Origin: Alphaproteobacteria bacterium
GTDB taxonomy: Bacteria; Pseudomonadota; Alphaproteobacteria; GCA-2746255
DNA: 64,000 nt
Direction: 5' to 3'
NCBI GenBank assembly: GCA_965249135.1
Contig: OZ252220.1
Span: forward strand, 1,344,001 to 1,408,000
The position numbers and the translations under genes are program-made. Under the pieces are notes generated by a model. It ran no database searches. It had not been told where the DNA came from and saw only the letters and a list, made by a program, of their open reading frames with translations. Below, piece by piece: positions 1 through 64,000 of the stretch; positions within the stretch are counted from its first letter, which is position 1, and each line of letters opens with the position of its first letter.

Positions 1-220
1 CCACCTCGCGCGCCGCCAGCACGCAGGAATGAATGCGCGAATAGAACCGCTCGTATTTGACCGGGTCCGAATCGCGAAGCGTAAGCTCGGTGACACCGTA
101 ATAATGGCCGGTCTCTTCCGTAAGCCGGTCCCGCTGCTCCAGCATCTCGCGCAGCGTAAGGCCGCCTTCTCCGGAAGCGGCTGCCTCTTCGCGCCGAATG
201 GGCTTCGTGACTACGTTCAT
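1..220 (-). CDS. 5' part (runs off window) of hydantoinase B/oxoprolinase-family protein resembling acetone carboxylase alpha subunit (AcxB-like)
   Basis: Not in ORF track. Hand translation from ATG at 220: MNVVTKPIRREEAAASGEGGLTLREMLEQRDRLTEETGHYYGVTELTLRDSDPVKYERFYSRIHSCVLAAREV, open to the window edge, with purine-rich RBS (AAGGGGG) upstream. Resembles the acetone carboxylase alpha N-terminus as I recall it (TLKEHRDRL...TGRYAGLKTLELREREPILYNKLFSRLRAGVVDARE). Confidence 0.75.
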   Translation of the reverse strand, partial: MNVVTKPIRREEAAASGEGGLTLREMLEQRDRLTEETGHYYGVTELTLRDSDPVKYERFYSRIHSCVLAAREV

Positions 221-372
221 GGATGCCCCCTTCGCTCCCCCGAGCGGCCGGGCGCCGCCCGAAAACCAAGGCGCTCATGCTCCCACAAATGGGGGAAGGC
301 GGCAAGGCATCCTGCGCGAGGGGCGCACGCTTTAAGCTTGCGATACTTAAGGAAATTTACCACTTTGGCCCG

Positions 373-1548
373 ATGGCGAGCGCGGCAAGCCCGTTGTTTT
401 CCCCCTTCGAGCTCAGAGGCATCCGGCTTTTGAACCGCCTCGTTCTCTCGCCGATGGTCGTCTACTACGCCAAGGACGGCTTCTCGAACGACCTGCTTTT
501 CTCCCATCTTTCGAAATTCGTGATCGGCGGCTTCGGCCTGGTGTTCACGGAAGCCGCCGCCGTCGAGGAGCGCGGCCGCATCAGCCATGGCGATCTCGGC
601 ATCTGGAAGGACGAACACATCGCGCCTTTGCGCCGTTTTACGGATTTCGCCCGCGCCCATGGGGCGCTTTCCGGATTGCAGCTTGCCCATGCCGGCCACA
701 AGGGGAGCTACCAGCGCGCCTATGAGGGCTATCGGCCGTTGGGAGAGAAGGACGCCCAACGCGGCGATCCTCCTTTCGAAACGATCGCGCCTTCACCGAT
801 GGCTTACGGAGCAGGCGTGCCGGCCCCGCGCGCCATGACGCTTGCCGACATCGCAGACGTGCAGGAAGCCTGGCGCAAGGCGGCGCTCCGCGGCGTTGCG
901 GCCGGCTTCGACGTGCTCGAGATTCACGGAGCGCATGGTTATTTGATCCATGAATTTCTTTCGCCGCTTACCAACGAACGAAGCGACGGTTACGGCGGCG
1001 ACCTTAAGGGACGCATGCGGTTTGGGCTGGAAATCGCGGAGAGCCTTCGCGAGGTGTGGCCCGACGACAAGCCGGTTTCCTTTCGGTTCTCCGTCATCGA
1101 CGGCGTCGACAAGGGGTGGGGAATCCAGGATTCGATTGCGTTCGTAAACGAATTAAAGAAGATCGGCATCGATCTGGTGGACTGCACGTCGGGCGGCACC
1201 GCGAAGCTTACGCGCGAAGACGCGCTTCCCCGCGAGCCCGGCTTTCACGTGCCATTGGCCGAAATCTTGCGCAAGGAAACCGGCATGGCGACGATCGTCG
1301 TCGGGCTGATCACGGAACCGGCCCAGGCAGACGCCATCCTGCGCGATGGGCGGGCCGACCTGATCGCCATTGGACGGGCGGCGCTGGACGATCCGAACTG
1401 GCCCTTGCATGCCTCCCTCGAGCTTGGTTCAAAGCTCGACTATTCGGCCTGGCCGCCGGAATATGGCTGGTGGCTGGAACGCCGCGCGAAGACGGCCGCG
1501 AAGATGGCCGCGAAGATGGAAGTCGAGCCGAAGACGAACAAGAAGTGA
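373..1548 (+). CDS. NADH:flavin oxidoreductase, old yellow enzyme of the YqjM/XenA type
   Basis: PLFSPFELRGIRLLNRLVLSPM, QLAHAG, catalytic EIHGAHGYLIHEFLSP, NERSDGYGG; ATG at 373 preferred over ORF start 223. Confidence 0.9.
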   Translation: MASAASPLFSPFELRGIRLLNRLVLSPMVVYYAKDGFSNDLLFSHLSKFVIGGFGLVFTEAAAVEERGRISHGDLGIWKDEHIAPLRRFTDFARAHGALSGLQLAHAGHKGSYQRAYEGYRPLGEKDAQRGDPPFETIAPSPMAYGAGVPAPRAMTLADIADVQEAWRKAALRGVAAGFDVLEIHGAHGYLIHEFLSPLTNERSDGYGGDLKGRMRFGLEIAESLREVWPDDKPVSFRFSVIDGVDKGWGIQDSIAFVNELKKIGIDLVDCTSGGTAKLTREDALPREPGFHVPLAEILRKETGMATIVVGLITEPAQADAILRDGRADLIAIGRAALDDPNWPLHASLELGSKLDYSAWPPEYGWWLERRAKTAAKMAAKMEVEPKTNKK

Positions 1549-1556
1549 CTAAAGTT

Positions 1557-3515
1557 TTATGCCTTCGCCTTCGCGCGCAATTCCTCAAGCGCGGCCGGGT
1601 TCACGAGCGAGCTTAAGTCGCCCGGCTCAACGCCTAGATAGGTGGCGCGCACGACGCGGCGCATGATCTTCATCGAGCGCGTCTTCGGAAGGTCGGAAAC
1701 GAAGACGACGTCCTTGGGGCGGAACGCCTTGCCGTGGCCGGTGACGACCGCCTCGATCAAGGTGGTCTTTAAGTCCTCGTCCGCCGTTATGCCTTCGCCC
1801 GGCACGCAGACGCAGACGACGGCCGATCCTTTGATTTCGTCCGGCACGCCGATGGCGGCGGCCTCGCGAATGAGGCCGGTTTCCAGCACGATGCCCTCGA
1901 TCTCGGCCGGGCCCGTCCGCTTGCCGGCGACTTTAAGGGTATCGTCCGAGCGGCCAAGGACGTACCACATGCCGTCTTCGTCGATCGCCGACCAGTCGCC
2001 ATGCCGCCACAGACCTGGAAAGGTGCGCCAGTAGGTGTCGAGGTAGCGTTCCGGATCCTTCCACAGCCCCCGGGTGAGACCGATCGAGGGAAGGTTCATC
2101 ACCAGCTCGCCGACCTGGCCGGATGCGATCGGCTTTCCCTCCTCATCGACGACGCTGGCCCCCATCGCCGGCAGGGGGGCGTTGAAGGAGCGGGGCTTCA
2201 AGGGGCGGGTGACGATGCTGCCGATGATCCCACCACCGATTTCGGTGCCGCCGGAATAATTCAGGATCGGTACCTTCTGCTTGCAGACATGGGCGAAGAA
2301 CCAGTGCCATGCATCCGGCGTCCACGGCTCGCCGGTGGTGACCGTGATGCGAAGCCGGGAGAGATCGTAGTGTTCGACGACGTCCGTCCCTTGCGCCATG
2401 AAGATGCGGACGATGGTCGGCGCGATCCCCAAATAGCTGACCCGATAGTCCTGCATCAGGCGCCAGATGCGCCCCTGGTCCGGATAGTCGGGCGTGCCTT
2501 CGGCCAGGATGAGCGTGGCACCCATCGCACCGGCGAGCAGGATCTGGAAGGGACCGACGATCCAGCCCATGTCCGTCATCCAAAGCAGGCGATCGCTTTC
2601 CTTGAAGTCCTGACAGAGCACGAGGTCGATGATGATCTTCGTATAAAGGCCGCAATGGGTATGGACGGTTCCCTTCGGCTTGCCGGTCGTGCCGGAGGTA
2701 TGGACGACCATGAGGGTGGCTTCCGCATCCACGGGTTCCGTCGGCGCCTCCATCGGCGCATCGGCCAGAAGTTCGTGCCACCAATGGTCGCGTGTCTTGT
2801 CCCATGGCACCGGATCGTCGAGATGTTTGAAGACGACGACGTCGGTGACGCTTGGGATGTCGGCAAGGGCCGCATCGAGGGTCGCCTTCATCGGCACGCG
2901 TTTGCCGCGACGAAGGGCGCCATCCACCGCGATCACCGCCTTCGCCTCGCAATCATTGAGACGCACGGCGATCGCCTGCTTGCCGAAGCCGGAGAAGAGC
3001 GGCACGACGATGCCGCCTATCTTGGCGATGGCAAGGAAGGCGGCCGCGACCTCGAGGCCGAGCGGCATGAAAAGGCCGATCGCATCCCCCGGTCCAAGCC
3101 CCAATCGGCGAAGTGCGGTGGCAAGGCGCGAGACTTCCGCGTCGTATTCCGCATAGGTCCATTTGCGCTTGCGCCCATCCTCGCCTTCCCAGACGAGCGC
3201 ATCCTTGTTCCAGATTGCCGTATCGCGGTGCTTGTCGAGCGCGTTCAGCACGACGTTCGTCGTGCCGCCGACGCACCAACGCGCGTGCTCGATGCCTCCT
3301 GAGGTGTCGAGAATCTGCGTATAGGGTTGAAAGAAGCGAATGCCGTAATGGCGGATGACGGCGTCGTTGAACCATTCCGGGTCTTCGTTCGAGCGCGCAA
3401 GCAGCGCCGCAAAGTCGGGCAGGTTTTCCGCCCGCAGAAAGGCGGTGAGGTTGCTTTTCTCCTGGATCTCCGGCGATGGCCGCCAGGCGATCGGTTCCGT
3501 TGCAAAATCTTCCAC
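1557..3515 (-). CDS. AMP-forming acyl-CoA synthetase (acetyl-CoA synthetase-like; substrate uncertain)
   Basis: AMP-binding HTSGTTGKPKG, GEP, YSGGTE, GRSDD, C-terminal LPKTRSMKIMRR. Confidence 0.9.
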   Translation of the reverse strand: MEDFATEPIAWRPSPEIQEKSNLTAFLRAENLPDFAALLARSNEDPEWFNDAVIRHYGIRFFQPYTQILDTSGGIEHARWCVGGTTNVVLNALDKHRDTAIWNKDALVWEGEDGRKRKWTYAEYDAEVSRLATALRRLGLGPGDAIGLFMPLGLEVAAAFLAIAKIGGIVVPLFSGFGKQAIAVRLNDCEAKAVIAVDGALRRGKRVPMKATLDAALADIPSVTDVVVFKHLDDPVPWDKTRDHWWHELLADAPMEAPTEPVDAEATLMVVHTSGTTGKPKGTVHTHCGLYTKIIIDLVLCQDFKESDRLLWMTDMGWIVGPFQILLAGAMGATLILAEGTPDYPDQGRIWRLMQDYRVSYLGIAPTIVRIFMAQGTDVVEHYDLSRLRITVTTGEPWTPDAWHWFFAHVCKQKVPILNYSGGTEIGGGIIGSIVTRPLKPRSFNAPLPAMGASVVDEEGKPIASGQVGELVMNLPSIGLTRGLWKDPERYLDTYWRTFPGLWRHGDWSAIDEDGMWYVLGRSDDTLKVAGKRTGPAEIEGIVLETGLIREAAAIGVPDEIKGSAVVCVCVPGEGITADEDLKTTLIEAVVTGHGKAFRPKDVVFVSDLPKTRSMKIMRRVVRATYLGVEPGDLSSLVNPAALEELRAKAKA

Positions 3516-3547
3516 GCGTGGCGTCCTTCTTTACTTGCCCGATCCGC

Positions 3548-4651
3548 TCACGCCGCCCCGGATGTCTCCAGCGCCGGATAGTCCGTGTAGCCCTTCGCAT
3601 CCCCCCCATAGAAGGTGGCAGGGTCCGCTTCGGCGAGGGCCGCCCCCAGCTCAAGCCGATGGACAAGATCGGGGTTGGCGAGAAAGGGGCGTGCGAAGGC
3701 GACCAGATCGGCGCGGCTTTCCGCGATGGCGGCCTCGGCGCGCGCGCCGTCATAGCCGCCATTCGCCAGATAGGGCCCATTGAAGGCCTCGCGCATGGCC
3801 GGCCAGTCGAAGGCGGCGGCTTCGCCGACCAGGTTCACCTCGACGACGTGGAGATAGGCGAGCTTCTGCCTGCCAAGCATGGAGGCGATGGCCGGGAAGG
3901 TCGTCTCGGGCGCGCTGTCCTTTATATCGTTGAAGGCATTGACCGGCGAAAGCCGCACACCGATGCGGTCCGCACCCCACACATCTGCGACGGCTTCGAC
4001 CACGTCGTGCAGAAGCCGCGCGCGGTTTATCAGCGAACCACCGTAACGGTCTTCCCGGTGGTTCGTGCCGTCGCGCAGGAACTGGTCGAGCAGGTAGCCA
4101 TTCGCCGCGTGGATTTCGACGCCGTCGAAGCCCGCCTGCTTGGCGTTTTCGGCGGCCTTTCGGAATTGCGCGAGGATGCCGGGGATCTCGTCGGTGTTAA
4201 GCGCCCTGGGCGTCACGAAAGGTTGCGGGCCGTCATAGGTGATCGCCTCTCCTTGCGCGCGGATGGCGGAAGGGGCTACGGGAAGCTCGCCGTCCGGCTG
4301 AAGCGAAGGGTGCGAGATGCGCCCGACATGCCAAAGCTGCAGGAAGATGCGCCCGCCTTCCTCATGCACGGCGTCCGTCACGCCCCGCCAGCCCGCCACC
4401 TGTTCCGCCGAATGGATGCCAGGCGTCGCCGGATAGCCGAACCCTTGCGTCGAGATTTGCGTTGCCTCCGTGATGATCAGCGCCGCATTTGCGCGCTGCC
4501 GGTAATAGGTGACGTTTAAGTCTTGGGGCACGTTGCCGGGCCCGGCGCGGTTCCGCGTCATCGGCGCCATGACGATGCGATGGGGAAGTTTGAGCGGTCC
4601 CAATTGCAGCGGCGTGAAAAGATGGGGAAAGGGCTGCTTCGTCATCGTCAT
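3548..4651 (-). CDS. Alkene reductase, classical old yellow enzyme (NemA-like)
   Basis: RIVMAPMTRNRA, QLWHVGRISH, EIHAANGYLLDQF, TFYGG..GYTDYP. Confidence 0.92.
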   Translation of the reverse strand: MTMTKQPFPHLFTPLQLGPLKLPHRIVMAPMTRNRAGPGNVPQDLNVTYYRQRANAALIITEATQISTQGFGYPATPGIHSAEQVAGWRGVTDAVHEEGGRIFLQLWHVGRISHPSLQPDGELPVAPSAIRAQGEAITYDGPQPFVTPRALNTDEIPGILAQFRKAAENAKQAGFDGVEIHAANGYLLDQFLRDGTNHREDRYGGSLINRARLLHDVVEAVADVWGADRIGVRLSPVNAFNDIKDSAPETTFPAIASMLGRQKLAYLHVVEVNLVGEAAAFDWPAMREAFNGPYLANGGYDGARAEAAIAESRADLVAFARPFLANPDLVHRLELGAALAEADPATFYGGDAKGYTDYPALETSGAA

Positions 4652-5400
4652 GCCGCCGTGTAGCCGCCGTCGACGACGAACTCGGCGCCATCGACGTAGG
4701 AGGATTCGTCGGAAGCAAGGAAAAGAACCACGTTTGCCACTTCCTCCGGCTTACCGGCGCGGCCTAAGATGGTCGGGCCAAGGATATGCTTTTCCAGTTC
4801 CGGATCGTCGCTGATGGCGGCCGTCATCGGCGTCTCAATAAGGCCCGGGTGCACGGAATTCGAACGGATGTTGTGGGCTGCGTATTCCACGGCGACGGAT
4901 TTCGTAATCAACCGCACGCCGCCTTTCGAGGCCTGGTAGGCGGCCGCGTTGGCGACCCCGATCATGCCGTACATCGAGGAGATGTTGATGATGGAGCCGG
5001 CTCCTGCCTTCTTCATGGCAGGCAGGATGGCCTTGCAGCCAAGAAAGACGCCCCGCAGATTGACCGCAAGGGTGCGATCGAATTCGTCGGCGGAGGTTTC
5101 CTGGATCGGTTTGTAGATGAGGATGCCGGCATTGTTGACCAGCACGTCGACCTTGCCGTACTCGCCGATCGCCTTGTCGACGACGGCTTGCCATTCGCCT
5201 TCGCTGGTCACGTCCAAGGGTAGGAAGATGGCCTCGCCGCCTTCTTGCTTGATGGCCTCGACGACGGCCTTGCCTTCCTTGTCGGCGATGTCGGTGACGA
5301 CGACCTTCGCCCCTTCGCTCGCCAGGACCTGCGCATCGGCCTTGCCCATGCCCATGGCGCCGCCCGTAACCAGCGCGACCTTGCCTTCTACGCGCCCCAT
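4648..5400 (-). CDS. Short-chain dehydrogenase, cyclopentanol/cyclohexanol dehydrogenase-like (CpnA/ChnA-like)
   Basis: TGGAMGMG NAD-binding, NNAG, YQASK catalytic; MGRV..KV.LVTGGAMGMG start, GPT.LGRA and VVDGGYTA end match Comamonas CpnA as recalled. Confidence 0.8.
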   Translation of the reverse strand: MGRVEGKVALVTGGAMGMGKADAQVLASEGAKVVVTDIADKEGKAVVEAIKQEGGEAIFLPLDVTSEGEWQAVVDKAIGEYGKVDVLVNNAGILIYKPIQETSADEFDRTLAVNLRGVFLGCKAILPAMKKAGAGSIINISSMYGMIGVANAAAYQASKGGVRLITKSVAVEYAAHNIRSNSVHPGLIETPMTAAISDDPELEKHILGPTILGRAGKPEEVANVVLFLASDESSYVDGAEFVVDGGYTAA

Positions 5401-5450
5401 GTCTTCCCCCCTTATCCGTTCTTTTTTAGCGTTGGCCCTGTCTTAAAACT

Positions 5451-6386
5451 TCAAGCGCTCCGCCGGACGATGTTCGGCATGCTGACGACGTCCTGGCATT
5501 CGCCATAGCCGATCCGGCCGTCCATGTTCCATTCCATCAGCGTGGCGAAATCGCAGGTGTTCGGCCAACACATCCACGGGAATCCCGTCATCGCACTGCC
5601 CGTGAAGTGGTAGGTCCGATCTTGGACGTCGGTCACCTCGACGTTCATGCCGACCTGCATGAGGCCATCCCGCGTCGAGTGGCCCTTGCCGCTCTTTAGC
5701 CCGTAGACCTTTCCGTTCTCCAGCACGTAGCCATGGGCAAACGGGCTCAACACCTCGGCATTTAAGGGATCGAAGCCGAAGATGCAGTGGATGGTCATCT
5801 CGCGGCCGAAGCTCACATGGAACCAGCTGGCGGAAGGGTAGTCGGCTTCCGGCCGCGGTCCCCAACTGTGATCCATCGTCGAGACGGAATCGATCTTGTA
5901 GCTTTTGCCTTTTACCTTGAGCGTGCCCTTGAAATGGCCCGTCTGGTCGAAGTGGCCCTTGATCGGCTTTTCCTTCGGCGCGTTGGGGTCCATCTCCGGG
6001 TCCGTGATGTCATAGGGCGGCATGAGCCCTTCGAACTCGACGTGAAACTCGGTGTCGTTCTTTCCCTTATAGGTCAACAGATAGTCCATCGGCGGGTTCA
6101 CGGCCTTTACGGAAAGGCCGTTGCCGAGCGCGTAGTCCCCAACCTTCTCCGGCAAGGGCAGGTGGGCGTGCTCGTCGTAGTAGAGCGCCTCGATGCGGTG
6201 CTTCGGGAAGCCCTGGACGACCTGGACGCTGGAAAGCACGACGCCAAGGGTGGGACGCGAGAGAAAATAGATGCCGACGTTGATCTTCTCTTCCGGGATA
6301 TTGAAGCCGAAGAAGTTCGTCTCCGCCCAAAGCGGATCGCCATCCGCCGGGATGTGAAATTCCATGATGTCGTTTACCGAGATCAT
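5451..6386 (-). CDS. Hypothetical beta-rich protein with W.E..F and DHSWGPR motifs (possible AttH/CrtC/tocopherol cyclase-like fold)
   Basis: 311 aa, good RBS (AGGGGAGG), co-oriented between badI and the SDR; DHSWG motif. Confidence 0.75.
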   Translation of the reverse strand: MISVNDIMEFHIPADGDPLWAETNFFGFNIPEEKINVGIYFLSRPTLGVVLSSVQVVQGFPKHRIEALYYDEHAHLPLPEKVGDYALGNGLSVKAVNPPMDYLLTYKGKNDTEFHVEFEGLMPPYDITDPEMDPNAPKEKPIKGHFDQTGHFKGTLKVKGKSYKIDSVSTMDHSWGPRPEADYPSASWFHVSFGREMTIHCIFGFDPLNAEVLSPFAHGYVLENGKVYGLKSGKGHSTRDGLMQVGMNVEVTDVQDRTYHFTGSAMTGFPWMCWPNTCDFATLMEWNMDGRIGYGECQDVVSMPNIVRRSA

Positions 6387-6425
6387 GTTTGCCTCCCCTG
6401 TTTCGCTTCGTTTTCAGTCTCGAAG

Positions 6426-7208
6426 CTATTTCATGAATTTACGGAAATCCGCCTTCCGTTTTTCCAGGAAGGCCTTCACGCCTTCCTGAGATTCTTCGGT
6501 CCCATAGTAAAGGGCGAGGGCCTGCATGCCCAGATTGGCGATGCCGGCGATGTTATCCGTGTCCGCATTGAAGGAACGCTTCGCAATGGCGATCGCGGTT
6601 GGGGACTTGTCCATGATTTCCGCGCACCATTGATCCACTTCTTCGTCCAGCTTGTCGTGGGGCACGACGACATTCACAAGCCCCATCTCAAGGGCCTCCT
6701 TAGCCGTGTAACGCCGGCACAGGTACCAGATCTCGCGCGCCTTCTTCTCGCCGACGAGGCGGGCAAGGTAGGCGGTGCCGTAGCCGGGATCGACGGAACC
6801 CATCTTCGGGCCGACCTGGCCGAACTGGGCCTTCTCGGATGCAATGGTGAGATCGCAGAGCGTGGCGAGCACGTTGCCGCCGCCGATCGCATAGCCCTGA
6901 ACGCGGGCGATGACCGGTTTCGGTGCGATGCGGATGGCGTTTTGAAATTCCTCGATCGGCATGCCGATCGTGCCCTTGCCTTCGTAAGCACCTTCATGGC
7001 CAGACTGATCGCCGCCCGCGCAGAAGGCCTTGTCGCCGGCGCCCGTCAACACGATGACGCCGATCGACTTGTCCCAGCTTGCGCTCGCAAAGGCGTCGAT
7101 CAGTTCATCGACGGTGACGGCGCGAAAGGCGTTCATGCGGTCGGGGCGGTTGATGGTGATCCGCGCCACGCCCGCGTTTACCTCGTAAAGAATGTCCTCA
7201 TAGGCCAT
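6426..7208 (-). CDS. badI: 2-ketocyclohexanecarboxyl-CoA hydrolase (BadI; MenB-like crotonase)
   Basis: AFCAGGDQSGHEGAYEGKGTIGMP, GYAIGGGNVLATLCDLT, GQVGPKMGSVDPGYGTA.LAR.VGEKKAREIWY closely match R. palustris BadI as recalled. Confidence 0.88.
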   Translation of the reverse strand: MAYEDILYEVNAGVARITINRPDRMNAFRAVTVDELIDAFASASWDKSIGVIVLTGAGDKAFCAGGDQSGHEGAYEGKGTIGMPIEEFQNAIRIAPKPVIARVQGYAIGGGNVLATLCDLTIASEKAQFGQVGPKMGSVDPGYGTAYLARLVGEKKAREIWYLCRRYTAKEALEMGLVNVVVPHDKLDEEVDQWCAEIMDKSPTAIAIAKRSFNADTDNIAGIANLGMQALALYYGTEESQEGVKAFLEKRKADFRKFMK

Positions 7209-7350
7209 GATCGCGTCCTTTCTTCCCTCTTGCCATTCTAGCGGGCAATGGGGCCTCGGAAACCCTCTTCCGGCCCCCGATGGCCGCCGAAAGGACCCCT
7301 TAAAAATCCAAGTTTTCTGCCGTTTTTCCGCCTTTCGCCGGAGGATGGGC

Positions 7351-7391
7351 TTGACAGGCCGCGTCCCTGGGGCCTAGCTAATGCTAGTTAG
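7351..7391 (+). promoter_or_regulatory. Putative sigma70 promoter (TTGACA -35; TAGCTA -10) overlapped by imperfect inverted repeat CTAGCTAATGCTAGTTAG, candidate TetR operator
   Basis: TTGACA at 7351-7356, TAGCTA at 7375-7380, dyad CTAnCTA-N4-TAGnTAG at 7374-7391 just before the TetR start. Confidence 0.5.
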
Positions 7392-7403
7392 AAAACAGGC
7401 GGC

Positions 7404-8042
7404 GTGCAAATGAATTCACTCAAGGAAAAGAAGGTGGCGACGGCGCGCAAATCCGTCGTCTCGCGGCGCGAGATCCTCGACGCCGCGGCGGCGCTTCTGC
7501 GCACGAAGGGCTACTACGCGACGACCCTTCGCGACATCGCGTCTGCCGTCGGCATGAAGGCGGGCAGCGTCTACTACCACTTCGATTCGAAGGAACAGAT
7601 TCTCGAAGAAGTGCTGGACATCGGCATTCAGTCCGTCTTCGACGCGGTGCGCGCGGGCGTCGATGCGCTGCCGAAGACGGCGCCCTGGCGTGAGCGCTTT
7701 CGGGTCGCGTTGCACGCACACCTTGCTTCGCTCTTTCAGTTGGGAGACTACACGTCTGCGAACATTCGCGTCTTCGGTCAGGCGCCGCGCCACATCCACG
7801 AACGCCACATGCGCATTCGCCGGGCTTACGAAGATTATTGGAAGGACATGTACCGCGAAGCCCAGGCGGCGGGGGAAATTCGCGGTGAGGTGAATCTGAC
7901 GGCGCTTCGCCTGCTGGTCTTCGGCGCCATGAACTGGGCGGTCGAATGGTACCGGCCGGGCAAGGAAACCATCGCGACCTTGGCCCAGGAATATACGCGC
8001 ATCCTTTGCGACGGCATTACGCCCAAGAAGACTTCCAAATAG
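7404..8042 (+). CDS. TetR/AcrR family transcriptional regulator (KstR2/AtuR-like)
   Basis: HTH: ILDAAAALLRTKGYYATTLRDIASAVGMKAGSVYYHFDSKEQIL; C-terminal NWAVEWYRP. Confidence 0.93.
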   Translation: MQMNSLKEKKVATARKSVVSRREILDAAAALLRTKGYYATTLRDIASAVGMKAGSVYYHFDSKEQILEEVLDIGIQSVFDAVRAGVDALPKTAPWRERFRVALHAHLASLFQLGDYTSANIRVFGQAPRHIHERHMRIRRAYEDYWKDMYREAQAAGEIRGEVNLTALRLLVFGAMNWAVEWYRPGKETIATLAQEYTRILCDGITPKKTSK

Positions 8043-8097
8043 AAGTCGCAATCCCGAACGTCATCCCGAACGTCTGGGGCAGCAACCGGAAACAACC

Positions 8098-9699
8098 ATG
8101 GCTTTGATCGAAACAAAAATCGATACGCGCTCCGATGAATTTCGGAAGAACAAGGCGGCCTATGAGGCGATGGTCGAAACCCTTCGCGAACGCCAAGCCT
8201 ATGCGGTTGCGGGCGGCCGCGACAAGCAGATCGCGCGCAACTATGAGCGCGGTAAATTCCTGCCCCGCGAGCGGATCGACATGCTGGTCGATCCCCATAC
8301 GTCCTTCCTGGAATTCTCGACGCTCGCCGCCTGGGGCAAATACAACAACGAAGCGCAAAGTGCCGCCATCGTGACCGGGATCGGCATCGTCTGCGACGTG
8401 CCTTGCGTGATTATCGCGAACGACCCGACGGTCAAAGGGGGCACGCTCTTTCCGGAGACCGTGAAGAAGCACATCCGCGCTCAGGACATCGCCACCCAGC
8501 ACAAATTGCCGATGATCTACCTGGTCGATTGCGGCGGCGCCTTCCTCCCCCACCAGGACGGGGTCTTCCCGGGCCGCGACCATTTCGGGCACACCTTCTA
8601 CAACCAGGCCCGCAGCTCCGCCCATGGCCTGCCCCAGCTTTCCGCCGTCTTCGGCAGCTCGACGGCGGGCGGCGCCTACATCCCGGCCCTTTCCGATTAC
8701 GTCGTCATGGTCAAGGGAGCGGGCCGCATTCACCTCGGCGGCCCCCAGATCGTGCGGGCGGCGATCAAGGAAATCGTCGACCGGGACACGCTCGGCGGCG
8801 CCGAGGTGCACACGCGCATCTCCGGCGTGTCGGACGATTTCACCGAAGGCGAGGCGGAGGCGCTTGCCAAGCTTCGCTCGGCCGTCGCCAGGCTGAACTG
8901 GCAACGGACGTCGCACCTAAAGATGCAAACGCCAAAACCGCCCCGTTACCCGGCGGAAGAGATGCTCGGCATCGTGCCCCAGGATCGCATGCAGGTCTTC
9001 GACATGAACGAGATCCTAAACCGTCTCATCGACAACAGCGACTTCGAGGCGTTCAAACCGCATTTCGGCGAGGAACTCATCTGCGGGTTCGCCCATCTTC
9101 ACGGGCATCCGATCGGCGTGCTCGCCAATAACGGAGTCCTTTTTTCGGAATGCGCCTTGAAGGGGACCCATTTCATCGAACGATGCTGCCAGCGAAACAT
9201 TCCGCTTGTTTTCCTCCACAACGTCACCGGTTTCATGGTCGGCACGAAGGCCGAGGAAGGCGGCATCGCAAAACACAGCGCAAAACTCGTCTACGCGGTC
9301 GCCAACGCCCGGGTGCCTCGGCTTTCCGTCATCATCGGCAGTTCCTGCGGGGCCGGAAATTACGGCATGTGCGGGTCCGGCATGCGGCCGAATTTCCTGT
9401 TCGCCTGGCCCACGGCCTATGTCGCGACGATGTCGGCGGACACCGCCGTCATCGTCATGCAGGACGTAAAAAAAGCCAGCATGGGTGCAAGCAAGGTGAC
9501 GGAGAAGGAATTGGCGGCCATCGAGCAACGGACCCGCAAGCAATATGCCGAACAGGCGGATCCCTACTACATCACGGCGCGGGTCTGGGACGACGGTTTG
9601 ATCGAGCCCACGAAGACCCGCGACGTACTCGGCCTTTGCTTAAGCCTCGGGGCGGCGCTGGAGCCGGAGACGGGCTACCACCCCGTCTACCGGATGTGA
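8098..9699 (+). CDS. Acyl-CoA carboxylase carboxyltransferase subunit (methylcrotonyl-/geranyl-CoA carboxylase beta-like, LiuB/AtuC)
   Basis: RGKFLPRERI, ANDPTVKGG, GSSTAGGAY, GAGNYGMCG, ARVWDDGLI, ends VYRM. Confidence 0.9.
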   Translation: MALIETKIDTRSDEFRKNKAAYEAMVETLRERQAYAVAGGRDKQIARNYERGKFLPRERIDMLVDPHTSFLEFSTLAAWGKYNNEAQSAAIVTGIGIVCDVPCVIIANDPTVKGGTLFPETVKKHIRAQDIATQHKLPMIYLVDCGGAFLPHQDGVFPGRDHFGHTFYNQARSSAHGLPQLSAVFGSSTAGGAYIPALSDYVVMVKGAGRIHLGGPQIVRAAIKEIVDRDTLGGAEVHTRISGVSDDFTEGEAEALAKLRSAVARLNWQRTSHLKMQTPKPPRYPAEEMLGIVPQDRMQVFDMNEILNRLIDNSDFEAFKPHFGEELICGFAHLHGHPIGVLANNGVLFSECALKGTHFIERCCQRNIPLVFLHNVTGFMVGTKAEEGGIAKHSAKLVYAVANARVPRLSVIIGSSCGAGNYGMCGSGMRPNFLFAWPTAYVATMSADTAVIVMQDVKKASMGASKVTEKELAAIEQRTRKQYAEQADPYYITARVWDDGLIEPTKTRDVLGLCLSLGAALEPETGYHPVYRM

Positions 9700-9704
9700 A
9701 CGCG

Positions 9705-10495
9705 ATGGCGTACGAGACGATCCGATACGAGACGGACGACCGCGGTGTGTGCCGGCTGACGCTGGCGCGTGCCTCCGTTCACAACGCGATGAATGCGGAG
9801 CTCATCGCAGAAATGAGGGACGCGGCGAAGCGGATCGCGAAGGACGAAAGTGTGCGCGCCGTCGTGCTGACCGGCGAGGGGGAAAGCTTCTGCGCCGGTG
9901 GGGATTTGCGCTGGATGCAGGCGAACGTGAATGCGACGCGCGAAGAGCGCATGGCGGCGGCGGGCGAGATCGCGGAGATGCTGTTTGCGCTGGATACGTT
10001 GCCCAAGCCGCTCATCGGGCGGATCAACGGACCGGCCTATGGCGGGGGGACGGGTTTAATCTCCGTCTGCGACGTGGCCATTGGGGTCGCAGGCGCCCGG
10101 TTCGGGCTGACGGAAGTCCGGCTTGGCCTCGTGCCGGCGACGATTTCGCCTTACGTCGTCCGGCGAATGGGGCATGCGAATGCGCGGCGGGTCTTTTTCA
10201 GCGGCCGGCTTTTCCAGGCAGACGAGGCAAAGGCGCTCAACCTCTTAAGCGAGGTCGTCGCGCCCGAAAATCTGGACGCGGCCGTTGATGCAGAGCTTGC
10301 GGCATGCCTTCAAGCCGCCCCCGGCGCGATTGCCGCCACCAAGCGCCTCGTCGATTACGTGGCTCGCCATGGACCGGAAGAGAACCGCACCGCGACGCTA
10401 AACGCACTTGCCGATGTCTGGGAGACGGAGGAAGGCAAGGAAGGGATTGGCACGTTCCTTAAGAAGCAGACGCCTTGGTGGCGGAAGGGAACGTC

Positions 10496-10499
<4 letters not shown>
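9705..10499 (+). CDS. Enoyl-CoA hydratase (methylglutaconyl-/isohexenylglutaconyl-CoA hydratase-like, LiuC/AtuE)
   Basis: FCAGGDL, GPAYGGGTGL, FGLTEVRLGLVPATISPYV; ATG at 9705 after previous stop. Confidence 0.88.
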
Positions 10500-12496
<1,997 letters not shown>

Positions 12497-12517
12497 GCGC
12501 AGGCGCGAGGTAGGGAA

Positions 12518-13669
12518 ATGGAATCGATCTATCAGACGGAAGAGCTGGAACTTTTCCGGGAGCAGTTGCGCCGCTTCATCGAAGAAGAAGTCGAGCCCTT
12601 CGGCGAGGCGTGGGAGGAAACGGGCATGGTGCCTCGCGAGGTCTTAAGAAAGCTTGGCAGCCTCGGTTTCCTAGGCCTCGCCTACTCGGAAAAGTATGGG
12701 GGAGCGGGGCTCGATACGGTGGCGACCGCCATCTTCGCCGAAGAGATGGGCCGTTGCACCTTCGGCGGTTTCCCCGCGACCGTGCTTGTCCATACGGACA
12801 TGGGATCGCCCCATCTCGCCAACGCAGGCTCGGAAGCGCAATTGAAGAAGTACATGCCGCGAATCACGTCCGGCGAATCGATCGCGGCGATCGCGGTCAC
12901 GGAACCGGATGCGGGTTCGGACGTCGCCAATCTTCGCACCCGCGCCGTCCGGGAAGGCGACGTTTACGTGCTTAACGGCACGAAGATGTTCATCACGAAC
13001 GGGATCCATGGCGACCTTTTCTTCGTGGCGGCCCGCACGGACCGCCAAGCGAAGGGATCGCGCGGGATTTCGATGTTCATCGTCGAGAAGGGAACGCCGG
13101 GCTTTCGGGCCGGCCGGCCGCTCAAGAAGCAAGGCTGGTGGTGTTCGGACACGGCCGAACTCATCTTCGAGGACTGCCCCGTGCCGGCCGAGAATCTGCT
13201 GGGCCAAGAGAACGAGGGTTTCTACGCCATCATGAAGAACTTCCAGAACGAGCGCGTCGTGCTTGGCGCCATGGCGATCGGCGCCTCAGACAAGGCGTTG
13301 GAATTGACCCTGGATTACGTCACCACGCGGCGCGCCTTCGGTGGCGTGCTGTTCGACCTGCAGACGATCCGCCAGAAGCTGGCCGAGCTGGCCGGCAAGG
13401 TCGAGGCGGGGCGTCAGCTCGTCTACCACGCCGCCTGGCTGGACGCGGCCGGCCGCGATTGCGTGAAGGAAGTCTCGATGGTAAAGGCGCTGTGCGGCGA
13501 GCTCGTCAACGAGGTCATGTATGCCTGCCAGCAGTTCCATGGGGGGGCTGGATACTTACGCGAAACGCCGATCGAACGCATGGTGCGCGATTCCCGCGTG
13601 CTGGCGATCGGCGGCGGGGCGACGGAGGTGATGCTGGAAGAAGTCGCCAAACGCATGATAACGAACTAG
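12518..13669 (+). CDS. Acyl-CoA dehydrogenase (AtuD-like)
   Basis: IAVTEPDAGSD, NGTKMFITNG, QFHGGAGY, IGGGATEVM. Confidence 0.92.
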   Translation: MESIYQTEELELFREQLRRFIEEEVEPFGEAWEETGMVPREVLRKLGSLGFLGLAYSEKYGGAGLDTVATAIFAEEMGRCTFGGFPATVLVHTDMGSPHLANAGSEAQLKKYMPRITSGESIAAIAVTEPDAGSDVANLRTRAVREGDVYVLNGTKMFITNGIHGDLFFVAARTDRQAKGSRGISMFIVEKGTPGFRAGRPLKKQGWWCSDTAELIFEDCPVPAENLLGQENEGFYAIMKNFQNERVVLGAMAIGASDKALELTLDYVTTRRAFGGVLFDLQTIRQKLAELAGKVEAGRQLVYHAAWLDAAGRDCVKEVSMVKALCGELVNEVMYACQQFHGGAGYLRETPIERMVRDSRVLAIGGGATEVMLEEVAKRMITN

Positions 13670-13688
13670 GTGGCAAAGGGAACCTAAG

Positions 13689-14567
13689 GTGTCAAACGAA
13701 CCATCGGATCCGAACGTCTGGCGCATCGGCCAGTCCGACGAGGAGCTAAGTGCGGCGCCCACCGTCTATAAGGACGACCTCTTCAAGGGCAAGGTCGTGC
13801 TGGTGTCCGGCGCCGGCAGTGGGCTCGGCCGGGGGATTGCAGCACTGTTTGCGCGCCTCGGCGCCCACCTCGTCATCTGCGGACGGGACGAGGAACGCTT
13901 GGCCTCTGCCGCTCGTTTCCTTGCCGGCCTCGGCGCCACCGTGCATGCGAAGATCATGACGATCCGCGACACCGACCAGGTCGAGGAACTGATGGACGAG
14001 GTCTGGGATCGCTTCGGCCGCCTCGACGTGCTGGTTAACAATGCGGGCGGTCAGTATCCGCAAGCTGCGATCGATTTTGCAGACAAGGGCTGGGACGCGG
14101 TCGTGGGCACGAATTTGAGCGGCACCTGGTACATGATGCAGCGCGCAGCACGGCGCTGGCGCGACAACAGCCAGCAGGGAAACATCGTCAACATCGTCGC
14201 CATCCATGAGCGCGGCATGCCGGGCATCGCCCACACGGGCGCCGCGCGTGCCGCCGTTACGAATTTATCGAAGACGCTTGCCGTCGAGTGGGCACCGCTT
14301 GGCATTCGCGTCAACTGCGTGGCACCCGGCACCGTCGCCACGCCGGGCTTTCGCCAGTACCCGCCGGAAGGCGTCGAAAGCTTCCAGCAATGCAACGTGC
14401 AGCGGCATCCGGGCGACATGCACGACGTCGCCCAGGCGGTCGTTTATCTCGCTGCCGAGTCGGGCAAGTTCATCACCGGCGACGTGATCCATGTGGATGC
14501 CGGTCAACGCATGTGGGGCGAGAGCTGGCCGGCCGGCAAACCGGACTATTTCAAGGTCGGCGTGTAA
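13689..14567 (+). CDS. SDR oxidoreductase (AtuB/trans-2-enoyl-CoA reductase-like)
   Basis: SGAGSGLG, NNAGGQY, HTGAARAAV instead of YxxxK, typical of AtuB/PECR-type SDRs. Confidence 0.8.
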   Translation: MSNEPSDPNVWRIGQSDEELSAAPTVYKDDLFKGKVVLVSGAGSGLGRGIAALFARLGAHLVICGRDEERLASAARFLAGLGATVHAKIMTIRDTDQVEELMDEVWDRFGRLDVLVNNAGGQYPQAAIDFADKGWDAVVGTNLSGTWYMMQRAARRWRDNSQQGNIVNIVAIHERGMPGIAHTGAARAAVTNLSKTLAVEWAPLGIRVNCVAPGTVATPGFRQYPPEGVESFQQCNVQRHPGDMHDVAQAVVYLAAESGKFITGDVIHVDAGQRMWGESWPAGKPDYFKVGV

Positions 14568-14570
14568 GCG

Positions 14571-15692
14571 ATGTTGTTCAGCGCGCTTTCCGGCATCCGG
14601 GTGCTCGACCTCGCCCAGTACATCCCCGGACCCTATGCGACGCTGATGCTCGCCGATTTCGGGGCGGACGTGCTTAAACTCGAGCCGCCAGAGGGCGATC
14701 CCATGCGCCGGATGGCGCCTTTGGACAAGGACGGCATCTCGCTTACCTACAAGGCGTTCAACCGCAATAAAAGATCGGTCGCGCTCGATCTGAAAACCGA
14801 CATCGGCAAGCGGTCCTTCGAGGGTTTGCTCGAAGGCGCGGACGTGTTGCTTGAATCCTTCCGGCCGGACGTGATGGCCCGGCTTGGTTTTTCGCGGGAA
14901 CGCATCGCTGCGATCAATCCCCGCCTCATCCACTGTGCGCTGACCGGCTATGGGCAGGCGGGGCCGCTTGGGCACGCCTCCGGCCACGACGTGAATTACA
15001 TGGCGCTGATGGGCGGCCTCGATGCCTCGGGTGTTGAGGCGCGCCCGGTCCTTGCCTTTCCTCCCGTCGCCGACCACGCGTCCGCCATGCACACGGCAAT
15101 TACCCTGCTCGCCGCCCTCATCGCCCGCGAAAAGACCGGCTTTGGTGCCTTCCTTGACGTGAGCATCGCCGAGGCCGTCCTTCCCTGGCAACGGATGGTG
15201 TTCGCGGCCATGGAGGCGGCAGGCGAGGACGTCCGGCGGACCGGACATCTCTTGAATGGCGGCGCCGCCTGTTACCAGGTCTATGAGACGAAGGACAAGG
15301 GCTTCGTCACCTTGGGCGCGCTCGAAGAAAAGTTCTGGCGGAATTTCTGCGAGGCGATAGAGAGGCCGGATTGGACGGCGCGGCAGTTCGAGCCGATGCC
15401 GCAAACAAGCCTGATTGTGGCGTTGCGGGAGAAGTTCGCGTCGGCCACACTGGCCGAGTGGGAGGCCTTGCTTTCTAAGTGCGATTGCTGCTTCCAGGTG
15501 GTGACCCCTGCTTCGGCGTTGCCTGCACATCCCCAGCTTCGCGCCCGCGGTTTCCTGAAGGAGGCGCAACAGGATGGAAGAGCCTTCACGGAAATCCTTT
15601 TCCCGGCCCGCGTCGACGATAAGCCGCCGGACGTGCGAAGGGAGTGGCGGGAGGTGAACGCCGAAGAAGCGCTTCATGGGTGGAAGCCGTAG
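14571..15692 (+). CDS. Family III CoA transferase, alpha-methylacyl-CoA racemase-like
   Basis: LSGIRVLDLAQYIPGP, NRNKRSVALDLK, FRPDVMARLG, GHDVNY and PVAD motifs. Confidence 0.85.
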   Translation: MLFSALSGIRVLDLAQYIPGPYATLMLADFGADVLKLEPPEGDPMRRMAPLDKDGISLTYKAFNRNKRSVALDLKTDIGKRSFEGLLEGADVLLESFRPDVMARLGFSRERIAAINPRLIHCALTGYGQAGPLGHASGHDVNYMALMGGLDASGVEARPVLAFPPVADHASAMHTAITLLAALIAREKTGFGAFLDVSIAEAVLPWQRMVFAAMEAAGEDVRRTGHLLNGGAACYQVYETKDKGFVTLGALEEKFWRNFCEAIERPDWTARQFEPMPQTSLIVALREKFASATLAEWEALLSKCDCCFQVVTPASALPAHPQLRARGFLKEAQQDGRAFTEILFPARVDDKPPDVRREWREVNAEEALHGWKP

Positions 15693-15716
15693 AAGAAACA
15701 TCGAAGGATAAGCGGC

Positions 15717-16904
15717 GTGGCGGGCAAATCCGAAATCGAGCCTTTTACGATTCACGTCGAGGACGCCGTCCTCGAAGATTTGAAGGGGCGGCTTAAGCGG
15801 ACGCGCTGGCCAAGCGCACCGAAGAATGCTGGTTGGGAATCCGGCACGCCGGTCGCCTATATGAAGGAGCTCGTCGATTACTGGCTGCACGCCTATGACT
15901 GGCGGAAGTGGGAGGCCGAGTTCAACCGTTTCGATCATTTTCGCGTGGCCGTGAGCGACGAGCGCATCCACTTCATCCATGAAAAGGGAAGTGGGCGTAA
16001 GCCGCTGCCGCTGATCCTAAGCCATGGCTGGCCGGGCTCTTTCTTTGAATTTTTGGAAGTGATCGAGCCGCTTGCCCATCCGGAACGCTGCGGCGGCGAC
16101 ATCGAAGACGCCTTTGACGTCATCGTCCCTTCCCTTCCTGGCTACGGCTTCTCTTCCATTCCGGAAAACCCGCCGGGTCCGCGCGCAACGGCCGAACTTT
16201 GGCACGAACTGATGACGGAGAAGCTTGGGTTTGCAAGCTACGCCGCCCAAGGCGGCGACTGGGGGGCGTTCATCACCGCCTGGCTTGCCTTCAATCACGC
16301 GGAAGAACTCGTCGGCATCCACTTGAACCGCATCGGCCCCGATAGCGGGCCCGAGGTGAGCGATCCCTCCATGAGCGAGGAAGAGAAGGCCTGGATCGAG
16401 GCCGTCCGCAAGCGGCGGAAAGAGGTTGCCGCCTATAGCCAGCAGCACACGACGCGTCCCCAGAGTCTGGCCTATGGGCTGAATGATTCGCCGGCCGGGC
16501 TTGCCGCCTGGATCGTCGAGAAGTTCTATGCCTGGAGCGACATCGGCGGCGATATCGAATCCGTCTACACGAAAGACCAGCTGTTAACGAACGTGATGAT
16601 TTACTGGGTGACGGGAACGATCAACTCCGCGAACTGGTTCTATCGCGCCGTACAGCTTGCCGGGGACCGGCGGCTGCCCGAGGGAAAGCGCATCGAGGTG
16701 CCGACCGGTTTCGCCTATTTCCCGGTCGACCTTCACCCCCAGCCGCCGCGGTCCTGGTGGGAGCGGGCCTACAACCTCACCCGCTGGACGGAGATGGGAA
16801 AGGGTGGCCACTTCGCCGCGCTGGAACGGCCCCAGGCGCTGGTCGAAGAAATCCGGGCCTTCTTCCGGCCCTTACGCGGGAAGCCTGCGGAAACCCTTCG
16901 TTAA
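15717..16904 (+). CDS. Epoxide hydrolase (alpha/beta hydrolase, microsomal EH type)
   Basis: EHN-type N-terminus, HGWPGSF, QGGDWG nucleophile, GGHFAALE. Confidence 0.9.
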   Translation: MAGKSEIEPFTIHVEDAVLEDLKGRLKRTRWPSAPKNAGWESGTPVAYMKELVDYWLHAYDWRKWEAEFNRFDHFRVAVSDERIHFIHEKGSGRKPLPLILSHGWPGSFFEFLEVIEPLAHPERCGGDIEDAFDVIVPSLPGYGFSSIPENPPGPRATAELWHELMTEKLGFASYAAQGGDWGAFITAWLAFNHAEELVGIHLNRIGPDSGPEVSDPSMSEEEKAWIEAVRKRRKEVAAYSQQHTTRPQSLAYGLNDSPAGLAAWIVEKFYAWSDIGGDIESVYTKDQLLTNVMIYWVTGTINSANWFYRAVQLAGDRRLPEGKRIEVPTGFAYFPVDLHPQPPRSWWERAYNLTRWTEMGKGGHFAALERPQALVEEIRAFFRPLRGKPAETLR

Positions 16905-16972
16905 CTTCATTTAAAGACCCTCCGCAAAAAACTGGGTGAGGAAAACTGCAAGGAATTCGCGCCCTTTTGCGG

Positions 16973-18173
16973 ATGGACATTCTCCGACACCTTCTTATCG
17001 CGCTCACCTACACGGCGTTTGCCGTGGCACTCGCGGTGACGCTTCCCTACACCTTCCCGAATCTGGCAGGAGGCGACGCGCTCCTTATCGGCGGGTTCTT
17101 CTTCGTGATCTCCGCCATTCTGCACGAAGTTTTTGCCCGCTTCGAACGCGACGGGACGATGGGTACCCAACTCGCCGCCTTCGACGAGCTAAGGGACGAA
17201 TTGACGGAAGAGCTTCAGCGCGCGCCGGGAAGTCAGCCACGTTCATGCGCTGGTCGAGGACAGCCGCGGCAAGTCGCCGAAAAAGATGGGGGACATCGTC
17301 GCCGAGGTCCGCACCTTGCAAAAGCTTGTCGAAAAACTTTCCTCAAAAGGACAAGACGAGGTCGCCGAGGCACCGCCCAAGCGCATCGAAAAGCGCCCCG
17401 CCAAGAAACCCAGCATCGCCGCCAACGTCATCCACATGGGCCCGGAGGCCGTTCTCGAGCTGGTACAGGACGCGCTGCGCAGGGATCGCATCGATCTTTT
17501 CCTGCAGCCCATCGTCGCCCTGCCGCAACGCCAGCCGAAATTTTACGAGGCATTCTCACGCATTCGCGCGGACGATGGATCCTTCATCACGCCGGATCTT
17601 TATCTGAAGGTTGCCGAGGAACAGGGGCTGATGACGCCGATCGACAATCTGCTTCTGTTCCGCTGCGTCCAGATCGTTCGCAGCCAACGCAACCAGGGAC
17701 CCGGCGGCTTCTTCATTAACATTTCGAAGCACACGCTTTCCGATCAGTCCTTCTTACGGGAATTCATCGATTTCCTGGAATCGAACGCCGAGCTTGCGCC
17801 GTACCTTATTTTCGAATTCGCCCAAGCGGACCTTTCCATGCAAGACGGGGAGATTGCCGATGAACTGCAACGGCTCGCGCGGCTTGGTTTCCGCTTCTCG
17901 ATCGATCAGGTTCGTTCGCTGAATTTCAATATGGACGAGTTGCATGCGCGTCGATTCAAATTCATCAAGATCGATATCGAAACCCTGATTTCAGAGAAGC
18001 GCGAGAAGGGGCATCCGAACGCGATCAAAGGCATTCGCGACGCCTTCTTCCGAAACGGGATCGATCTCATCGTCGAGAAGATCGAAGACGACGCGACCCT
18101 GATCGACCTTCTGGAAGATCACATCGACTATGGCCAAGGCTATCTTTTCGGCGAACCGAAGCTTCGCCGTTAG
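16973..18173 (+). pseudogene. Membrane-anchored degenerate EAL-domain protein (TipF-like), split by a frameshift near 17219-17224
   Basis: Two TM helices and coiled coil in one frame (16973-~17224); EAL domain (LQPIV, YEAFSR, FSIDQ, GQGYLFGEP) in another frame open from 17205; adding one CG to the (CG)3 run gives continuous ELQRARREVSHVHAL. Confidence 0.75.
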
Positions 18174-18243
18174 CCGCTTCTTTTCTTTTTTCGCCGGGCA
18201 TGGCAGAACGTGCGGGAGCTGCGCCTAGACCGACGATTAGCCC

Positions 18244-19122
18244 ATGGCCATTCGCCTTCTTTCCGGCATCCGGGAACTTAGCAAGTCTTACGACGGTTTC
18301 ATCCTCGACCTATGGGGCGTCGTGCACGACGGCTACGCCCCCTTCCCCGGCGCCATCGAGGTCCTTCGGAAGCTGAAGGAAGCGGGAAAGCCCACACTTT
18401 TGCTCTCGAACGCGCCGCGGCGTCAGGCGGTCGTGAGCCAAGCGTTGGGGGAAATGGGAATCGCGCCGGACCTCTACGGCCACGTCCATTCCTCCGGCGA
18501 GGAAGCCTGGCAGGCGCTGCATGGGCGCACGGACCCCTGGTTCGCGGCTCTGGGCCCCGCTTGTTTTCATCTTGGACCTCGGCGCGATCGCGGCATGCTG
18601 GAAGGACTCGCGCTTAGGGAAGTGAAAACCCCGGAGGCGGCGGACTTCATCCTGAACACCGGCATCGACTGCGACGAGGAGACCCTCGCCGATTACGAGG
18701 ACCTGCTGGCGCGGGGAGCCCGGAACGGCGTGCCGATGGTCTGCGCGAACGCCGACCGCGAGGCCCTGCGCGGCGAGGTGCGGGTCATCTGCGCCGGCGC
18801 GCTTTCCCAGCGCTACGAGGCACTTGGCGGAAAGGTGCGCGCCTTCGGCAAGCCGGACCCGGCGATGTTCGAAAGCGCGCTCCGCCTGCTTGGCATTTCA
18901 AAACGCACGCGCGCACTCACCATCGGGGATTCGCTTGCCACCGATATCCGGGGGTCGGAGCGGGCCGGGATCGACGCCGTGCTGGTGACCGGGGGTTTGC
19001 ATGCCGCCGAGCTTGGCCTCGATGGGCGCCAGGAAGAACTGCCAACACGCGATCGCCTGGCCGCCCTGCTCGCCCGTGAAAACCTGCACCCGATCGCCGC
19101 GATCCCACGCCTTCGCTGGTAG
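18244..19122 (+). CDS. HAD-superfamily class IIA hydrolase (TIGR01459-like)
   Basis: DLWGVVHDG, LSNAPR, GKP, IGDSLATDIRG. Confidence 0.9.
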   Translation: MAIRLLSGIRELSKSYDGFILDLWGVVHDGYAPFPGAIEVLRKLKEAGKPTLLLSNAPRRQAVVSQALGEMGIAPDLYGHVHSSGEEAWQALHGRTDPWFAALGPACFHLGPRRDRGMLEGLALREVKTPEAADFILNTGIDCDEETLADYEDLLARGARNGVPMVCANADREALRGEVRVICAGALSQRYEALGGKVRAFGKPDPAMFESALRLLGISKRTRALTIGDSLATDIRGSERAGIDAVLVTGGLHAAELGLDGRQEELPTRDRLAALLARENLHPIAAIPRLRW

Positions 19123-19130
19123 CGGCGATA

Positions 19131-19167
19131 AAGCGGGCAAGGACGGTGGAAAAGCCCTTGCCCGCTT
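19131..19167. terminator. 12-bp stem hairpin between convergent genes
   Basis: AAGCGGGCAAGG-N13-CCTTGCCCGCTT. Confidence 0.5.
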
Positions 19168-19173
19168 GGCCGG

Positions 19174-19593
19174 TCAGTGAAGGAAGAGCGTCGGCAGATG
19201 GGGCACGCCTATTTCCATAAGCATCGCCACCTCGGCGCCGATCCCAACCAAGAAAGCGGCGGTGCGGATCCAGGGAATGCCGAGGATGTGGACGGTGGCC
19301 TGGACAAGCCTCGCCACCACGAAAATCTCGGCACCCAGCGCCGTCGTTTCATTGGAAACGCCGAACATCGTGCCGGCGACGATGATGGCGAAGGGAATCA
19401 GGTTCTCCATCAGATTCAGATGGGCCCGGTCTGCACGCTGCGCCCAGGCCGGAAGGGGCGCGTCTTCCGGCGTTGGATGTCCGACATAGCGCCGGATTCC
19501 CCACACCTGGACCTTTCCGATAACGGGGAGCATCGCCATGACAATGGCAACGACCGCTAGCTGCAACAAACAGATGAATTCGATGGGAGCCAT
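19174..19593 (-). CDS. MAPEG family membrane protein
   Basis: WAQRADRAHLNLMENL, ARLVQ...GIPWIRT; hydrophobic helices. Confidence 0.85.
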   Translation of the reverse strand: MAPIEFICLLQLAVVAIVMAMLPVIGKVQVWGIRRYVGHPTPEDAPLPAWAQRADRAHLNLMENLIPFAIIVAGTMFGVSNETTALGAEIFVVARLVQATVHILGIPWIRTAAFLVGIGAEVAMLMEIGVPHLPTLFLH

Positions 19594-19706
19594 TGTGCGT
19601 CCCTCCAGTTATTTTCTAAAAATATCCGCCAACTCGTACTGAAACTAGGATGCCGCATCACCTTAAGGGGTTTCGCACGAAAACCAAATTTCCGGGGGGC
19701 GAAGGC

Positions 19707-20948
19707 TTAAGTGCGGTAATCCGCGTTGATTTCGATATAGCCATGGGTGAGATCGCAGGTCCAAACCGTTGCGCTCCCCTGGCCGATACCGACATCGACG
19801 GCAATGTCGATGGCCCGTCCCTTCATATGCCGGGCCACGGGCGCTTCTTTGTAACCGGGAGCCTCGGCGCCCCCTTTCGCCACCCGAATGCCGCCGATCC
19901 GGATGTCGAGTTTCTTTCGATCCGCCCGTTCGCCCGCCTTGCCGACCGCCATGACGATCCGTCCCCAGTTCGGATCTTGGCCCGCGATCGCCGTCTTGAC
20001 GAGGGGCGAGTTTGCAATCGACAGACCGATCGCGCGCGCCGCCTTCTCGGAAGCAGCCCCCTTGACGGTGATCGTCACGAACTTGCTCGCCCCCTCGCCG
20101 TCCCGGATGATTTGCTGGGCAAGGTCGACCATGACGGCCTCGAGCGCCTGCTTGAAGCCGCGTAAATGCGGATCCGATACCGAGCGCACCGCCTTGTGCG
20201 GCTTGCTCTTGCCGGTTGCGCAAAGAAAGACGGAATCGCTCGTCGAGGTGTCGCTGTCGACGGTGATCGAATTAAAGGAGCGCGCGTTCGAGGCGACGAG
20301 AAGCTTCCGCAAGACCGCCGGCGGAATCTTCGCATCCGTAAAGAGGAAGGCCAGCATCGTCGCCATGTTCGGCGCGATCATGCCGGAGCCTTTCGCAAAC
20401 GCGGCGATCTTAACGGACGTGCCACCGATGCGGGCTGTGGCACTCGCGCCTTTCGGATGGGTGTCCGTCGTGAGGATCGCGCTGGCGGCCCGCTTCCAGT
20501 GGCCGGGTGCGAGCTTATCCACCAAGGCAGGCAAGGTCTTTACGATGCGTTGCACGGGCAAAGCTTCCCCGATGACGCCGGTGGAAGCCAGGAAGACCTC
20601 TTTTTCCGGACAATCGAGCAGGCGGGCTACCGTCTTTGCCGTCCGGGCGACCGCCTTTTCCCCAGCCAGCCCGGTGAAGGTGTTCGCGTTGCCGGCATTG
20701 ACGACGATCGCCCGAACGCGCCCGCCGCCGATCCGCTTGCGGCACCACTCGACGGAGGCCGAAGCTAAGCGGGAGCGCGTGAAGACACCGGCCACCGCCG
20801 ATCCCGGCGCCAGCGCAGCCAGCATCAGATCGTTCCGCCCACGGTAGCGAATCCCGCAAGCCATGCCGCCCAACCGGACGCCCGGAATGGACGGCAGCTT
20901 CGGGAATTCCCGTGGGGCCAATGGCGAACGCTTTAACTTCCCGGCCAT
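19707..20948 (-). CDS. argJ: Bifunctional ornithine acetyltransferase/N-acetylglutamate synthase
   Basis: [55 protein letters not shown]. Confidence 0.96.
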
Positions 20949-21164
20949 CTTCGTATCGGTTGCAATTGTTGGGAAACCGGCATCCTACAGATCAGGGATT
21001 TGAGAACAAGTGCAGAAAACGGCCCCCTTCTTGGGATTCGTCAAGGTCCGCCCAGCCCAGACCCGTTGACAGCCCCCGTTGACAGCCTTCGGCTTGCACC
21101 CTATTTCTCGGTTAAGAGCGCGCACCTTAAAATCCATTCTCCAACCCGATCGAGAGAAGCCCCG

Positions 21165-23891
<2,727 letters not shown>

Positions 23892-23895
23892 AGCC

Positions 23896-24852
23896 TCAGT
23901 CGAGGCCTTTCCTTCCCATTTCGAGGAACTTCTCGCGGCGCTGCGCACGAAGCACGCCGCCTTCGAGCTCGGCAAGCCCGGCCAATTCCTTCTCAACGGC
24001 GTTGCCCACCGCGTTGATGATCTGACGCTGCTGGCGATGGGCGCCGCCAAGGGGCTCGTTGATGACCTTGTCGACGAGACCAAGCTCGAGGAGGTCCTGG
24101 GCGGTGAGTTTGAGCGCTTCGGATGCCTCTTTCGCCGCCTCGCCACTCCGCCAGAGAATGGAGGCGCAGCCTTCCGGCGAGATCACGGAATAGATGGCGT
24201 GTTCCAGCATCAGCACCGTATCGGCCGAAGCGATGGCGATCGCCCCGCCGGAGCCTCCCTCGCCGATGATGACGCTGACGAAGGGCACGCGAAGGCCAAG
24301 CCCCGCCTCGATGCAACGCGCGATCGCCTCGGCCTGGCCGCGCTCTTCCGCGTCCACGCCCGGATAGGCGCCCGGCGTGTCCACGAAGCTCAACACCGGA
24401 AGCTGGAAGTGATCGGCCATGTGGAAAAGGCGTTGCGCCTTCCGATAGCCTTCGGGCCGCGCCATGCCGAAATTATGACGGACGCGGGAGTCTGTGTCCG
24501 ACCCCTTCTCGTGACCGATGACGACGACGGAGCGTCCACGGAAGCGCCCGAGGCCACCCAGTATCGCCGGGTCTTCGCCGTACAGGCGGTCGCCGGCAAG
24601 GGGCGTCCATTCCGCGACCAGCTCGCTCAAATAGTCGCAAAAATGCGGGCGCTGGGGATGGCGGGCGACCTGCACCTTCTGCCAGGGCGTCAGCTTCGAA
24701 TAGATCTGCTGGATGAGCCGTTCGACCTTGGCCTGAAGTTTCCCGATCTCGTCTGCGGGATTGACGCCGTCGCTGCCTGCGCGATGGCGAAGCACCTCGA
24801 TCATGCCTTCGAGTTCGGCAATCGGCTTCTCGAAATCGAGGAAATGCTGCAT
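23896..24852 (-). CDS. accA: Acetyl-CoA carboxylase carboxyltransferase alpha
   Basis: FLDFEKPI, ARHPQRP, DTPGAYPG, GEGGSGGA, SVISPEGCASILW. Confidence 0.97.
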   Translation of the reverse strand: MQHFLDFEKPIAELEGMIEVLRHRAGSDGVNPADEIGKLQAKVERLIQQIYSKLTPWQKVQVARHPQRPHFCDYLSELVAEWTPLAGDRLYGEDPAILGGLGRFRGRSVVVIGHEKGSDTDSRVRHNFGMARPEGYRKAQRLFHMADHFQLPVLSFVDTPGAYPGVDAEERGQAEAIARCIEAGLGLRVPFVSVIIGEGGSGGAIAIASADTVLMLEHAIYSVISPEGCASILWRSGEAAKEASEALKLTAQDLLELGLVDKVINEPLGGAHRQQRQIINAVGNAVEKELAGLAELEGGVLRAQRREKFLEMGRKGLD

Positions 24853-24863
24853 CCGCCGGCCGG

Positions 24864-25850
24864 TCAGCCTGCCGTGGGGGTGGCGATTTGTTCCGCCTTC
24901 TTCACGAGGACCTGGGCCTGCTTGATCGAGGCGATGTCGATCAGCCGGCCGTCAAGGGCGACGGCGCCCTGGCCTTCCTTCTGCGCCTTCTCCATCGCGT
25001 CCAGAATGCGTTTGGCCTTGTCGATCTCCTTCTTAGAAGGGCTGAACACTTCGTTGGCGAGGGGAACCTGGGCGGGATGAATCGCCCACTTGCCTTCACA
25101 ACCAAGAACGCAGGCGCGGCTGGATTGGGCGCGAAAGCCAAGCGCGTCCGAAAAATCGCCGAACGGCCCATCGACCGGCCTCAAGCCGTTCGCCCGCGCC
25201 GCCACCACCATGCGGGCGATCGCGTAATGCCACATGTCGCCCCAATGCACCTCGCGATTGCCCGCCTCGTCCGGGTCCGTGAGCACGATGTAGTCCGGAT
25301 TGGGGCCGCCGATGTTCGTCGTCTTCGCCTTCGTCGAGGCCGCATAATCAGCAACCCCGAAATGCAGCGATTCGTTGCGCGGGCTGGCCGCCGCGATCGC
25401 GTCCACGTTCATCATGCCAAGCGCGGTTTCGATGATGATTTCGAAGCCGATCCGTTTCGTGAACCCTTTCGCCTGCTCGATCTGCGTCACCATCATGTCG
25501 ACGGCATAGACGTCCGCCGCGGTGCCGACCTTCGGAATCATGATGAGGTCCAGTTTGTCGCCTGCCCGTTCGACGACGTCGACGACGTCGCGATACATGT
25601 AATGCGTATCGAGCCCATTGATACGAACGGAAACCGTCTTCGCACTCCAATCGACATCGTTCAGTGCCTGGATGATATTTTCCCGCGCCTGCGGTTTATC
25701 GTCAGGCGCCACCGCGTCTTCCAGGTCGAGAAAAATGACGTCCGCCTCACCCTTCGCCGCCTTTTCGAAGAATTTCGGCGAGCTTCCGGGCACGGCAAGC
25801 TCCGAGCGGTTGAGACGGGGTGTGGCTTCCTCGACGATCGTAAAGCTCAT
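24864..25850 (-). CDS. mcl: Malyl-CoA/beta-methylmalyl-CoA lyase (CitE family)
   Basis: RSELAVPGS, DLEDAVAPDDK, RINGLDTHYMYRDVVD, DGPFGDFSD, GKWAIHP, LIDIASI; very like Methylobacterium MclA as recalled. Confidence 0.85.
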   Translation of the reverse strand: MSFTIVEEATPRLNRSELAVPGSSPKFFEKAAKGEADVIFLDLEDAVAPDDKPQARENIIQALNDVDWSAKTVSVRINGLDTHYMYRDVVDVVERAGDKLDLIMIPKVGTAADVYAVDMMVTQIEQAKGFTKRIGFEIIIETALGMMNVDAIAAASPRNESLHFGVADYAASTKAKTTNIGGPNPDYIVLTDPDEAGNREVHWGDMWHYAIARMVVAARANGLRPVDGPFGDFSDALGFRAQSSRACVLGCEGKWAIHPAQVPLANEVFSPSKKEIDKAKRILDAMEKAQKEGQGAVALDGRLIDIASIKQAQVLVKKAEQIATPTAG

Positions 25851-25966
25851 GGTTTCCTCGTTCGATTGAAGGGGGTGAGCGGCGTGGGATCAGGTGCTTC
25901 CTTCCAGGAAAACGGATTGATTCCGTTCCTTGCCTCGAAAGTCAACTCCATCCCCTCAATCCCCGG

Positions 25967-26911
25967 TCAGCGGGGGTTCGCAAGCGGATGGTGGGCGTCG
26001 ACGAGGCGCCGAAGCCGCTCGCGCAGCACATGGGTGTAAATCTGAGTCGTCGCGATGTCGGCATGTCCCAGCATCTGTTGCACACTTCTCAGGTCCGCGC
26101 CATGGGCCAGAAGGTGGCTGGCGAAGGCATGGCGAAGCACGTGAGGCGAAACCCTGGCCGGGTCGATCCCGGCCTCAGCCGCCAGTTCCTTCAAGAGCTG
26201 CAGGAAGCGCTGGCGCGTAAGATGCCCGGTTTGGCTGCGAGAGGGAAACACCCATTTCGATTGGCCCGCGTCGCCTAAAAAAAACTTGCGCGCCGCGCGA
26301 TAGGCTTTGAGCGCCGCCACCGCCGGCTCGCCCAAGGGGACCATCCGTTCCTTGTCGCCCTTGCCGCGCACGACGAGAAACCGTTTGTCGCCGGTGATCG
26401 CCGAGAGGGGAAGGGCGACGAGCTCCGAGACCCGAAGTCCCGTCGCGTAAAGAATCTCCAGCAGCGCCTGGATGCGAAGCCCCTTTGCACCGGTCTTTCC
26501 CCGCGTCGCCTTGAGCAGGGCCTCGACTTCTTTTTCCGTTAGATATTTGGGGAGCCGCCTTCCCAGTTTCGGGCTGTCGAGCTTGGCGCTTGGATCGTCG
26601 GGCCGCATCCCTTCCGCATAAAGAAAGCGGTAGAACTGGCGCAACGTCGAAAGACGGCGCGCCGCCGTCCGCGGGGAGAGGCCGGCCTTCTCGATGGCCC
26701 CCAAATAGGCGCGCAAATCGTCGCTTGCAGCCTTGTCGATCGTCCTGCCCTGCTTGTCGAGAAAGCGGGCGAAGTCCCTCAGGTCGCGGTGGTAGGAATC
26801 GAGCGTGTTTTTTGAGACGCCCCGTTCGGCCAACAGCATCTCGAGGAAAACTTCCAGCGCGCGGGCGGCGGCGTTCGTTTCGTGATCCTGTCCGTCCGTC
26901 ATCCCGCTCAT
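25967..26911 (-). CDS. xerD: Site-specific tyrosine recombinase XerD
   Basis: LYATGLRVSEL, GKGDKER, SPHVLRHAFASHLL, LGHADIATTQIYT; syntenic position near accA/aroK. Confidence 0.93.
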   Translation of the reverse strand: MSGMTDGQDHETNAAARALEVFLEMLLAERGVSKNTLDSYHRDLRDFARFLDKQGRTIDKAASDDLRAYLGAIEKAGLSPRTAARRLSTLRQFYRFLYAEGMRPDDPSAKLDSPKLGRRLPKYLTEKEVEALLKATRGKTGAKGLRIQALLEILYATGLRVSELVALPLSAITGDKRFLVVRGKGDKERMVPLGEPAVAALKAYRAARKFFLGDAGQSKWVFPSRSQTGHLTRQRFLQLLKELAAEAGIDPARVSPHVLRHAFASHLLAHGADLRSVQQMLGHADIATTQIYTHVLRERLRRLVDAHHPLANPR

Positions 26912-28740
26912 AGCCCCTTCATCAGGCTCGCTTCAACGCCAAGCCGTCGCGCTTCTTGCTCAAGGCCGACCCGTTTGAGCGCCGTGATGACGGCTTCCAG
27001 CGTGATCGGCGCCGCCTCCCCCGGCCCGCCCTCGCCAAGGCTCAAGAGGGCGAGCAGCACCGTCTCGCCGATGCGCGCTGCCGAAGCGGCCTCGGCCAGC
27101 CCGTGCCAGATGGCAAGCGCAGGGACGACCGCGATCGTGCGCGGCGCATCGCCGAGCGCAAGCACCCATTCGGCGCTGCCCACCGGCTCGCCGATGGCGG
27201 CGAGGAGTCCGAACAGAAGCGCTGCTTCTTGTTTTTGTTCCGTCGTATCGCCGACAACCTTCCACCAGGCGGCCAGCCGTTCCGCCTCCCAGGTGAGATT
27301 GCCCCCGCCATCGGCCAGCTTGACGAAGGGCCAAAGCCGATCCCGCATCACCTCGGCGTTCGCGTTCTCATAGGCGGTCCGCTGGACGACGGCGAGCCAG
27401 GCGAAGGCCTCCGGCGCCTGATCCGCCAGCAGCAGCGCCTTGCCGGCATCCACCGCGAACCAGGCGAGGTCCGGCTTGGGGGCAATGGCGAGCAGGGTGG
27501 GAAGGTTGACCCGAACGGCTGTCGCATAAGCGGCCCCGCTTGCGTCCGCCGCCTTGGCCTCCTTCCAAAGACGCTGCAGGAGTTCCGCCCGTTGGCTCGA
27601 ATCCGTTCGCTCCCGCGCCGCGCGATAGAGAAGCGCACGACCCTTCGCCTCATCGGAGGCGGCATTCTCGGCGTCGCGAATCTCTTCCGAGCGGAAGGAA
27701 ACGCTGCGGTAAAGCTCGCCCAGCTCATCCGGTGTAAGCGTGCCCAGCGCCTCGGCCCGCTCGCCTGCGTTCAAGCGAAGCACGATCGGCGCATTCGGGT
27801 TCATGGCAAGGGCGCGAAGGATGGCAGGCGACGTCGTCGTACCGGCATCCGGCGGCACCTGACGGCCGGCCTCGCGGATCATGACGGCTTCAAGGGGCGA
27901 TGGATCCGGCAGGTTGAAGACCTGCACGTCGTCCTTGCCGAGAATCGCATCGACCAGTTGAAAGAAGGCGGGCGTGCTCTTCTCCGGCATCTCGCGCAAA
28001 AGCGCAAGGCCCAGCTGGACCGCCTGGGCTTCCTTCGCGATGGCCTCGCAGAAAATCAGCATCCGCTGCCAATGGGCGCCTTGGTAATCGCGGACCCGTT
28101 TTCGTACCTCCTTGCAGGCCGTCTCGGCATCGCCGACAAGGAAGATACTTTCGACATAGGCAATGGCCATCGATTCATCCATGGCATGGGCAGGGATGAT
28201 TCGCGCAAGCTCGATGATCGCCTTTGAGGAGCCCATCGCCGTCAGCCGTTCGAAGCGAAGCGGCAACAAATTCACCTGCAGTTCACCATCGCCGGGGGCG
28301 GTTGCCGTCGAAAGCAGAAGGCGGCGTTGCAAGGCCTGCATGGTGGGAGAACGCGCGGCAGAAGGAAGCTTGGGCAGCAAGCGCACGAGGAGATTGCGAT
28401 GCGTTCCTTCCCACATCGCGATACCGAAGCCACCGGCCTCTTCATCGAGAAGACCGACGGAATTCGGATCCACCCTTTCAAGGGGAGCGACGTCCACGGT
28501 TGCGGGATCGCCGGTTTCTTCGGCTTCTTTTTCGCTCGCTTCGCTTTCAGGCGCGATGGTCTCGGCTTTTTCCTCTGGTCTAAGGCTCGGCGGTTCGGCG
28601 GCGGCGGCCGGCGAAAGGGAAATCGGGCCCTCGGCGCGGGCCGCCTGGAAAGAGCCTGCGGCGGCGCCTAGCACAACCCCAAGCGTTATTGCGGCAAGGA
28701 TGAAAAAGCCGGAGGCGCGTCTATTTCGGAAAGCGCTCAT
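26908..28740 (-). CDS. Conserved exported alpha-helical hypothetical protein
   Basis: N-terminal signal/TM segment, acidic linker, GLLD...GFG..MW.GT motif; stop overlaps xerD start. Confidence 0.75.
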   Translation of the reverse strand: MSAFRNRRASGFFILAAITLGVVLGAAAGSFQAARAEGPISLSPAAAAEPPSLRPEEKAETIAPESEASEKEAEETGDPATVDVAPLERVDPNSVGLLDEEAGGFGIAMWEGTHRNLLVRLLPKLPSAARSPTMQALQRRLLLSTATAPGDGELQVNLLPLRFERLTAMGSSKAIIELARIIPAHAMDESMAIAYVESIFLVGDAETACKEVRKRVRDYQGAHWQRMLIFCEAIAKEAQAVQLGLALLREMPEKSTPAFFQLVDAILGKDDVQVFNLPDPSPLEAVMIREAGRQVPPDAGTTTSPAILRALAMNPNAPIVLRLNAGERAEALGTLTPDELGELYRSVSFRSEEIRDAENAASDEAKGRALLYRAARERTDSSQRAELLQRLWKEAKAADASGAAYATAVRVNLPTLLAIAPKPDLAWFAVDAGKALLLADQAPEAFAWLAVVQRTAYENANAEVMRDRLWPFVKLADGGGNLTWEAERLAAWWKVVGDTTEQKQEAALLFGLLAAIGEPVGSAEWVLALGDAPRTIAVVPALAIWHGLAEAASAARIGETVLLALLSLGEGGPGEAAPITLEAVITALKRVGLEQEARRLGVEASLMKGL

Positions 28741-28861
28741 CCGGCAGCACCTTCTCGATCGCGACGGCAGGCGATGGAATGTCCCAATTCGCAAATGCCA
28801 CAAACCCGCCGAGAAGAATAAGCAGGATCAACAGCAGCGCGATCCGTAAGATCCGATTCAT
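28721..28861 (-). CDS. 46-aa single-pass membrane protein (not in ORF track)
   Basis: MNRILRIALLLILLILLGGFVAFANWDIPSPAVAIEKVLPDERFPK*; overlaps start of downstream exported protein by 20 bp. Confidence 0.7.
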   Translation of the reverse strand: MNRILRIALLLILLILLGGFVAFANWDIPSPAVAIEKVLPDERFPK

Positions 28862-29042
28862 AAAGGATGATGAGCGCACTTTACGTTCTCCGGCCTTCGA
28901 ACCGGCGCCAGGAGGGCCGGTCTGGCTTCCGCTGGCGGCGGGTTTTCGACATGTGGTAGGCTTCGCCCATGGCGATATTGCGACATCGCGCCCCCTATTT
29001 CAACGTTATCCATCACCGCTGCGGCCCGGATTTCCTGGGAAA

Positions 29043-29624
29043 ATGACCAGAAAACCCCCTGGCGCGGCGGGCCCTGCGATCGTCCTTATTGGCCTGATGG
29101 GGGTCGGCAAATCCTCCGTCGGCCGCCGCCTGGCGGCCCGTCGCGGGCTCGGCTTCCTCGATACGGATGCGGAGATCGAAAAGGCGGCCGGTTGCACGAT
29201 CGAAGAAATCTTCGAGAACCATGGCGAGGCGCATTTTAGGAAAGGCGAACGCCGGGTGATCGCGCGGCTCTTATCCGGTCCGCCGCACGTGCTGGCGACA
29301 GGGGGCGGCGCGTTTCTCGATCCCGAGACCCGGGCCTTGATTCGAGAACGCGGCATCTCGATCTGGCTGGAGGCAGGGCTCGACCTTCTGGTCGCCCGTG
29401 TCAGCCGACGGCCAGACCGGCCCTTGTTGAAAAAAGGCGATCCTCGCGCCATCCTTGCGAAGCTGATTGCGGAGCGCTATCCCATTTACGCGGAAGCCGA
29501 CCTTAAGGTCGAGGTGAAGGACGAACCCATCGAGGCCACCGTCGAGAGGGTGGCGAAAGTCCTGGCCACTCACGAGAAAGGAACGCAGGCCAGCCCCCGG
29601 GAAAGCGGGAAGAAAACCACATGA
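29043..29624 (+). CDS. aroK: Shikimate kinase
   Basis: GLMGVGKSSVG P-loop, DTD, GEAHFR, TGGG, RPLL. Confidence 0.95.
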   Translation: MTRKPPGAAGPAIVLIGLMGVGKSSVGRRLAARRGLGFLDTDAEIEKAAGCTIEEIFENHGEAHFRKGERRVIARLLSGPPHVLATGGGAFLDPETRALIRERGISIWLEAGLDLLVARVSRRPDRPLLKKGDPRAILAKLIAERYPIYAEADLKVEVKDEPIEATVERVAKVLATHEKGTQASPRESGKKTT

Positions 29625-30742
29625 ACCAGACCGTGAAGAAACCCGCCACCGTCCGAGTCGAACTCGGCGCACGTAGTTATGATATCCTCGTCGGACCAGG
29701 CCTGTTAGCACAAGCAGGCACGCACCTTCGCCCGCTTCTCGAGGAAGAACGCGTTTTCATCGTCACGGACGAGACGGTTGCCGGCCTCTATCTCGACGGC
29801 CTTACGGCGACGCTTAATGAGGGGGGAATCGAAACGACGCCCATCGTGCTTCCGGCAGGCGAACAAACGAAGGATCTCGCGCATCTTGAATTTCTCACCG
29901 ACCGTCTGCTCGACGCGCACGTGGAACGCCGATCGATGCTTCTTGCGCTTGGCGGCGGCGTGATCGGCGACTTGACCGGATTCGCAGCCAGCCTCACGCT
30001 TCGCGGGATCGACTTCGTTCAGATGCCGACGACGCTGCTTGCCCAAGTCGACAGCGCCGTCGGCGGCAAGACGGGGATCAACACACCCAAGGGAAAAAAT
30101 CTGCTTGGGAGTTTCTACCAACCGCGGCTGGTTCTTTCGGACACGGCGACGCTTACGACCTTGCCGCGACGGGAACTCCTCGCCGGCTATGCGGAAGTCG
30201 TTAAATACGGTCTCATTCGCGATGCGAAATTCTTCGCCTGGCTGGAAGCGAACGGGCCCGAGGCCCTTGAAGGAAAGCCGAATGCATTGACCCAGGCGAT
30301 CGTCAAGGCGTGCGAGACGAAGGCGGCGATTGTCGCCGCCGACGAACGCGAAGCAGGTGCGCGGGCCCTTCTCAATCTCGGCCATACCTTCGGCCACGCG
30401 CTTGAGGCCGCGAACGATTTCGACCACACGCTGCATCATGGCGAAGCCGTCGCCATCGGCATGTGCCTTGCCTTCGAGCTGTCGGTGCGTCTTGGCCTGT
30501 GCCCGGCCTCGGATGCCGAGCGCGTCCGCAACCACCTGGCCGGCATTGGCCTGCCGACGACGCTGGCGCAAGCCGGCCGCGGCAAGTGGGAGGTGCCCGC
30601 GCTTCTTCACCACATGCGCCAGGACAAGAAGGTGCGCCAAGGCCGGGTCCGCTTCGTGCTGGCCCGGAGAATCGGCGAGACGTTCCTTGCCGAGGACATC
30701 GCCACCGAAGACGTCGAGCACTTCCTGGAGGAGGCCGCTTAA
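29621..30742 (+). CDS. aroB: 3-dehydroquinate synthase
   Basis: GGGVIGDLTGF, PTTLLAQVDSAVGGKTG, LNLGHTFGHALE, HGEAV. Confidence 0.97.
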   Translation: MNQTVKKPATVRVELGARSYDILVGPGLLAQAGTHLRPLLEEERVFIVTDETVAGLYLDGLTATLNEGGIETTPIVLPAGEQTKDLAHLEFLTDRLLDAHVERRSMLLALGGGVIGDLTGFAASLTLRGIDFVQMPTTLLAQVDSAVGGKTGINTPKGKNLLGSFYQPRLVLSDTATLTTLPRRELLAGYAEVVKYGLIRDAKFFAWLEANGPEALEGKPNALTQAIVKACETKAAIVAADEREAGARALLNLGHTFGHALEAANDFDHTLHHGEAVAIGMCLAFELSVRLGLCPASDAERVRNHLAGIGLPTTLAQAGRGKWEVPALLHHMRQDKKVRQGRVRFVLARRIGETFLAEDIATEDVEHFLEEAA

Positions 30743-30743
30743 G

Positions 30744-32039
30744 ATGCAGGACGTCGTTCTTCTTTCACTCGGCGCGATCCTAATTCTTCTTATTCTTTCC
30801 GCCTTCTTCTCCGGCTCGGAGACGGCGCTTACCGCAGCCTCGCGCCTCCGCCTCTACCAACTGGAACGCGGCGGCAACGGCCGGGCCCGCATCGTCAACC
30901 GGCTGCGCGAACGAAAAGAACGGTTGATCGGCGCGATCCTGCTGGGCAACAACCTGGTGAACATCCTGGCTTCTGCGCTGGCGACCAGCCTTCTGATCGG
31001 CTGGTTCGGCGAGACGGGTGTCATCTATGCGACGCTTGTCATGACGACGCTGGTGCTGGTCTTTGCCGAGGTGCTGCCGAAAACCTATGCCATTCACAAC
31101 GCCACCCGAACCGCCCTTTTGGTGGCGCCGGTACTGCGATGGATCGTGCGCATCTTCTCGCCCATCACCCACGCCGTGCAATGGATCGTCGCGGGAACGC
31201 TTCGTATCTTCGGCGTGCGTATCTCCACCGATCGCAGCCTCGCCGTCATGACGGAAGAACTCTTGGGCGCCATCGAGCTAAGGGGTGGCAAGGGAGCGAC
31301 GCTGCGTCAAGAACGCGCGATGCTTCGCAGCATTCTCGATCTTGCCAGCGTGACGGTCAGCGAAATCCTGATTCACCGCAAGAGCGTCTTCATGGTGAGC
31401 GCGGACGAGCCGCCAGAGGAAATCCTCACCCAGGTTCTTTCGAGCAACCACACGCGGATCCCGCTGTGGAGGGAGACACCGGACAACACCGTCGGTGTCC
31501 TGCATGCGAAAGCCATGCTGCGTGCCGTGCACGAGCGAAAGGGAAGCCTCGAAGGCTTGGATGCCGTCCAAATCGCCGTAAAGCCGTGGTTCATCCCGGA
31601 ATCGACGACGCTGCTTTCGCAATTGCAGGCGTTTCGCCAGCGCCACGAGCACATGGCGCTGGTCGTCGACGAATACGGAGCGTTCCTTGGAATCGTGACG
31701 CTGGAGGACATCCTCGAGGAGATCGTCGGGGAAATCTCGGACGAGCACGACGTGGCGATCCCCGGTATTTGGCCCCAGCCGGACGGAGCGGTCGTGGCCC
31801 GGGGAACGACGACGCTGCGCGACCTCAACCGCGAATTCGACTGGCAGTTGCCGGACGAGCCGGCGGCGACCGTGGCTGGTCTTTTGCTTCATGAAGCGCG
31901 CCAGATTCCGGACGTCGGCCAGACCTTTGAATTCCACGGTTTCCGTTTCGAGATCCTGCGGCGCTATCGAAATCAGATCACTTCCGTTCGCATCGTGCCG
32001 CTTGCCCAGCCGACACAAGCGGAAAAGGTAAGCGCCTAG
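30744..32039 (+). CDS. HlyC/CorC (CNNM) family transporter
   Basis: SAFFSGSETAL, EVLPK, CBS pair, VVDEYG..GIVTLEDILEEIVGEI, CorC C-terminus. Confidence 0.92.
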   Translation: MQDVVLLSLGAILILLILSAFFSGSETALTAASRLRLYQLERGGNGRARIVNRLRERKERLIGAILLGNNLVNILASALATSLLIGWFGETGVIYATLVMTTLVLVFAEVLPKTYAIHNATRTALLVAPVLRWIVRIFSPITHAVQWIVAGTLRIFGVRISTDRSLAVMTEELLGAIELRGGKGATLRQERAMLRSILDLASVTVSEILIHRKSVFMVSADEPPEEILTQVLSSNHTRIPLWRETPDNTVGVLHAKAMLRAVHERKGSLEGLDAVQIAVKPWFIPESTTLLSQLQAFRQRHEHMALVVDEYGAFLGIVTLEDILEEIVGEISDEHDVAIPGIWPQPDGAVVARGTTTLRDLNREFDWQLPDEPAATVAGLLLHEARQIPDVGQTFEFHGFRFEILRRYRNQITSVRIVPLAQPTQAEKVSA

Positions 32040-32084
32040 AGTCGGCGTCTTCGAAGCGAGCCAAGTCAAAGACAGGAAAATGCC

Positions 32085-32633
32085 ATGCCCCTCCCGCCCA
32101 CGGCGCCTAGAAAACGGATTCACACCCGAAAAATCGAAATTCACGGCTTCGAACGTGAGGACGGTCTTTGGGAGATCGATGCCCACCTGAAGGATACGAA
32201 AAGCTACGACTTTCCGAATCAGTTCCGGGGCACGATCCAGGCGGGCGAGCCGGTCCACAACATGTTCCTTCGCATGACGGTGAACGACGCCCTTATCATT
32301 CAGGAGGTCCAGGCGATCTCCGAGGGCACGCCGTTTGCGATTTGTCCCGAGGCCACTGCGGCTTACGAACGGCTGAAGGGGCTTCGCATCGCCGCGGGCT
32401 GGGGCCGGCAATTAAAGGAGCGGATCGGCGGGACGAAGGGGTGCACGCACCTCTCGGCCCTTCTCAACGAAGCGGCAACGGTCGCCTTCCAGACGATCTT
32501 CCCAATCCGCCATCGGGGAAAGCCGAGCGAGCAGGCGGGCGCGAAGCCGGAACTCCTAAACAGCTGTTACGCGCTGGCCTTCGAACGCGACGTCGTCAAA
32601 GCGCATTGGCCCGATTTCTATACCGGTTCGTGA
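32085..32633 (+). CDS. DUF2889-like protein
   Basis: IHTR.I...G..REDGLWEI, PF..CP, GG.KGCTHL, NSC.A motifs. Confidence 0.75.
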   Translation: MPLPPTAPRKRIHTRKIEIHGFEREDGLWEIDAHLKDTKSYDFPNQFRGTIQAGEPVHNMFLRMTVNDALIIQEVQAISEGTPFAICPEATAAYERLKGLRIAAGWGRQLKERIGGTKGCTHLSALLNEAATVAFQTIFPIRHRGKPSEQAGAKPELLNSCYALAFERDVVKAHWPDFYTGS

Positions 32634-32946
32634 GGCGCAAATTCCTGCCCAACGCCCTTGGACGGTACCCTGGAAAGGCCTGAACCGCCTCCGGCGATCT
32701 ATGACCGGCATTCGCATGGCCGTCTTCCGTCGCCGCAACCCGGAAATAGATGACGATGAAGGCCCGAAGGGCCGCCGTCAGGGTCGATTCGTGCCGCCGT
32801 GCATCCACTTCGGTGCAGACCTGATGCACCGTCCTTCCTTCCCGGCGACGGATCTCCTCGAGCGCCTCCCACATGCTGGGCTCGAGCCGCATGCTCGTCC
32901 GATGGCCGGCAACCGTGACATTCCGATTAACCAAGGTGCTTACCAT
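32596..32946 (-). CDS. Ribbon-helix-helix DNA-binding protein
   Basis: RNVTVAGHRTSMRLEPSMWEALEEI...LTAALRAFIV.YFR. Confidence 0.85.
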   Translation of the reverse strand: MVSTLVNRNVTVAGHRTSMRLEPSMWEALEEIRRREGRTVHQVCTEVDARRHESTLTAALRAFIVIYFRVAATEDGHANAGHRSPEAVQAFPGYRPRALGRNLRLTNRYRNRANAL

Positions 32947-33028
32947 TCGCCAACTCCTTGCGCGCGTTTCCTTCAGGTACACAACTTTCGGTTGCCTATC
33001 TACGACCGAACGCCACAAGTAAATGGCG

Positions 33029-33063
33029 TAACGATCTGTACTATAACAATCGTTAATTGTATA
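33029..33063. promoter_or_regulatory. AT-rich overlapping inverted repeats upstream of RHH gene
   Basis: TAACGATcTGT-N6-ACAATCGTTA (33029-33055) and TATAACAAT-N5-ATTGTATA (33042-33063). Confidence 0.45.
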
Positions 33064-33109
33064 AGAAAACGTTAATACACCATATAAGAGTATGTCGCCG
33101 GTTTGAGGG

Positions 33110-33394
33110 CTAGGCTGGCCGATCTTCGTCGGGGGTAAGCGCCTTCAGGCTGAGGGCGTGAAGGGAGGCGGCAAATTCCTCGGTAAGGGCTTGATTAATA
33201 AGGCGTTGCCGGTCGAGGCGGGAGAGACCCTCGAAGGCGATGGCGACGATCTCGACCCGGAAATGGGTCTCGCCCTCGGGCCGGCTTTCCGCATGGCCGG
33301 CGTGACGGGCAGATTCGTCGATAATCTCGAGGCGGAGCGGGTGAAAGACCGCCGTGAGTTTCGCATCGATCCGTTCGCGCATGGAGGCGTTCAT
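33110..33394 (-). CDS. bolA: BolA family protein
   Basis: DESARHAGH, ETHF, F.GLSRLDRQR, LHALSL. Confidence 0.92.
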   Translation of the reverse strand: MNASMRERIDAKLTAVFHPLRLEIIDESARHAGHAESRPEGETHFRVEIVAIAFEGLSRLDRQRLINQALTEEFAASLHALSLKALTPDEDRPA

Positions 33395-33519
33395 AAGGGG
33401 TTTTCCTTAGTTTTCTGCCCTTTCCCTTCGCTACCGCGCAGGCGCCCACCCGTCAAGTGGGCGCGCTCCGCACGGGCGCCGTGCTTGCCAGGCGCTGGCG
33501 AACCCTCCATATTTTCTGG

Positions 33520-34080
33520 ATGAGAGGACGGAAGAAATCCCAGGTTTCTGCGCCTTCGATGTCGGAGCGGCTCGGGGTGCGGGGCTGCGACCAGGAGGAC
33601 TGCCTAGCGGACGGGCTGTATCCGGCGCCGCGTTCCCGGGAGAGTCTCAATCACTATTACTGGTTCTGTCTCGACCATGTGCGCGCCTACAACCGGGCCT
33701 GGAATTACTATGCCGGCATGACGGAACGGGAAGTCGAAAGCCTGGTCCGTTCGGACACCGTCTGGCAGCGCCCATCCTGGCCCTTGGGAAGCCGGCTTGC
33801 CTACCGTTTCACGAAGGGAGGCGGAATCGACGACCATTTCGGTTTCTTCGGGACGGAAGGAAGGACCGAACGCACGTCCCGGCCCGGTCCGGAGACGGAA
33901 GAGGAAAAGGCCTTCCGGGTGCTGGAGCTGACGCCGCCTGCGACGGTGGAAAAGATCAAGGCGTGCTACAAATCCCTTGTAAAACGCCATCACCCAGATA
34001 CTCATGGAGGCGACAAAACGAGCGAGGATCGGCTGAAGGAAATCAATCTCGCCTATCAGATGTTGATGAACGCGCAATAG
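33520..34080 (+). CDS. DnaJ-domain protein
   Basis: C...[17 protein letters not shown]-terminus, C-terminal J-domain with HPD. Confidence 0.88.
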
Positions 34081-34124
34081 TTCGTGAAGCGAACGCAGTG
34101 TTACCGAGTGAAGGAGCGCCCAAT

Positions 34125-35132
34125 TTGACGGCATCGACGGATGTGTCCAACGCATCACTGACTCATTCCTCCCGGGTACCGGACATCCAGGTCTCGGTGC
34201 GGCAGATCTTCGGCCTCGATACGGACATGGAGGTTCCGGCCTTCAGTACGCCGGAAGAGCACGTGCCGGAAATTGACGAGGCCTACCGCTTCGATTCGGA
34301 TACGACCCTTGCCATTCTCGCCGGCTTCGCCTTCAACCGCCGGGTGATGATCCAGGGCTACCACGGCACCGGCAAGTCGACGCATATCGAACAGGTGGCG
34401 GCGCGTCTCAACTGGCCCTGCGTCCGGGTTAACCTCGATAGCCACGTCAGCCGCATCGATCTGATCGGCAAGGACGCCATCGTCATCCGCGATGGCAAGC
34501 AGATAACGGAATTCCGCGAAGGCATGCTGCCGTGGGCCCTGCAGAATCCGATCGCCCTTGTCTTCGATGAGTACGACGCCGGCCGCCCGGACGTCATGTT
34601 CGTCATTCAACGGGTCCTCGAGGTCGAGGGAAAGATGACGCTGCTGGACCAGAGCAAGGTCATTCATCCGCATCCCGCCTTCCGGTTGTTCTCGACGACG
34701 AACACCGTCGGGCTTGGCGATACGACCGGCCTCTATCACGGCACCCAGCAGATCAATCAGGGCCAGATGGACCGCTGGAACATCGTGGCGACGCTGAACT
34801 ACCTGGCGCCCGAGGCCGAGGAAGAGATCGTGCTGGCGAAGGTCCCAGCTTACGACAACGAAGCGGGCCGCAAGCAGGTCAAGGCCATGGTCTCCGTGGC
34901 GAATCTGACCCGCGCCGGTTTCGTCAACGGCGACATTTCGACGGTCATGTCGCCCCGGACCGTGATTACCTGGGCCGAAAACGCAAAAATTTTCGGTGAC
35001 CTCGCCTTCGCCTTCGAGGTCACGTTCGTCAACAAGTGCGACGAGCTCGAACGCGTCAACGTTGCCGAATACTACCAGCGTTGCTTCGGCGAGGAGCTGA
35101 AAAGGGGACCGCAGGGACCGACCCTCAACTAA
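34125..35132 (+). CDS. cobS: Cobaltochelatase subunit CobS (AAA+)
   Basis: [39 protein letters not shown]; TTG start after AAGGAG. Confidence 0.93.
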
Positions 35133-35138
35133 TTCCTT

Positions 35139-37055
35139 ATGAACGACGAGCTTAATCTGGTTGAAATCTTCCGCCGTGCCGTCGGAGCGGCGATGCGGGC
35201 GATTTCCGAAAAGGACGAGATTACCGTCCAGTTCACGTCGGGCCCCTCGGCGATGGAGGGGAACACGGCGCGCCTGCCCCTGCCGTCCCGGGATCTGCGC
35301 CCGTGGGAAGTCGCCAAGATCCGCGGCCAGTCGGATGCGCTCGCGCTCAAGCTTCGCCACCACAACGAAAAGGTCCATCGCCGCCTGGCGCCGCAGCTGG
35401 GCGAGGCGCGCACCGTCTTCGATGCCCTCGAACAGGCCCGCATCGAGGCGCTGGGCGCTAACCGGATGAGGGGCGTCGCACGGAATCTGGCCGCCGCGTT
35501 AGAGGACTACTGCCTGAGCCGCGGCTTCCCCGGTATCGAAAGGCGCGAACAAGCCCCCTTGGCCGACGCCGTGCGCTTCCTGGCCCGCGAGCATTTCACC
35601 GGCGAGCCGACCCCGGAATCCGGCCAGAAGATGGTGGATTTCTGGCGTTCGACGATCGAGTCGAAGGCCGGCGCGGACCTCATGGGACTTTCGAAATACC
35701 TCTACAACCAAGCGGTTTTCGCCAAGAAGTCGCGCCGCATTCTTAGCGATCTTGGCCTCATCGATGAGCCGGGCGAGGAAGAAGACGAAGGCTACGGCGA
35801 GGAAGAGCAAGCGAACCGGCTCGTCGAGCAATCCCTTGCCGAGCCCGACGAGGAAAGCGAGATGCAGGAGGATTTCCGCCATGTCTTAAGCGAACAGGAC
35901 GAAGGCGACGGCGAGGGTGCGAGCGAGGAGGCAATGGGCGATGCCATCGACGAGGAATCCGAGAGCGACATGCGCCTCGGCGACGCGGACGACACGGTCG
36001 GCGAACCGGGCCGGCCGAAGCCGCCGAAGGATGGCGCGCATCCGGACGCGCTGCCCTACCGTCCCTATACGGCGGAATTCGACGAAACGGTGGCCGCCGA
36101 CAGCTTGTGCGATCCGGACGAGAAGGCGCATCTCCGCGGCCAGCTCGACCAGAAGCTCGCCCAATTGAAGGACGGCGTGACGACGCAGCTCGCCAACCGC
36201 CTGCAGCGGCTTTTGCAGGCAAAACAGACCCGTTCCTGGGAATTCGATCTGGAGGAAGGGATCCTCGATTCGTCACGGCTGGCCCGGATGATCGTCAACC
36301 CGACCTACGCGATTTCCTTCAAGCAGGAAACGGAGGCGCCATTCCGCGACACGATCGTCTCGTTGCTCATCGACAATTCCGGTTCGATGCGCGGCCGTCC
36401 CATTACCGTCGCCGCGATGAGCGCCGAGGTGCTTTCCCGTACGCTCGAGCGCTGCGGCGTGAAGACGGAGGTTTTAGGGTTTACCACCCGCGCCTGGAAG
36501 GGCGGCAAATCCCGCGAGAAGTGGATCGCCGAGAACAGTCCGGCGAACCCGGGACGGCTCAACGATCTCTTGCACATCATCTACAAATCCGCCGAGGAGC
36601 CGTGGCGCCGCGCACGCAACAATTTCGGGATCATGCTGAAGGAGGGGCTGCTGAAGGAGAACATCGATGGCGAGGGGCTTCTCTGGGCCCATCAGCGCCT
36701 GCTGGCCCGGCCCGAGCAGCGCCGCATCCTGATGGTGATCTCGGACGGCGCGCCGGTCGACGACTCGACGCTGACCCACAACTCCGGCAACTGCCTGGAA
36801 CGGCACTTACGAGAGGCCATCGATTGGATCGAGATGCGATCGGACGTGCAATTGCTTGCCATCGGGATCGCCCATGACGTCACCCGCTATTACCGGCGCG
36901 CCGTGACGATCTTCGATGCCGCCCAGCTCGGCGGAACGATGGTGGAGAAACTGGCCGAACTCTTCGAGGACGTGCCCAACTACCGCCCGGTTCGCCGGCG
37001 CGCTTTACGCGCGCGCTTGGGCGAGCGGATGCGCGAGCGCCGGTTGCGGCTTTAA
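35139..37055 (+). CDS. cobT: Cobaltochelatase subunit CobT (VWA)
   Basis: Acidic linker, [37 protein letters not shown]. Confidence 0.93.
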
Positions 37056-37061
37056 TCGATT

Positions 37062-37090
37062 TTCTTAAAAGACAGAGCCCCGCGAGGGGC
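37062..37090 (-). terminator. Putative intrinsic terminator after rpmB
   Basis: GCCCC-GCGA-GGGGC hairpin (37077-37090) followed on minus strand by TCTGTCTTTT. Confidence 0.45.
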
Positions 37091-37100
37091 GTTCCCGCAC

Positions 37101-37400
37101 CTAGCCGGCGGGGCCGGCGGGCGCTTGCGCCTTCTTGACCTGACGCTTGAGGCGGCGCACTTGCGGAGCAAGCTCCCCATCCGCCGTCTTCAGCAGATAG
37201 GCATCGAGGCCGCCCGAGTGTTCGATCGTGCGGATCGCACTAGCCGAGAGCTTGAGCCGGACCGACCTTCCCAAGGCCTCGCTTAGGATCGAAGCCATCT
37301 GGACGTTCGGCAGAAAGCGCCGGCGGGTCCGATTGTTCGCCTTGCTCACATTGTTGCCGCTCTGCGGCCGCTTGCCGGTGACGGTGCAACGTCGTGCCAT
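37101..37400 (-). CDS. rpmB: 50S ribosomal protein L28
   Basis: MARRCTVTGK....GNNVSKANNRTRRRFLPN. Confidence 0.96.
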   Translation of the reverse strand: MARRCTVTGKRPQSGNNVSKANNRTRRRFLPNVQMASILSEALGRSVRLKLSASAIRTIEHSGGLDAYLLKTADGELAPQVRRLKRQVKKAQAPAGPAG

Positions 37401-37503
37401 GGGATTTCCCTAACGATCAAAGGCCCTTCAAGGACCGAGCGTTCTATAGGGGATGGGGGGCCCGGCCGTCAAGGTCATAGCTCAGGCGGCCCTCGTTTTG
37501 GGC

Positions 37504-39654
37504 TTAAGCCGCCTTGCGCAATTGGCGGACCAGCTTTAGGACCTCCTCGGCGGCGGCCAGGATGCTGGTGCCGGGGCCGAAGATCGCGCCGACGCCGGCC
37601 TTGCGGAGAAAGTCGTGATCCTTCTCCGGGACGACGCCGCCTACGACGACGAGGATCTCCCGGTTGCCGAGGCTTCTCAATTGTTCGATCAGCATCGGCA
37701 CGAGGGTCTTATGGCCGGCGGCCTGGGAGGAAACGCCGACGACGTGGACGTCGTTTTCGACGGCGATGCGGGCCGCCTCGTCGGGCGTCAGGAACATCGG
37801 CCCGATGTCGACCTCGAAGCCGAGATCGGCGAAGCCGGTCGCAATCACCTTCGCGCCGCGGTCGTGGCCGTCCTGCCCCATCTTCGCAACCAGCATGCGC
37901 GGGCGTCTTCCACCTTCGGCCGCGAATTTCTCGACCTCGGCGCGGACCTTCATGAAATCCGCTTCGCCCTGATAGGCCGCGCCATAGACGCCGGTGACGC
38001 TTCGCGTGGCAGCCTGATGCCGGGAGAAGACCTTCTCAAGTGATAAGGAAATCTCGCCGACGGTGGCGCGCGCACGTACCGCCTCGATGGCAAGCGTGAG
38101 CAGATTTGCATTCCCCGCCGCACCTTCTTCGAGGGCTTGAAGGGCGGCCTTGCACGCAGTCGCGTCCCGGGTTTTACGAATCTTCTCAAGGCGGGCTATC
38201 TGGTGGGCGCGCACGGTTGTGTTGTCGATGTCGAGGATATCGAAACTTTCTTCCGCCCCATCCGGCGTATACCGGTTGACGCCGACGATCGCCTCCTCGC
38301 CGCGGTCGATCCGTGCCTGGCGGCGGGTCGCGGCCTCTTCGATCGCAAGCTTCGGCATGCCGGCGACGACCGCCTTCGTCATGCCGCCCAGCGCTTCGAC
38401 CTCGTCGATGAGTTGGGTCGCGGCGGTGGCGACGCTAGCCGTCAGGCTTTCGACGTAGTAGCTGCCGCCCAAGGGATCGACGACATGGGGAATGCCGGTC
38501 TCTTCGGCCAGAATGAGTTGGGTGTTGCGGGCGATGCGGGCGGAAAAGGGGGTCGGAAGCGCGATCGCCTCGTCCAGCGCGTTCGTGTGCAGCGATTGCG
38601 TGCCGCCGAGGACTGCGGCCATCGCTTCGATCGTCGTGCGAATCACATTGTTGTAAGGATCCTGTTCCGTGAGGCTGACGCCGGAGGTCTGGCAGTGGGT
38701 GCGCAACGCCAGGCTCATCGGATTCTTCGGATTGAACTCGCCCATGAGCTTGGCCCACAGCTGGCGGCCGGCGCGCATCTTCGCGATTTCCATGAAAAAG
38801 TTCATGCCGATCCCCCAGAAGAAGGAAAGGCGCGGCGCGAAATCGTCGATGTCCAGCCCCTTCGAAAGGGCGGCGCGCACATATTCGAGGCCGTCCGCCA
38901 GCGTGAAGGCGAGTTCTTGGACCGCCGTCGCACCCGCCTCCAGCATGTGGTAGCCGGAGATCGAGATCGAATTGAATCGCGGCATGTGCAGGGCCGTGTA
39001 TTCGATGACGTCCGCCACGATCCGCATGCTCGGTTCCGGCGGATAGATATAGGTGTTGCGGACCATGAACTCTTTCAGGATGTCGTTCTGAATGGTCCCG
39101 GAAAGGTCTGCCTGCTTCACGCCCTGTTCCTCGGCGGCGACGATATAGCCGGCGAGCACGGGAAGGACGGCACCGTTCATCGTCATCGATACGCTCATCT
39201 TGTCGAGCGGAATGCCGTCGAAGAGACGCTTCATGTCTTCGACCGAATCGATCGCCACGCCCGCCTTGCCGACGTCGCCTACGACGCGTGGATGGTCCGA
39301 GTCGTAGCCGCGGTGGGTGGCGAGATCGAAGGCGACGGAAAGCCCCATCTGGCCGGCCGCCAGATTCTTACGGTAGAAGGCGTTCGATTCCTCGGCGGTC
39401 GAAAAGCCGGCATACTGGCGGATCGTCCACGGCCGGTTCGCGTACATCGTCGCCCGCGGTCCGCGCACATAGGGAGGAAAGCCCGGCAGCGAGTCGAGAT
39501 GCTCGATCGCAGCCAAGTCGTCCGCCGTATAGAGCGCCTTGACCGCGATCCCCTCCGGGGTCATCCAGGTCAAGGCTTCCTTGGGCTTGCCTTTCCGTTC
39601 CTTCTCGGCAAGCTTCTCCCACTCGCCAAGCGCCTTCTTGGGGGGTTTCGCCAT
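37504..39654 (-). CDS. scpA: Methylmalonyl-CoA mutase (B12-dependent)
   Basis: [43 protein letters not shown]12 motif. Confidence 0.95.
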
Positions 39655-39692
39655 CACCCAAATCTCTTCGTCTCAACAGCAGAACCAGTCTA

Positions 39693-39760
39693 CGCCGGGC
39701 GGGGACGGCGGGCTAGAGGGGGCGCCGGGCGGGGACGGCGGGCTAGAGGGGGCGCCGGGC
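39693..39760. repeat. Perfect 30-bp tandem duplication (2 copies + 8 bp) spanning the recR stop
   Basis: CGCCGGGCGGGGACGGCGGGCTAGAGGGGG at 39693-39722 and 39723-39752, then CGCCGGGC. Confidence 0.9.
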
Positions 39761-40336
39761 CTTCAGCGCCGTTTGCAGCGTGCCGTCGTCGAGGTAATCC
39801 AGCTCGCCCCCCACCGGCACACCATGGGCAAGACGCGAGACGGTGACCCGGCGACCCTTTAGCCGGTCGCACACATAGTGGGCGGTGGTCTGGCCATCGA
39901 CGGTCGCGTTCATCGCCAGGATCACTTCGTTCAGCTCCGGTGCTGCGGCGCGCTCGACAAGCGCGGCGATCTTTAAGTCCTCCGGGCCGACACCATCAAG
40001 CGCCGACAGCACGCCGCCCAGCACGTGGTAGAGGCCTCGAAAGACCTGGGCCCGCTCGAGCGCCCAAAGATCGGCGACGTCTTCGACGACGCAGAGAATG
40101 GAACGGTCGCGTTTCGGGCCTGTGCAAATGCCGCACGGATCGGCAAGGTCGAGATTGCCGCAAATCGAGCATTCGCAAACCTTCTCCGATGCATCCTCGA
40201 GCGCCTGCATGAGGGGCTCTAAAAGCTTCTCACGGTGGCGCAGCAGATCGAGCGCGACCCGGCGTGCCGAACGCGGGCCTAGACCGGGCAATCGCCCCAA
40301 CAACTTGACGAGGTGATCGATTGCGGACCCGGGCAT
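39743..40336 (-). CDS. recR: Recombination mediator RecR
   Basis: [11 protein letters not shown] HhH, C4 zinc finger, [27 protein letters not shown]. Confidence 0.96.
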
Positions 40337-40345
40337 CCCAGACAA

Positions 40346-40669
40346 TCAGAACGGAAGGTTCATACCCGGCGGCAATTCAAGGCCGCCGGCGATTTCGGAC
40401 ATGCGTTTTGAGATTTCGGCTTCTGCCTTCGCCTTGCCGTCGTTGGCGGCGGCAACCAGCAGGTCTTCGAGGATCTCGGCTTCTTCCGGCTTCATGAGCG
40501 AGGGATCGATCTTCACCCGACGCAGCGCTCCCTTCAGGTTCATCGTGATCGTCACCATGCCGCCGCCCGCGTAACCTTCGACCTCGACCGTTTCGAATTC
40601 TTTTTGCGCCGCCTCCATTTTCGCCTGCATTTCCTGGGCGGTTTTCATCATCTTGCTGAGGTTCGTCAT
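40346..40669 (-). CDS. ybaB: YbaB/EbfC nucleoid-associated protein
   Basis: MMKTAQEMQ, AGGGMV, LEDLLVAA.ND, between dnaX and recR. Confidence 0.93.
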   Translation of the reverse strand: MTNLSKMMKTAQEMQAKMEAAQKEFETVEVEGYAGGGMVTITMNLKGALRRVKIDPSLMKPEEAEILEDLLVAAANDGKAKAEAEISKRMSEIAGGLELPPGMNLPF

Positions 40670-42423
40670 GCCGGGTCGTCCTCGTTTCCTTCCGGCGATG
40701 GCGCGGCATCAGAAACGCCTTCCTTCACCGGGTGGATGGCTTCGATCGTCGCCCTCGGAAAGGCCGCCTTCACGGCGCGGACAAGCGGGTGTTTTAGCGC
40801 TTCTTCGCGTTTGTGTTGCTCTTGCGCGTCGGCCTGTTCGCGCAAGGTGGGCGCGCCTTCCTTGTTGGAGACGCTTAGGATCCATCGCTCACCGGTCCAT
40901 TCCGAAAGCAGCTCAGCCAGACGATTGGCGAGATTCGTCGGCGCATGGGCGCCGGCATTGAACTCGATTCGTCCGGGCTCGAAATGCACGAGGCGCACAT
41001 TGTTCACGAGGTGGGCATGGAGGAGCGGCTCGCGGCGGTCCTGGAAAAGCTGGACGGCATCCAGGAAACTCATCGGCATCGGATGGGCGCTAGCAGCCCT
41101 TGGCGCCGGTTCCGGTTCGGTGGCGAGCTGGGTGGCAAGCCGGCCGCCCGCTTCCGTCGAAGGGGCGGTGCTCCGCGTCGTCGCCGGCGCGCGCTCGCGG
41201 GTCCGCGTTGCGGGCGCGCTGGGGTTGCGGGCGGGTGCGGCCTCGCTTACGCCTTTCTCGGTCAGCGTCTTCACCAGGGCGGCCGGGTCCGGCAGGTCGG
41301 AGGCATAGGCGAGCCGGATCAGGATCATCTCCGCCGCCTGCAGGGGCGAGGCCGCTAGCCTTGCCTCCTCGACGCCCTTCAGCAGCATCTGCCAGACGCG
41401 CGCCAGCTCAGGCAAGGTGAGCTTTGCTGCCATCGCCGCGCCGCGGGTGCGTTCCGCCTCCGGCACCCCGAAGCTTTCCGCCGTTTTCGGCACGACCTTG
41501 ATGCGGGTCAACCAGTGGGTCAGCTCCAGCAGATCCTGGAGCAGGACGAGCGGATCGGCGCCGGCGGCATAGGCCTGGTCCAATTCGTCGAGCGCACCGG
41601 CGATGTCGCCTGCCATCACCGCATCGAAGATGTCGAAGATCCGAAGACGCTCGGCAAGGCCCAGCATCTCGCGCACCATCTCGGCCGTCACTTCTTCCTT
41701 GCCGAAGACGATCGCCTGATCGAGCAGCGAAAGCCCGTCGCGCACGGAGCCGTCCGCGGCGCGGGCAATCAACTGCAGGGCCTGCTCCTCGACCTTCATA
41801 CTTTCTTTTTCCGCAATCGCCGCGAAGTGTTCCGTCAGGCGTTCCGCGTCCACCCGGCGAAGATCGAATCGCTGACAACGGGAGAGCACCGTGACTGGAA
41901 CCTTTCGGGTCTCCGTCGTCGCGAAGATAAACGTCACATGGGGCGGCGGTTCCTCCAGCGTTTTCAGAAGCGCATTGAAGGCCTGCGTCGACAGCATGTG
42001 CACTTCGTCGATGATGTAGACCTTCGTGCGCGCCATGACCGGGCGGTAGCGCACGCTATCCAGAAGCTCACGGATGTTTTCGACGCCGGTGCGGGAGGCT
42101 GCGTCCATCTCCAGGACGTCGACATGGTTGCCCTCGACGATGGCCTGGCAATGCTCGCATTGGCCGCAAGGCGTTTCCGTCACGCCGCCCTTGCCGTCGG
42201 GGCCGATGCAGTTCAAGGCGCGGGCAAGGATGCGGGCGGTCGTCGTCTTGCCCACCCCGCGCACCCCGGTCAGCACGAAGGCATGGGCCAGACGCCCGCA
42301 CCGGATGGCGTTGGTGAGCGTCTTCACCATCGTTTCCTGACCGATCAGGCCTTCGAACGATTCGGGCCGGTATTTCCGGGCAAGGACGCGATAAGAAGAA
42401 GGTGTGGCGTTTGGATCCGACAT
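40666..42423 (-). CDS. dnaX: DNA polymerase III subunits gamma/tau
   Basis: YRVLARKYRP, GVRGVGKTT, IDEVHMLS, SRC; ATG at 42423. Confidence 0.97.
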   Translation of the reverse strand: MSDPNATPSSYRVLARKYRPESFEGLIGQETMVKTLTNAIRCGRLAHAFVLTGVRGVGKTTTARILARALNCIGPDGKGGVTETPCGQCEHCQAIVEGNHVDVLEMDAASRTGVENIRELLDSVRYRPVMARTKVYIIDEVHMLSTQAFNALLKTLEEPPPHVTFIFATTETRKVPVTVLSRCQRFDLRRVDAERLTEHFAAIAEKESMKVEEQALQLIARAADGSVRDGLSLLDQAIVFGKEEVTAEMVREMLGLAERLRIFDIFDAVMAGDIAGALDELDQAYAAGADPLVLLQDLLELTHWLTRIKVVPKTAESFGVPEAERTRGAAMAAKLTLPELARVWQMLLKGVEEARLAASPLQAAEMILIRLAYASDLPDPAALVKTLTEKGVSEAAPARNPSAPATRTRERAPATTRSTAPSTEAGGRLATQLATEPEPAPRAASAHPMPMSFLDAVQLFQDRREPLLHAHLVNNVRLVHFEPGRIEFNAGAHAPTNLANRLAELLSEWTGERWILSVSNKEGAPTLREQADAQEQHKREEALKHPLVRAVKAAFPRATIEAIHPVKEGVSDAAPSPEGNEDDPA

Positions 42424-42456
42424 CGACGCAAAGAAAAGAAAAGTGAAAAATTCGGG

Positions 42457-42556
42457 TGGGAGACCGGACAAACGACCCGGACCAAAACTCGTTACGGCTG
42501 CTTCCTTCCGGACCTGACCGGGTTGGCGAGCGGTCCGTCCGCCAGCCGACCTCCCA
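42457..42556 (-). ncRNA. ffs: Signal recognition particle RNA (4.5S)
   Basis: Minus strand contains CAGGTCCGGAAGGAAGCAGC domain IV motif; ends GGGAG...CTCCC pair; directly upstream of dnaX. Confidence 0.93.
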
Positions 42557-42677
42557 GCCGCACTATATCAGCTTTCCGGCCCTTCCACCCCTCTCCTTCC
42601 AGCCTTCGCACCCTGGCGAAGCGGATTTGGAAGACCTTGGGTTTACAAGATGTTTTTCCGTGTGCGAGGTTCGCCGA

Positions 42678-43589
42678 ATGACGGGTCCAAACCTCTACGC
42701 CGGAAGTGCGATCGATCGCGCCGCCCACCGGAGGCGCGACAAGGACTGGATCGAAGCGCAATTCCTGCGTGAGGACTCGCGCATCCTGCCGGTGTGGCGA
42801 AACGAAAGCCTGATCCACCTGGCGGAACCGCCGGCCGCCGGCCTCGTTTCGCACAAAACGGTTTTGGCGAGGATGGAGAAGGAGACGGTCGCAGCCTTTC
42901 TCGGTCTTTTCGAAGCCGTGCCTTACTTTGCCGTCGACGTCTCCCATCTCGACGATCCGGCCGGGTTTGCGGCGGCGGCCGATGCGCGTTTTGCGGACCT
43001 TCGGGAGCTTGGCCCCCTGCTCGGGCATGCGGAAGCCGGTCTTCTCGCCTATGCCAGGGGCCTCGTTTACTGGCACCGACGCCACGGTTACTGCGGTGCT
43101 TGCGGCAGCCGGACAGAAAGCGCGGAGGCCGGCCACATGCGCCGTTGTCTGGATGGGACTTGCGGGGCGGAGCATTTCCCGCGGACGGACCCGGCCGTCA
43201 TCACGCTGGTGACGAAGGGGGATACCTGCCTGCTCGGCCGCCAGGCGAGCTGGCCGAAGGGCATGTATTTGACGCTTGCCGGTTTCGTGGAGCCGGGCGA
43301 GAGCCTGGAGGACGCCGTCGCCCGCGAGGTCCTCGAGGAAACCGGCGTTCAAGTCTTTCGCATCCGCTACGTCTCCTCGCAGCCCTGGCCGTTTCCAGCC
43401 TCGCTGATGATCGGTTTCCGGGCGGAAGCGGAAGAAGGATCGGCCATCGCGCCGCGCATCGACGAACTCGAAGACGTGCAATGGTTTACGCGCGCCGAAC
43501 TCAAGGATCGAAAACGGATTAACGTTCGCCTTCCCTATCGGGGTGCGATCGCGCGCGGCATGATCGAGGGCTGGATCAAAGAAGTTTAA
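42678..43589 (+). CDS. nudC: NAD(+)/NADH diphosphatase
   Basis: CxxCG zinc ribbon, FPRTDPAVI, Nudix box GFVEPGESLEDAVAREVLEETG, SQPWPFPAS. Confidence 0.94.
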   Translation: MTGPNLYAGSAIDRAAHRRRDKDWIEAQFLREDSRILPVWRNESLIHLAEPPAAGLVSHKTVLARMEKETVAAFLGLFEAVPYFAVDVSHLDDPAGFAAAADARFADLRELGPLLGHAEAGLLAYARGLVYWHRRHGYCGACGSRTESAEAGHMRRCLDGTCGAEHFPRTDPAVITLVTKGDTCLLGRQASWPKGMYLTLAGFVEPGESLEDAVAREVLEETGVQVFRIRYVSSQPWPFPASLMIGFRAEAEEGSAIAPRIDELEDVQWFTRAELKDRKRINVRLPYRGAIARGMIEGWIKEV

Positions 43590-43593
43590 GCGT

Positions 43594-44454
43594 TCAGTTC
43601 TCGGAACGAAACGGATCCGCCGGATAGACGCCGAGGAGCTTCACCTCGCGTGAAATAAACCCAAGCTCTTCGAAGGCAAGCTGTACGTTTTTCTGTTCCG
43701 GGTGGCCCTCGATTTCCGCATAGAACTGGGTCGAGGTGAACGTGCCGTCGACCATGTAGCTCTCGAGTTTCGACATGTTCACCCCGTTCGTCGCAAAGCC
43801 ACCGAGCGCCTTGTAAAGCGCCGCCGGCACGTTGCGGACGGAAAAGATGAAGCTGGTGATGACGGTGCCCTGGCCAGGGTCCGGGTTCGCCGGCTCCTTC
43901 GCCAGAAGGACGAAGCGGGTCGTGTTGTGTTCGGCGTCTTCGAGATCGCGCCTCAGCACGTCGAGCCCGTAAATTTCCGCCGCCAACTCGGAAGCGATCG
44001 CCGCAGCACTTGCATCGCCCGCTTTCGCCACCTCTGCCGCCGCTGCCGCCGTGTCCGCGGTCACGATCGGAGTGAGCCCAAGTAAGCGGATCATTCCCCG
44101 ACATTGGGAAAGCGCCTGCACGTGGCTATAGACGCGTTTCAATCCGGAAAGCGTGGCACCTTTTGGCGCCAGCAGGCAGTGACGCACCCGCTGGAAGTAT
44201 TCGCCGACGATGTGAAGCGTCGAGTGGGGAAAGAGCAGGTGAATGTCCGCGACCCGGCCGACCAGCGAATTCTCGATCGGCAGCATGGCGAATCTTGCCT
44301 TTCCTTCCTCGACCGCGGCGAAGGCGTCTTCGAAGGAGGGGCAGGCAAGCGGCGCCATCTCCGGATGCGCCGTCCGGCAGGCCACATCCGAATAGGCCCC
44401 TTCGGCGCCTTGAAAGGCGATCGTCTTCGATGGGTCGGTGGTGGGTTCGCTCAT
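43594..44454 (-). CDS. pheA: Prephenate dehydratase
   Basis: FQGAEGAYS, PIENS, SHVQAL.QC, NTTRF, ACT domain. Confidence 0.94.
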   Translation of the reverse strand: MSEPTTDPSKTIAFQGAEGAYSDVACRTAHPEMAPLACPSFEDAFAAVEEGKARFAMLPIENSLVGRVADIHLLFPHSTLHIVGEYFQRVRHCLLAPKGATLSGLKRVYSHVQALSQCRGMIRLLGLTPIVTADTAAAAAEVAKAGDASAAAIASELAAEIYGLDVLRRDLEDAEHNTTRFVLLAKEPANPDPGQGTVITSFIFSVRNVPAALYKALGGFATNGVNMSKLESYMVDGTFTSTQFYAEIEGHPEQKNVQLAFEELGFISREVKLLGVYPADPFRSEN

Positions 44455-44493
44455 CCTCGGCCCCGGCCTTAATAAGGTTCGAACGTCGGCAGG

Positions 44494-45249
44494 TCAGCCG
44501 TCTTTGCCCAACCCAAACAATTCTATGGCCCGGACAAGGTCTTGGTGAGTATCGACACCGAGCGGAACCGTGTCAACGAGCGCCACGTCGATCCGCATGC
44601 CGGTTTCCAGCGCACGCAGTTGTTCGAGCCCCTCTTTAAGTTCCGAGGAGGTTTGGGGGAGAGACACGAAGCGCTCAAGCGCTGCACGGCGAAACGCATA
44701 AAGGCCGATGTGATGGTAGGAAGGCCCATTCGCGCCCGGCACGGGACTTCGTGAGAAGGATAAGGCGCGGCCAAGGTGCGCGCCTGCTTCGATCTCGATG
44801 GCCACCTTCACGACATGGGGATCTTTGAGCTCTTCTTCGCCTTCGATTTTAACCGCAAGCGTCGCGATATCGACGGCGGGATCTTTGAGCGGGCCAAGGG
44901 CGGCCTTGATCGCCATTGGACTTATGAAGGGAAGATCGCCCTGCAGATTGACGACGACGTCGTGCGCGCCTTCTGGATCGATGGCCGAGACCGCCTCGAA
45001 GATGCGATCCGAGCCGCTGGCATGGTCGGCCCGCGTCAGGATCCAGCGTCCGCCTGCCGCCTCAACGGCCTTGCCGATCGTTTCGTCCTCGCAGGCCACA
45101 AGGACGGGACCGATACCCGCCTCCTCGGCCCGCCTTAAGACGTGGACGACCATCGGTTCGCCTTTGATGTCGGCAAGCGGCTTTCCAGGAAACCGCTTCG
45201 AGGCAAGCCGGACGGGAATCACGACGATCGGATTTTGAACCTTCGTCAT
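44494..45249 (-). CDS. kdsB: 3-deoxy-manno-octulosonate cytidylyltransferase
   Basis: IP.RLASKRFPGKPL, SGSDRI, NLQGD, HIGLY, LEQLRAL, GVDT. Confidence 0.94.
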   Translation of the reverse strand: MTKVQNPIVVIPVRLASKRFPGKPLADIKGEPMVVHVLRRAEEAGIGPVLVACEDETIGKAVEAAGGRWILTRADHASGSDRIFEAVSAIDPEGAHDVVVNLQGDLPFISPMAIKAALGPLKDPAVDIATLAVKIEGEEELKDPHVVKVAIEIEAGAHLGRALSFSRSPVPGANGPSYHHIGLYAFRRAALERFVSLPQTSSELKEGLEQLRALETGMRIDVALVDTVPLGVDTHQDLVRAIELFGLGKDG

Positions 45250-45392
45250 CTTAAAAACCTGTATAGCGCGGGGGGGTCAACTGCGTCACTCGGATTTCCG
45301 ATGCGATGCCTTTGGAAAGGTGCAGGAATAGACGCCGGAAGGCGGGTGCGTTAGTCTGACCAATCGGCCAATCGCCCCAGGAGAAGGAACGC

Positions 45393-45929
45393 ATGCGTCC
45401 ATCGCACTTTTTGAAAATCCTTGGCGTGGTCGTGCTTACCGCCGCCCTGGCTGCGGCCTGCGACGAGGCCGGAAAAGAGGCCGAAGACGCGGCCGTGGGG
45501 CCGGCGGACGAGATCGAATCCATGCTGCAGGCCTTCGAAAAAGACGTGGAAAAGCAAGCGGCCGCTGCGGCGAAGAAGGCGCAAGAAGTGGAAGCGGTGG
45601 CAAAGGGCGCGGTGTTGGCGGGCGATGCCACCGCCGGTCGAAAGGTCTTCAAGAAATGCGCGGTCTGCCACACGGCCGAAAAGGGGGGCAAGCACAAGGT
45701 GGGGCCGAATCTTTGGAACGTCGTCGATCGCAAGAAGGCCTCGGCCGAGGGCTTTTCCTATTCGACCGCCATGAAAGAGGCGGGCGGCAATTGGACGGAA
45801 ACGGACCTCGATCAGTACCTCACCTCACCGAAAAAGTTCTTGCCTGGAAACCGGATGGCCTTTGCCGGCGTACGCAAGGCGAAAGATCGGGCCAATCTGA
45901 TCGCCTATCTGAAGTCGCTCGCAGACTAG
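45393..45929 (+). CDS. Class I cytochrome c (c2-like) with lipoprotein signal peptide
   Basis: CAVCH heme motif, KVGPNL, PGNRMAFAG axial Met; N-terminal lipobox-like LAAA-CDE. Confidence 0.9.
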   Translation: MRPSHFLKILGVVVLTAALAAACDEAGKEAEDAAVGPADEIESMLQAFEKDVEKQAAAAAKKAQEVEAVAKGAVLAGDATAGRKVFKKCAVCHTAEKGGKHKVGPNLWNVVDRKKASAEGFSYSTAMKEAGGNWTETDLDQYLTSPKKFLPGNRMAFAGVRKAKDRANLIAYLKSLAD

Positions 45930-45939
45930 GGGGAAACGC

Positions 45940-46734
45940 TTGGCGGACCCCTCCCCGGAGGAACTGCGGACCTTTGCGGAAGCGCTTGCCGAGGTAAGCG
46001 GCGAGGTGCTCCGTCGCTATTACCGCACGCCCGTGGACGTCGACCAGAAGCCGGACCAAAGCCCGGTGACGATCGCCGATCGGGAAACCGAGTCAATTTT
46101 ACGCGAACGCATCGAGGCGGCCTTCCCGGCCCATGGCATCCTCGGCGAAGAGTTCGGCGCCATCCGCGAAGAGGCCCGTTACGTCTGGGTCCTCGATCCC
46201 ATCGACGGGACGAAGGCGTTTATCACCGGCAAGCCGCTGTTCGGCACGCTGATTGGCCTATTGAGGGATAACGCGCCGTTCCTGGGGCTGATCGATCAAC
46301 CAATCTTGAACGAACGTTGGGTCGGCATGCGGGGCCAAGAGACCCTATTCAACGGGAAGCCTGCGAAGACGCGGGCCTGCCCGAACGTCGGTCTTGCCGC
46401 CATGTATTCGACGGCGCCCGGCATGTTCGAAGGCGATGATGCGGAGGCCTATGGGCGGCTCAAGAAGCGCGTGCGTTACCCGCTGTTCGGAACGGATTGT
46501 TATGGCTATGGGCTCTTGGCGCTCGGCTTTGCGGATCTGGTGGTGGAGGCGAAGTTGAAGAACCATGATTTCTGCCCGATCGTTCCCATCGTCGAAGGGG
46601 CGGGCGGGCGCATGACGGACTGGCAGGGAAGGCCGCTTGGTCCAGACTCCGACGGCCGCGTCCTTGCCGCCGGCGATGCGACCCTTTATGAGGCGGCCCT
46701 AGCCATCCTCCAGGGGCGCGAAGTGACCAAGTAA
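45940..46734 (+). CDS. hisN: Histidinol-phosphatase, inositol monophosphatase family
   Basis: SPVTIADRE, GEE, WVLDPIDGTKAFITG, DCYGY. Confidence 0.85.
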   Translation: MADPSPEELRTFAEALAEVSGEVLRRYYRTPVDVDQKPDQSPVTIADRETESILRERIEAAFPAHGILGEEFGAIREEARYVWVLDPIDGTKAFITGKPLFGTLIGLLRDNAPFLGLIDQPILNERWVGMRGQETLFNGKPAKTRACPNVGLAAMYSTAPGMFEGDDAEAYGRLKKRVRYPLFGTDCYGYGLLALGFADLVVEAKLKNHDFCPIVPIVEGAGGRMTDWQGRPLGPDSDGRVLAAGDATLYEAALAILQGREVTK

Positions 46735-46737
46735 GAG

Positions 46738-48615
46738 ATGGTGAGCATCCTTGAAATCCGCAGCGCACGCGTAAGTTCTTTACTTTACGCTTTCGCATTC
46801 CTGCTGCTTTGCCTCGTGCCCGGAACGGCAGAAGCGGAAAGCAAGTTTGAGGGTCTCCGCCACGGACTTTCGATGTTCGGCGATCTCAAATACGGGCCCG
46901 GTTTCGAACACTTCGATTACGTGAACCCAAACGCGCCGAAAGGGGGCGAAGTGAAACTCGCCGCGATCGGCAGCTTCGACAGCCTCAACCCGAACGTGCT
47001 GAAGGGGATCCCGGCGGCAAGCCTTGGACTGACGCGCGACACGCTGCTTAAAAGTTCGGACGACGAGGCCTTCGCCGAATACGGACTGATCGCCGAAAGC
47101 GTTGAGATCGCACCGGATCGCAGCGCCGTCACCTTCATGCTCAGAAGCCAAGCCCGTTGGCATGACCAAAGCCCGATCACGGCAGACGACGTCATTTTCT
47201 CGCTCACCGCACTGAAGGAGAAAGGGCATCCGACCTACCGCGCCTATTACGCGGACGTGCTGGGCGCAGAGAAGGTGGGCGAGCGCAAGGTGCGGTTTCG
47301 TTTTCGCGACGGCAACAACCGCGAGCTTCCGCTGATCCTGGGCCAGATGCCGATCGTCTCGAAGGCTTACTATTCGAAGGTCGATTTCGAAAAGACGTCG
47401 CTGGAGCCACCTTTGGCCAGCGGGCCCTACCGAATCGAAGCCGTCGATCCCGGCCGTTCGATCACCTATGTGCGCGTCAAGGATTACTGGGGAAAGGACT
47501 TGGCCGTAAACCGGGGAAAATATAATTTCGACCGGATCCGCCTCGATTATTACCGGGACACCGTGGTTGCGGTCGAGGCCTTCAAGGCCGGCGAATACGA
47601 CCTGCGTCGGGAGAACGTCTCGAAGAACTGGGCGACCGCCTACGACTTCCCGGCCCTTGCCGCGGGTTACGTGAACAAGGTGGAGATTGCCCACGAAATC
47701 CCGACCGGCATGCAGTGCTTCGCCTTCAACACGCGCCGGCCCATCTTCAAGGACCCCCGCGTGCGTCAGGCGTTGACCTATGCCTTCGACTTCGACTGGA
47801 CGAACCGAAGCCTTTTCTACGGCGCCTATACACGTACCCGGAGCTATTTCTCGAATTCCGAGCTTGCCTCGCGCGGCCTGCCCTCGGCAGACGAGTTGAA
47901 GCTGCTCGAGCCTTTCCGCGGGCAGATTCCGCAAGCCGTCTTCACGAAGGAATACGTGCCGCCTGCCACGGACGGAACCGGTAACATCCGGGCTAACTTA
48001 CGCGCCGCCTTCGGTCTTTTAGAAGCGGCAGGCTGGGTCGTGCGCGATCAAGTCCTGGTCAATGCCGGGACAGGCGTGCCCCTTACCTTCGAGGTCATGC
48101 TGGTGGACCCCTCCTTCGAGCGGGTCGTGCTGCCCTATGTGCGAAACCTAAAGCGGCTTGGCATCGACGTGCGGGTGCGCACCGTCGATCCCTCTCAGTA
48201 TCAAAACCGGTTCAACGACTTCGATTTCGACATGACGGTCGCCTCCTTCGGACAATCGCTTTCACCCGGCAACGAACAGCGTGATTTCTGGTCGAGCCGG
48301 TCGGCGGAGATCCCGGGCAGCCGCAACCTCATCGGGATCCGTGACCCGGTCGTGGATTCGCTTATCGAAAGTCTCATCAACGCGCCGGATCGTGGCGGCC
48401 TGATCGCCCGGACCCGGGCGCTGGATCGCGTCCTTCTGTGGGGTCACTACGTCGTGCCCCATTGGCACATCCGCCACTTCCGGGTGATCTACTGGAACCG
48501 CTTCGGCCGGCCGGAGCACCCGCCGAAATACGCGCTCGGTTTCAACGACTGGTGGATCGCGCCTGAGAAGGACGCGGCACTTCGCTCTTACCGCAACCAG
48601 CCCGCCAAGCCTTAA
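46738..48615 (+). CDS. yejA: ABC transporter substrate-binding protein (YejA-like)
   Basis: Signal peptide, HFDYVNPNAPKGG, FDSLNP, SLSPGNEQR, ALDRVL. Confidence 0.9.
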   Translation: MVSILEIRSARVSSLLYAFAFLLLCLVPGTAEAESKFEGLRHGLSMFGDLKYGPGFEHFDYVNPNAPKGGEVKLAAIGSFDSLNPNVLKGIPAASLGLTRDTLLKSSDDEAFAEYGLIAESVEIAPDRSAVTFMLRSQARWHDQSPITADDVIFSLTALKEKGHPTYRAYYADVLGAEKVGERKVRFRFRDGNNRELPLILGQMPIVSKAYYSKVDFEKTSLEPPLASGPYRIEAVDPGRSITYVRVKDYWGKDLAVNRGKYNFDRIRLDYYRDTVVAVEAFKAGEYDLRRENVSKNWATAYDFPALAAGYVNKVEIAHEIPTGMQCFAFNTRRPIFKDPRVRQALTYAFDFDWTNRSLFYGAYTRTRSYFSNSELASRGLPSADELKLLEPFRGQIPQAVFTKEYVPPATDGTGNIRANLRAAFGLLEAAGWVVRDQVLVNAGTGVPLTFEVMLVDPSFERVVLPYVRNLKRLGIDVRVRTVDPSQYQNRFNDFDFDMTVASFGQSLSPGNEQRDFWSSRSAEIPGSRNLIGIRDPVVDSLIESLINAPDRGGLIARTRALDRVLLWGHYVVPHWHIRHFRVIYWNRFGRPEHPPKYALGFNDWWIAPEKDAALRSYRNQPAKP

Positions 48616-48630
48616 GACCTAAAAAACGCC

Positions 48631-49746
48631 ATGCTCGCCTACATCCTGCGACGGCTTCTCCTGATCATCCCGACGCTTTTCGGGATCATGGTCGTCAACT
48701 TCATCGTCGTGCAGGTCGCCCCCGGCGGCCCCGTCGAGCGCTTGATCGCGCAAATCCAGGGCATCGACGTAGGCGCAACGGCCCGGATCGCCGGCACGTC
48801 CACCGGCGAAGCGCCGATCCGCGAATCGGCGAAGACGCGGGCCACGACAGAAAGCGCAACCAGCAAGTATCGCGGCGCCCAAGGATTGGACCCGGAGTTC
48901 GTCAAGCACATCGAGAAGCTTTACGGCTTCGACAAGCCCGCCCATGAGCGTTTCTTCGTCATGATGAAGGGGTACTTACGCTTCGACTTCGGCGAAAGTT
49001 ACTTCCGCAACCGTTCCGTCGTCGATCTTGTGTTCGACAAGATGCCGGTCTCCATTTCGCTAGGCCTCTGGACGACGCTTTTGGTCTATCTGATCTCCAT
49101 CCCCTTGGGCGTCGCAAAAGCAGTCCGGGACGGCTCCCCGTTCGATGTGTGGACGAGTTCCGTCGTCATCGTCGGCTATGCGATTCCAAGCTTCCTGTTT
49201 GCGATTCTGCTGATCGTGCTGCTAGCGGGCGGCAGCTTCGTGGATATCTTTCCCCTGCGTGGCCTTACCTCCGAGAACTGGCACGAACTCGACTGGCCGG
49301 CGCGCATTCTGGATTACTTCTGGCACATCGCGTTGCCGGTGCTGGCCATGGTCATCGGCGGCTTCGCGGGCCTTACCATGCTCACCAAGAATTCTTTCCT
49401 CGAGGAAATCAACAAGCAATACGTCGTGACCGCGCGGGCGAAGGGACTGACGAAGCACCGCGTACTTTATGGTCACGTCTTTCGGAACGCGATGCTGATC
49501 GTGATCGCGGGATTCCCGAGCGCGTTCATCGGCGTCCTCTTTACGGGCGCGTTGCTGATTGAGGTCATCTTCTCGCTCGATGGCCTCGGCCTGCTCGGAT
49601 TCGAGGCAGCCATCAACCGCGACTACCCGGTGATGTTCGCCACCCTCTACTTCTTCACGCTGATCGGATTGCTGATGAATCTGCTCGGCGATCTCATGTA
49701 TGTCGTCGTCGATCCCCGCATCGACTTCGATACGCGCGAGGTATGA
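48631..49746 (+). CDS. yejB: ABC transporter permease YejB
   Basis: [29 protein letters not shown]-like loop TARAKGL. Confidence 0.92.
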
Positions 49747-50798
49747 GCAGGATGGAAGACCGGTTCTTCGGCATTCGCATCACGCCACTCACACGCCGAC
49801 GGCTTCACAATTTCCGCGCGAACCGGCGCGGTTTCTGGTCGTTGTGGATCTTTCTTGCGCTTTTCTTCGCGAGCCTGTTCGCGGAGATCGTCGCGAACGA
49901 CCGGCCGCTCGTCGTCTACTACGACGAAGGGATCTATTTCCCGGTGTTCGAGCGTTACACCGAAACCGCCTTCGGCGGCGAGTTCGAGACCGAGGCCGAC
50001 TACCGGGACCCCTATGTCATCGGCCTGATCGACGCGAAGGGCTGGTTTGTCTGGCCGCTCATCGAATACGGGCCGAGGACGATCAACTACGAGCTACCCC
50101 AGCCGGCGCCGGCGCCGCCGTCGCCTGAGAACTGGCTCGGCACGGACGACCAAGGCCGGGACGTCGTGGCCCGCATCGTCTATGGGTTTCGGATTTCCGT
50201 CCTGTTCGGGCTTGCGCTCACGCTGTTCAGTTCGATCGTCGGCGTCGCGGCCGGTGCCGTCCAAGGCTATTTCGGCGGCTGGACGGACCTACTCTCCCAG
50301 CGCTTCATCGAGATCTGGGGGGGGCTTCCGGTGCTGTTCCTGCTGATCATTCTCTCGAGCGTGGTTGAGCCGAACTTCTGGTGGCTGCTCGGCATCATGC
50401 TGCTGTTCAGCTGGATGACACTGGTCGGTGTCGTGCGCGCGGAGTTTCTCCGGGCCAGGAACTTCGACTACGTGCGTGCCGCGCGCGCCCTTGGGGTCAG
50501 GAACCTGACGATCATGTTCCGCCACGTGCTTCCCAACGCCATGGTCGCGACGCTTACCTTCCTTCCTTTTATCCTGAGCGGGTCGATCACGACGCTCACA
50601 TCGCTCGACTTCTTAGGCTTCGGTCTGCCGCCGGGATCTGCATCGCTTGGTGAGTTGCTCGCCCAAGGCAAGGCGAACCTGCAGGCGCCCTGGCTTGGAA
50701 TCGGTGGCTTCCTCGTGCTCGCCCTCATGCTGACGCTGCTGATCTTCGTCGGCGAAGCGGTGCGGGATGCCTTCGATCCAAGGAAGACCCGGCCATGA
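49743..50798 (+). CDS. yejE: ABC transporter permease YejE
   Basis: [32 protein letters not shown]. Confidence 0.92.
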
Positions 50799-52399
50799 TC
50801 CCCTTCGTCGAAATCAAAAACCTGTCCGTCGTCTTCGGCCATGGTGCGAAGGCGGTGGAAGCCGTGCGCGAGGTCTCGCTTACGATTCACAAGGGCGAGA
50901 CGTTGGCGCTGGTCGGCGAAAGCGGGTCCGGCAAATCCGTGACCGCGCTTTCGATCCTGCAGCTTCTTCCCACCCCTTATGCGCGCCACCCGAAAGGCAG
51001 CATCCGTATCGAAGGGCGCGAAGTGATCGGCGCACCGCATGGTGAACTTCAACGCTTGCGCGGCGGGCGCATCGCCATGATCTTCCAGGAGCCGATGACG
51101 TCCCTAAATCCGCTGCACACCATCCGCAAGCAGATCGGCGAGACGCTGGCGCTCCACAAGGGGCTTGCGAACAAGGCGGCGGAGGCGCGCACGCTCGAGC
51201 TGCTTCGCCTCGTCCAGCTCAAGGATCCGGAAAGCCGTCTCGACGCCTACCCGCACCAGCTTTCCGGCGGCGAGCGTCAGCGCATCATGATCGCGATGGC
51301 GCTGGCCAACGAGCCGGACCTTTTGATCGCCGACGAGCCGACGACGGCGCTCGACGTCACGATCCAGGCACAAATATTGAAGCTTCTGAAAGAGTTGAAG
51401 GAAAAGCTCGGCATGGCGATGCTGCTGATCACCCACGATTTGGGGATCGTACGCAAGATGGCGGACCGCATTGCCGTCATGCATGAAGGCCGGATCGTCG
51501 AGACGGAAGCAACCGAGCGGCTCTTCGAGGCGCCCAAGCATGCCTACACGAAGATGCTGCTGGCGGCGGAACCAAGTGGCAAGCCTAATCATCCCGATCC
51601 GTCCGCGCCTGTCGTCATGACCGGCGAGGGGGTACGCGTCTGGTTCCCGATCAAGAAGGGGCTACTCAGACGCACCGTCAATTACGTAAAGGCGGTGGAC
51701 GGCATTTCCGTTTCCGTTCGCGCCGGCCACACGCTTGGCATCGTCGGCGAAAGCGGGTCCGGCAAGACGACGCTGGCGCTTGCACTCCTCCGCCTGCAGA
51801 AAAGCGAAGGGAAGATCCAACTCGACGGCCGCGATTTGAAGCGGCTTCGCCAAAACGAACTGCAGCCGCTTCGAAAGGAAATGCAGATCGTCTTCCAGGA
51901 TCCCTTCTCGAGCCTAAGCCCGCGCATGTCGATCGGGCAGATCATCGAGGAAGGGCTTCGCGTCCATAAACTCGGCGGCATCCCGGAAGAGCGGGTCGCA
52001 CTCATCGAAGCCGCCCTTCGCGAGGTCGGGCTCGACCCGGAAACGCGGCACCGCTATCCCCATGAGTTCTCCGGCGGCCAGCGCCAGCGGGTGGCGATCG
52101 CCCGGGCCATCGTGCTGAAGCCGAAACTCTTGGTGCTCGACGAGCCAACGTCCGCGCTCGACCGTTCCGTCCAGGCGCAGATCGTCGATCTGCTGCGCGA
52201 CCTCCAAGCCCGCCACGGGCTCGCCTATATTTTCATCAGCCATGACTTAAAAGTCGTCCGCGCGCTTGCCGACGAAGTCATCGTGCTGAAGGACGGCCAT
52301 TTGATCGAGGCGGGACCGGCGGAACGGATCTTCGCCCAGCCAAGCGACGCCTATACCCGGGCGCTCATCAAGGCGGCCTTCGAGTTGGAGGCGGCTTGA
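50795..52399 (+). CDS. yejF: ABC transporter ATP-binding protein YejF (double ATPase)
   Basis: Two GESGSGK Walker A motifs, LSGGERQR/FSGGQRQR, DEPT. Confidence 0.92.
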   Translation: MIPFVEIKNLSVVFGHGAKAVEAVREVSLTIHKGETLALVGESGSGKSVTALSILQLLPTPYARHPKGSIRIEGREVIGAPHGELQRLRGGRIAMIFQEPMTSLNPLHTIRKQIGETLALHKGLANKAAEARTLELLRLVQLKDPESRLDAYPHQLSGGERQRIMIAMALANEPDLLIADEPTTALDVTIQAQILKLLKELKEKLGMAMLLITHDLGIVRKMADRIAVMHEGRIVETEATERLFEAPKHAYTKMLLAAEPSGKPNHPDPSAPVVMTGEGVRVWFPIKKGLLRRTVNYVKAVDGISVSVRAGHTLGIVGESGSGKTTLALALLRLQKSEGKIQLDGRDLKRLRQNELQPLRKEMQIVFQDPFSSLSPRMSIGQIIEEGLRVHKLGGIPEERVALIEAALREVGLDPETRHRYPHEFSGGQRQRVAIARAIVLKPKLLVLDEPTSALDRSVQAQIVDLLRDLQARHGLAYIFISHDLKVVRALADEVIVLKDGHLIEAGPAERIFAQPSDAYTRALIKAAFELEAA

Positions 52400-52449
52400 A
52401 ACCCGATCCCGTCATTGCCTAAGGGGGCAGGCGACCCTATAAGGCCCCG

Positions 52450-54252
52450 ATGACGGAACTCAAATTCATCCGAAATTTCGCGATCATCGCCCATATCGAC
52501 CACGGGAAATCGACGCTGGCCGACCGCCTGATCCAGCTTTGCGGCGGCTTGACGAAGCGCGAGTTGCGCGAGCAGGTCCTAGATACGATGGAGCTCGAAC
52601 GCGAACGCGGCATCACCATCAAGGCCCATTCCGTGCGCCTCAACTACCAGGCAGACGACGGCAATGTTTACGAGCTTAACCTCATGGACACGCCCGGCCA
52701 CGTCGACTTCGCCTATGAGGTGAGCCGGTCGCTGGCGGCATGCGAAGGGTCGCTTCTCATCGTCGATGCGAGCCAGGGGGTGGAGGCCCAGACGCTGGCC
52801 AACGTCTATCAGGCGATCGAGAACGACCACGAGATCGTGCCCATGCTGAACAAGATCGACCTCGTGGCCGCTGAGCCGGAGCGGGTGAAGGGCCAGTTGA
52901 AGAACGTGATCGGCCTCGATCCGGAAGGTGCGCTTCTGGCCTCGGCGAAGACCGGCGAGGGCGTGAAAGAAGTGCTGGAGGCGCTCATCCACCGCCTGCC
53001 GGCGCCAAAGGGCGAATTCAAGGCGCTGCTTCGCGCCCTTCTCGTCGACAGCTGGTACGACGCCTATCTCGGCGTCGTCATCCTGGTCCGCATCCTCGAT
53101 GGCGAGCTGAAACGGGGCCAGAAGATTCGCATGATGGCGACGGATGCGAGCTATACGATCGATCGCGTCGGCGTCTATACGCCGAAACAGGAGACGGTTG
53201 AAGCGCTTGGTCCCGGCGAGATTGGTTTTTTCACCGCCAGCATCAAGGCGGTGGCGGATTGCCGCATCGGCGATACGATCACCGACGCGGAACGGCCCGC
53301 GCTTACGCCGCTGCCCGGCTTCAAGCCGAGCGTGCCGGTCGTCTTCTGCGGCCTCTTTCCGATGGATGCGGCCGATTTCGGCCAGCTTCGGGAGAGCTTA
53401 GGCAAGCTTGGCCTGAACGATGCGAGCTTCGTCTATGAGGCGGAGACCTCGGCCGCCCTTGGCTTCGGTTTCCGCTGCGGCTTTTTGGGCCTGCTGCACA
53501 TGGAGATCATCACCGAGCGGCTCGAGCGTGAGTTCAACCTCGATTTGATTACGACGACGCCTTCCGTCATTTACCGTGTTCATCTCAACGATGGCGAAGT
53601 GAAGGAGCTTCACAACCCGGCCGATCTGCCGGATCCGGTGAGGATCACCAAGATCGAGGAGCCCTGGATCAAGACGACGATCTTGGTTCCCGACGATTAT
53701 CTTGGCGCAGTCCTGCAATTGTGTACGGAACGACGCGGCGTGCAGATCGAGCTCACTTACGCAGGCAACCGCGCGATGGTCGTCTATCGGCTGCCCTTGA
53801 ACGAGATCGTCTACGACTTCTACGACCGGCTGAAGAGCGTCTCGCGCGGCTATGCGAGTTTCGATTACGTGATGGACGGCTACAAGGAAGGGGAGCTCGT
53901 GAAGCTGATCATCCTCGTGAATGGTGAGCTGGTCGACGCGCTGGCGATGATCGTCCACCGGGGCCACGCGGAGGCCCGCGGGCGGGCCATGTGCAAGCGC
54001 TTAAAGACGCTGATCCCAAGACAGTTGTTCAAGGTGGCGTTGCAGGCGGCGATCGGCGGCAAGGTCATCGCGCGCGAAACGGTGAGCGCACTGAGGAAGG
54101 ACGTCACCGCGAAATGCTATGGCGGCGACGTGACGCGCAAACGGAAGCTGCTTGAGAAACAGAAGAAGGGGAAGAAGAAGATGCGCGAGTTCGGCAATGT
54201 GGAGATCCCGAAGCGCGCCTTCCTCGAGGCCTTGAAGGCCGGCGAGGATTGA
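52450..54252 (+). CDS. lepA: Translation elongation factor 4
   Basis: [45 protein letters not shown]. Confidence 0.98.
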
Positions 54253-54256
54253 AGCT

Positions 54257-54559
54257 TTAAGCCCGCCTTAGGAACCAGGCGAGCAAGCCGCCGATCACGC
54301 CGAAGACGAGCCAGGCCGGCTGCAACAGGACGGGCGTCGCGCCGTATTCCCAGATGGTCGGGTGGAGGTAGCGCTGGACGGAAGCCTGAAGCGCATTCAG
54401 GCTTCCAGTATCCAGGCGAAACCAAAGCTCACCAAGGGCAAGCGAGGCGAAGGCCTCGCCCTGGATCCAAGGTTGGAGCGCGCCGCCGAAGGCAAGCAGC
54501 GCCAGCACGAGGAACACCCAACCCAGATAGCGACCGGCTTTTCGAATGCGTCGAAGCAA
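54257..54559 (-). CDS. Small membrane hypothetical protein
   Basis: Two hydrophobic segments, LGELW...SLN..Q..VQRY..P.IW motif; TTG start after AGGAAGAG. Confidence 0.65.
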   Translation of the reverse strand: MLRRIRKAGRYLGWVFLVLALLAFGGALQPWIQGEAFASLALGELWFRLDTGSLNALQASVQRYLHPTIWEYGATPVLLQPAWLVFGVIGGLLAWFLRRA

Positions 54560-54681
54560 TTTATCTCTTCCTTTGTCCGGGCCCTTGTCCGGGCCCGCCT
54601 TGCTTTTCGATTTTAAGACTTCTAGCGGCTTCGCGCACCCCCTTGCGCGCCTATAGGCGATTGCGCAATGGTGGCGGCCCG

Positions 54682-54773
54682 GGAGGGGTGGCCGAGCGGT
54701 TGAAGGCGCGCGCCTGGAAAGTGCGTATAGGGTCAACGCCCTATCGTGGGTTCGAATCCCACCCCCTCCGCCA
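54682..54773 (+). tRNA. tRNA-Ser (GGA)
   Basis: Acceptor GGAGGGG/CCCCTCC-GCCA, anticodon loop CTGGAAA, long variable arm, T-loop GGTTCGAATCC. Confidence 0.96.
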
Positions 54774-54801
54774 ACTCGTCTTTATTTATGGATTTGCCTT
54801 G

Positions 54802-55185
54802 TCAGGCGTTTGCCTGTGCCTCGACGATATCGCCTTTCAAGCTCGAGACAAACGCAGCAATGTCGTCGCATTCCTGCTGGGGGATTTGCAACGCCTTCAT
54901 GGTGACACCGGCATGTTCAAGGAATATGGACCAATCCCTTTCACTGATTTTCATGCCTTCATGGGATGTCTTCATGTCCCGGCCGGTGTAGTACATCGGC
55001 CCACCGGCGTTTGCGCATAAATAATCGATCAGCAGTTGCCTCTCTCTCGCAATGCCATCGTCTCCTCGATTCTGCCAGAAACGGCCCAATTGAGAATCGC
55101 CTTGTAAACGTGGCAGCAAATCATTGGCAAAAGCGGTAATACCCGCGTAACCGCCAAGACGCTCATAAAGTGATTTCTGATCCAT
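54802..55185 (-). CDS. Group I truncated hemoglobin
   Basis: SLYERLGG, GGPMYYTGRDMKTSH (proximal His), size 127 aa; lower GC than flanks. Confidence 0.9.
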   Translation of the reverse strand: MDQKSLYERLGGYAGITAFANDLLPRLQGDSQLGRFWQNRGDDGIARERQLLIDYLCANAGGPMYYTGRDMKTSHEGMKISERDWSIFLEHAGVTMKALQIPQQECDDIAAFVSSLKGDIVEAQANA

Positions 55186-55354
55186 CAAAATTCTTCTCTT
55201 TCGTGTAAAAGATGCCCAACTGCATACGCGAAGCAACGTTCGCCGAACGTAGTGCGAATGCGTTAATTTTTTAAAACCAAGACCCTTTGGAGTACCGCCG
55301 ACCCCGTCTGCTGTGAACTTGTCTGGGTTCGTCTTCAATAATACTGGCCGTTCA

Positions 55355-55600
55355 ATGGCTTGTTTCGTCTATATCCTGGGAAGCGACGGCAAGGGCGGGT
55401 ATCGCACCTATGTGGGTTGGACCACGGATCCGGTGCGCCGGATTGGCGAGCACAATTCAGGCAAGGGCGCGCGCTCGACGCGAGGACGCAAGTGGGTTCT
55501 TCTTTATGCCGAGCGGTATGCTACGCGCGGGGAAGCCATGCGTCGAGAGTGGCATCTTAAACGGGATCGCCGGTTCAGGAAGTCGCTTTCCAAGCCGTAA
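55355..55600 (+). CDS. GIY-YIG nuclease family protein (UPF0213/YhbQ-like)
   Basis: FVYIL...TYVGWT.D..RR..EHN.GKGARST..R...A..RE..LK. Confidence 0.88.
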   Translation: MACFVYILGSDGKGGYRTYVGWTTDPVRRIGEHNSGKGARSTRGRKWVLLYAERYATRGEAMRREWHLKRDRRFRKSLSKP

Positions 55601-55682
55601 TTGATCCGGCACCCGGGGAAAAGGCTACCGACATAAGTGAGAAGACACGCGCAGTAAAATCCATGGTGAAGGGGAAGCAACA

Positions 55683-56003
55683 ATGTTTATAGCCATGAAC
55701 AGATTCTCCATCGTGAAGGGCGAAGAGATGGCGTTTGGGCGCATGTGGGCCGAACGGGACAGTCATCTTCACGCGGTTCCCGGCTTCGTCGAGTTTCACC
55801 TCCTCCGAGGCCCAGAGGAAGCGGATCACACGCTCTATGTTTCCCATTCAATTTGGGAGACGGCAGATCACTTTGAGGCCTGGACAAGGTCCGAAGCTTT
55901 TCGTAAAGCACATGCCCATGCAGGCGGCGGAAAAGCTCTGTATTTAGGCCCACCAAGGTTCGAGGAGTTTGAGGCCGTGCAGATCATCTCCAGTGAGACC
56001 TAG
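55683..56003 (+). CDS. ABM-fold monooxygenase, IsdG/HmuQ heme-degrading type
   Basis: MFIAMNRF (Asn), PGFVEFHLLRGP, FEAWTRSEAFRKAH (Trp, His) - IsdG NWH triad. Confidence 0.85.
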   Translation: MFIAMNRFSIVKGEEMAFGRMWAERDSHLHAVPGFVEFHLLRGPEEADHTLYVSHSIWETADHFEAWTRSEAFRKAHAHAGGGKALYLGPPRFEEFEAVQIISSET

Positions 56004-56065
56004 CTCCAGACCTTCGCGGCGGCTCGCGTCACAAGCCGGACCGGGTGGTCTGACTTCGGGAGAAT

Positions 56066-56791
56066 CTAGAAGAGGTACCTGACCGCGATCGGGTAGCCCT
56101 TGTGCTCGGGGTGCGCGTAGTGGCTGGCGTGCAGCATCGTGAGATTATCGATGAGCGAGATCTCGCCCACGCCTTCCGGCGCGCGCCAGCCCAGCTCGAC
56201 CATCACCTCGCCGAACAGCGGGTCGATGTCCTGGTCCTCGAACAGCTGATATAGCGGCCTGAACTTGTGTTCGCCGTGGCCCTCCTTGACCGCCTGGAGA
56301 TAGGCGGCGGCGTTGGCGAGTACCAGCGTCGAGGAGCTGCGCGGCTGGCACTGCACCGGATCGAAGGGGTCGCGCCAGAACAGCGAGATGCCGTCATCCT
56401 GGGTGTGGCCGCGGTCGATGTGGAAACTCAAGGACGGGAACACATTGCGCTGGCTGCTCGCGCGCTCGCGGTCGGGCAGGTAAGCGTTGCTGAGCGTCAA
56501 TGGGCCGAAGCAATGGAGCAGCGCGCGCAGGCCCTCGTCCAAGCGCCGCCCGTCGTCGTGGACCGCGAGTTCGACGGGCGTCTCGAACGCGATCGACAGT
56601 CCGAAGTGGCGAAACGGGAAGTCCACGTCGAGCATACTCAGGCGCCGGCCATAGTGCCGCTCGATGCGCGCGCCGTAATCGGGGATCACGATCCGTGCGG
56701 TGTAGGCGGTGGCGTTCATGCGCCCCTCGACGGGCGTGCGCGGGTCCCGCTGCAAGGCGGCGAGGGCGGTGGGGCTGAGACCAAGCGCCAT
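56066..56791 (-). CDS. Hypothetical protein, compact TauD/clavaminate synthase-like non-heme iron oxygenase
   Basis: FHID (HxD), SSTLV, W....GEISLIDNLTMLHAS (distal His), terminal VRYL. Confidence 0.6.
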   Translation of the reverse strand: MALGLSPTALAALQRDPRTPVEGRMNATAYTARIVIPDYGARIERHYGRRLSMLDVDFPFRHFGLSIAFETPVELAVHDDGRRLDEGLRALLHCFGPLTLSNAYLPDRERASSQRNVFPSLSFHIDRGHTQDDGISLFWRDPFDPVQCQPRSSSTLVLANAAAYLQAVKEGHGEHKFRPLYQLFEDQDIDPLFGEVMVELGWRAPEGVGEISLIDNLTMLHASHYAHPEHKGYPIAVRYLF

Positions 56792-57376
56792 CTAGCGCAC
56801 CATGCGCGAAAGCTTTCGCACCTTGGTGAACACCACATCGCGCAGGTGTTCGGCGACCGTGTCGACGTCGCGCTGCAGGACAGGCAACAAGGGGCACTCG
56901 CGGTCGAGGTTGGGCTCCAGCGAAAAAGTCGTGTCCGCGTTGTCGTCGTCGGAGAAGGTCAGCACCACGCGCCAGGGAACGCTCAGCTTCTCGGCCAGGT
57001 AAAGCTCCTTGACCGCATCGGCGAGCACGCGCAGGTGCACCACCGATTCGCAATAGAACCAGACCCGCGGGATCTTCCACAGCTTGCCGTCGGAACCGTT
57101 GTGACCCCCGCAGGACCAGCAGGGGTGGAAGGCCTCGAGCCGCTTCAGCTCGTAAACCAGGGGCGCGATGACGCTTTCCAGGGGATGGTTCTCCGGGTCG
57201 CTGGATATCATCCGGGGGATATCGGGGCAGTGGCGCGAGCAATGCTCCGGGCTCGCGTGCGGACAGTTGGGGGAGCAGACCGGCTCGTCCCTTGAGTCGC
57301 TGCGCAGAATCTCGCAAAGCTCCTCGCGAATCTGGTCGGCGCAGATGCCGCCGTCCTTGCGTCGCTTAATTCTCAT
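56792..57376 (-). CDS. Hypothetical Cys-rich protein with SCxGH motif
   Basis: CSPNCPHASPEHCSRHC, IAPLVYELKRL..FHPCWSCGGH; stop abuts next ATG. Confidence 0.7.
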   Translation of the reverse strand: MRIKRRKDGGICADQIREELCEILRSDSRDEPVCSPNCPHASPEHCSRHCPDIPRMISSDPENHPLESVIAPLVYELKRLEAFHPCWSCGGHNGSDGKLWKIPRVWFYCESVVHLRVLADAVKELYLAEKLSVPWRVVLTFSDDDNADTTFSLEPNLDRECPLLPVLQRDVDTVAEHLRDVVFTKVRKLSRMVR

Positions 57377-57466
57377 CGCTGCCCACCCGAATGCCTGCAG
57401 AGCCAAACCCCGAGGCGTGCCCGTCGCGGTAGCAGGTCAAGGATAAGCCAGGATGATTATGTCGCG

Positions 57467-57490
57467 GTTAACAGGGCATAGTTAACAGGG
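57467..57490. promoter_or_regulatory. 10-bp direct repeat upstream of the unknown gene pair
   Basis: GTTAACAGGG at 57467-57476 and 57481-57490. Confidence 0.4.
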
Positions 57491-57505
57491 ATGGAGGTAG
57501 GAACC

Positions 57506-58294
57506 TCAACCCTCCGCCCAGCGGGCGATGATCGCCTGCAGTGCGTTGAGCCCATCGGTGAGCGCGGCCGGGCCCGGCTGCAGGATGATGGAGGACTTGA
57601 TCTCGTGAAGCTCGCTGGCTTTGATCGCCGGCACACGATCGAAGCCGGGCCGGGCGCGCACCTTTTCGGGTACGAAGCGTTTCCCGCACCACGAACCGAT
57701 GACGATGTCCGGCGCACGGGCGATAACCTCCTCGTGGGTGACGAAGCGGTCCTTCGCAGCCTTGCCGCCCGCACGTTCGGCGAAGATGTCTTCGCCGCCC
57801 GCAATCGCGATCAGTTCGGACACCCAGCCGATGGCGCTGATCAGGGGCTCGTTCCATTCCTCGAAGAAGACCTTCGGATGCTTGGGGAGTCGGGCGGCGC
57901 GCTTACGCGCATCATTGAGCCCGGCATTTAGTCTTGCGATCAACCGTTCCGCACGCTCCCCTGCCCCGATCAACATCCCCAAGGTCTCGATCATGCGTAA
58001 GATTCCGTCGAGGTCACGCTGGTTGAAGGCATGCACCTCGATACCGCGGCGGACCAAATCGGCGACGATGTCGGCCTGGAGGTCGGAGAAGGTGAGCACG
58101 AGATCGGGCCCAAGTTCGAGAATCTTCTCGATCTTCGCCGAGGTAAAGGCGCTTACCTTCGGCTTGTCACGACGCGCCTGGGGCGGGCGCACCGTGTAGC
58201 CGCTGATGCCGACGATGCGGTCCTCCTCGCCAAGCAGGTAGAGCGTTTCCACGGTCTCTTCCGTGAGGCAGACGATCCGTTCCGGCGTGCGCAT
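57506..58294 (-). CDS. Cobalamin/iron-siderophore-binding protein (BtuF/TroA-like)
   Basis: ERIVCLTEETVETLYLLG, PDLV, PKVFFEEW, ILQPGPA. Confidence 0.85.
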   Translation of the reverse strand: MRTPERIVCLTEETVETLYLLGEEDRIVGISGYTVRPPQARRDKPKVSAFTSAKIEKILELGPDLVLTFSDLQADIVADLVRRGIEVHAFNQRDLDGILRMIETLGMLIGAGERAERLIARLNAGLNDARKRAARLPKHPKVFFEEWNEPLISAIGWVSELIAIAGGEDIFAERAGGKAAKDRFVTHEEVIARAPDIVIGSWCGKRFVPEKVRARPGFDRVPAIKASELHEIKSSIILQPGPAALTDGLNALQAIIARWAEG

Positions 58295-58481
58295 GAAAGC
58301 ATTCTAATGGGAAGCCGCGCGGGCGCGAAAGCGCCTAGAATCAACCGAAATTCAAGTTTTTGAAAGCGATGTGGCCGATCCTGCTCGGTCAATGCTAGGG
58401 TCGGTAAGTCTTGGTTTTGAATCCAGATGAGGACAAAAACCACCCATATCAAGGGTGGAATCATCCACTTAGGGGGAAGCT

Positions 58482-58880
58482 ATGAAAGAAGCAAAAGTTT
58501 TGAGCGTGGCTATGTCTGCCTGTTTATTGGCAGGCTGTGCTTCGGTCATTTCGGGCTCGACGGATACGATCACGGTAAATTCCAATCCACCGGGCGCCGT
58601 GTGCAATCTGAGCCAGAACAACCGAAACATCGGGCAAGTCATGACGCCGGGAGGGATTTCGGTGGAGAAGACGAAGCACGACATCCAGGTAACGTGCAAG
58701 AAGGATGGCTACCAAACGGCTACCGGATACCTGGATTCGGAAATCGAAGGTTCGACATGGGGAAACATCATCCTGGGTGGCGGGGTCGGCTGGGTGATCG
58801 ATTCGGCATCCGGTTCCGATAACGATTATCCCGATTACATCACGGTCACCCTCGTACCCATTCAAGCATCTGCACAATAG
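58482..58880 (+). CDS. Putative lipoprotein (PEGA-like)
   Basis: Lipobox LAGC, ITVNSNPPGAVC, CKKDGY, WGNIILGGGVG. Confidence 0.8.
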   Translation: MKEAKVLSVAMSACLLAGCASVISGSTDTITVNSNPPGAVCNLSQNNRNIGQVMTPGGISVEKTKHDIQVTCKKDGYQTATGYLDSEIEGSTWGNIILGGGVGWVIDSASGSDNDYPDYITVTLVPIQASAQ

Positions 58881-58903
58881 AATCCTGGTTCAAGGAAGAA
58901 GAC

Positions 58904-59353
58904 GTGGTTGAGCCGAACGACAAGGACATGCCGGACGACGATGAGGGCGTGCTGAATATCAGCCCGGAGAAGGTCTGCTACATCATCATCAAGGCCCGCG
59001 AGTTCGACGTGAAGGTCGCACCGGCAGGCCTGGACACCGGGGACAACCCGACCGACGACAAGAACATCGAAATCCTCGAGGACTATGCGGACGATCCCAC
59101 CTTTCAGGAACTGGTGAGCGCGCTCGAACTCCTGAACGAGGACGAGAGCATCGAGTTGCTGGCGTTGATGTGGCTGGGACGCGAGGACTATACGGCGGAG
59201 GACTGGCCGGAGATGCTCGAAGAGGCGCGCAACGCCCATGACGAAAAGATCGTCGCCTATCTGGTCGGCACGCCGCTCTTGGGCGACCACCTCGAGGAAG
59301 GGCTCTCCCAGCTCGGTTATTCCTGCGAGGAATACGAGATCGACCGGCTTTAA
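58904..59353 (+). CDS. DUF3775-domain protein
   Basis: ISPEKVCYIIIKAREFD, LLALMWLGR, YLVGTPLLGDHLEEGL. Confidence 0.82.
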   Translation: MVEPNDKDMPDDDEGVLNISPEKVCYIIIKAREFDVKVAPAGLDTGDNPTDDKNIEILEDYADDPTFQELVSALELLNEDESIELLALMWLGREDYTAEDWPEMLEEARNAHDEKIVAYLVGTPLLGDHLEEGLSQLGYSCEEYEIDRL

Positions 59354-59368
59354 GGGCGAACCATCGCA

Positions 59369-60604
59369 ATGGCCGTCGAGCCAACACTGAAGCGCAGCCT
59401 GACGCTGCCGATGATCACGCTTTATGGGCTCGGCACCACCGTCGGCGCCGGCATCTACGTGCTGATCGGCAAGGTGGCGGGCATGGCGGGCCTTTATGCG
59501 CCGATCGCCTTCCTCGTCGCCTCGCTGATGGCCGCCTTCACCGCCTTTTCCTTTGCCGAGCTGGCGGGGCGCCTTCCCACCAGCGCCGGCGAGGCGGTCT
59601 ACGTCCATGCCGGCACCGGCCTTCGGAGCCTTGCCACGCTGGTCGGCCTGCTCGTGATTACGGCCGGGACCGTTTCCAGCGGTGCGATCGTTCATGGCTT
59701 CGTCGGCTATTTCCATGAATTCATCGCCGCACCCGACTGGCTGATCATCGTTGCCGTCGTGCTCGTACTGGGCGCGATCGCCGGTTGGGGGATCACCGAA
59801 TCGGTTCTTGTCGCCTGCCTCATCACGCTGGTCGAGATCGGCGGGCTTCTTGCCATCATCGGCGGCGGCTTCGATCGGTTCCCGGAGGTGGTCGCGCGCT
59901 TGCCGGAGTTTCTGCCGCCCATCGAAGCGCACGCGTGGCTTGGCATCCTGTTCGGTGCGGTGCTCGCCTTCTATGCCTTCATCGGGTTCGAGGACATGGT
60001 GAACGTCGCCGAAGAGGTGAAGAACGTTCGCCGCAACCTGCCGCTTGCGATCCTGATCACGCTCGGCATCACGACGCTGCTTTACATCCTCGTGAGTGTG
60101 CTTGCCGTCGTGGCGCTGCCGGTGGCTGAGCTTGCCGCAAGCGATGCGCCGCTGGCCCGTCTGTTCGAAGCGACGACGGGTGCTTCCTCGGCGGCCATCA
60201 GCTTCATTGCGATTGTTGCCATGCTGAACGGCGCGCTCATCCAGATCATCATGGCCGCCCGCGTGCTTTACGGGTTGAGCGCCCGGGGCTGGCTGCCGGC
60301 CGGCTTAAGCCGCGTGCACGGCTTCACTCGCACGCCGCTTTTCGCCACGGCGCTGGTGACGGCGCTCCTTATGGCGCTGGCGCTCTGGCTCCCCTTGACG
60401 ACCCTTGCCGAGACGACCTCGGTCGTGACGCTCACCATCTTTGCGCTTGTGAATTTCTCGCTGCTTCGGATCAAACGAAAGGGGCCGGCGCCCGCCGGCA
60501 TCCGCACGGTGCCGGCCTGGGTGCCGTTGTTAGGCTTTCTGGTAAGTGCCGGCTTCGTGCTTTTCCGCCTCACCGGCGGCTTCGGCGCGGTAGGTCTGTT
60601 CTAA
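59369..60604 (+). CDS. APC family amino acid permease
   Basis: LYGLGTTVGAGIY, AFYAFIGFED, multiple TM helices. Confidence 0.9.
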   Translation: MAVEPTLKRSLTLPMITLYGLGTTVGAGIYVLIGKVAGMAGLYAPIAFLVASLMAAFTAFSFAELAGRLPTSAGEAVYVHAGTGLRSLATLVGLLVITAGTVSSGAIVHGFVGYFHEFIAAPDWLIIVAVVLVLGAIAGWGITESVLVACLITLVEIGGLLAIIGGGFDRFPEVVARLPEFLPPIEAHAWLGILFGAVLAFYAFIGFEDMVNVAEEVKNVRRNLPLAILITLGITTLLYILVSVLAVVALPVAELAASDAPLARLFEATTGASSAAISFIAIVAMLNGALIQIIMAARVLYGLSARGWLPAGLSRVHGFTRTPLFATALVTALLMALALWLPLTTLAETTSVVTLTIFALVNFSLLRIKRKGPAPAGIRTVPAWVPLLGFLVSAGFVLFRLTGGFGAVGLF

Positions 60605-61806
60605 GAAGCAGCGGGGATACGCACGCACCCTTCGGCATGCAGCCGTTCGATCGCGTCCTCATCGAGCCCGATTTCCTCGAGCACCGCGCGGCCGTGCGCG
60701 CCCAAGGCCGGCGCCTGCATGGCGCTGTCCTCGTCCGTGAACGGTTTCGCACCCATCACATGGGGAAGCGGCAGGCGGCCCATGCCGGGTTGTGTCCCCC
60801 AAGCAAACAGCCCACTTGCGGCCACTTGCGGATCGGCGAGGAAGGCCTCAAAATCGTTCACCGGCGCATGGAGCACGTCGGCCGCCGCCAGCGCCGCGGT
60901 CCATTCGGCGGTCAGCTTCTCAATAAAGCGCGCTTCGAGCAGTGGCAACAGCTCGGCCTCGTTCGCCAGGCGGCCATCGGCGCTTGAGAAGCGGGGGTCT
61001 CTCGCGAGCGCCTCCCGTCCGATCGCCTTACAGAGCCTTGCAAACTGACCGTCTTCCAGCGCCACGACGGCAAGCAGGCCATCTTCCGTGGCCACGATGG
61101 CGCGGGGCACGGCGAGCTTTCCGGGCGGCTTGCCGCCCGTGGCCACGTGTTCGGCGAGGCCACCCGCCTGAAGCCAGGCCGCCGTCTCGAGCAGGCTTGT
61201 TCGAAGGTGGCGGCCCCGGCCGGTCTTCTCACGCACGAAGAGCGCCATCGCGATCGCCTGAAAGAGATTGAGCGCCGCCGCCAGGTCGACGATCGGGATC
61301 GGCATCTTGTGGGGCACACCGTCGGGGCCGCGATTGAGATTTAAGATCCCACTCACCGCTTGGACGATCGAGTCGGTCGCAGCCCGGTCCCGATAGGGGC
61401 CTTCCTCTCCGAAACCGGTCAAGGAGACATAAATGAGTCCGGGATTTAGGGATTTGAGCGCCGGATCTCCCAGCCCAAGGCGATCCATGATGCCCGGGCG
61501 GAAGTTCTGGATCAGCACGTCGGCGCGCGCGGCGAGCTTCTCTAAAATCCCACGCGCGTCTTGGCTGCGAAGGTCGAGGGCCAGGCTTCGCTTGCCCCGG
61601 TTGCCGGCGACGAAGGTGGCGCTTTGCCCTTCGAAGGCCTGGCCAAGGCGGCGCGACCAGTCGCCTTTTGCGTCCTCGACCTTGACGACGTCCGCCCCGT
61701 AGGCAGCAAGCAGTCCGCTGGCGCCGGGTGCGGCGATGCCCTGGGCGAGCTCGACCACGCGTATGCCGGCAAACGGAAAATCCGGATCGAAATCTTTTTC
61801 CGCCAC
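60601..61806 (-). CDS. Family III CoA transferase (CaiB/BaiF)
   Basis: FAGIRVVELAQGIAAP, NRGKRSLALDL, NFRPG, PIVD; GTG start after GGAGG. Confidence 0.88.
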   Translation of the reverse strand: MAEKDFDPDFPFAGIRVVELAQGIAAPGASGLLAAYGADVVKVEDAKGDWSRRLGQAFEGQSATFVAGNRGKRSLALDLRSQDARGILEKLAARADVLIQNFRPGIMDRLGLGDPALKSLNPGLIYVSLTGFGEEGPYRDRAATDSIVQAVSGILNLNRGPDGVPHKMPIPIVDLAAALNLFQAIAMALFVREKTGRGRHLRTSLLETAAWLQAGGLAEHVATGGKPPGKLAVPRAIVATEDGLLAVVALEDGQFARLCKAIGREALARDPRFSSADGRLANEAELLPLLEARFIEKLTAEWTAALAAADVLHAPVNDFEAFLADPQVAASGLFAWGTQPGMGRLPLPHVMGAKPFTDEDSAMQAPALGAHGRAVLEEIGLDEDAIERLHAEGCVRIPAAS

Positions 61807-61944
61807 GCTGTCTTCGCCTCCCTTTCGTTTGTTCATCGGCAAACTAGCATATTCGCAAAGCCCCATTTCGGCGGCACGCCTTGTTCGGGCGTGTGCTTTG
61901 TGGTGGAATAAGTTACGCAACCGAAACGACCGCATCGTTTTCCT

Positions 61945-62295
61945 ATGGCGATCGAATTCGAGCCCGTCTCGGCGCTGCATTTCTGGCGGGAGACGATCGT
62001 CCAAAGCCTCAAGAAGGAGGCGCCGGATCTGACGACCCGGCAGATGGCGATCCTGCTCACCATCTATCTGACGCCGCCGCCCCACACGGTGCGGGGGATT
62101 GCCAAATCCTTGAACATTTCGAAACCAGCGGTGACCCGGGCGCTCGATCGGCTGGGCCGCCTCGAGCTGGCGCGGCGCAAGCGGGACGAGGCCGACCGGC
62201 GGAACGTGCTGGTCCAGCGCACGGTCAAGGGATCCGTCTATTTAAGCGAGTTTGCGGATGCGATCCTTGAGGCCGCCGGCAAAAGGCGGTCCTAG
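61945..62295 (+). CDS. MarR family transcriptional regulator
   Basis: DLTTRQMAILL, TVRGIA..LNISKPAVTRALDRL, DRRNVLV. Confidence 0.9.
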   Translation: MAIEFEPVSALHFWRETIVQSLKKEAPDLTTRQMAILLTIYLTPPPHTVRGIAKSLNISKPAVTRALDRLGRLELARRKRDEADRRNVLVQRTVKGSVYLSEFADAILEAAGKRRS

Positions 62296-62301
62296 GGCCT
62301 T

Positions 62302-62333
62302 AAAAAACCCCGCTCATTGGCGGGGTTTCTTTT
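62302..62333. terminator. Bidirectional intrinsic terminator between marR and trxA
   Basis: AAAAAACCCCGC-TCATTG-GCGGGGTTTCTTTT. Confidence 0.8.
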
Positions 62334-62357
62334 AAGCTTCTTCGGGCGAGCCTTGGT

Positions 62358-62678
62358 TCAAAGGATCGATTCGATCCATTCCTCGATTTTGCCTTTCGCC
62401 ATGGCGCCGACGCGCATGCCGGCAACCTCGCCGTCCTTGAACAGCATGAGGGTCGGAATCCCCCGGACCCCATAGCGCGTTGGTATTTGCGGATTGCTGT
62501 CGATGTCGACTTTGGCGATCGATACGCGGTCGTCCATCTCTTGAGCGATTTCTTCCAAGATCGGTGCGATCTGTTTACAGGGTCCGCACCACTCGGCCCA
62601 AAAATCGACAAGCACCGGACCGCCGGCCTGAAGGACGTCCTTGTCGAAGGACGCATCCGTCACATGGGCGATATTCAT
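62358..62678 (-). CDS. trxA: Thioredoxin
   Basis: WAEWCGPCK, GIPTL. Confidence 0.96.
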   Translation of the reverse strand: MNIAHVTDASFDKDVLQAGGPVLVDFWAEWCGPCKQIAPILEEIAQEMDDRVSIAKVDIDSNPQIPTRYGVRGIPTLMLFKDGEVAGMRVGAMAKGKIEEWIESIL

Positions 62679-62734
62679 TCCTTCATCCCGCGTGGTTTCG
62701 GCTGGCTAGAATCTAGGTAGTGCCAGATAGAGCG

Positions 62735-64000
62735 TCAAGGCGCGTAAGGACGAAGAAATTCCTCCTTTAATGGCATGAGGTTAGGGCCGTCCGTCCACAA
62801 CAACGCCGCGCGCGTTTCCCGCTCCGGAAAAATCTTCGAAAGTAGACTCATATATGCCGCCATCTGCCGAAGGTACATTTCCGGCGTCGCTTCCGGTGTG
62901 GCGGGTGGTTCGCGCTGCGTTTTGTAATCGACCACAAGAACCGTTTCTTCCGTGACAAGGAGTCGATCCACCTGACCGGCGATCGCCTGGCCGTTGATTT
63001 CGCCGATGATCGGCACCTCCGCACGACTGCCCGGACCAAAAAGAGGCGCGAAAGCCCCGGTCTCGAGAATGGCGAGCACTTCCTTCGCCATCGCTTGCTG
63101 GTCGTCTTGCTTCAAGGCGTGACGCTTCTCGGAGAGGTAGCTCCGACAGGCGCTCGGGCGCTCAGGCACTGCGAGTTCGGGCAGGAACTGAAGCAGGCGA
63201 TGAACGATCCGGCCGCGATGGAAGCGCTGGCCTAAGTCCTCGCCCACGGGTGAGCGGACGGCGGGCGCGCTCCCTTCCAATTTCGATGGCGTAAGCATGC
63301 GGGACGTAAGAGGCTCCGGCGGCGCCGGATGGCAAGCCCATGCCGGCAGGCCACCAACTTCGGAGACGATGGCTTCGGCGCCTCCTCCCTTGCCGGCATC
63401 TGCCTTTTGGTCTTCCTCGAACCGCAACCCCTCGCCGCCAATGGCAAGCGGGACCGGACGCATGCGCTTTTCCAGCCCCTTGGCGATGAGGTCGTACCAG
63501 CAGCCCGGCTGCCGCGGCTCCCATCCGGCGACGTAGAGACGGTCTTCGGCACGCGTCAGCGCCACGTATAAAAGACGCCGGTATTCCTGATCGCGTAGCA
63601 TGCGCTGCGCCTCGCGCGCGGCGCATGCCACCTTTTCCTCATGGGCGCGGCGCGGTACCCAGAGCGCAGCGGCAGGCGCGTCCTTCGCGCCGAGCCAGAA
63701 AAGCGGCGCATCTCTTTTCCCGGGCATCCGGCAGGTGTCGGGCAGGAAGACGATCGGCGCTTCCAATCCTTTCGCGCCATGGACCGTCATGACGCGCACC
63801 TCATCACGGTCCTGTTCGAGGTCGCGTTTTATTTCCGCTTCGCCAGCCGCAATCCAATGGAGGAAGCCTTCCATCGCGGGCGCATGCACTTTTTCGTAAG
63901 AAAGGGCGAGATTCAAGAATTCGTCGATCGGGTCGTTCACCTCGCGCCCAAGGCGGCTGATCAGATGCTCGCGTCCGCGCCCCGGACCCAAGAGCGAGGC
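62735..64000 (-). CDS. addA: Double-strand break repair helicase/nuclease AddA, C-terminal part
   Basis: MTVHGAKGLE, RRLLYVALTRA, RecB nuclease motif GQVDRL..VVDYKT; upstream of trxA. Confidence 0.93.
   Translation of the reverse strand, partial: ASLLGPGRGREHLISRLGREVNDPIDEFLNLALSYEKVHAPAMEGFLHWIAAGEAEIKRDLEQDRDEVRVMTVHGAKGLEAPIVFLPDTCRMPGKRDAPLFWLGAKDAPAAALWVPRRAHEEKVACAAREAQRMLRDQEYRRLLYVALTRAEDRLYVAGWEPRQPGCWYDLIAKGLEKRMRPVPLAIGGEGLRFEEDQKADAGKGGGAEAIVSEVGGLPAWACHPAPPEPLTSRMLTPSKLEGSAPAVRSPVGEDLGQRFHRGRIVHRLLQFLPELAVPERPSACRSYLSEKRHALKQDDQQAMAKEVLAILETGAFAPLFGPGSRAEVPIIGEINGQAIAGQVDRLLVTEETVLVVDYKTQREPPATPEATPEMYLRQMAAYMSLLSKIFPERETRAALLWTDGPNLMPLKEEFLRPYAP

Follow-up and report, generated by a model that had tools for sequence, protein, structure and literature searches.

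Gene content and organisation of the locus

The window (the whole stretch of DNA analysed) comprises 64,000 nt of contig OZ252220.1 in assembly GCA_965249135.1, positions 1,344,001-1,408,000 of the forward strand, from a genome labelled G000; other genomes compared carry G numbers, and the loci and contigs compared, genomic and metagenomic, carry L numbers. The host is a small-genome bacterium. All seven genes that the initial annotation had placed at positions 1 to 7208 were confirmed. Enzyme families were assigned by homology, and the features are as follows.

G000:C1:1339175-1341388, left of the window: Hydantoinase_A subunit, 737 aa (PF01968/PF19278/PF05378)
G000:C1:1341409-1341975, left of the window: gamma-like subunit, 188 aa (PF08882, 133.8 bits)
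1..220, minus strand: carboxylase alpha-like subunit, first 73 codons; Hydantoinase_B, 744 aa in full, reaching leftward out of the window to G000:C1:1341986
223..1548 (maximal ORF), plus strand: OYE2, Old Yellow Enzyme-type ene-reductase (PF00724, 223 bits), divergent from the carboxylase
1557..3515, minus strand: Acs-like AMP ligase with an ACAS_N domain (Acs models, 547.3 and 536.5 bits; cut-offs 657 and 725)
3548..4651, minus strand: OYE1, NemA-type ene-reductase (NF007899, 403.2 bits; cut-off 403)
4648..5400, minus strand: SDR, secondary-alcohol dehydrogenase; its top-ranking models and structures belong to alicyclic or secondary alcohol dehydrogenases
5451..6386, minus strand: DUF7065/DUF7064 double beta-barrel protein, AttH / 25-phosphosteroid-lyase-like fold
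6426..7208, minus strand: BadI-type 2-ketocyclohexanecarboxyl-CoA hydrolase (crotonase), first gene of the operon (TIGR03210, 463.5 bits; cut-off 467.6)
7404..8042, plus strand: TetR-family regulator, divergent from badI
8098..16904, plus strand: context, an Atu/Liu-like acyl-CoA carboxylase cluster (CT, crotonase, biotin carboxylase, ACAD, SDR, family III CoA-transferase, epoxide hydrolase)

From badI through the DUF, SDR and OYE1 genes to the ligase, the gaps are 39, 50, -4 and 32 bases. No terminator-like site falls between these five genes; the six sites in the region are all intragenic, against 8.4 by chance. The arrangement is not an assembly artefact, because contigs from other samples bridge it at ~98-99% identity, spanning ligase/OYE1/SDR (2671-5262) and OYE1/SDR/DUF/BadI (4070-6753).

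The real start of OYE2 is probably later than 223, since its Pfam match begins at residue 58. Orthologs of OYE2 (48-77% identity) lie beside the carboxylase in L003, L039, L042, L060, L119, L126, L144, L145 and L058, the last with no qualifying HydB match. Those of OYE1 come after badI in G002 and L144, and in G001 the ortholog is part of the carboxylase module. For the SDR the best structures and models are ChcB1 (265 bits), Rv2002, an R-specific ADH and the cyclohexanol dehydrogenase 4ure, and its orthologs (56-60% identity) occur in Cycloclasticus-type carboxylase modules.

The structure model of the DUF7065/DUF7064 protein (pLDDT 95.2) has 9g4c as its best Foldseek match (TM 0.70, E 2.6e-13), with kievitone hydratase and AttH next in rank. 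The double beta-barrel is common to this protein and to 25-phosphosteroid lyase, kievitone hydratase and AttH (TM 0.57 to 7a0t), at just 11-15% sequence identity, and the G000 cluster has no kinase gene. A hydratase or lyase role is suspected from the model. Among congeners the gene is found in G000 and G001 only.

The carboxylase and the Acs-like ligase

The initial annotation had read the fragment at 1..220 as acetone-carboxylase-alpha-like and had pointed to the left flank for further subunits, and both expectations were borne out. The alpha subunit (PF02538, 198.6 bits) is followed by the gamma and Hydantoinase_A genes, in alpha-gamma-beta order, and the ketone carboxylase is therefore complete; by homology it looks functional. 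Its alpha subunit is 32% identical to AcxB of the structurally solved Xanthobacter acetone carboxylase, our reference for which matches PDB 5m45/5svb at ~1640 bits. The metal ligands given for that enzyme, Glu89, His150, Asp153 and His175 (PMC5543143), align to E88, H150, D153 and H175, all four invariant in 27/27 aligned relatives.

A rival assignment, in which Hydantoinase A/B is an ATP-dependent lactam or hydantoin hydrolase of caprolactamase or oxoprolinase type and the cluster degrades a cyclic amide, draws on the 344 bits of the HydA subunit on the caprolactamase alpha model. This falls far short of the caprolactamase cut-offs (1000 bits), the carboxylase metal ligands are kept, and a gamma subunit gene specific to ketone carboxylases lies between the two large subunits, so that we consider a lactamase very remote indeed. 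The models for acetophenone carboxylase (Apc) give just 51-332 bits on the G000 carboxylase.

The 13 ligase-linked carboxylases in a 73-row tree all belong to a single 23-row subclade (SH-aLRT 98); the other 49 rows contain no such protein. Judged by this tree and the 32% identity to AcxB, the carboxylase is in a sister subclade of acetone carboxylase and is not the acetone enzyme. Like AcxABC of Xanthobacter autotrophicus and Aromatoleum aromaticum, it is encoded in one operon as three subunits from these families, and a beta-keto acid is the expected product; it differs in its low alpha-subunit identity, in gene order and in a distinct subclade tied to an Acs-like ligase.

That ligase falls below both Acs cut-offs, below the cut-off of 639 for acetoacetate-CoA ligase models (385.6 bits) and, in the profile search, below that for AliA. 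Gly422 replaces the Trp of the Acs acetate pocket in this ligase and in 20/20 distinct relatives checked, and we propose that the acyl pocket is altered and enlarged relative to Acs. The view that the ligase is of neither acetate nor cyclohexanecarboxylate type is thus upheld on profile scores and the predicted pocket. The gene adjoins the carboxylase and/or BadI across many lineages, and the enzyme is proposed to be a beta-keto-acid (2-oxocycloalkanecarboxylate) CoA ligase.

Were the system instead an ordinary acetone or butanone carboxylase with an acetoacetyl-CoA synthetase, the remaining genes being bystanders, the subunit set, the metal ligands and the acetoacetate-ligase score would be accounted for. 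Growth on short alkanes, proposed for some Cycloclasticus-type organisms, would also fit. Such a reading is most improbable given the divergence from validated AcxB, the separate subclade and the sub-threshold ligase score; the conserved OYE and SDR partners and BadI, moreover, would have no role in acetone use. Deep AcxB clades of this sort are described as being of uncertain specificity in a 2026 paper (PMC13714315).

The BadI gene and its neighbours across genomes

The best NCBIfam model for the crotonase at 6426-7208 is badI, marginally below cut-off; the MenB models trail at 365.9 and 333.9 bits. It is 67-75% identical to AliB-adjacent BadI homologs of other genomes, and AliB is the commonest conserved BadI neighbour (G048, G015, G008, G085, G094, G096, G107). 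The initial annotation had noted that the usual cyclohexanecarboxylate partners were missing. That is so within the window. Outside it, 18 kb leftward, there is an AliB/BadJ ortholog (TIGR03207, 578.5 bits; cut-off 575.35), and at a distance of 270 kb an AliA-like ligase (708 bits; cut-off 792). The G000 genome gave no BadH ortholog, its best match reaching 227.5 bits (cut-off 431.2), nor was BadK identified. The cluster's own SDR was rejected as a BadH candidate at 159.5 bits, as the initial annotation had supposed. Relatives of the TetR regulator (41-50% identity) occur in BadI/AliB loci of G015, where one adjoins the cluster, and of Cycloclasticus-type genomes, where it is ~1.6 kb from aliB.

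On its left, at 8-18 kb, badI is accompanied by the AliB ortholog together with a FadH-like reductase and a MaoC hydratase, and BadI could therefore serve a classical acyl-CoA route. With the AliA-AliB-BadK-BadH-BadI set of Rhodopseudomonas palustris the locus shares AliB, a crotonase at the BadI threshold and an expected pimelyl-CoA-type product; it differs in the partners just listed and in that the 2-oxo-acyl-CoA would come from ketone carboxylation and ligation rather than beta-oxidation of a ring acid. An alternative is mere adjacency of two unrelated pathways. BadI would act on alicyclic acyl-CoA esters with AliB, the FadH-like reductase and MaoC as its sole partners; the carboxylase, ligase, SDR and OYEs would handle open-chain ketones (for instance methyl ketones arising when alkanes or isoprenoids are degraded), whose 3-oxoacyl-CoA would be cut by a thiolase encoded elsewhere. 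To our knowledge, the characterised enzymes of this carboxylase family all act on open-chain or aryl methyl ketones, as that explanation would have it. No thiolase was found within 30 kb of the window start in G000, which speaks against it, nor in L003 (this genus's own contig, ending within the ligase gene), L116-L119 or L126.

The combination of carboxylase, ligase and BadI is present in 3/5 congeneric genomes and in two metagenome contigs of the same genus. The ligase is close behind badI and on the same strand in five contigs of the genus, directly in G005, G003 and L145, after OYE1 in L144 and after DUF, SDR and OYE1 in G000, which speaks against two unrelated pathways. In favour of adjacency alone, module position varies within the genus: the entire module of G001 (DUF-SDR-OYE1-ligase / OYE2 / carboxylase) is on a different contig from badI, and in G002 (91% complete) badI is present and the carboxylase was not found. 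Within the genus, the link between carboxylase and BadI is not obligatory.

Before the metagenome scan the BadI link had looked genus-specific. The scan yielded L161/L162, with one same-strand run HydB-gamma-HydA-ligase-BadI-ACAD (gaps 54, 14, 62, 12 and 181 bases). Here the ligase and BadI are 58% and 70% identical to those of G000, BadI scores 433.6 bits on TIGR03210, and HydB shares 91% identity with the one on a gammaproteobacterial genome contig. L161/L162 is an independent gammaproteobacterial lineage whose run arose separately from the alphaproteobacterial one. Ligase-BadI pairs without a nearby carboxylase occur in at least four further lineages (L193, L219, L210, L221/L222). In L210, BadI is over the cut-off (527.8 bits) and inside a classical cyclohexanecarboxylate cluster; this cluster already holds an AliA-type ligase, and the Acs-like ligase there therefore does not have the AliA function. 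Both the compact run and the pairs weigh against two unrelated pathways. The explanation is helped by gammaproteobacterial modules without BadI, which carry thiolases, including DUF35 with SCPx-type thiolases, together with crotonase, ACADs, ETF and a family III CoA-transferase (possibly a racemase). On balance we regard it as unlikely, while taking it seriously.

Elsewhere the association is sparse. Among carboxylase relatives taken from genomes, 76/80 have no BadI ortholog beside them, and the remaining four show no link outside the genus. At the 78 loci with a qualifying match, none has a BadI ortholog at >40% identity (best 37%); L068 and L081, which are short and have no qualifying match, are outside that set. 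The ligase-linked G088, G090, G100 and G105 have no BadI-model match at E<=1e-80, and L071, whose HydB is 91% identical to that of L161, lacks both ligase and BadI within ~10 kb. BadI-like genes (>=419 bits) occur in 28/49 genomes with a carboxylase relative, at least as frequently in the ligase-free subclade, and genome-wide co-occurrence of the two is not specific.

The same synteny would be expected if the genes formed one pathway for an open-chain substrate, the BadI-type crotonase replacing a thiolase by cutting the acyclic 3-oxoacyl-CoA from carboxylase and ligase into a carboxylate and acetyl-CoA. MenB/BadI-branch crotonases catalyse Claisen and retro-Claisen chemistry, and in 12-14 low-GC contigs a BadI-like crotonase (46-49%), short of the BadI model at E<=1e-85, accompanies a distant ligase (41-42%). 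This we find improbable: BadI of G000 is at the equivalog threshold and close to AliB-linked BadI, the ligase-linked BadI of L210 is in a classical cluster, and hydrolysis would lose a thioester that thiolase keeps.

A proposed carboxylation route for cyclic ketones

Our preferred reading, which we give about even chances, is that a cyclic ketone is carboxylated to a 2-oxocycloalkanecarboxylate, converted to its CoA ester and opened by BadI. The evidence is comparative, from gene order and homology. The initial annotation had put forward this route, and the carboxylase's placement, the SDR and ligase assignments and the recurrence of the combination in congeners and L161/L162 agree with it; less favourable are AliB as the commonest BadI neighbour, the displaced G001 module, the congener with badI alone and the 76/80 relatives. 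The cluster would provide an oxygen-independent, carboxylation-dependent route for ketones, most likely of the alicyclic class. We found no earlier description of it in the literature.

In this scheme the SDR would oxidise a secondary alcohol and both OYE ene-reductases would reduce enones, funnelling substrates to the saturated ketone, while the DUF7064/65 protein may act on a side group by hydration or dehydration. The ATP- and metal-dependent carboxylase would put CO2 on the carbon adjacent to the keto group, which we infer to be a ring methylene; a Rhodococcus enzyme, for which 3-pentanone is cited as a substrate, offers a precedent for methylene-carbon carboxylation (PMC13677872). The ligase would activate the unstable beta-keto acid with CoA, thereby trapping it, and pass the ester on to BadI, which would hydrolyse 2-oxocycloalkane-carboxyl-CoA to an open-chain dicarboxyl-CoA of pimelyl-CoA type. 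The adjacent ACAD, MaoC hydratase and family III CoA-transferase could then serve beta-oxidation of the ring-opened product.

The logic is that of the ethylbenzene pathway of Aromatoleum aromaticum, in which an alcohol dehydrogenase, an ATP-dependent ketone carboxylase and a CoA ligase from the same operon, acting on the beta-keto acid, precede C-C cleavage (PMC5214803). Apc, which works there with benzoylacetate-CoA ligase, has five subunits as against three here, and its pathway's CoA ester is cut by thiolase; in G000 C-C cleavage would fall to the neighbouring BadI-type hydrolase, and the ligase belongs to the Acs type.

Known routes for cyclohexanol and cyclohexanone proceed through a Baeyer-Villiger lactone (aerobic) or through enone hydration and a 1,3-dione hydrolase (anaerobic). 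The start is shared, from cyclic alcohol or enone via alcohol dehydrogenase and ene-reductase or dehydrogenase. No Baeyer-Villiger monooxygenase or 1,3-dione hydrolase was recognised in the annotation of the cluster genes, and ring opening is proposed to follow CO2 addition and CoA activation, giving a C(n+1) dicarboxylate. If true, this would be ring cleavage without oxygen by CO2 addition, CoA attachment and hydrolysis.

Given the fold of the DUF protein and the nearby Atu/Liu-like cluster, terpenoid ketones are a reasonable guess for the substrate. The cluster at 8098..16904 may belong to the pathway; carboxyltransferase and biotin carboxylase (CT/BC) genes are likewise found close to AliB-BadI in Cycloclasticus-type genomes.

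The carboxylase, its ligase and their neighbours

The source genome (G000) is a single contig of 2.12 Mb with a completeness estimate of 98.75%, and the window covers G000:C1:1344001-1408000. Five minus-strand genes run from 7208 to 1557, separated by gaps of 39, 50, -4 and 32 bases, and a plus-strand gene stands between them and the carboxylase genes.

Features of the locus, from left to right (window positions where given)
Left of the carboxylase: GntR/UTRA regulator, family III CoA-transferase, ACAD, MaoC hydratase, 677-aa FadH-like OYE/flavoprotein, AliB/BadJ ortholog
Starting at 220, minus: HydB, the alpha-like carboxylase subunit
223-1548, plus: OYE2, a second OYE
1557-3515, minus: Acs-like ligase
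3548-4651, minus: OYE1, NemA-type OYE
Next in the run, minus: SDR
Next in the run, minus: DUF7065/DUF7064 protein
6426-7208, minus: BadI-type crotonase
Right of badI: divergent TetR gene
8098-16904: Atu/Liu-like acyl-CoA carboxylase cluster (carboxyltransferase, PRK07468-type crotonase, biotin carboxylase, ACAD, SDR, second family III CoA-transferase, epoxide hydrolase)

Contigs of other samples, approximately 98-99% identical, span ligase/OYE1/SDR and OYE1/SDR/DUF/BadI, so the arrangement is no assembly artefact. A word share of 0.64 in many runs is caused by 1-2% sequence divergence and not by a deletion variant. Scans for promoters and terminators, run on the window and on the locus L119, gave no signal beyond shuffled expectation. 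One metatranscriptome library yielded only short contigs (1-156, 6295-6512 and 7121-7279), and because such libraries can contain DNA we draw no conclusion on expression or co-transcription. Further along, a tyrosine recombinase (Phage_integrase) gene at 25967-26911 is followed by 631-aa and 148-aa ORFs, neither with a Pfam match at E<=1e-12.

The alpha-like fragment that the initial annotation read at 1-220 belongs to a complete three-subunit enzyme. In the genome sequence HydB (744 aa) is followed, adjacent and on one strand, by an acetone-carboxylase gamma subunit (188 aa) and by HydA (Hydantoinase_A, beta-like; 737 aa), the further subunits anticipated to the left of the window; together the three genes occupy G000:C1:1339175-1344220. 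Pfam scores are 198.6 bits for HydB (PF02538), 133.8 for gamma (PF08882), and 235.6 (PF01968), 213.4 (PF19278) and 97.7 (PF05378) for HydA. The four metal ligands of Xanthobacter AcxB (Glu89, His150, Asp153 and His175, according to the extract of PMC5543143) align to E88, H150, D153 and H175 of HydB, all invariant in 27/27 aligned relatives. Set beside these matches, the idea that the enzyme hydrolyses lactams is scarcely credible.

That the system is a plain acetone carboxylase is very improbable. HydB does match the Xanthobacter acetone carboxylase alpha chain (5svb) over its full length at 370 bits, compared with at least 914 bits for relatives in its own clade. It is 32% identical to Xanthobacter AcxB (a sequence checked against the PDB), which stands on a long separate branch of the tree; orthology with validated acetone carboxylases is thus not indicated. 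The relatives at 51-99% identity, many in genomes and metagenomes, carry generic names only.

A HydB tree of 73 rows was built from G000, 69 of 80 genome loci (the other 11 having truncated genes), two congeners and, as the outgroup, Xanthobacter AcxB. Apart from the outgroup, the rows form subclades of 23 (SH-aLRT 98) and 49; the tree was made quickly and has several long branches, and the broad two-subclade split alone is dependable. Of the carboxylases with the Acs-like ligase within 10 kb, 13/13 belong to the 23-row subclade and none to the 49-row subclade. Two Xanthobacter genomes (L135, L136; also L073, L074) hold, besides canonical acxB, a HydB-like fragment that matches residues 20-244 of the window's HydB at 76-79% identity; it has one in-frame TGA and is therefore probably a gene remnant.

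The ligase itself (652 aa, with an ACAS_N domain) falls below both Acs cut-offs (547.3 versus 657 bits and 536.5 versus 724.95 bits), below that for acetoacetate ligase (385.6 versus 639 bits) and below that for AliA (TIGR03208; 115.1 versus 792.3 bits). Aligned to the Acs structures 8rpk and 5ifi it lacks the acetate-pocket Trp: Gly422, in the motif YSGGTE, takes the place of the second Trp of TWWQTE, which we take to close the pocket and limit it to acetate. Gly-Gly occupies this position in the window's ligase and in 20/20 distinct relatives checked. Because of this replacement the acyl pocket is, judging from the alignment, enlarged compared with Acs.

The closest models and structures of the SDR are alicyclic or other secondary-alcohol dehydrogenases (ChcB1 at 265 bits, Rv2002 and R-specific ADH), with cyclohexanol dehydrogenase 4ure also among the best structure matches, and SDR orthologs of 56-60% identity occur in Cycloclasticus-type carboxylase modules. 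Both OYEs have a full-length Oxidored_FMN domain (OYE1 283.7 bits, OYE2 223 bits), and OYE1 reaches the NemA subfamily cut-off (403.2 versus 403). Most ligase-linked carboxylases are accompanied by OYE2 orthologs (48-77%) or OYE1-like genes (approximately 40%). We are fairly confident that this part of the locus, taken independently of BadI, comprises a carboxylase for ketones other than acetone and its dedicated beta-keto-acid ligase, with the SDR and ene-reductases as the supplying enzymes.

BadI and the classical ring-acid genes

The best model for the crotonase is BadI (TIGR03210) at 463.5 bits, 4 bits short of the curated equivalog cut-off of 467.6; MenB models score lower (best 365.9 bits). 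A PDB search returned no BadI structure, the best chains being MenB. The protein is 67-75% identical to homologs adjoining or near AliB orthologs in seven genomes (G048, G015, G008, G085, G094, G096 and G107), and in the last four of these the AliB-linked homolog exceeds the TIGR03210 cut-off. With these close AliB-linked relatives, we consider action of BadI on an open-chain 3-oxoacyl-CoA improbable.

BadI had been described as standing without its usual partners. That holds inside the window and fails around it: an AliB/BadJ ortholog lies 18 kb away (TIGR03207, 578.5 bits; cut-off 575.35). An AliA-like ligase at G000:C1:1613227 (708 bits versus a cut-off of 792) is isolated, 270 kb off, and has no BadH- or BadK-like neighbours in the nine ORFs scanned; it therefore completes no classical cluster. 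No BadH ortholog was found in the G000 genome, where the top match to TIGR03206 reaches 227.5 bits against a cut-off of 431.2; the SDR, at 159.5 bits, is not one. Across the class and in Cycloclasticus-type genomes, BadI-AliB loci often come with a crotonase, TetR and a nearby CT/BC carboxylase.

Neither at the window start in G000 nor at any congeneric locus fetched is there a thiolase within 30 kb, which leaves BadI as the sole beta-ketoacyl-CoA-cleaving enzyme near the ligase. The nearest thiolase homologs are more than 110 kb away.

Linkage of carboxylase, ligase and BadI in genomes and metagenomes

The three carboxylase genes lie together at all of the 80 genome loci whose contig is long enough. 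Of the 78 loci with a qualifying match, none has a BadI ortholog beside the carboxylase (best 37% identity) and none a DUF7064 protein; the remaining two, both short, gave no match. Gammaproteobacterial modules carry instead a sigma-54 activator, thiolases, DUF35/SCPx thiolases, a crotonase, ACADs and ETF. The BadI model was also run on 49 carboxylase-holding genomes (50 of the 80 loci were submitted). It matched 30/49 at E<=1e-80 and 28/49 at 419 bits or more, always away from the carboxylase and with no enrichment among ligase-linked members; G088, G090, G100 and G105, four genomes with a linked ligase, had no match at E<=1e-80. Genome-wide co-occurrence of carboxylase and BadI is uninformative.

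Within the genus the layout varies.

Arrangement in the source genome and its congeners
G000: badI-DUF-SDR-OYE1-ligase, then OYE2, then carboxylase
G005: badI-ligase, then OYE2, then carboxylase
G003: badI-ligase, then OYE2; the contig breaks off 141 codons into HydB
G002 (91% complete): badI-OYE1 adjoining FadH and AliB; carboxylase not found
G001: entire module and badI on separate contigs
G004 (300 contigs): carboxylase and ligase on a 10-kb contig; BadI ortholog not found

Two metagenome contigs of the genus have badI-OYE1-ligase (L144) and badI-ligase (L145). In G001 the place that the carboxylase module takes in G000, a 1.5-kb gap between the FadH-like gene and badI, was considered as a site for a module remnant. 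It encodes instead a 472-aa ORF (L117:9691-11109) with no Pfam match, a member of an unannotated family of approximately 470 aa, 60-67% identical to the multi-copy family at G000:C1:136444-143751.

From the genome loci alone, chance parking of a mobile ketone module beside a classical alicyclic acyl-CoA locus looks no less likely than true coupling. The balance changed with metagenome contigs, which were scanned with an alignment of ten ligases and gave 80 loci.

Genes near the ligase at the 80 metagenome loci
BadI ortholog of at least 64% identity: 9/80
More distant BadI-like crotonase (45-49%): 14/80
Carboxylase subunits: 20/80
Carboxylase and BadI both: 4/80

The gene combination recurs outside the window's genus as a one-strand run in the contigs L161 and L162 (GC 0.59): HydB, gamma, HydA, ligase, BadI and ACAD, with gaps of 54, 14, 62, 12 and 181 bases. 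The ligase is 58% identical to the window's and BadI 70% (TIGR03210, 433.6 bits). Funnelling enzymes are lacking from this operon. HydB shares 91% identity with its counterpart on a gammaproteobacterial genome contig and falls, within the ligase-linked subclade, on a different branch from that of the alphaproteobacterial genus, which implies that two lineages separately gained, or retained, the carboxylase-ligase-BadI linkage. After the ACAD, L161:14078-15629 encodes an APH-family phosphotransferase and a DUF6285 protein.

Pairs of ligase and BadI with no nearby carboxylase were found in L193, L219, L210 and L221/L222. L193 and L219 both have the pair (57% and 71% identical); in L193 a family III CoA-transferase comes next, and in L219 genes for an HpcH-like lyase, MaoC hydratase, ACAD and family III CoA-transferases. 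The L210 pair sits inside a classical cluster with its own AliA-type ligase, AliB and crotonase (BadI 527.8 bits, above the cut-off), so the Acs-like ligase there does not serve the AliA function. In L221/L222 the two genes are divergently oriented.

A more distant, conserved adjacent pair was seen in L191, L194, L196, L201, L203-L205, L207, L215-L217 and L220. Its ligase is 41-42% identical and likewise has Gly-Gly in place of the Trp; its BadI-like crotonase is 46-49% identical and has no BadI-model match at E<=1e-85. In L203 (GC 0.31) an ApbA/PanE-type reductase and ABC-transporter genes precede this pair and TRAP-transporter genes follow it.

With the operon of L161/L162 and the repeated pairing of ligase and BadI, the balance shifts from chance parking, under which coupling of BadI to the module looked doubtful, towards a real link. 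That two unrelated pathways merely lie side by side now seems rather unlikely: carboxylase loci of genomes without a BadI ortholog and the variable layout within the genus fit such a reading, and the one-strand run and the pairs in further contigs speak against it.

A proposed carboxylative ring opening and the DUF7064/DUF7065 family

The pathway proposed in the initial annotation, in which the ligase converts the carboxylase product into the substrate of BadI for ring opening of a 2-oxocycloalkanecarboxyl-CoA, we regard as evenly poised; the argument for it is that the ligase is repeatedly found directly beside BadI and directly after the carboxylase. The SDR and ene-reductases would feed ketone to the carboxylase, which is predicted to add a carboxyl group at a ring methylene of an alicyclic ketone. 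The Acs-like ligase would then trap the 2-oxocycloalkanecarboxylate as its CoA ester, and BadI, in place of a thiolase, would hydrolyse the ring. The dicarboxyl-CoA product would pass through beta-oxidation by the ACAD, MaoC hydratase and family III CoA-transferase. These three, beside the carboxylase here, recur by the ligase-BadI pair of L219, and an ACAD follows BadI in L161, which fits such a role. Our broader proposal, a widespread O2-independent 'carboxylative ring opening' of alicyclic ketones by the carboxylase subclade, dedicated ligase and BadI, is tentative, a little short of an even chance; substrates could include monoterpenoid or naphthenic ketones.

Acetophenone metabolism has the same design, as far as the extract of PMC5214803 describes it: an alcohol dehydrogenase, a ketone carboxylase, a co-encoded beta-keto-acid CoA ligase and C-C cleavage. 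New here, by comparison, would be the cyclic substrate and the hydrolytic BadI step instead of a thiolase. There is precedent for carboxylating a methylene carbon, since a Rhodococcus enzyme uses 3-pentanone (PMC13677872, in extract). The full-text literature searched, mostly outside subscription journals, yielded no paper in which ketone carboxylation feeds BadI or cyclohexanone is carboxylated. The enzyme families are all known; their combination and the substrate class it implies are, within that literature, new.

The breakdown of cycloalkanes, naphthenic acids and terpenes commonly passes through cyclic ketones such as cyclohexanone, methylcyclohexanones and monoterpenoid ketones. To our knowledge, the known bacterial routes for cyclic ketones either require O2 (Baeyer-Villiger) or proceed via an enone and a 1,3-dione. 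If true, the proposed route would be a third solution, fixing CO2 into a dicarboxylate, and would give the acetone/acetophenone carboxylase family a new substrate class and provide BadI with a second entry point that does not depend on ring-acid beta-oxidation. The route would explain some deep AcxB clades of marine hydrocarbon degraders, assign a function to the uncharacterised ligase-linked carboxylase subclade and the enlarged-pocket Acs-like ligase family, and open a biocatalytic path by which cyclic ketones yield C(n+1) dicarboxylic acids. With only a few components, all of them soluble, the hypothesis is directly testable in vitro.

Among the congeners, the DUF7064/DUF7065 protein is confined to G000 and G001. 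It is predicted to be a double beta-barrel (pLDDT 95.2), and the nearest solved fold to the model is 25-phosphosteroid lyase (Foldseek E 2.6e-13, TM 0.70, 14% identity); further fold neighbours are kievitone hydratase, AttH and fungal Diels-Alderases. The likeness of the predicted fold to the lyase and to kievitone hydratase points to a possible hydratase or lyase role, on a hydrophobic, perhaps isoprenoid, substrate. Six further paralogs, 41-47% identical, bring the copies in G000 to seven; they form two tandem triplets outside the window, at G000:C1:132237-135361 (locus L142) and G000:C1:466381-469434 (locus L143). The Atu/Liu-like cluster, the lyase/hydratase fold and the seven copies in a small genome together hint that the substrate may be a terpenoid or branched alicyclic ketone.

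The L142 triplet (locus G000:C1:127001-146000) lies between MMPL/DUF1302/DUF1329 genes, possibly for hydrophobic uptake, and a further gene run. The PPDK-like protein near these paralogs was considered as a 25-hydroxysteroid kinase, an idea we dropped because the described kinase differs, being a 40-kDa phosphotransferase (PMC8449060, in extract). The run encodes a protein with a PEP-utilizer mobile domain, a PPDK_N + PEP-utilizers protein of 834 aa, a MeMO_Hyd_G + EthD fusion and three copies of an unannotated family of approximately 440-480 aa, and may be an ATP-dependent activation/elimination system.
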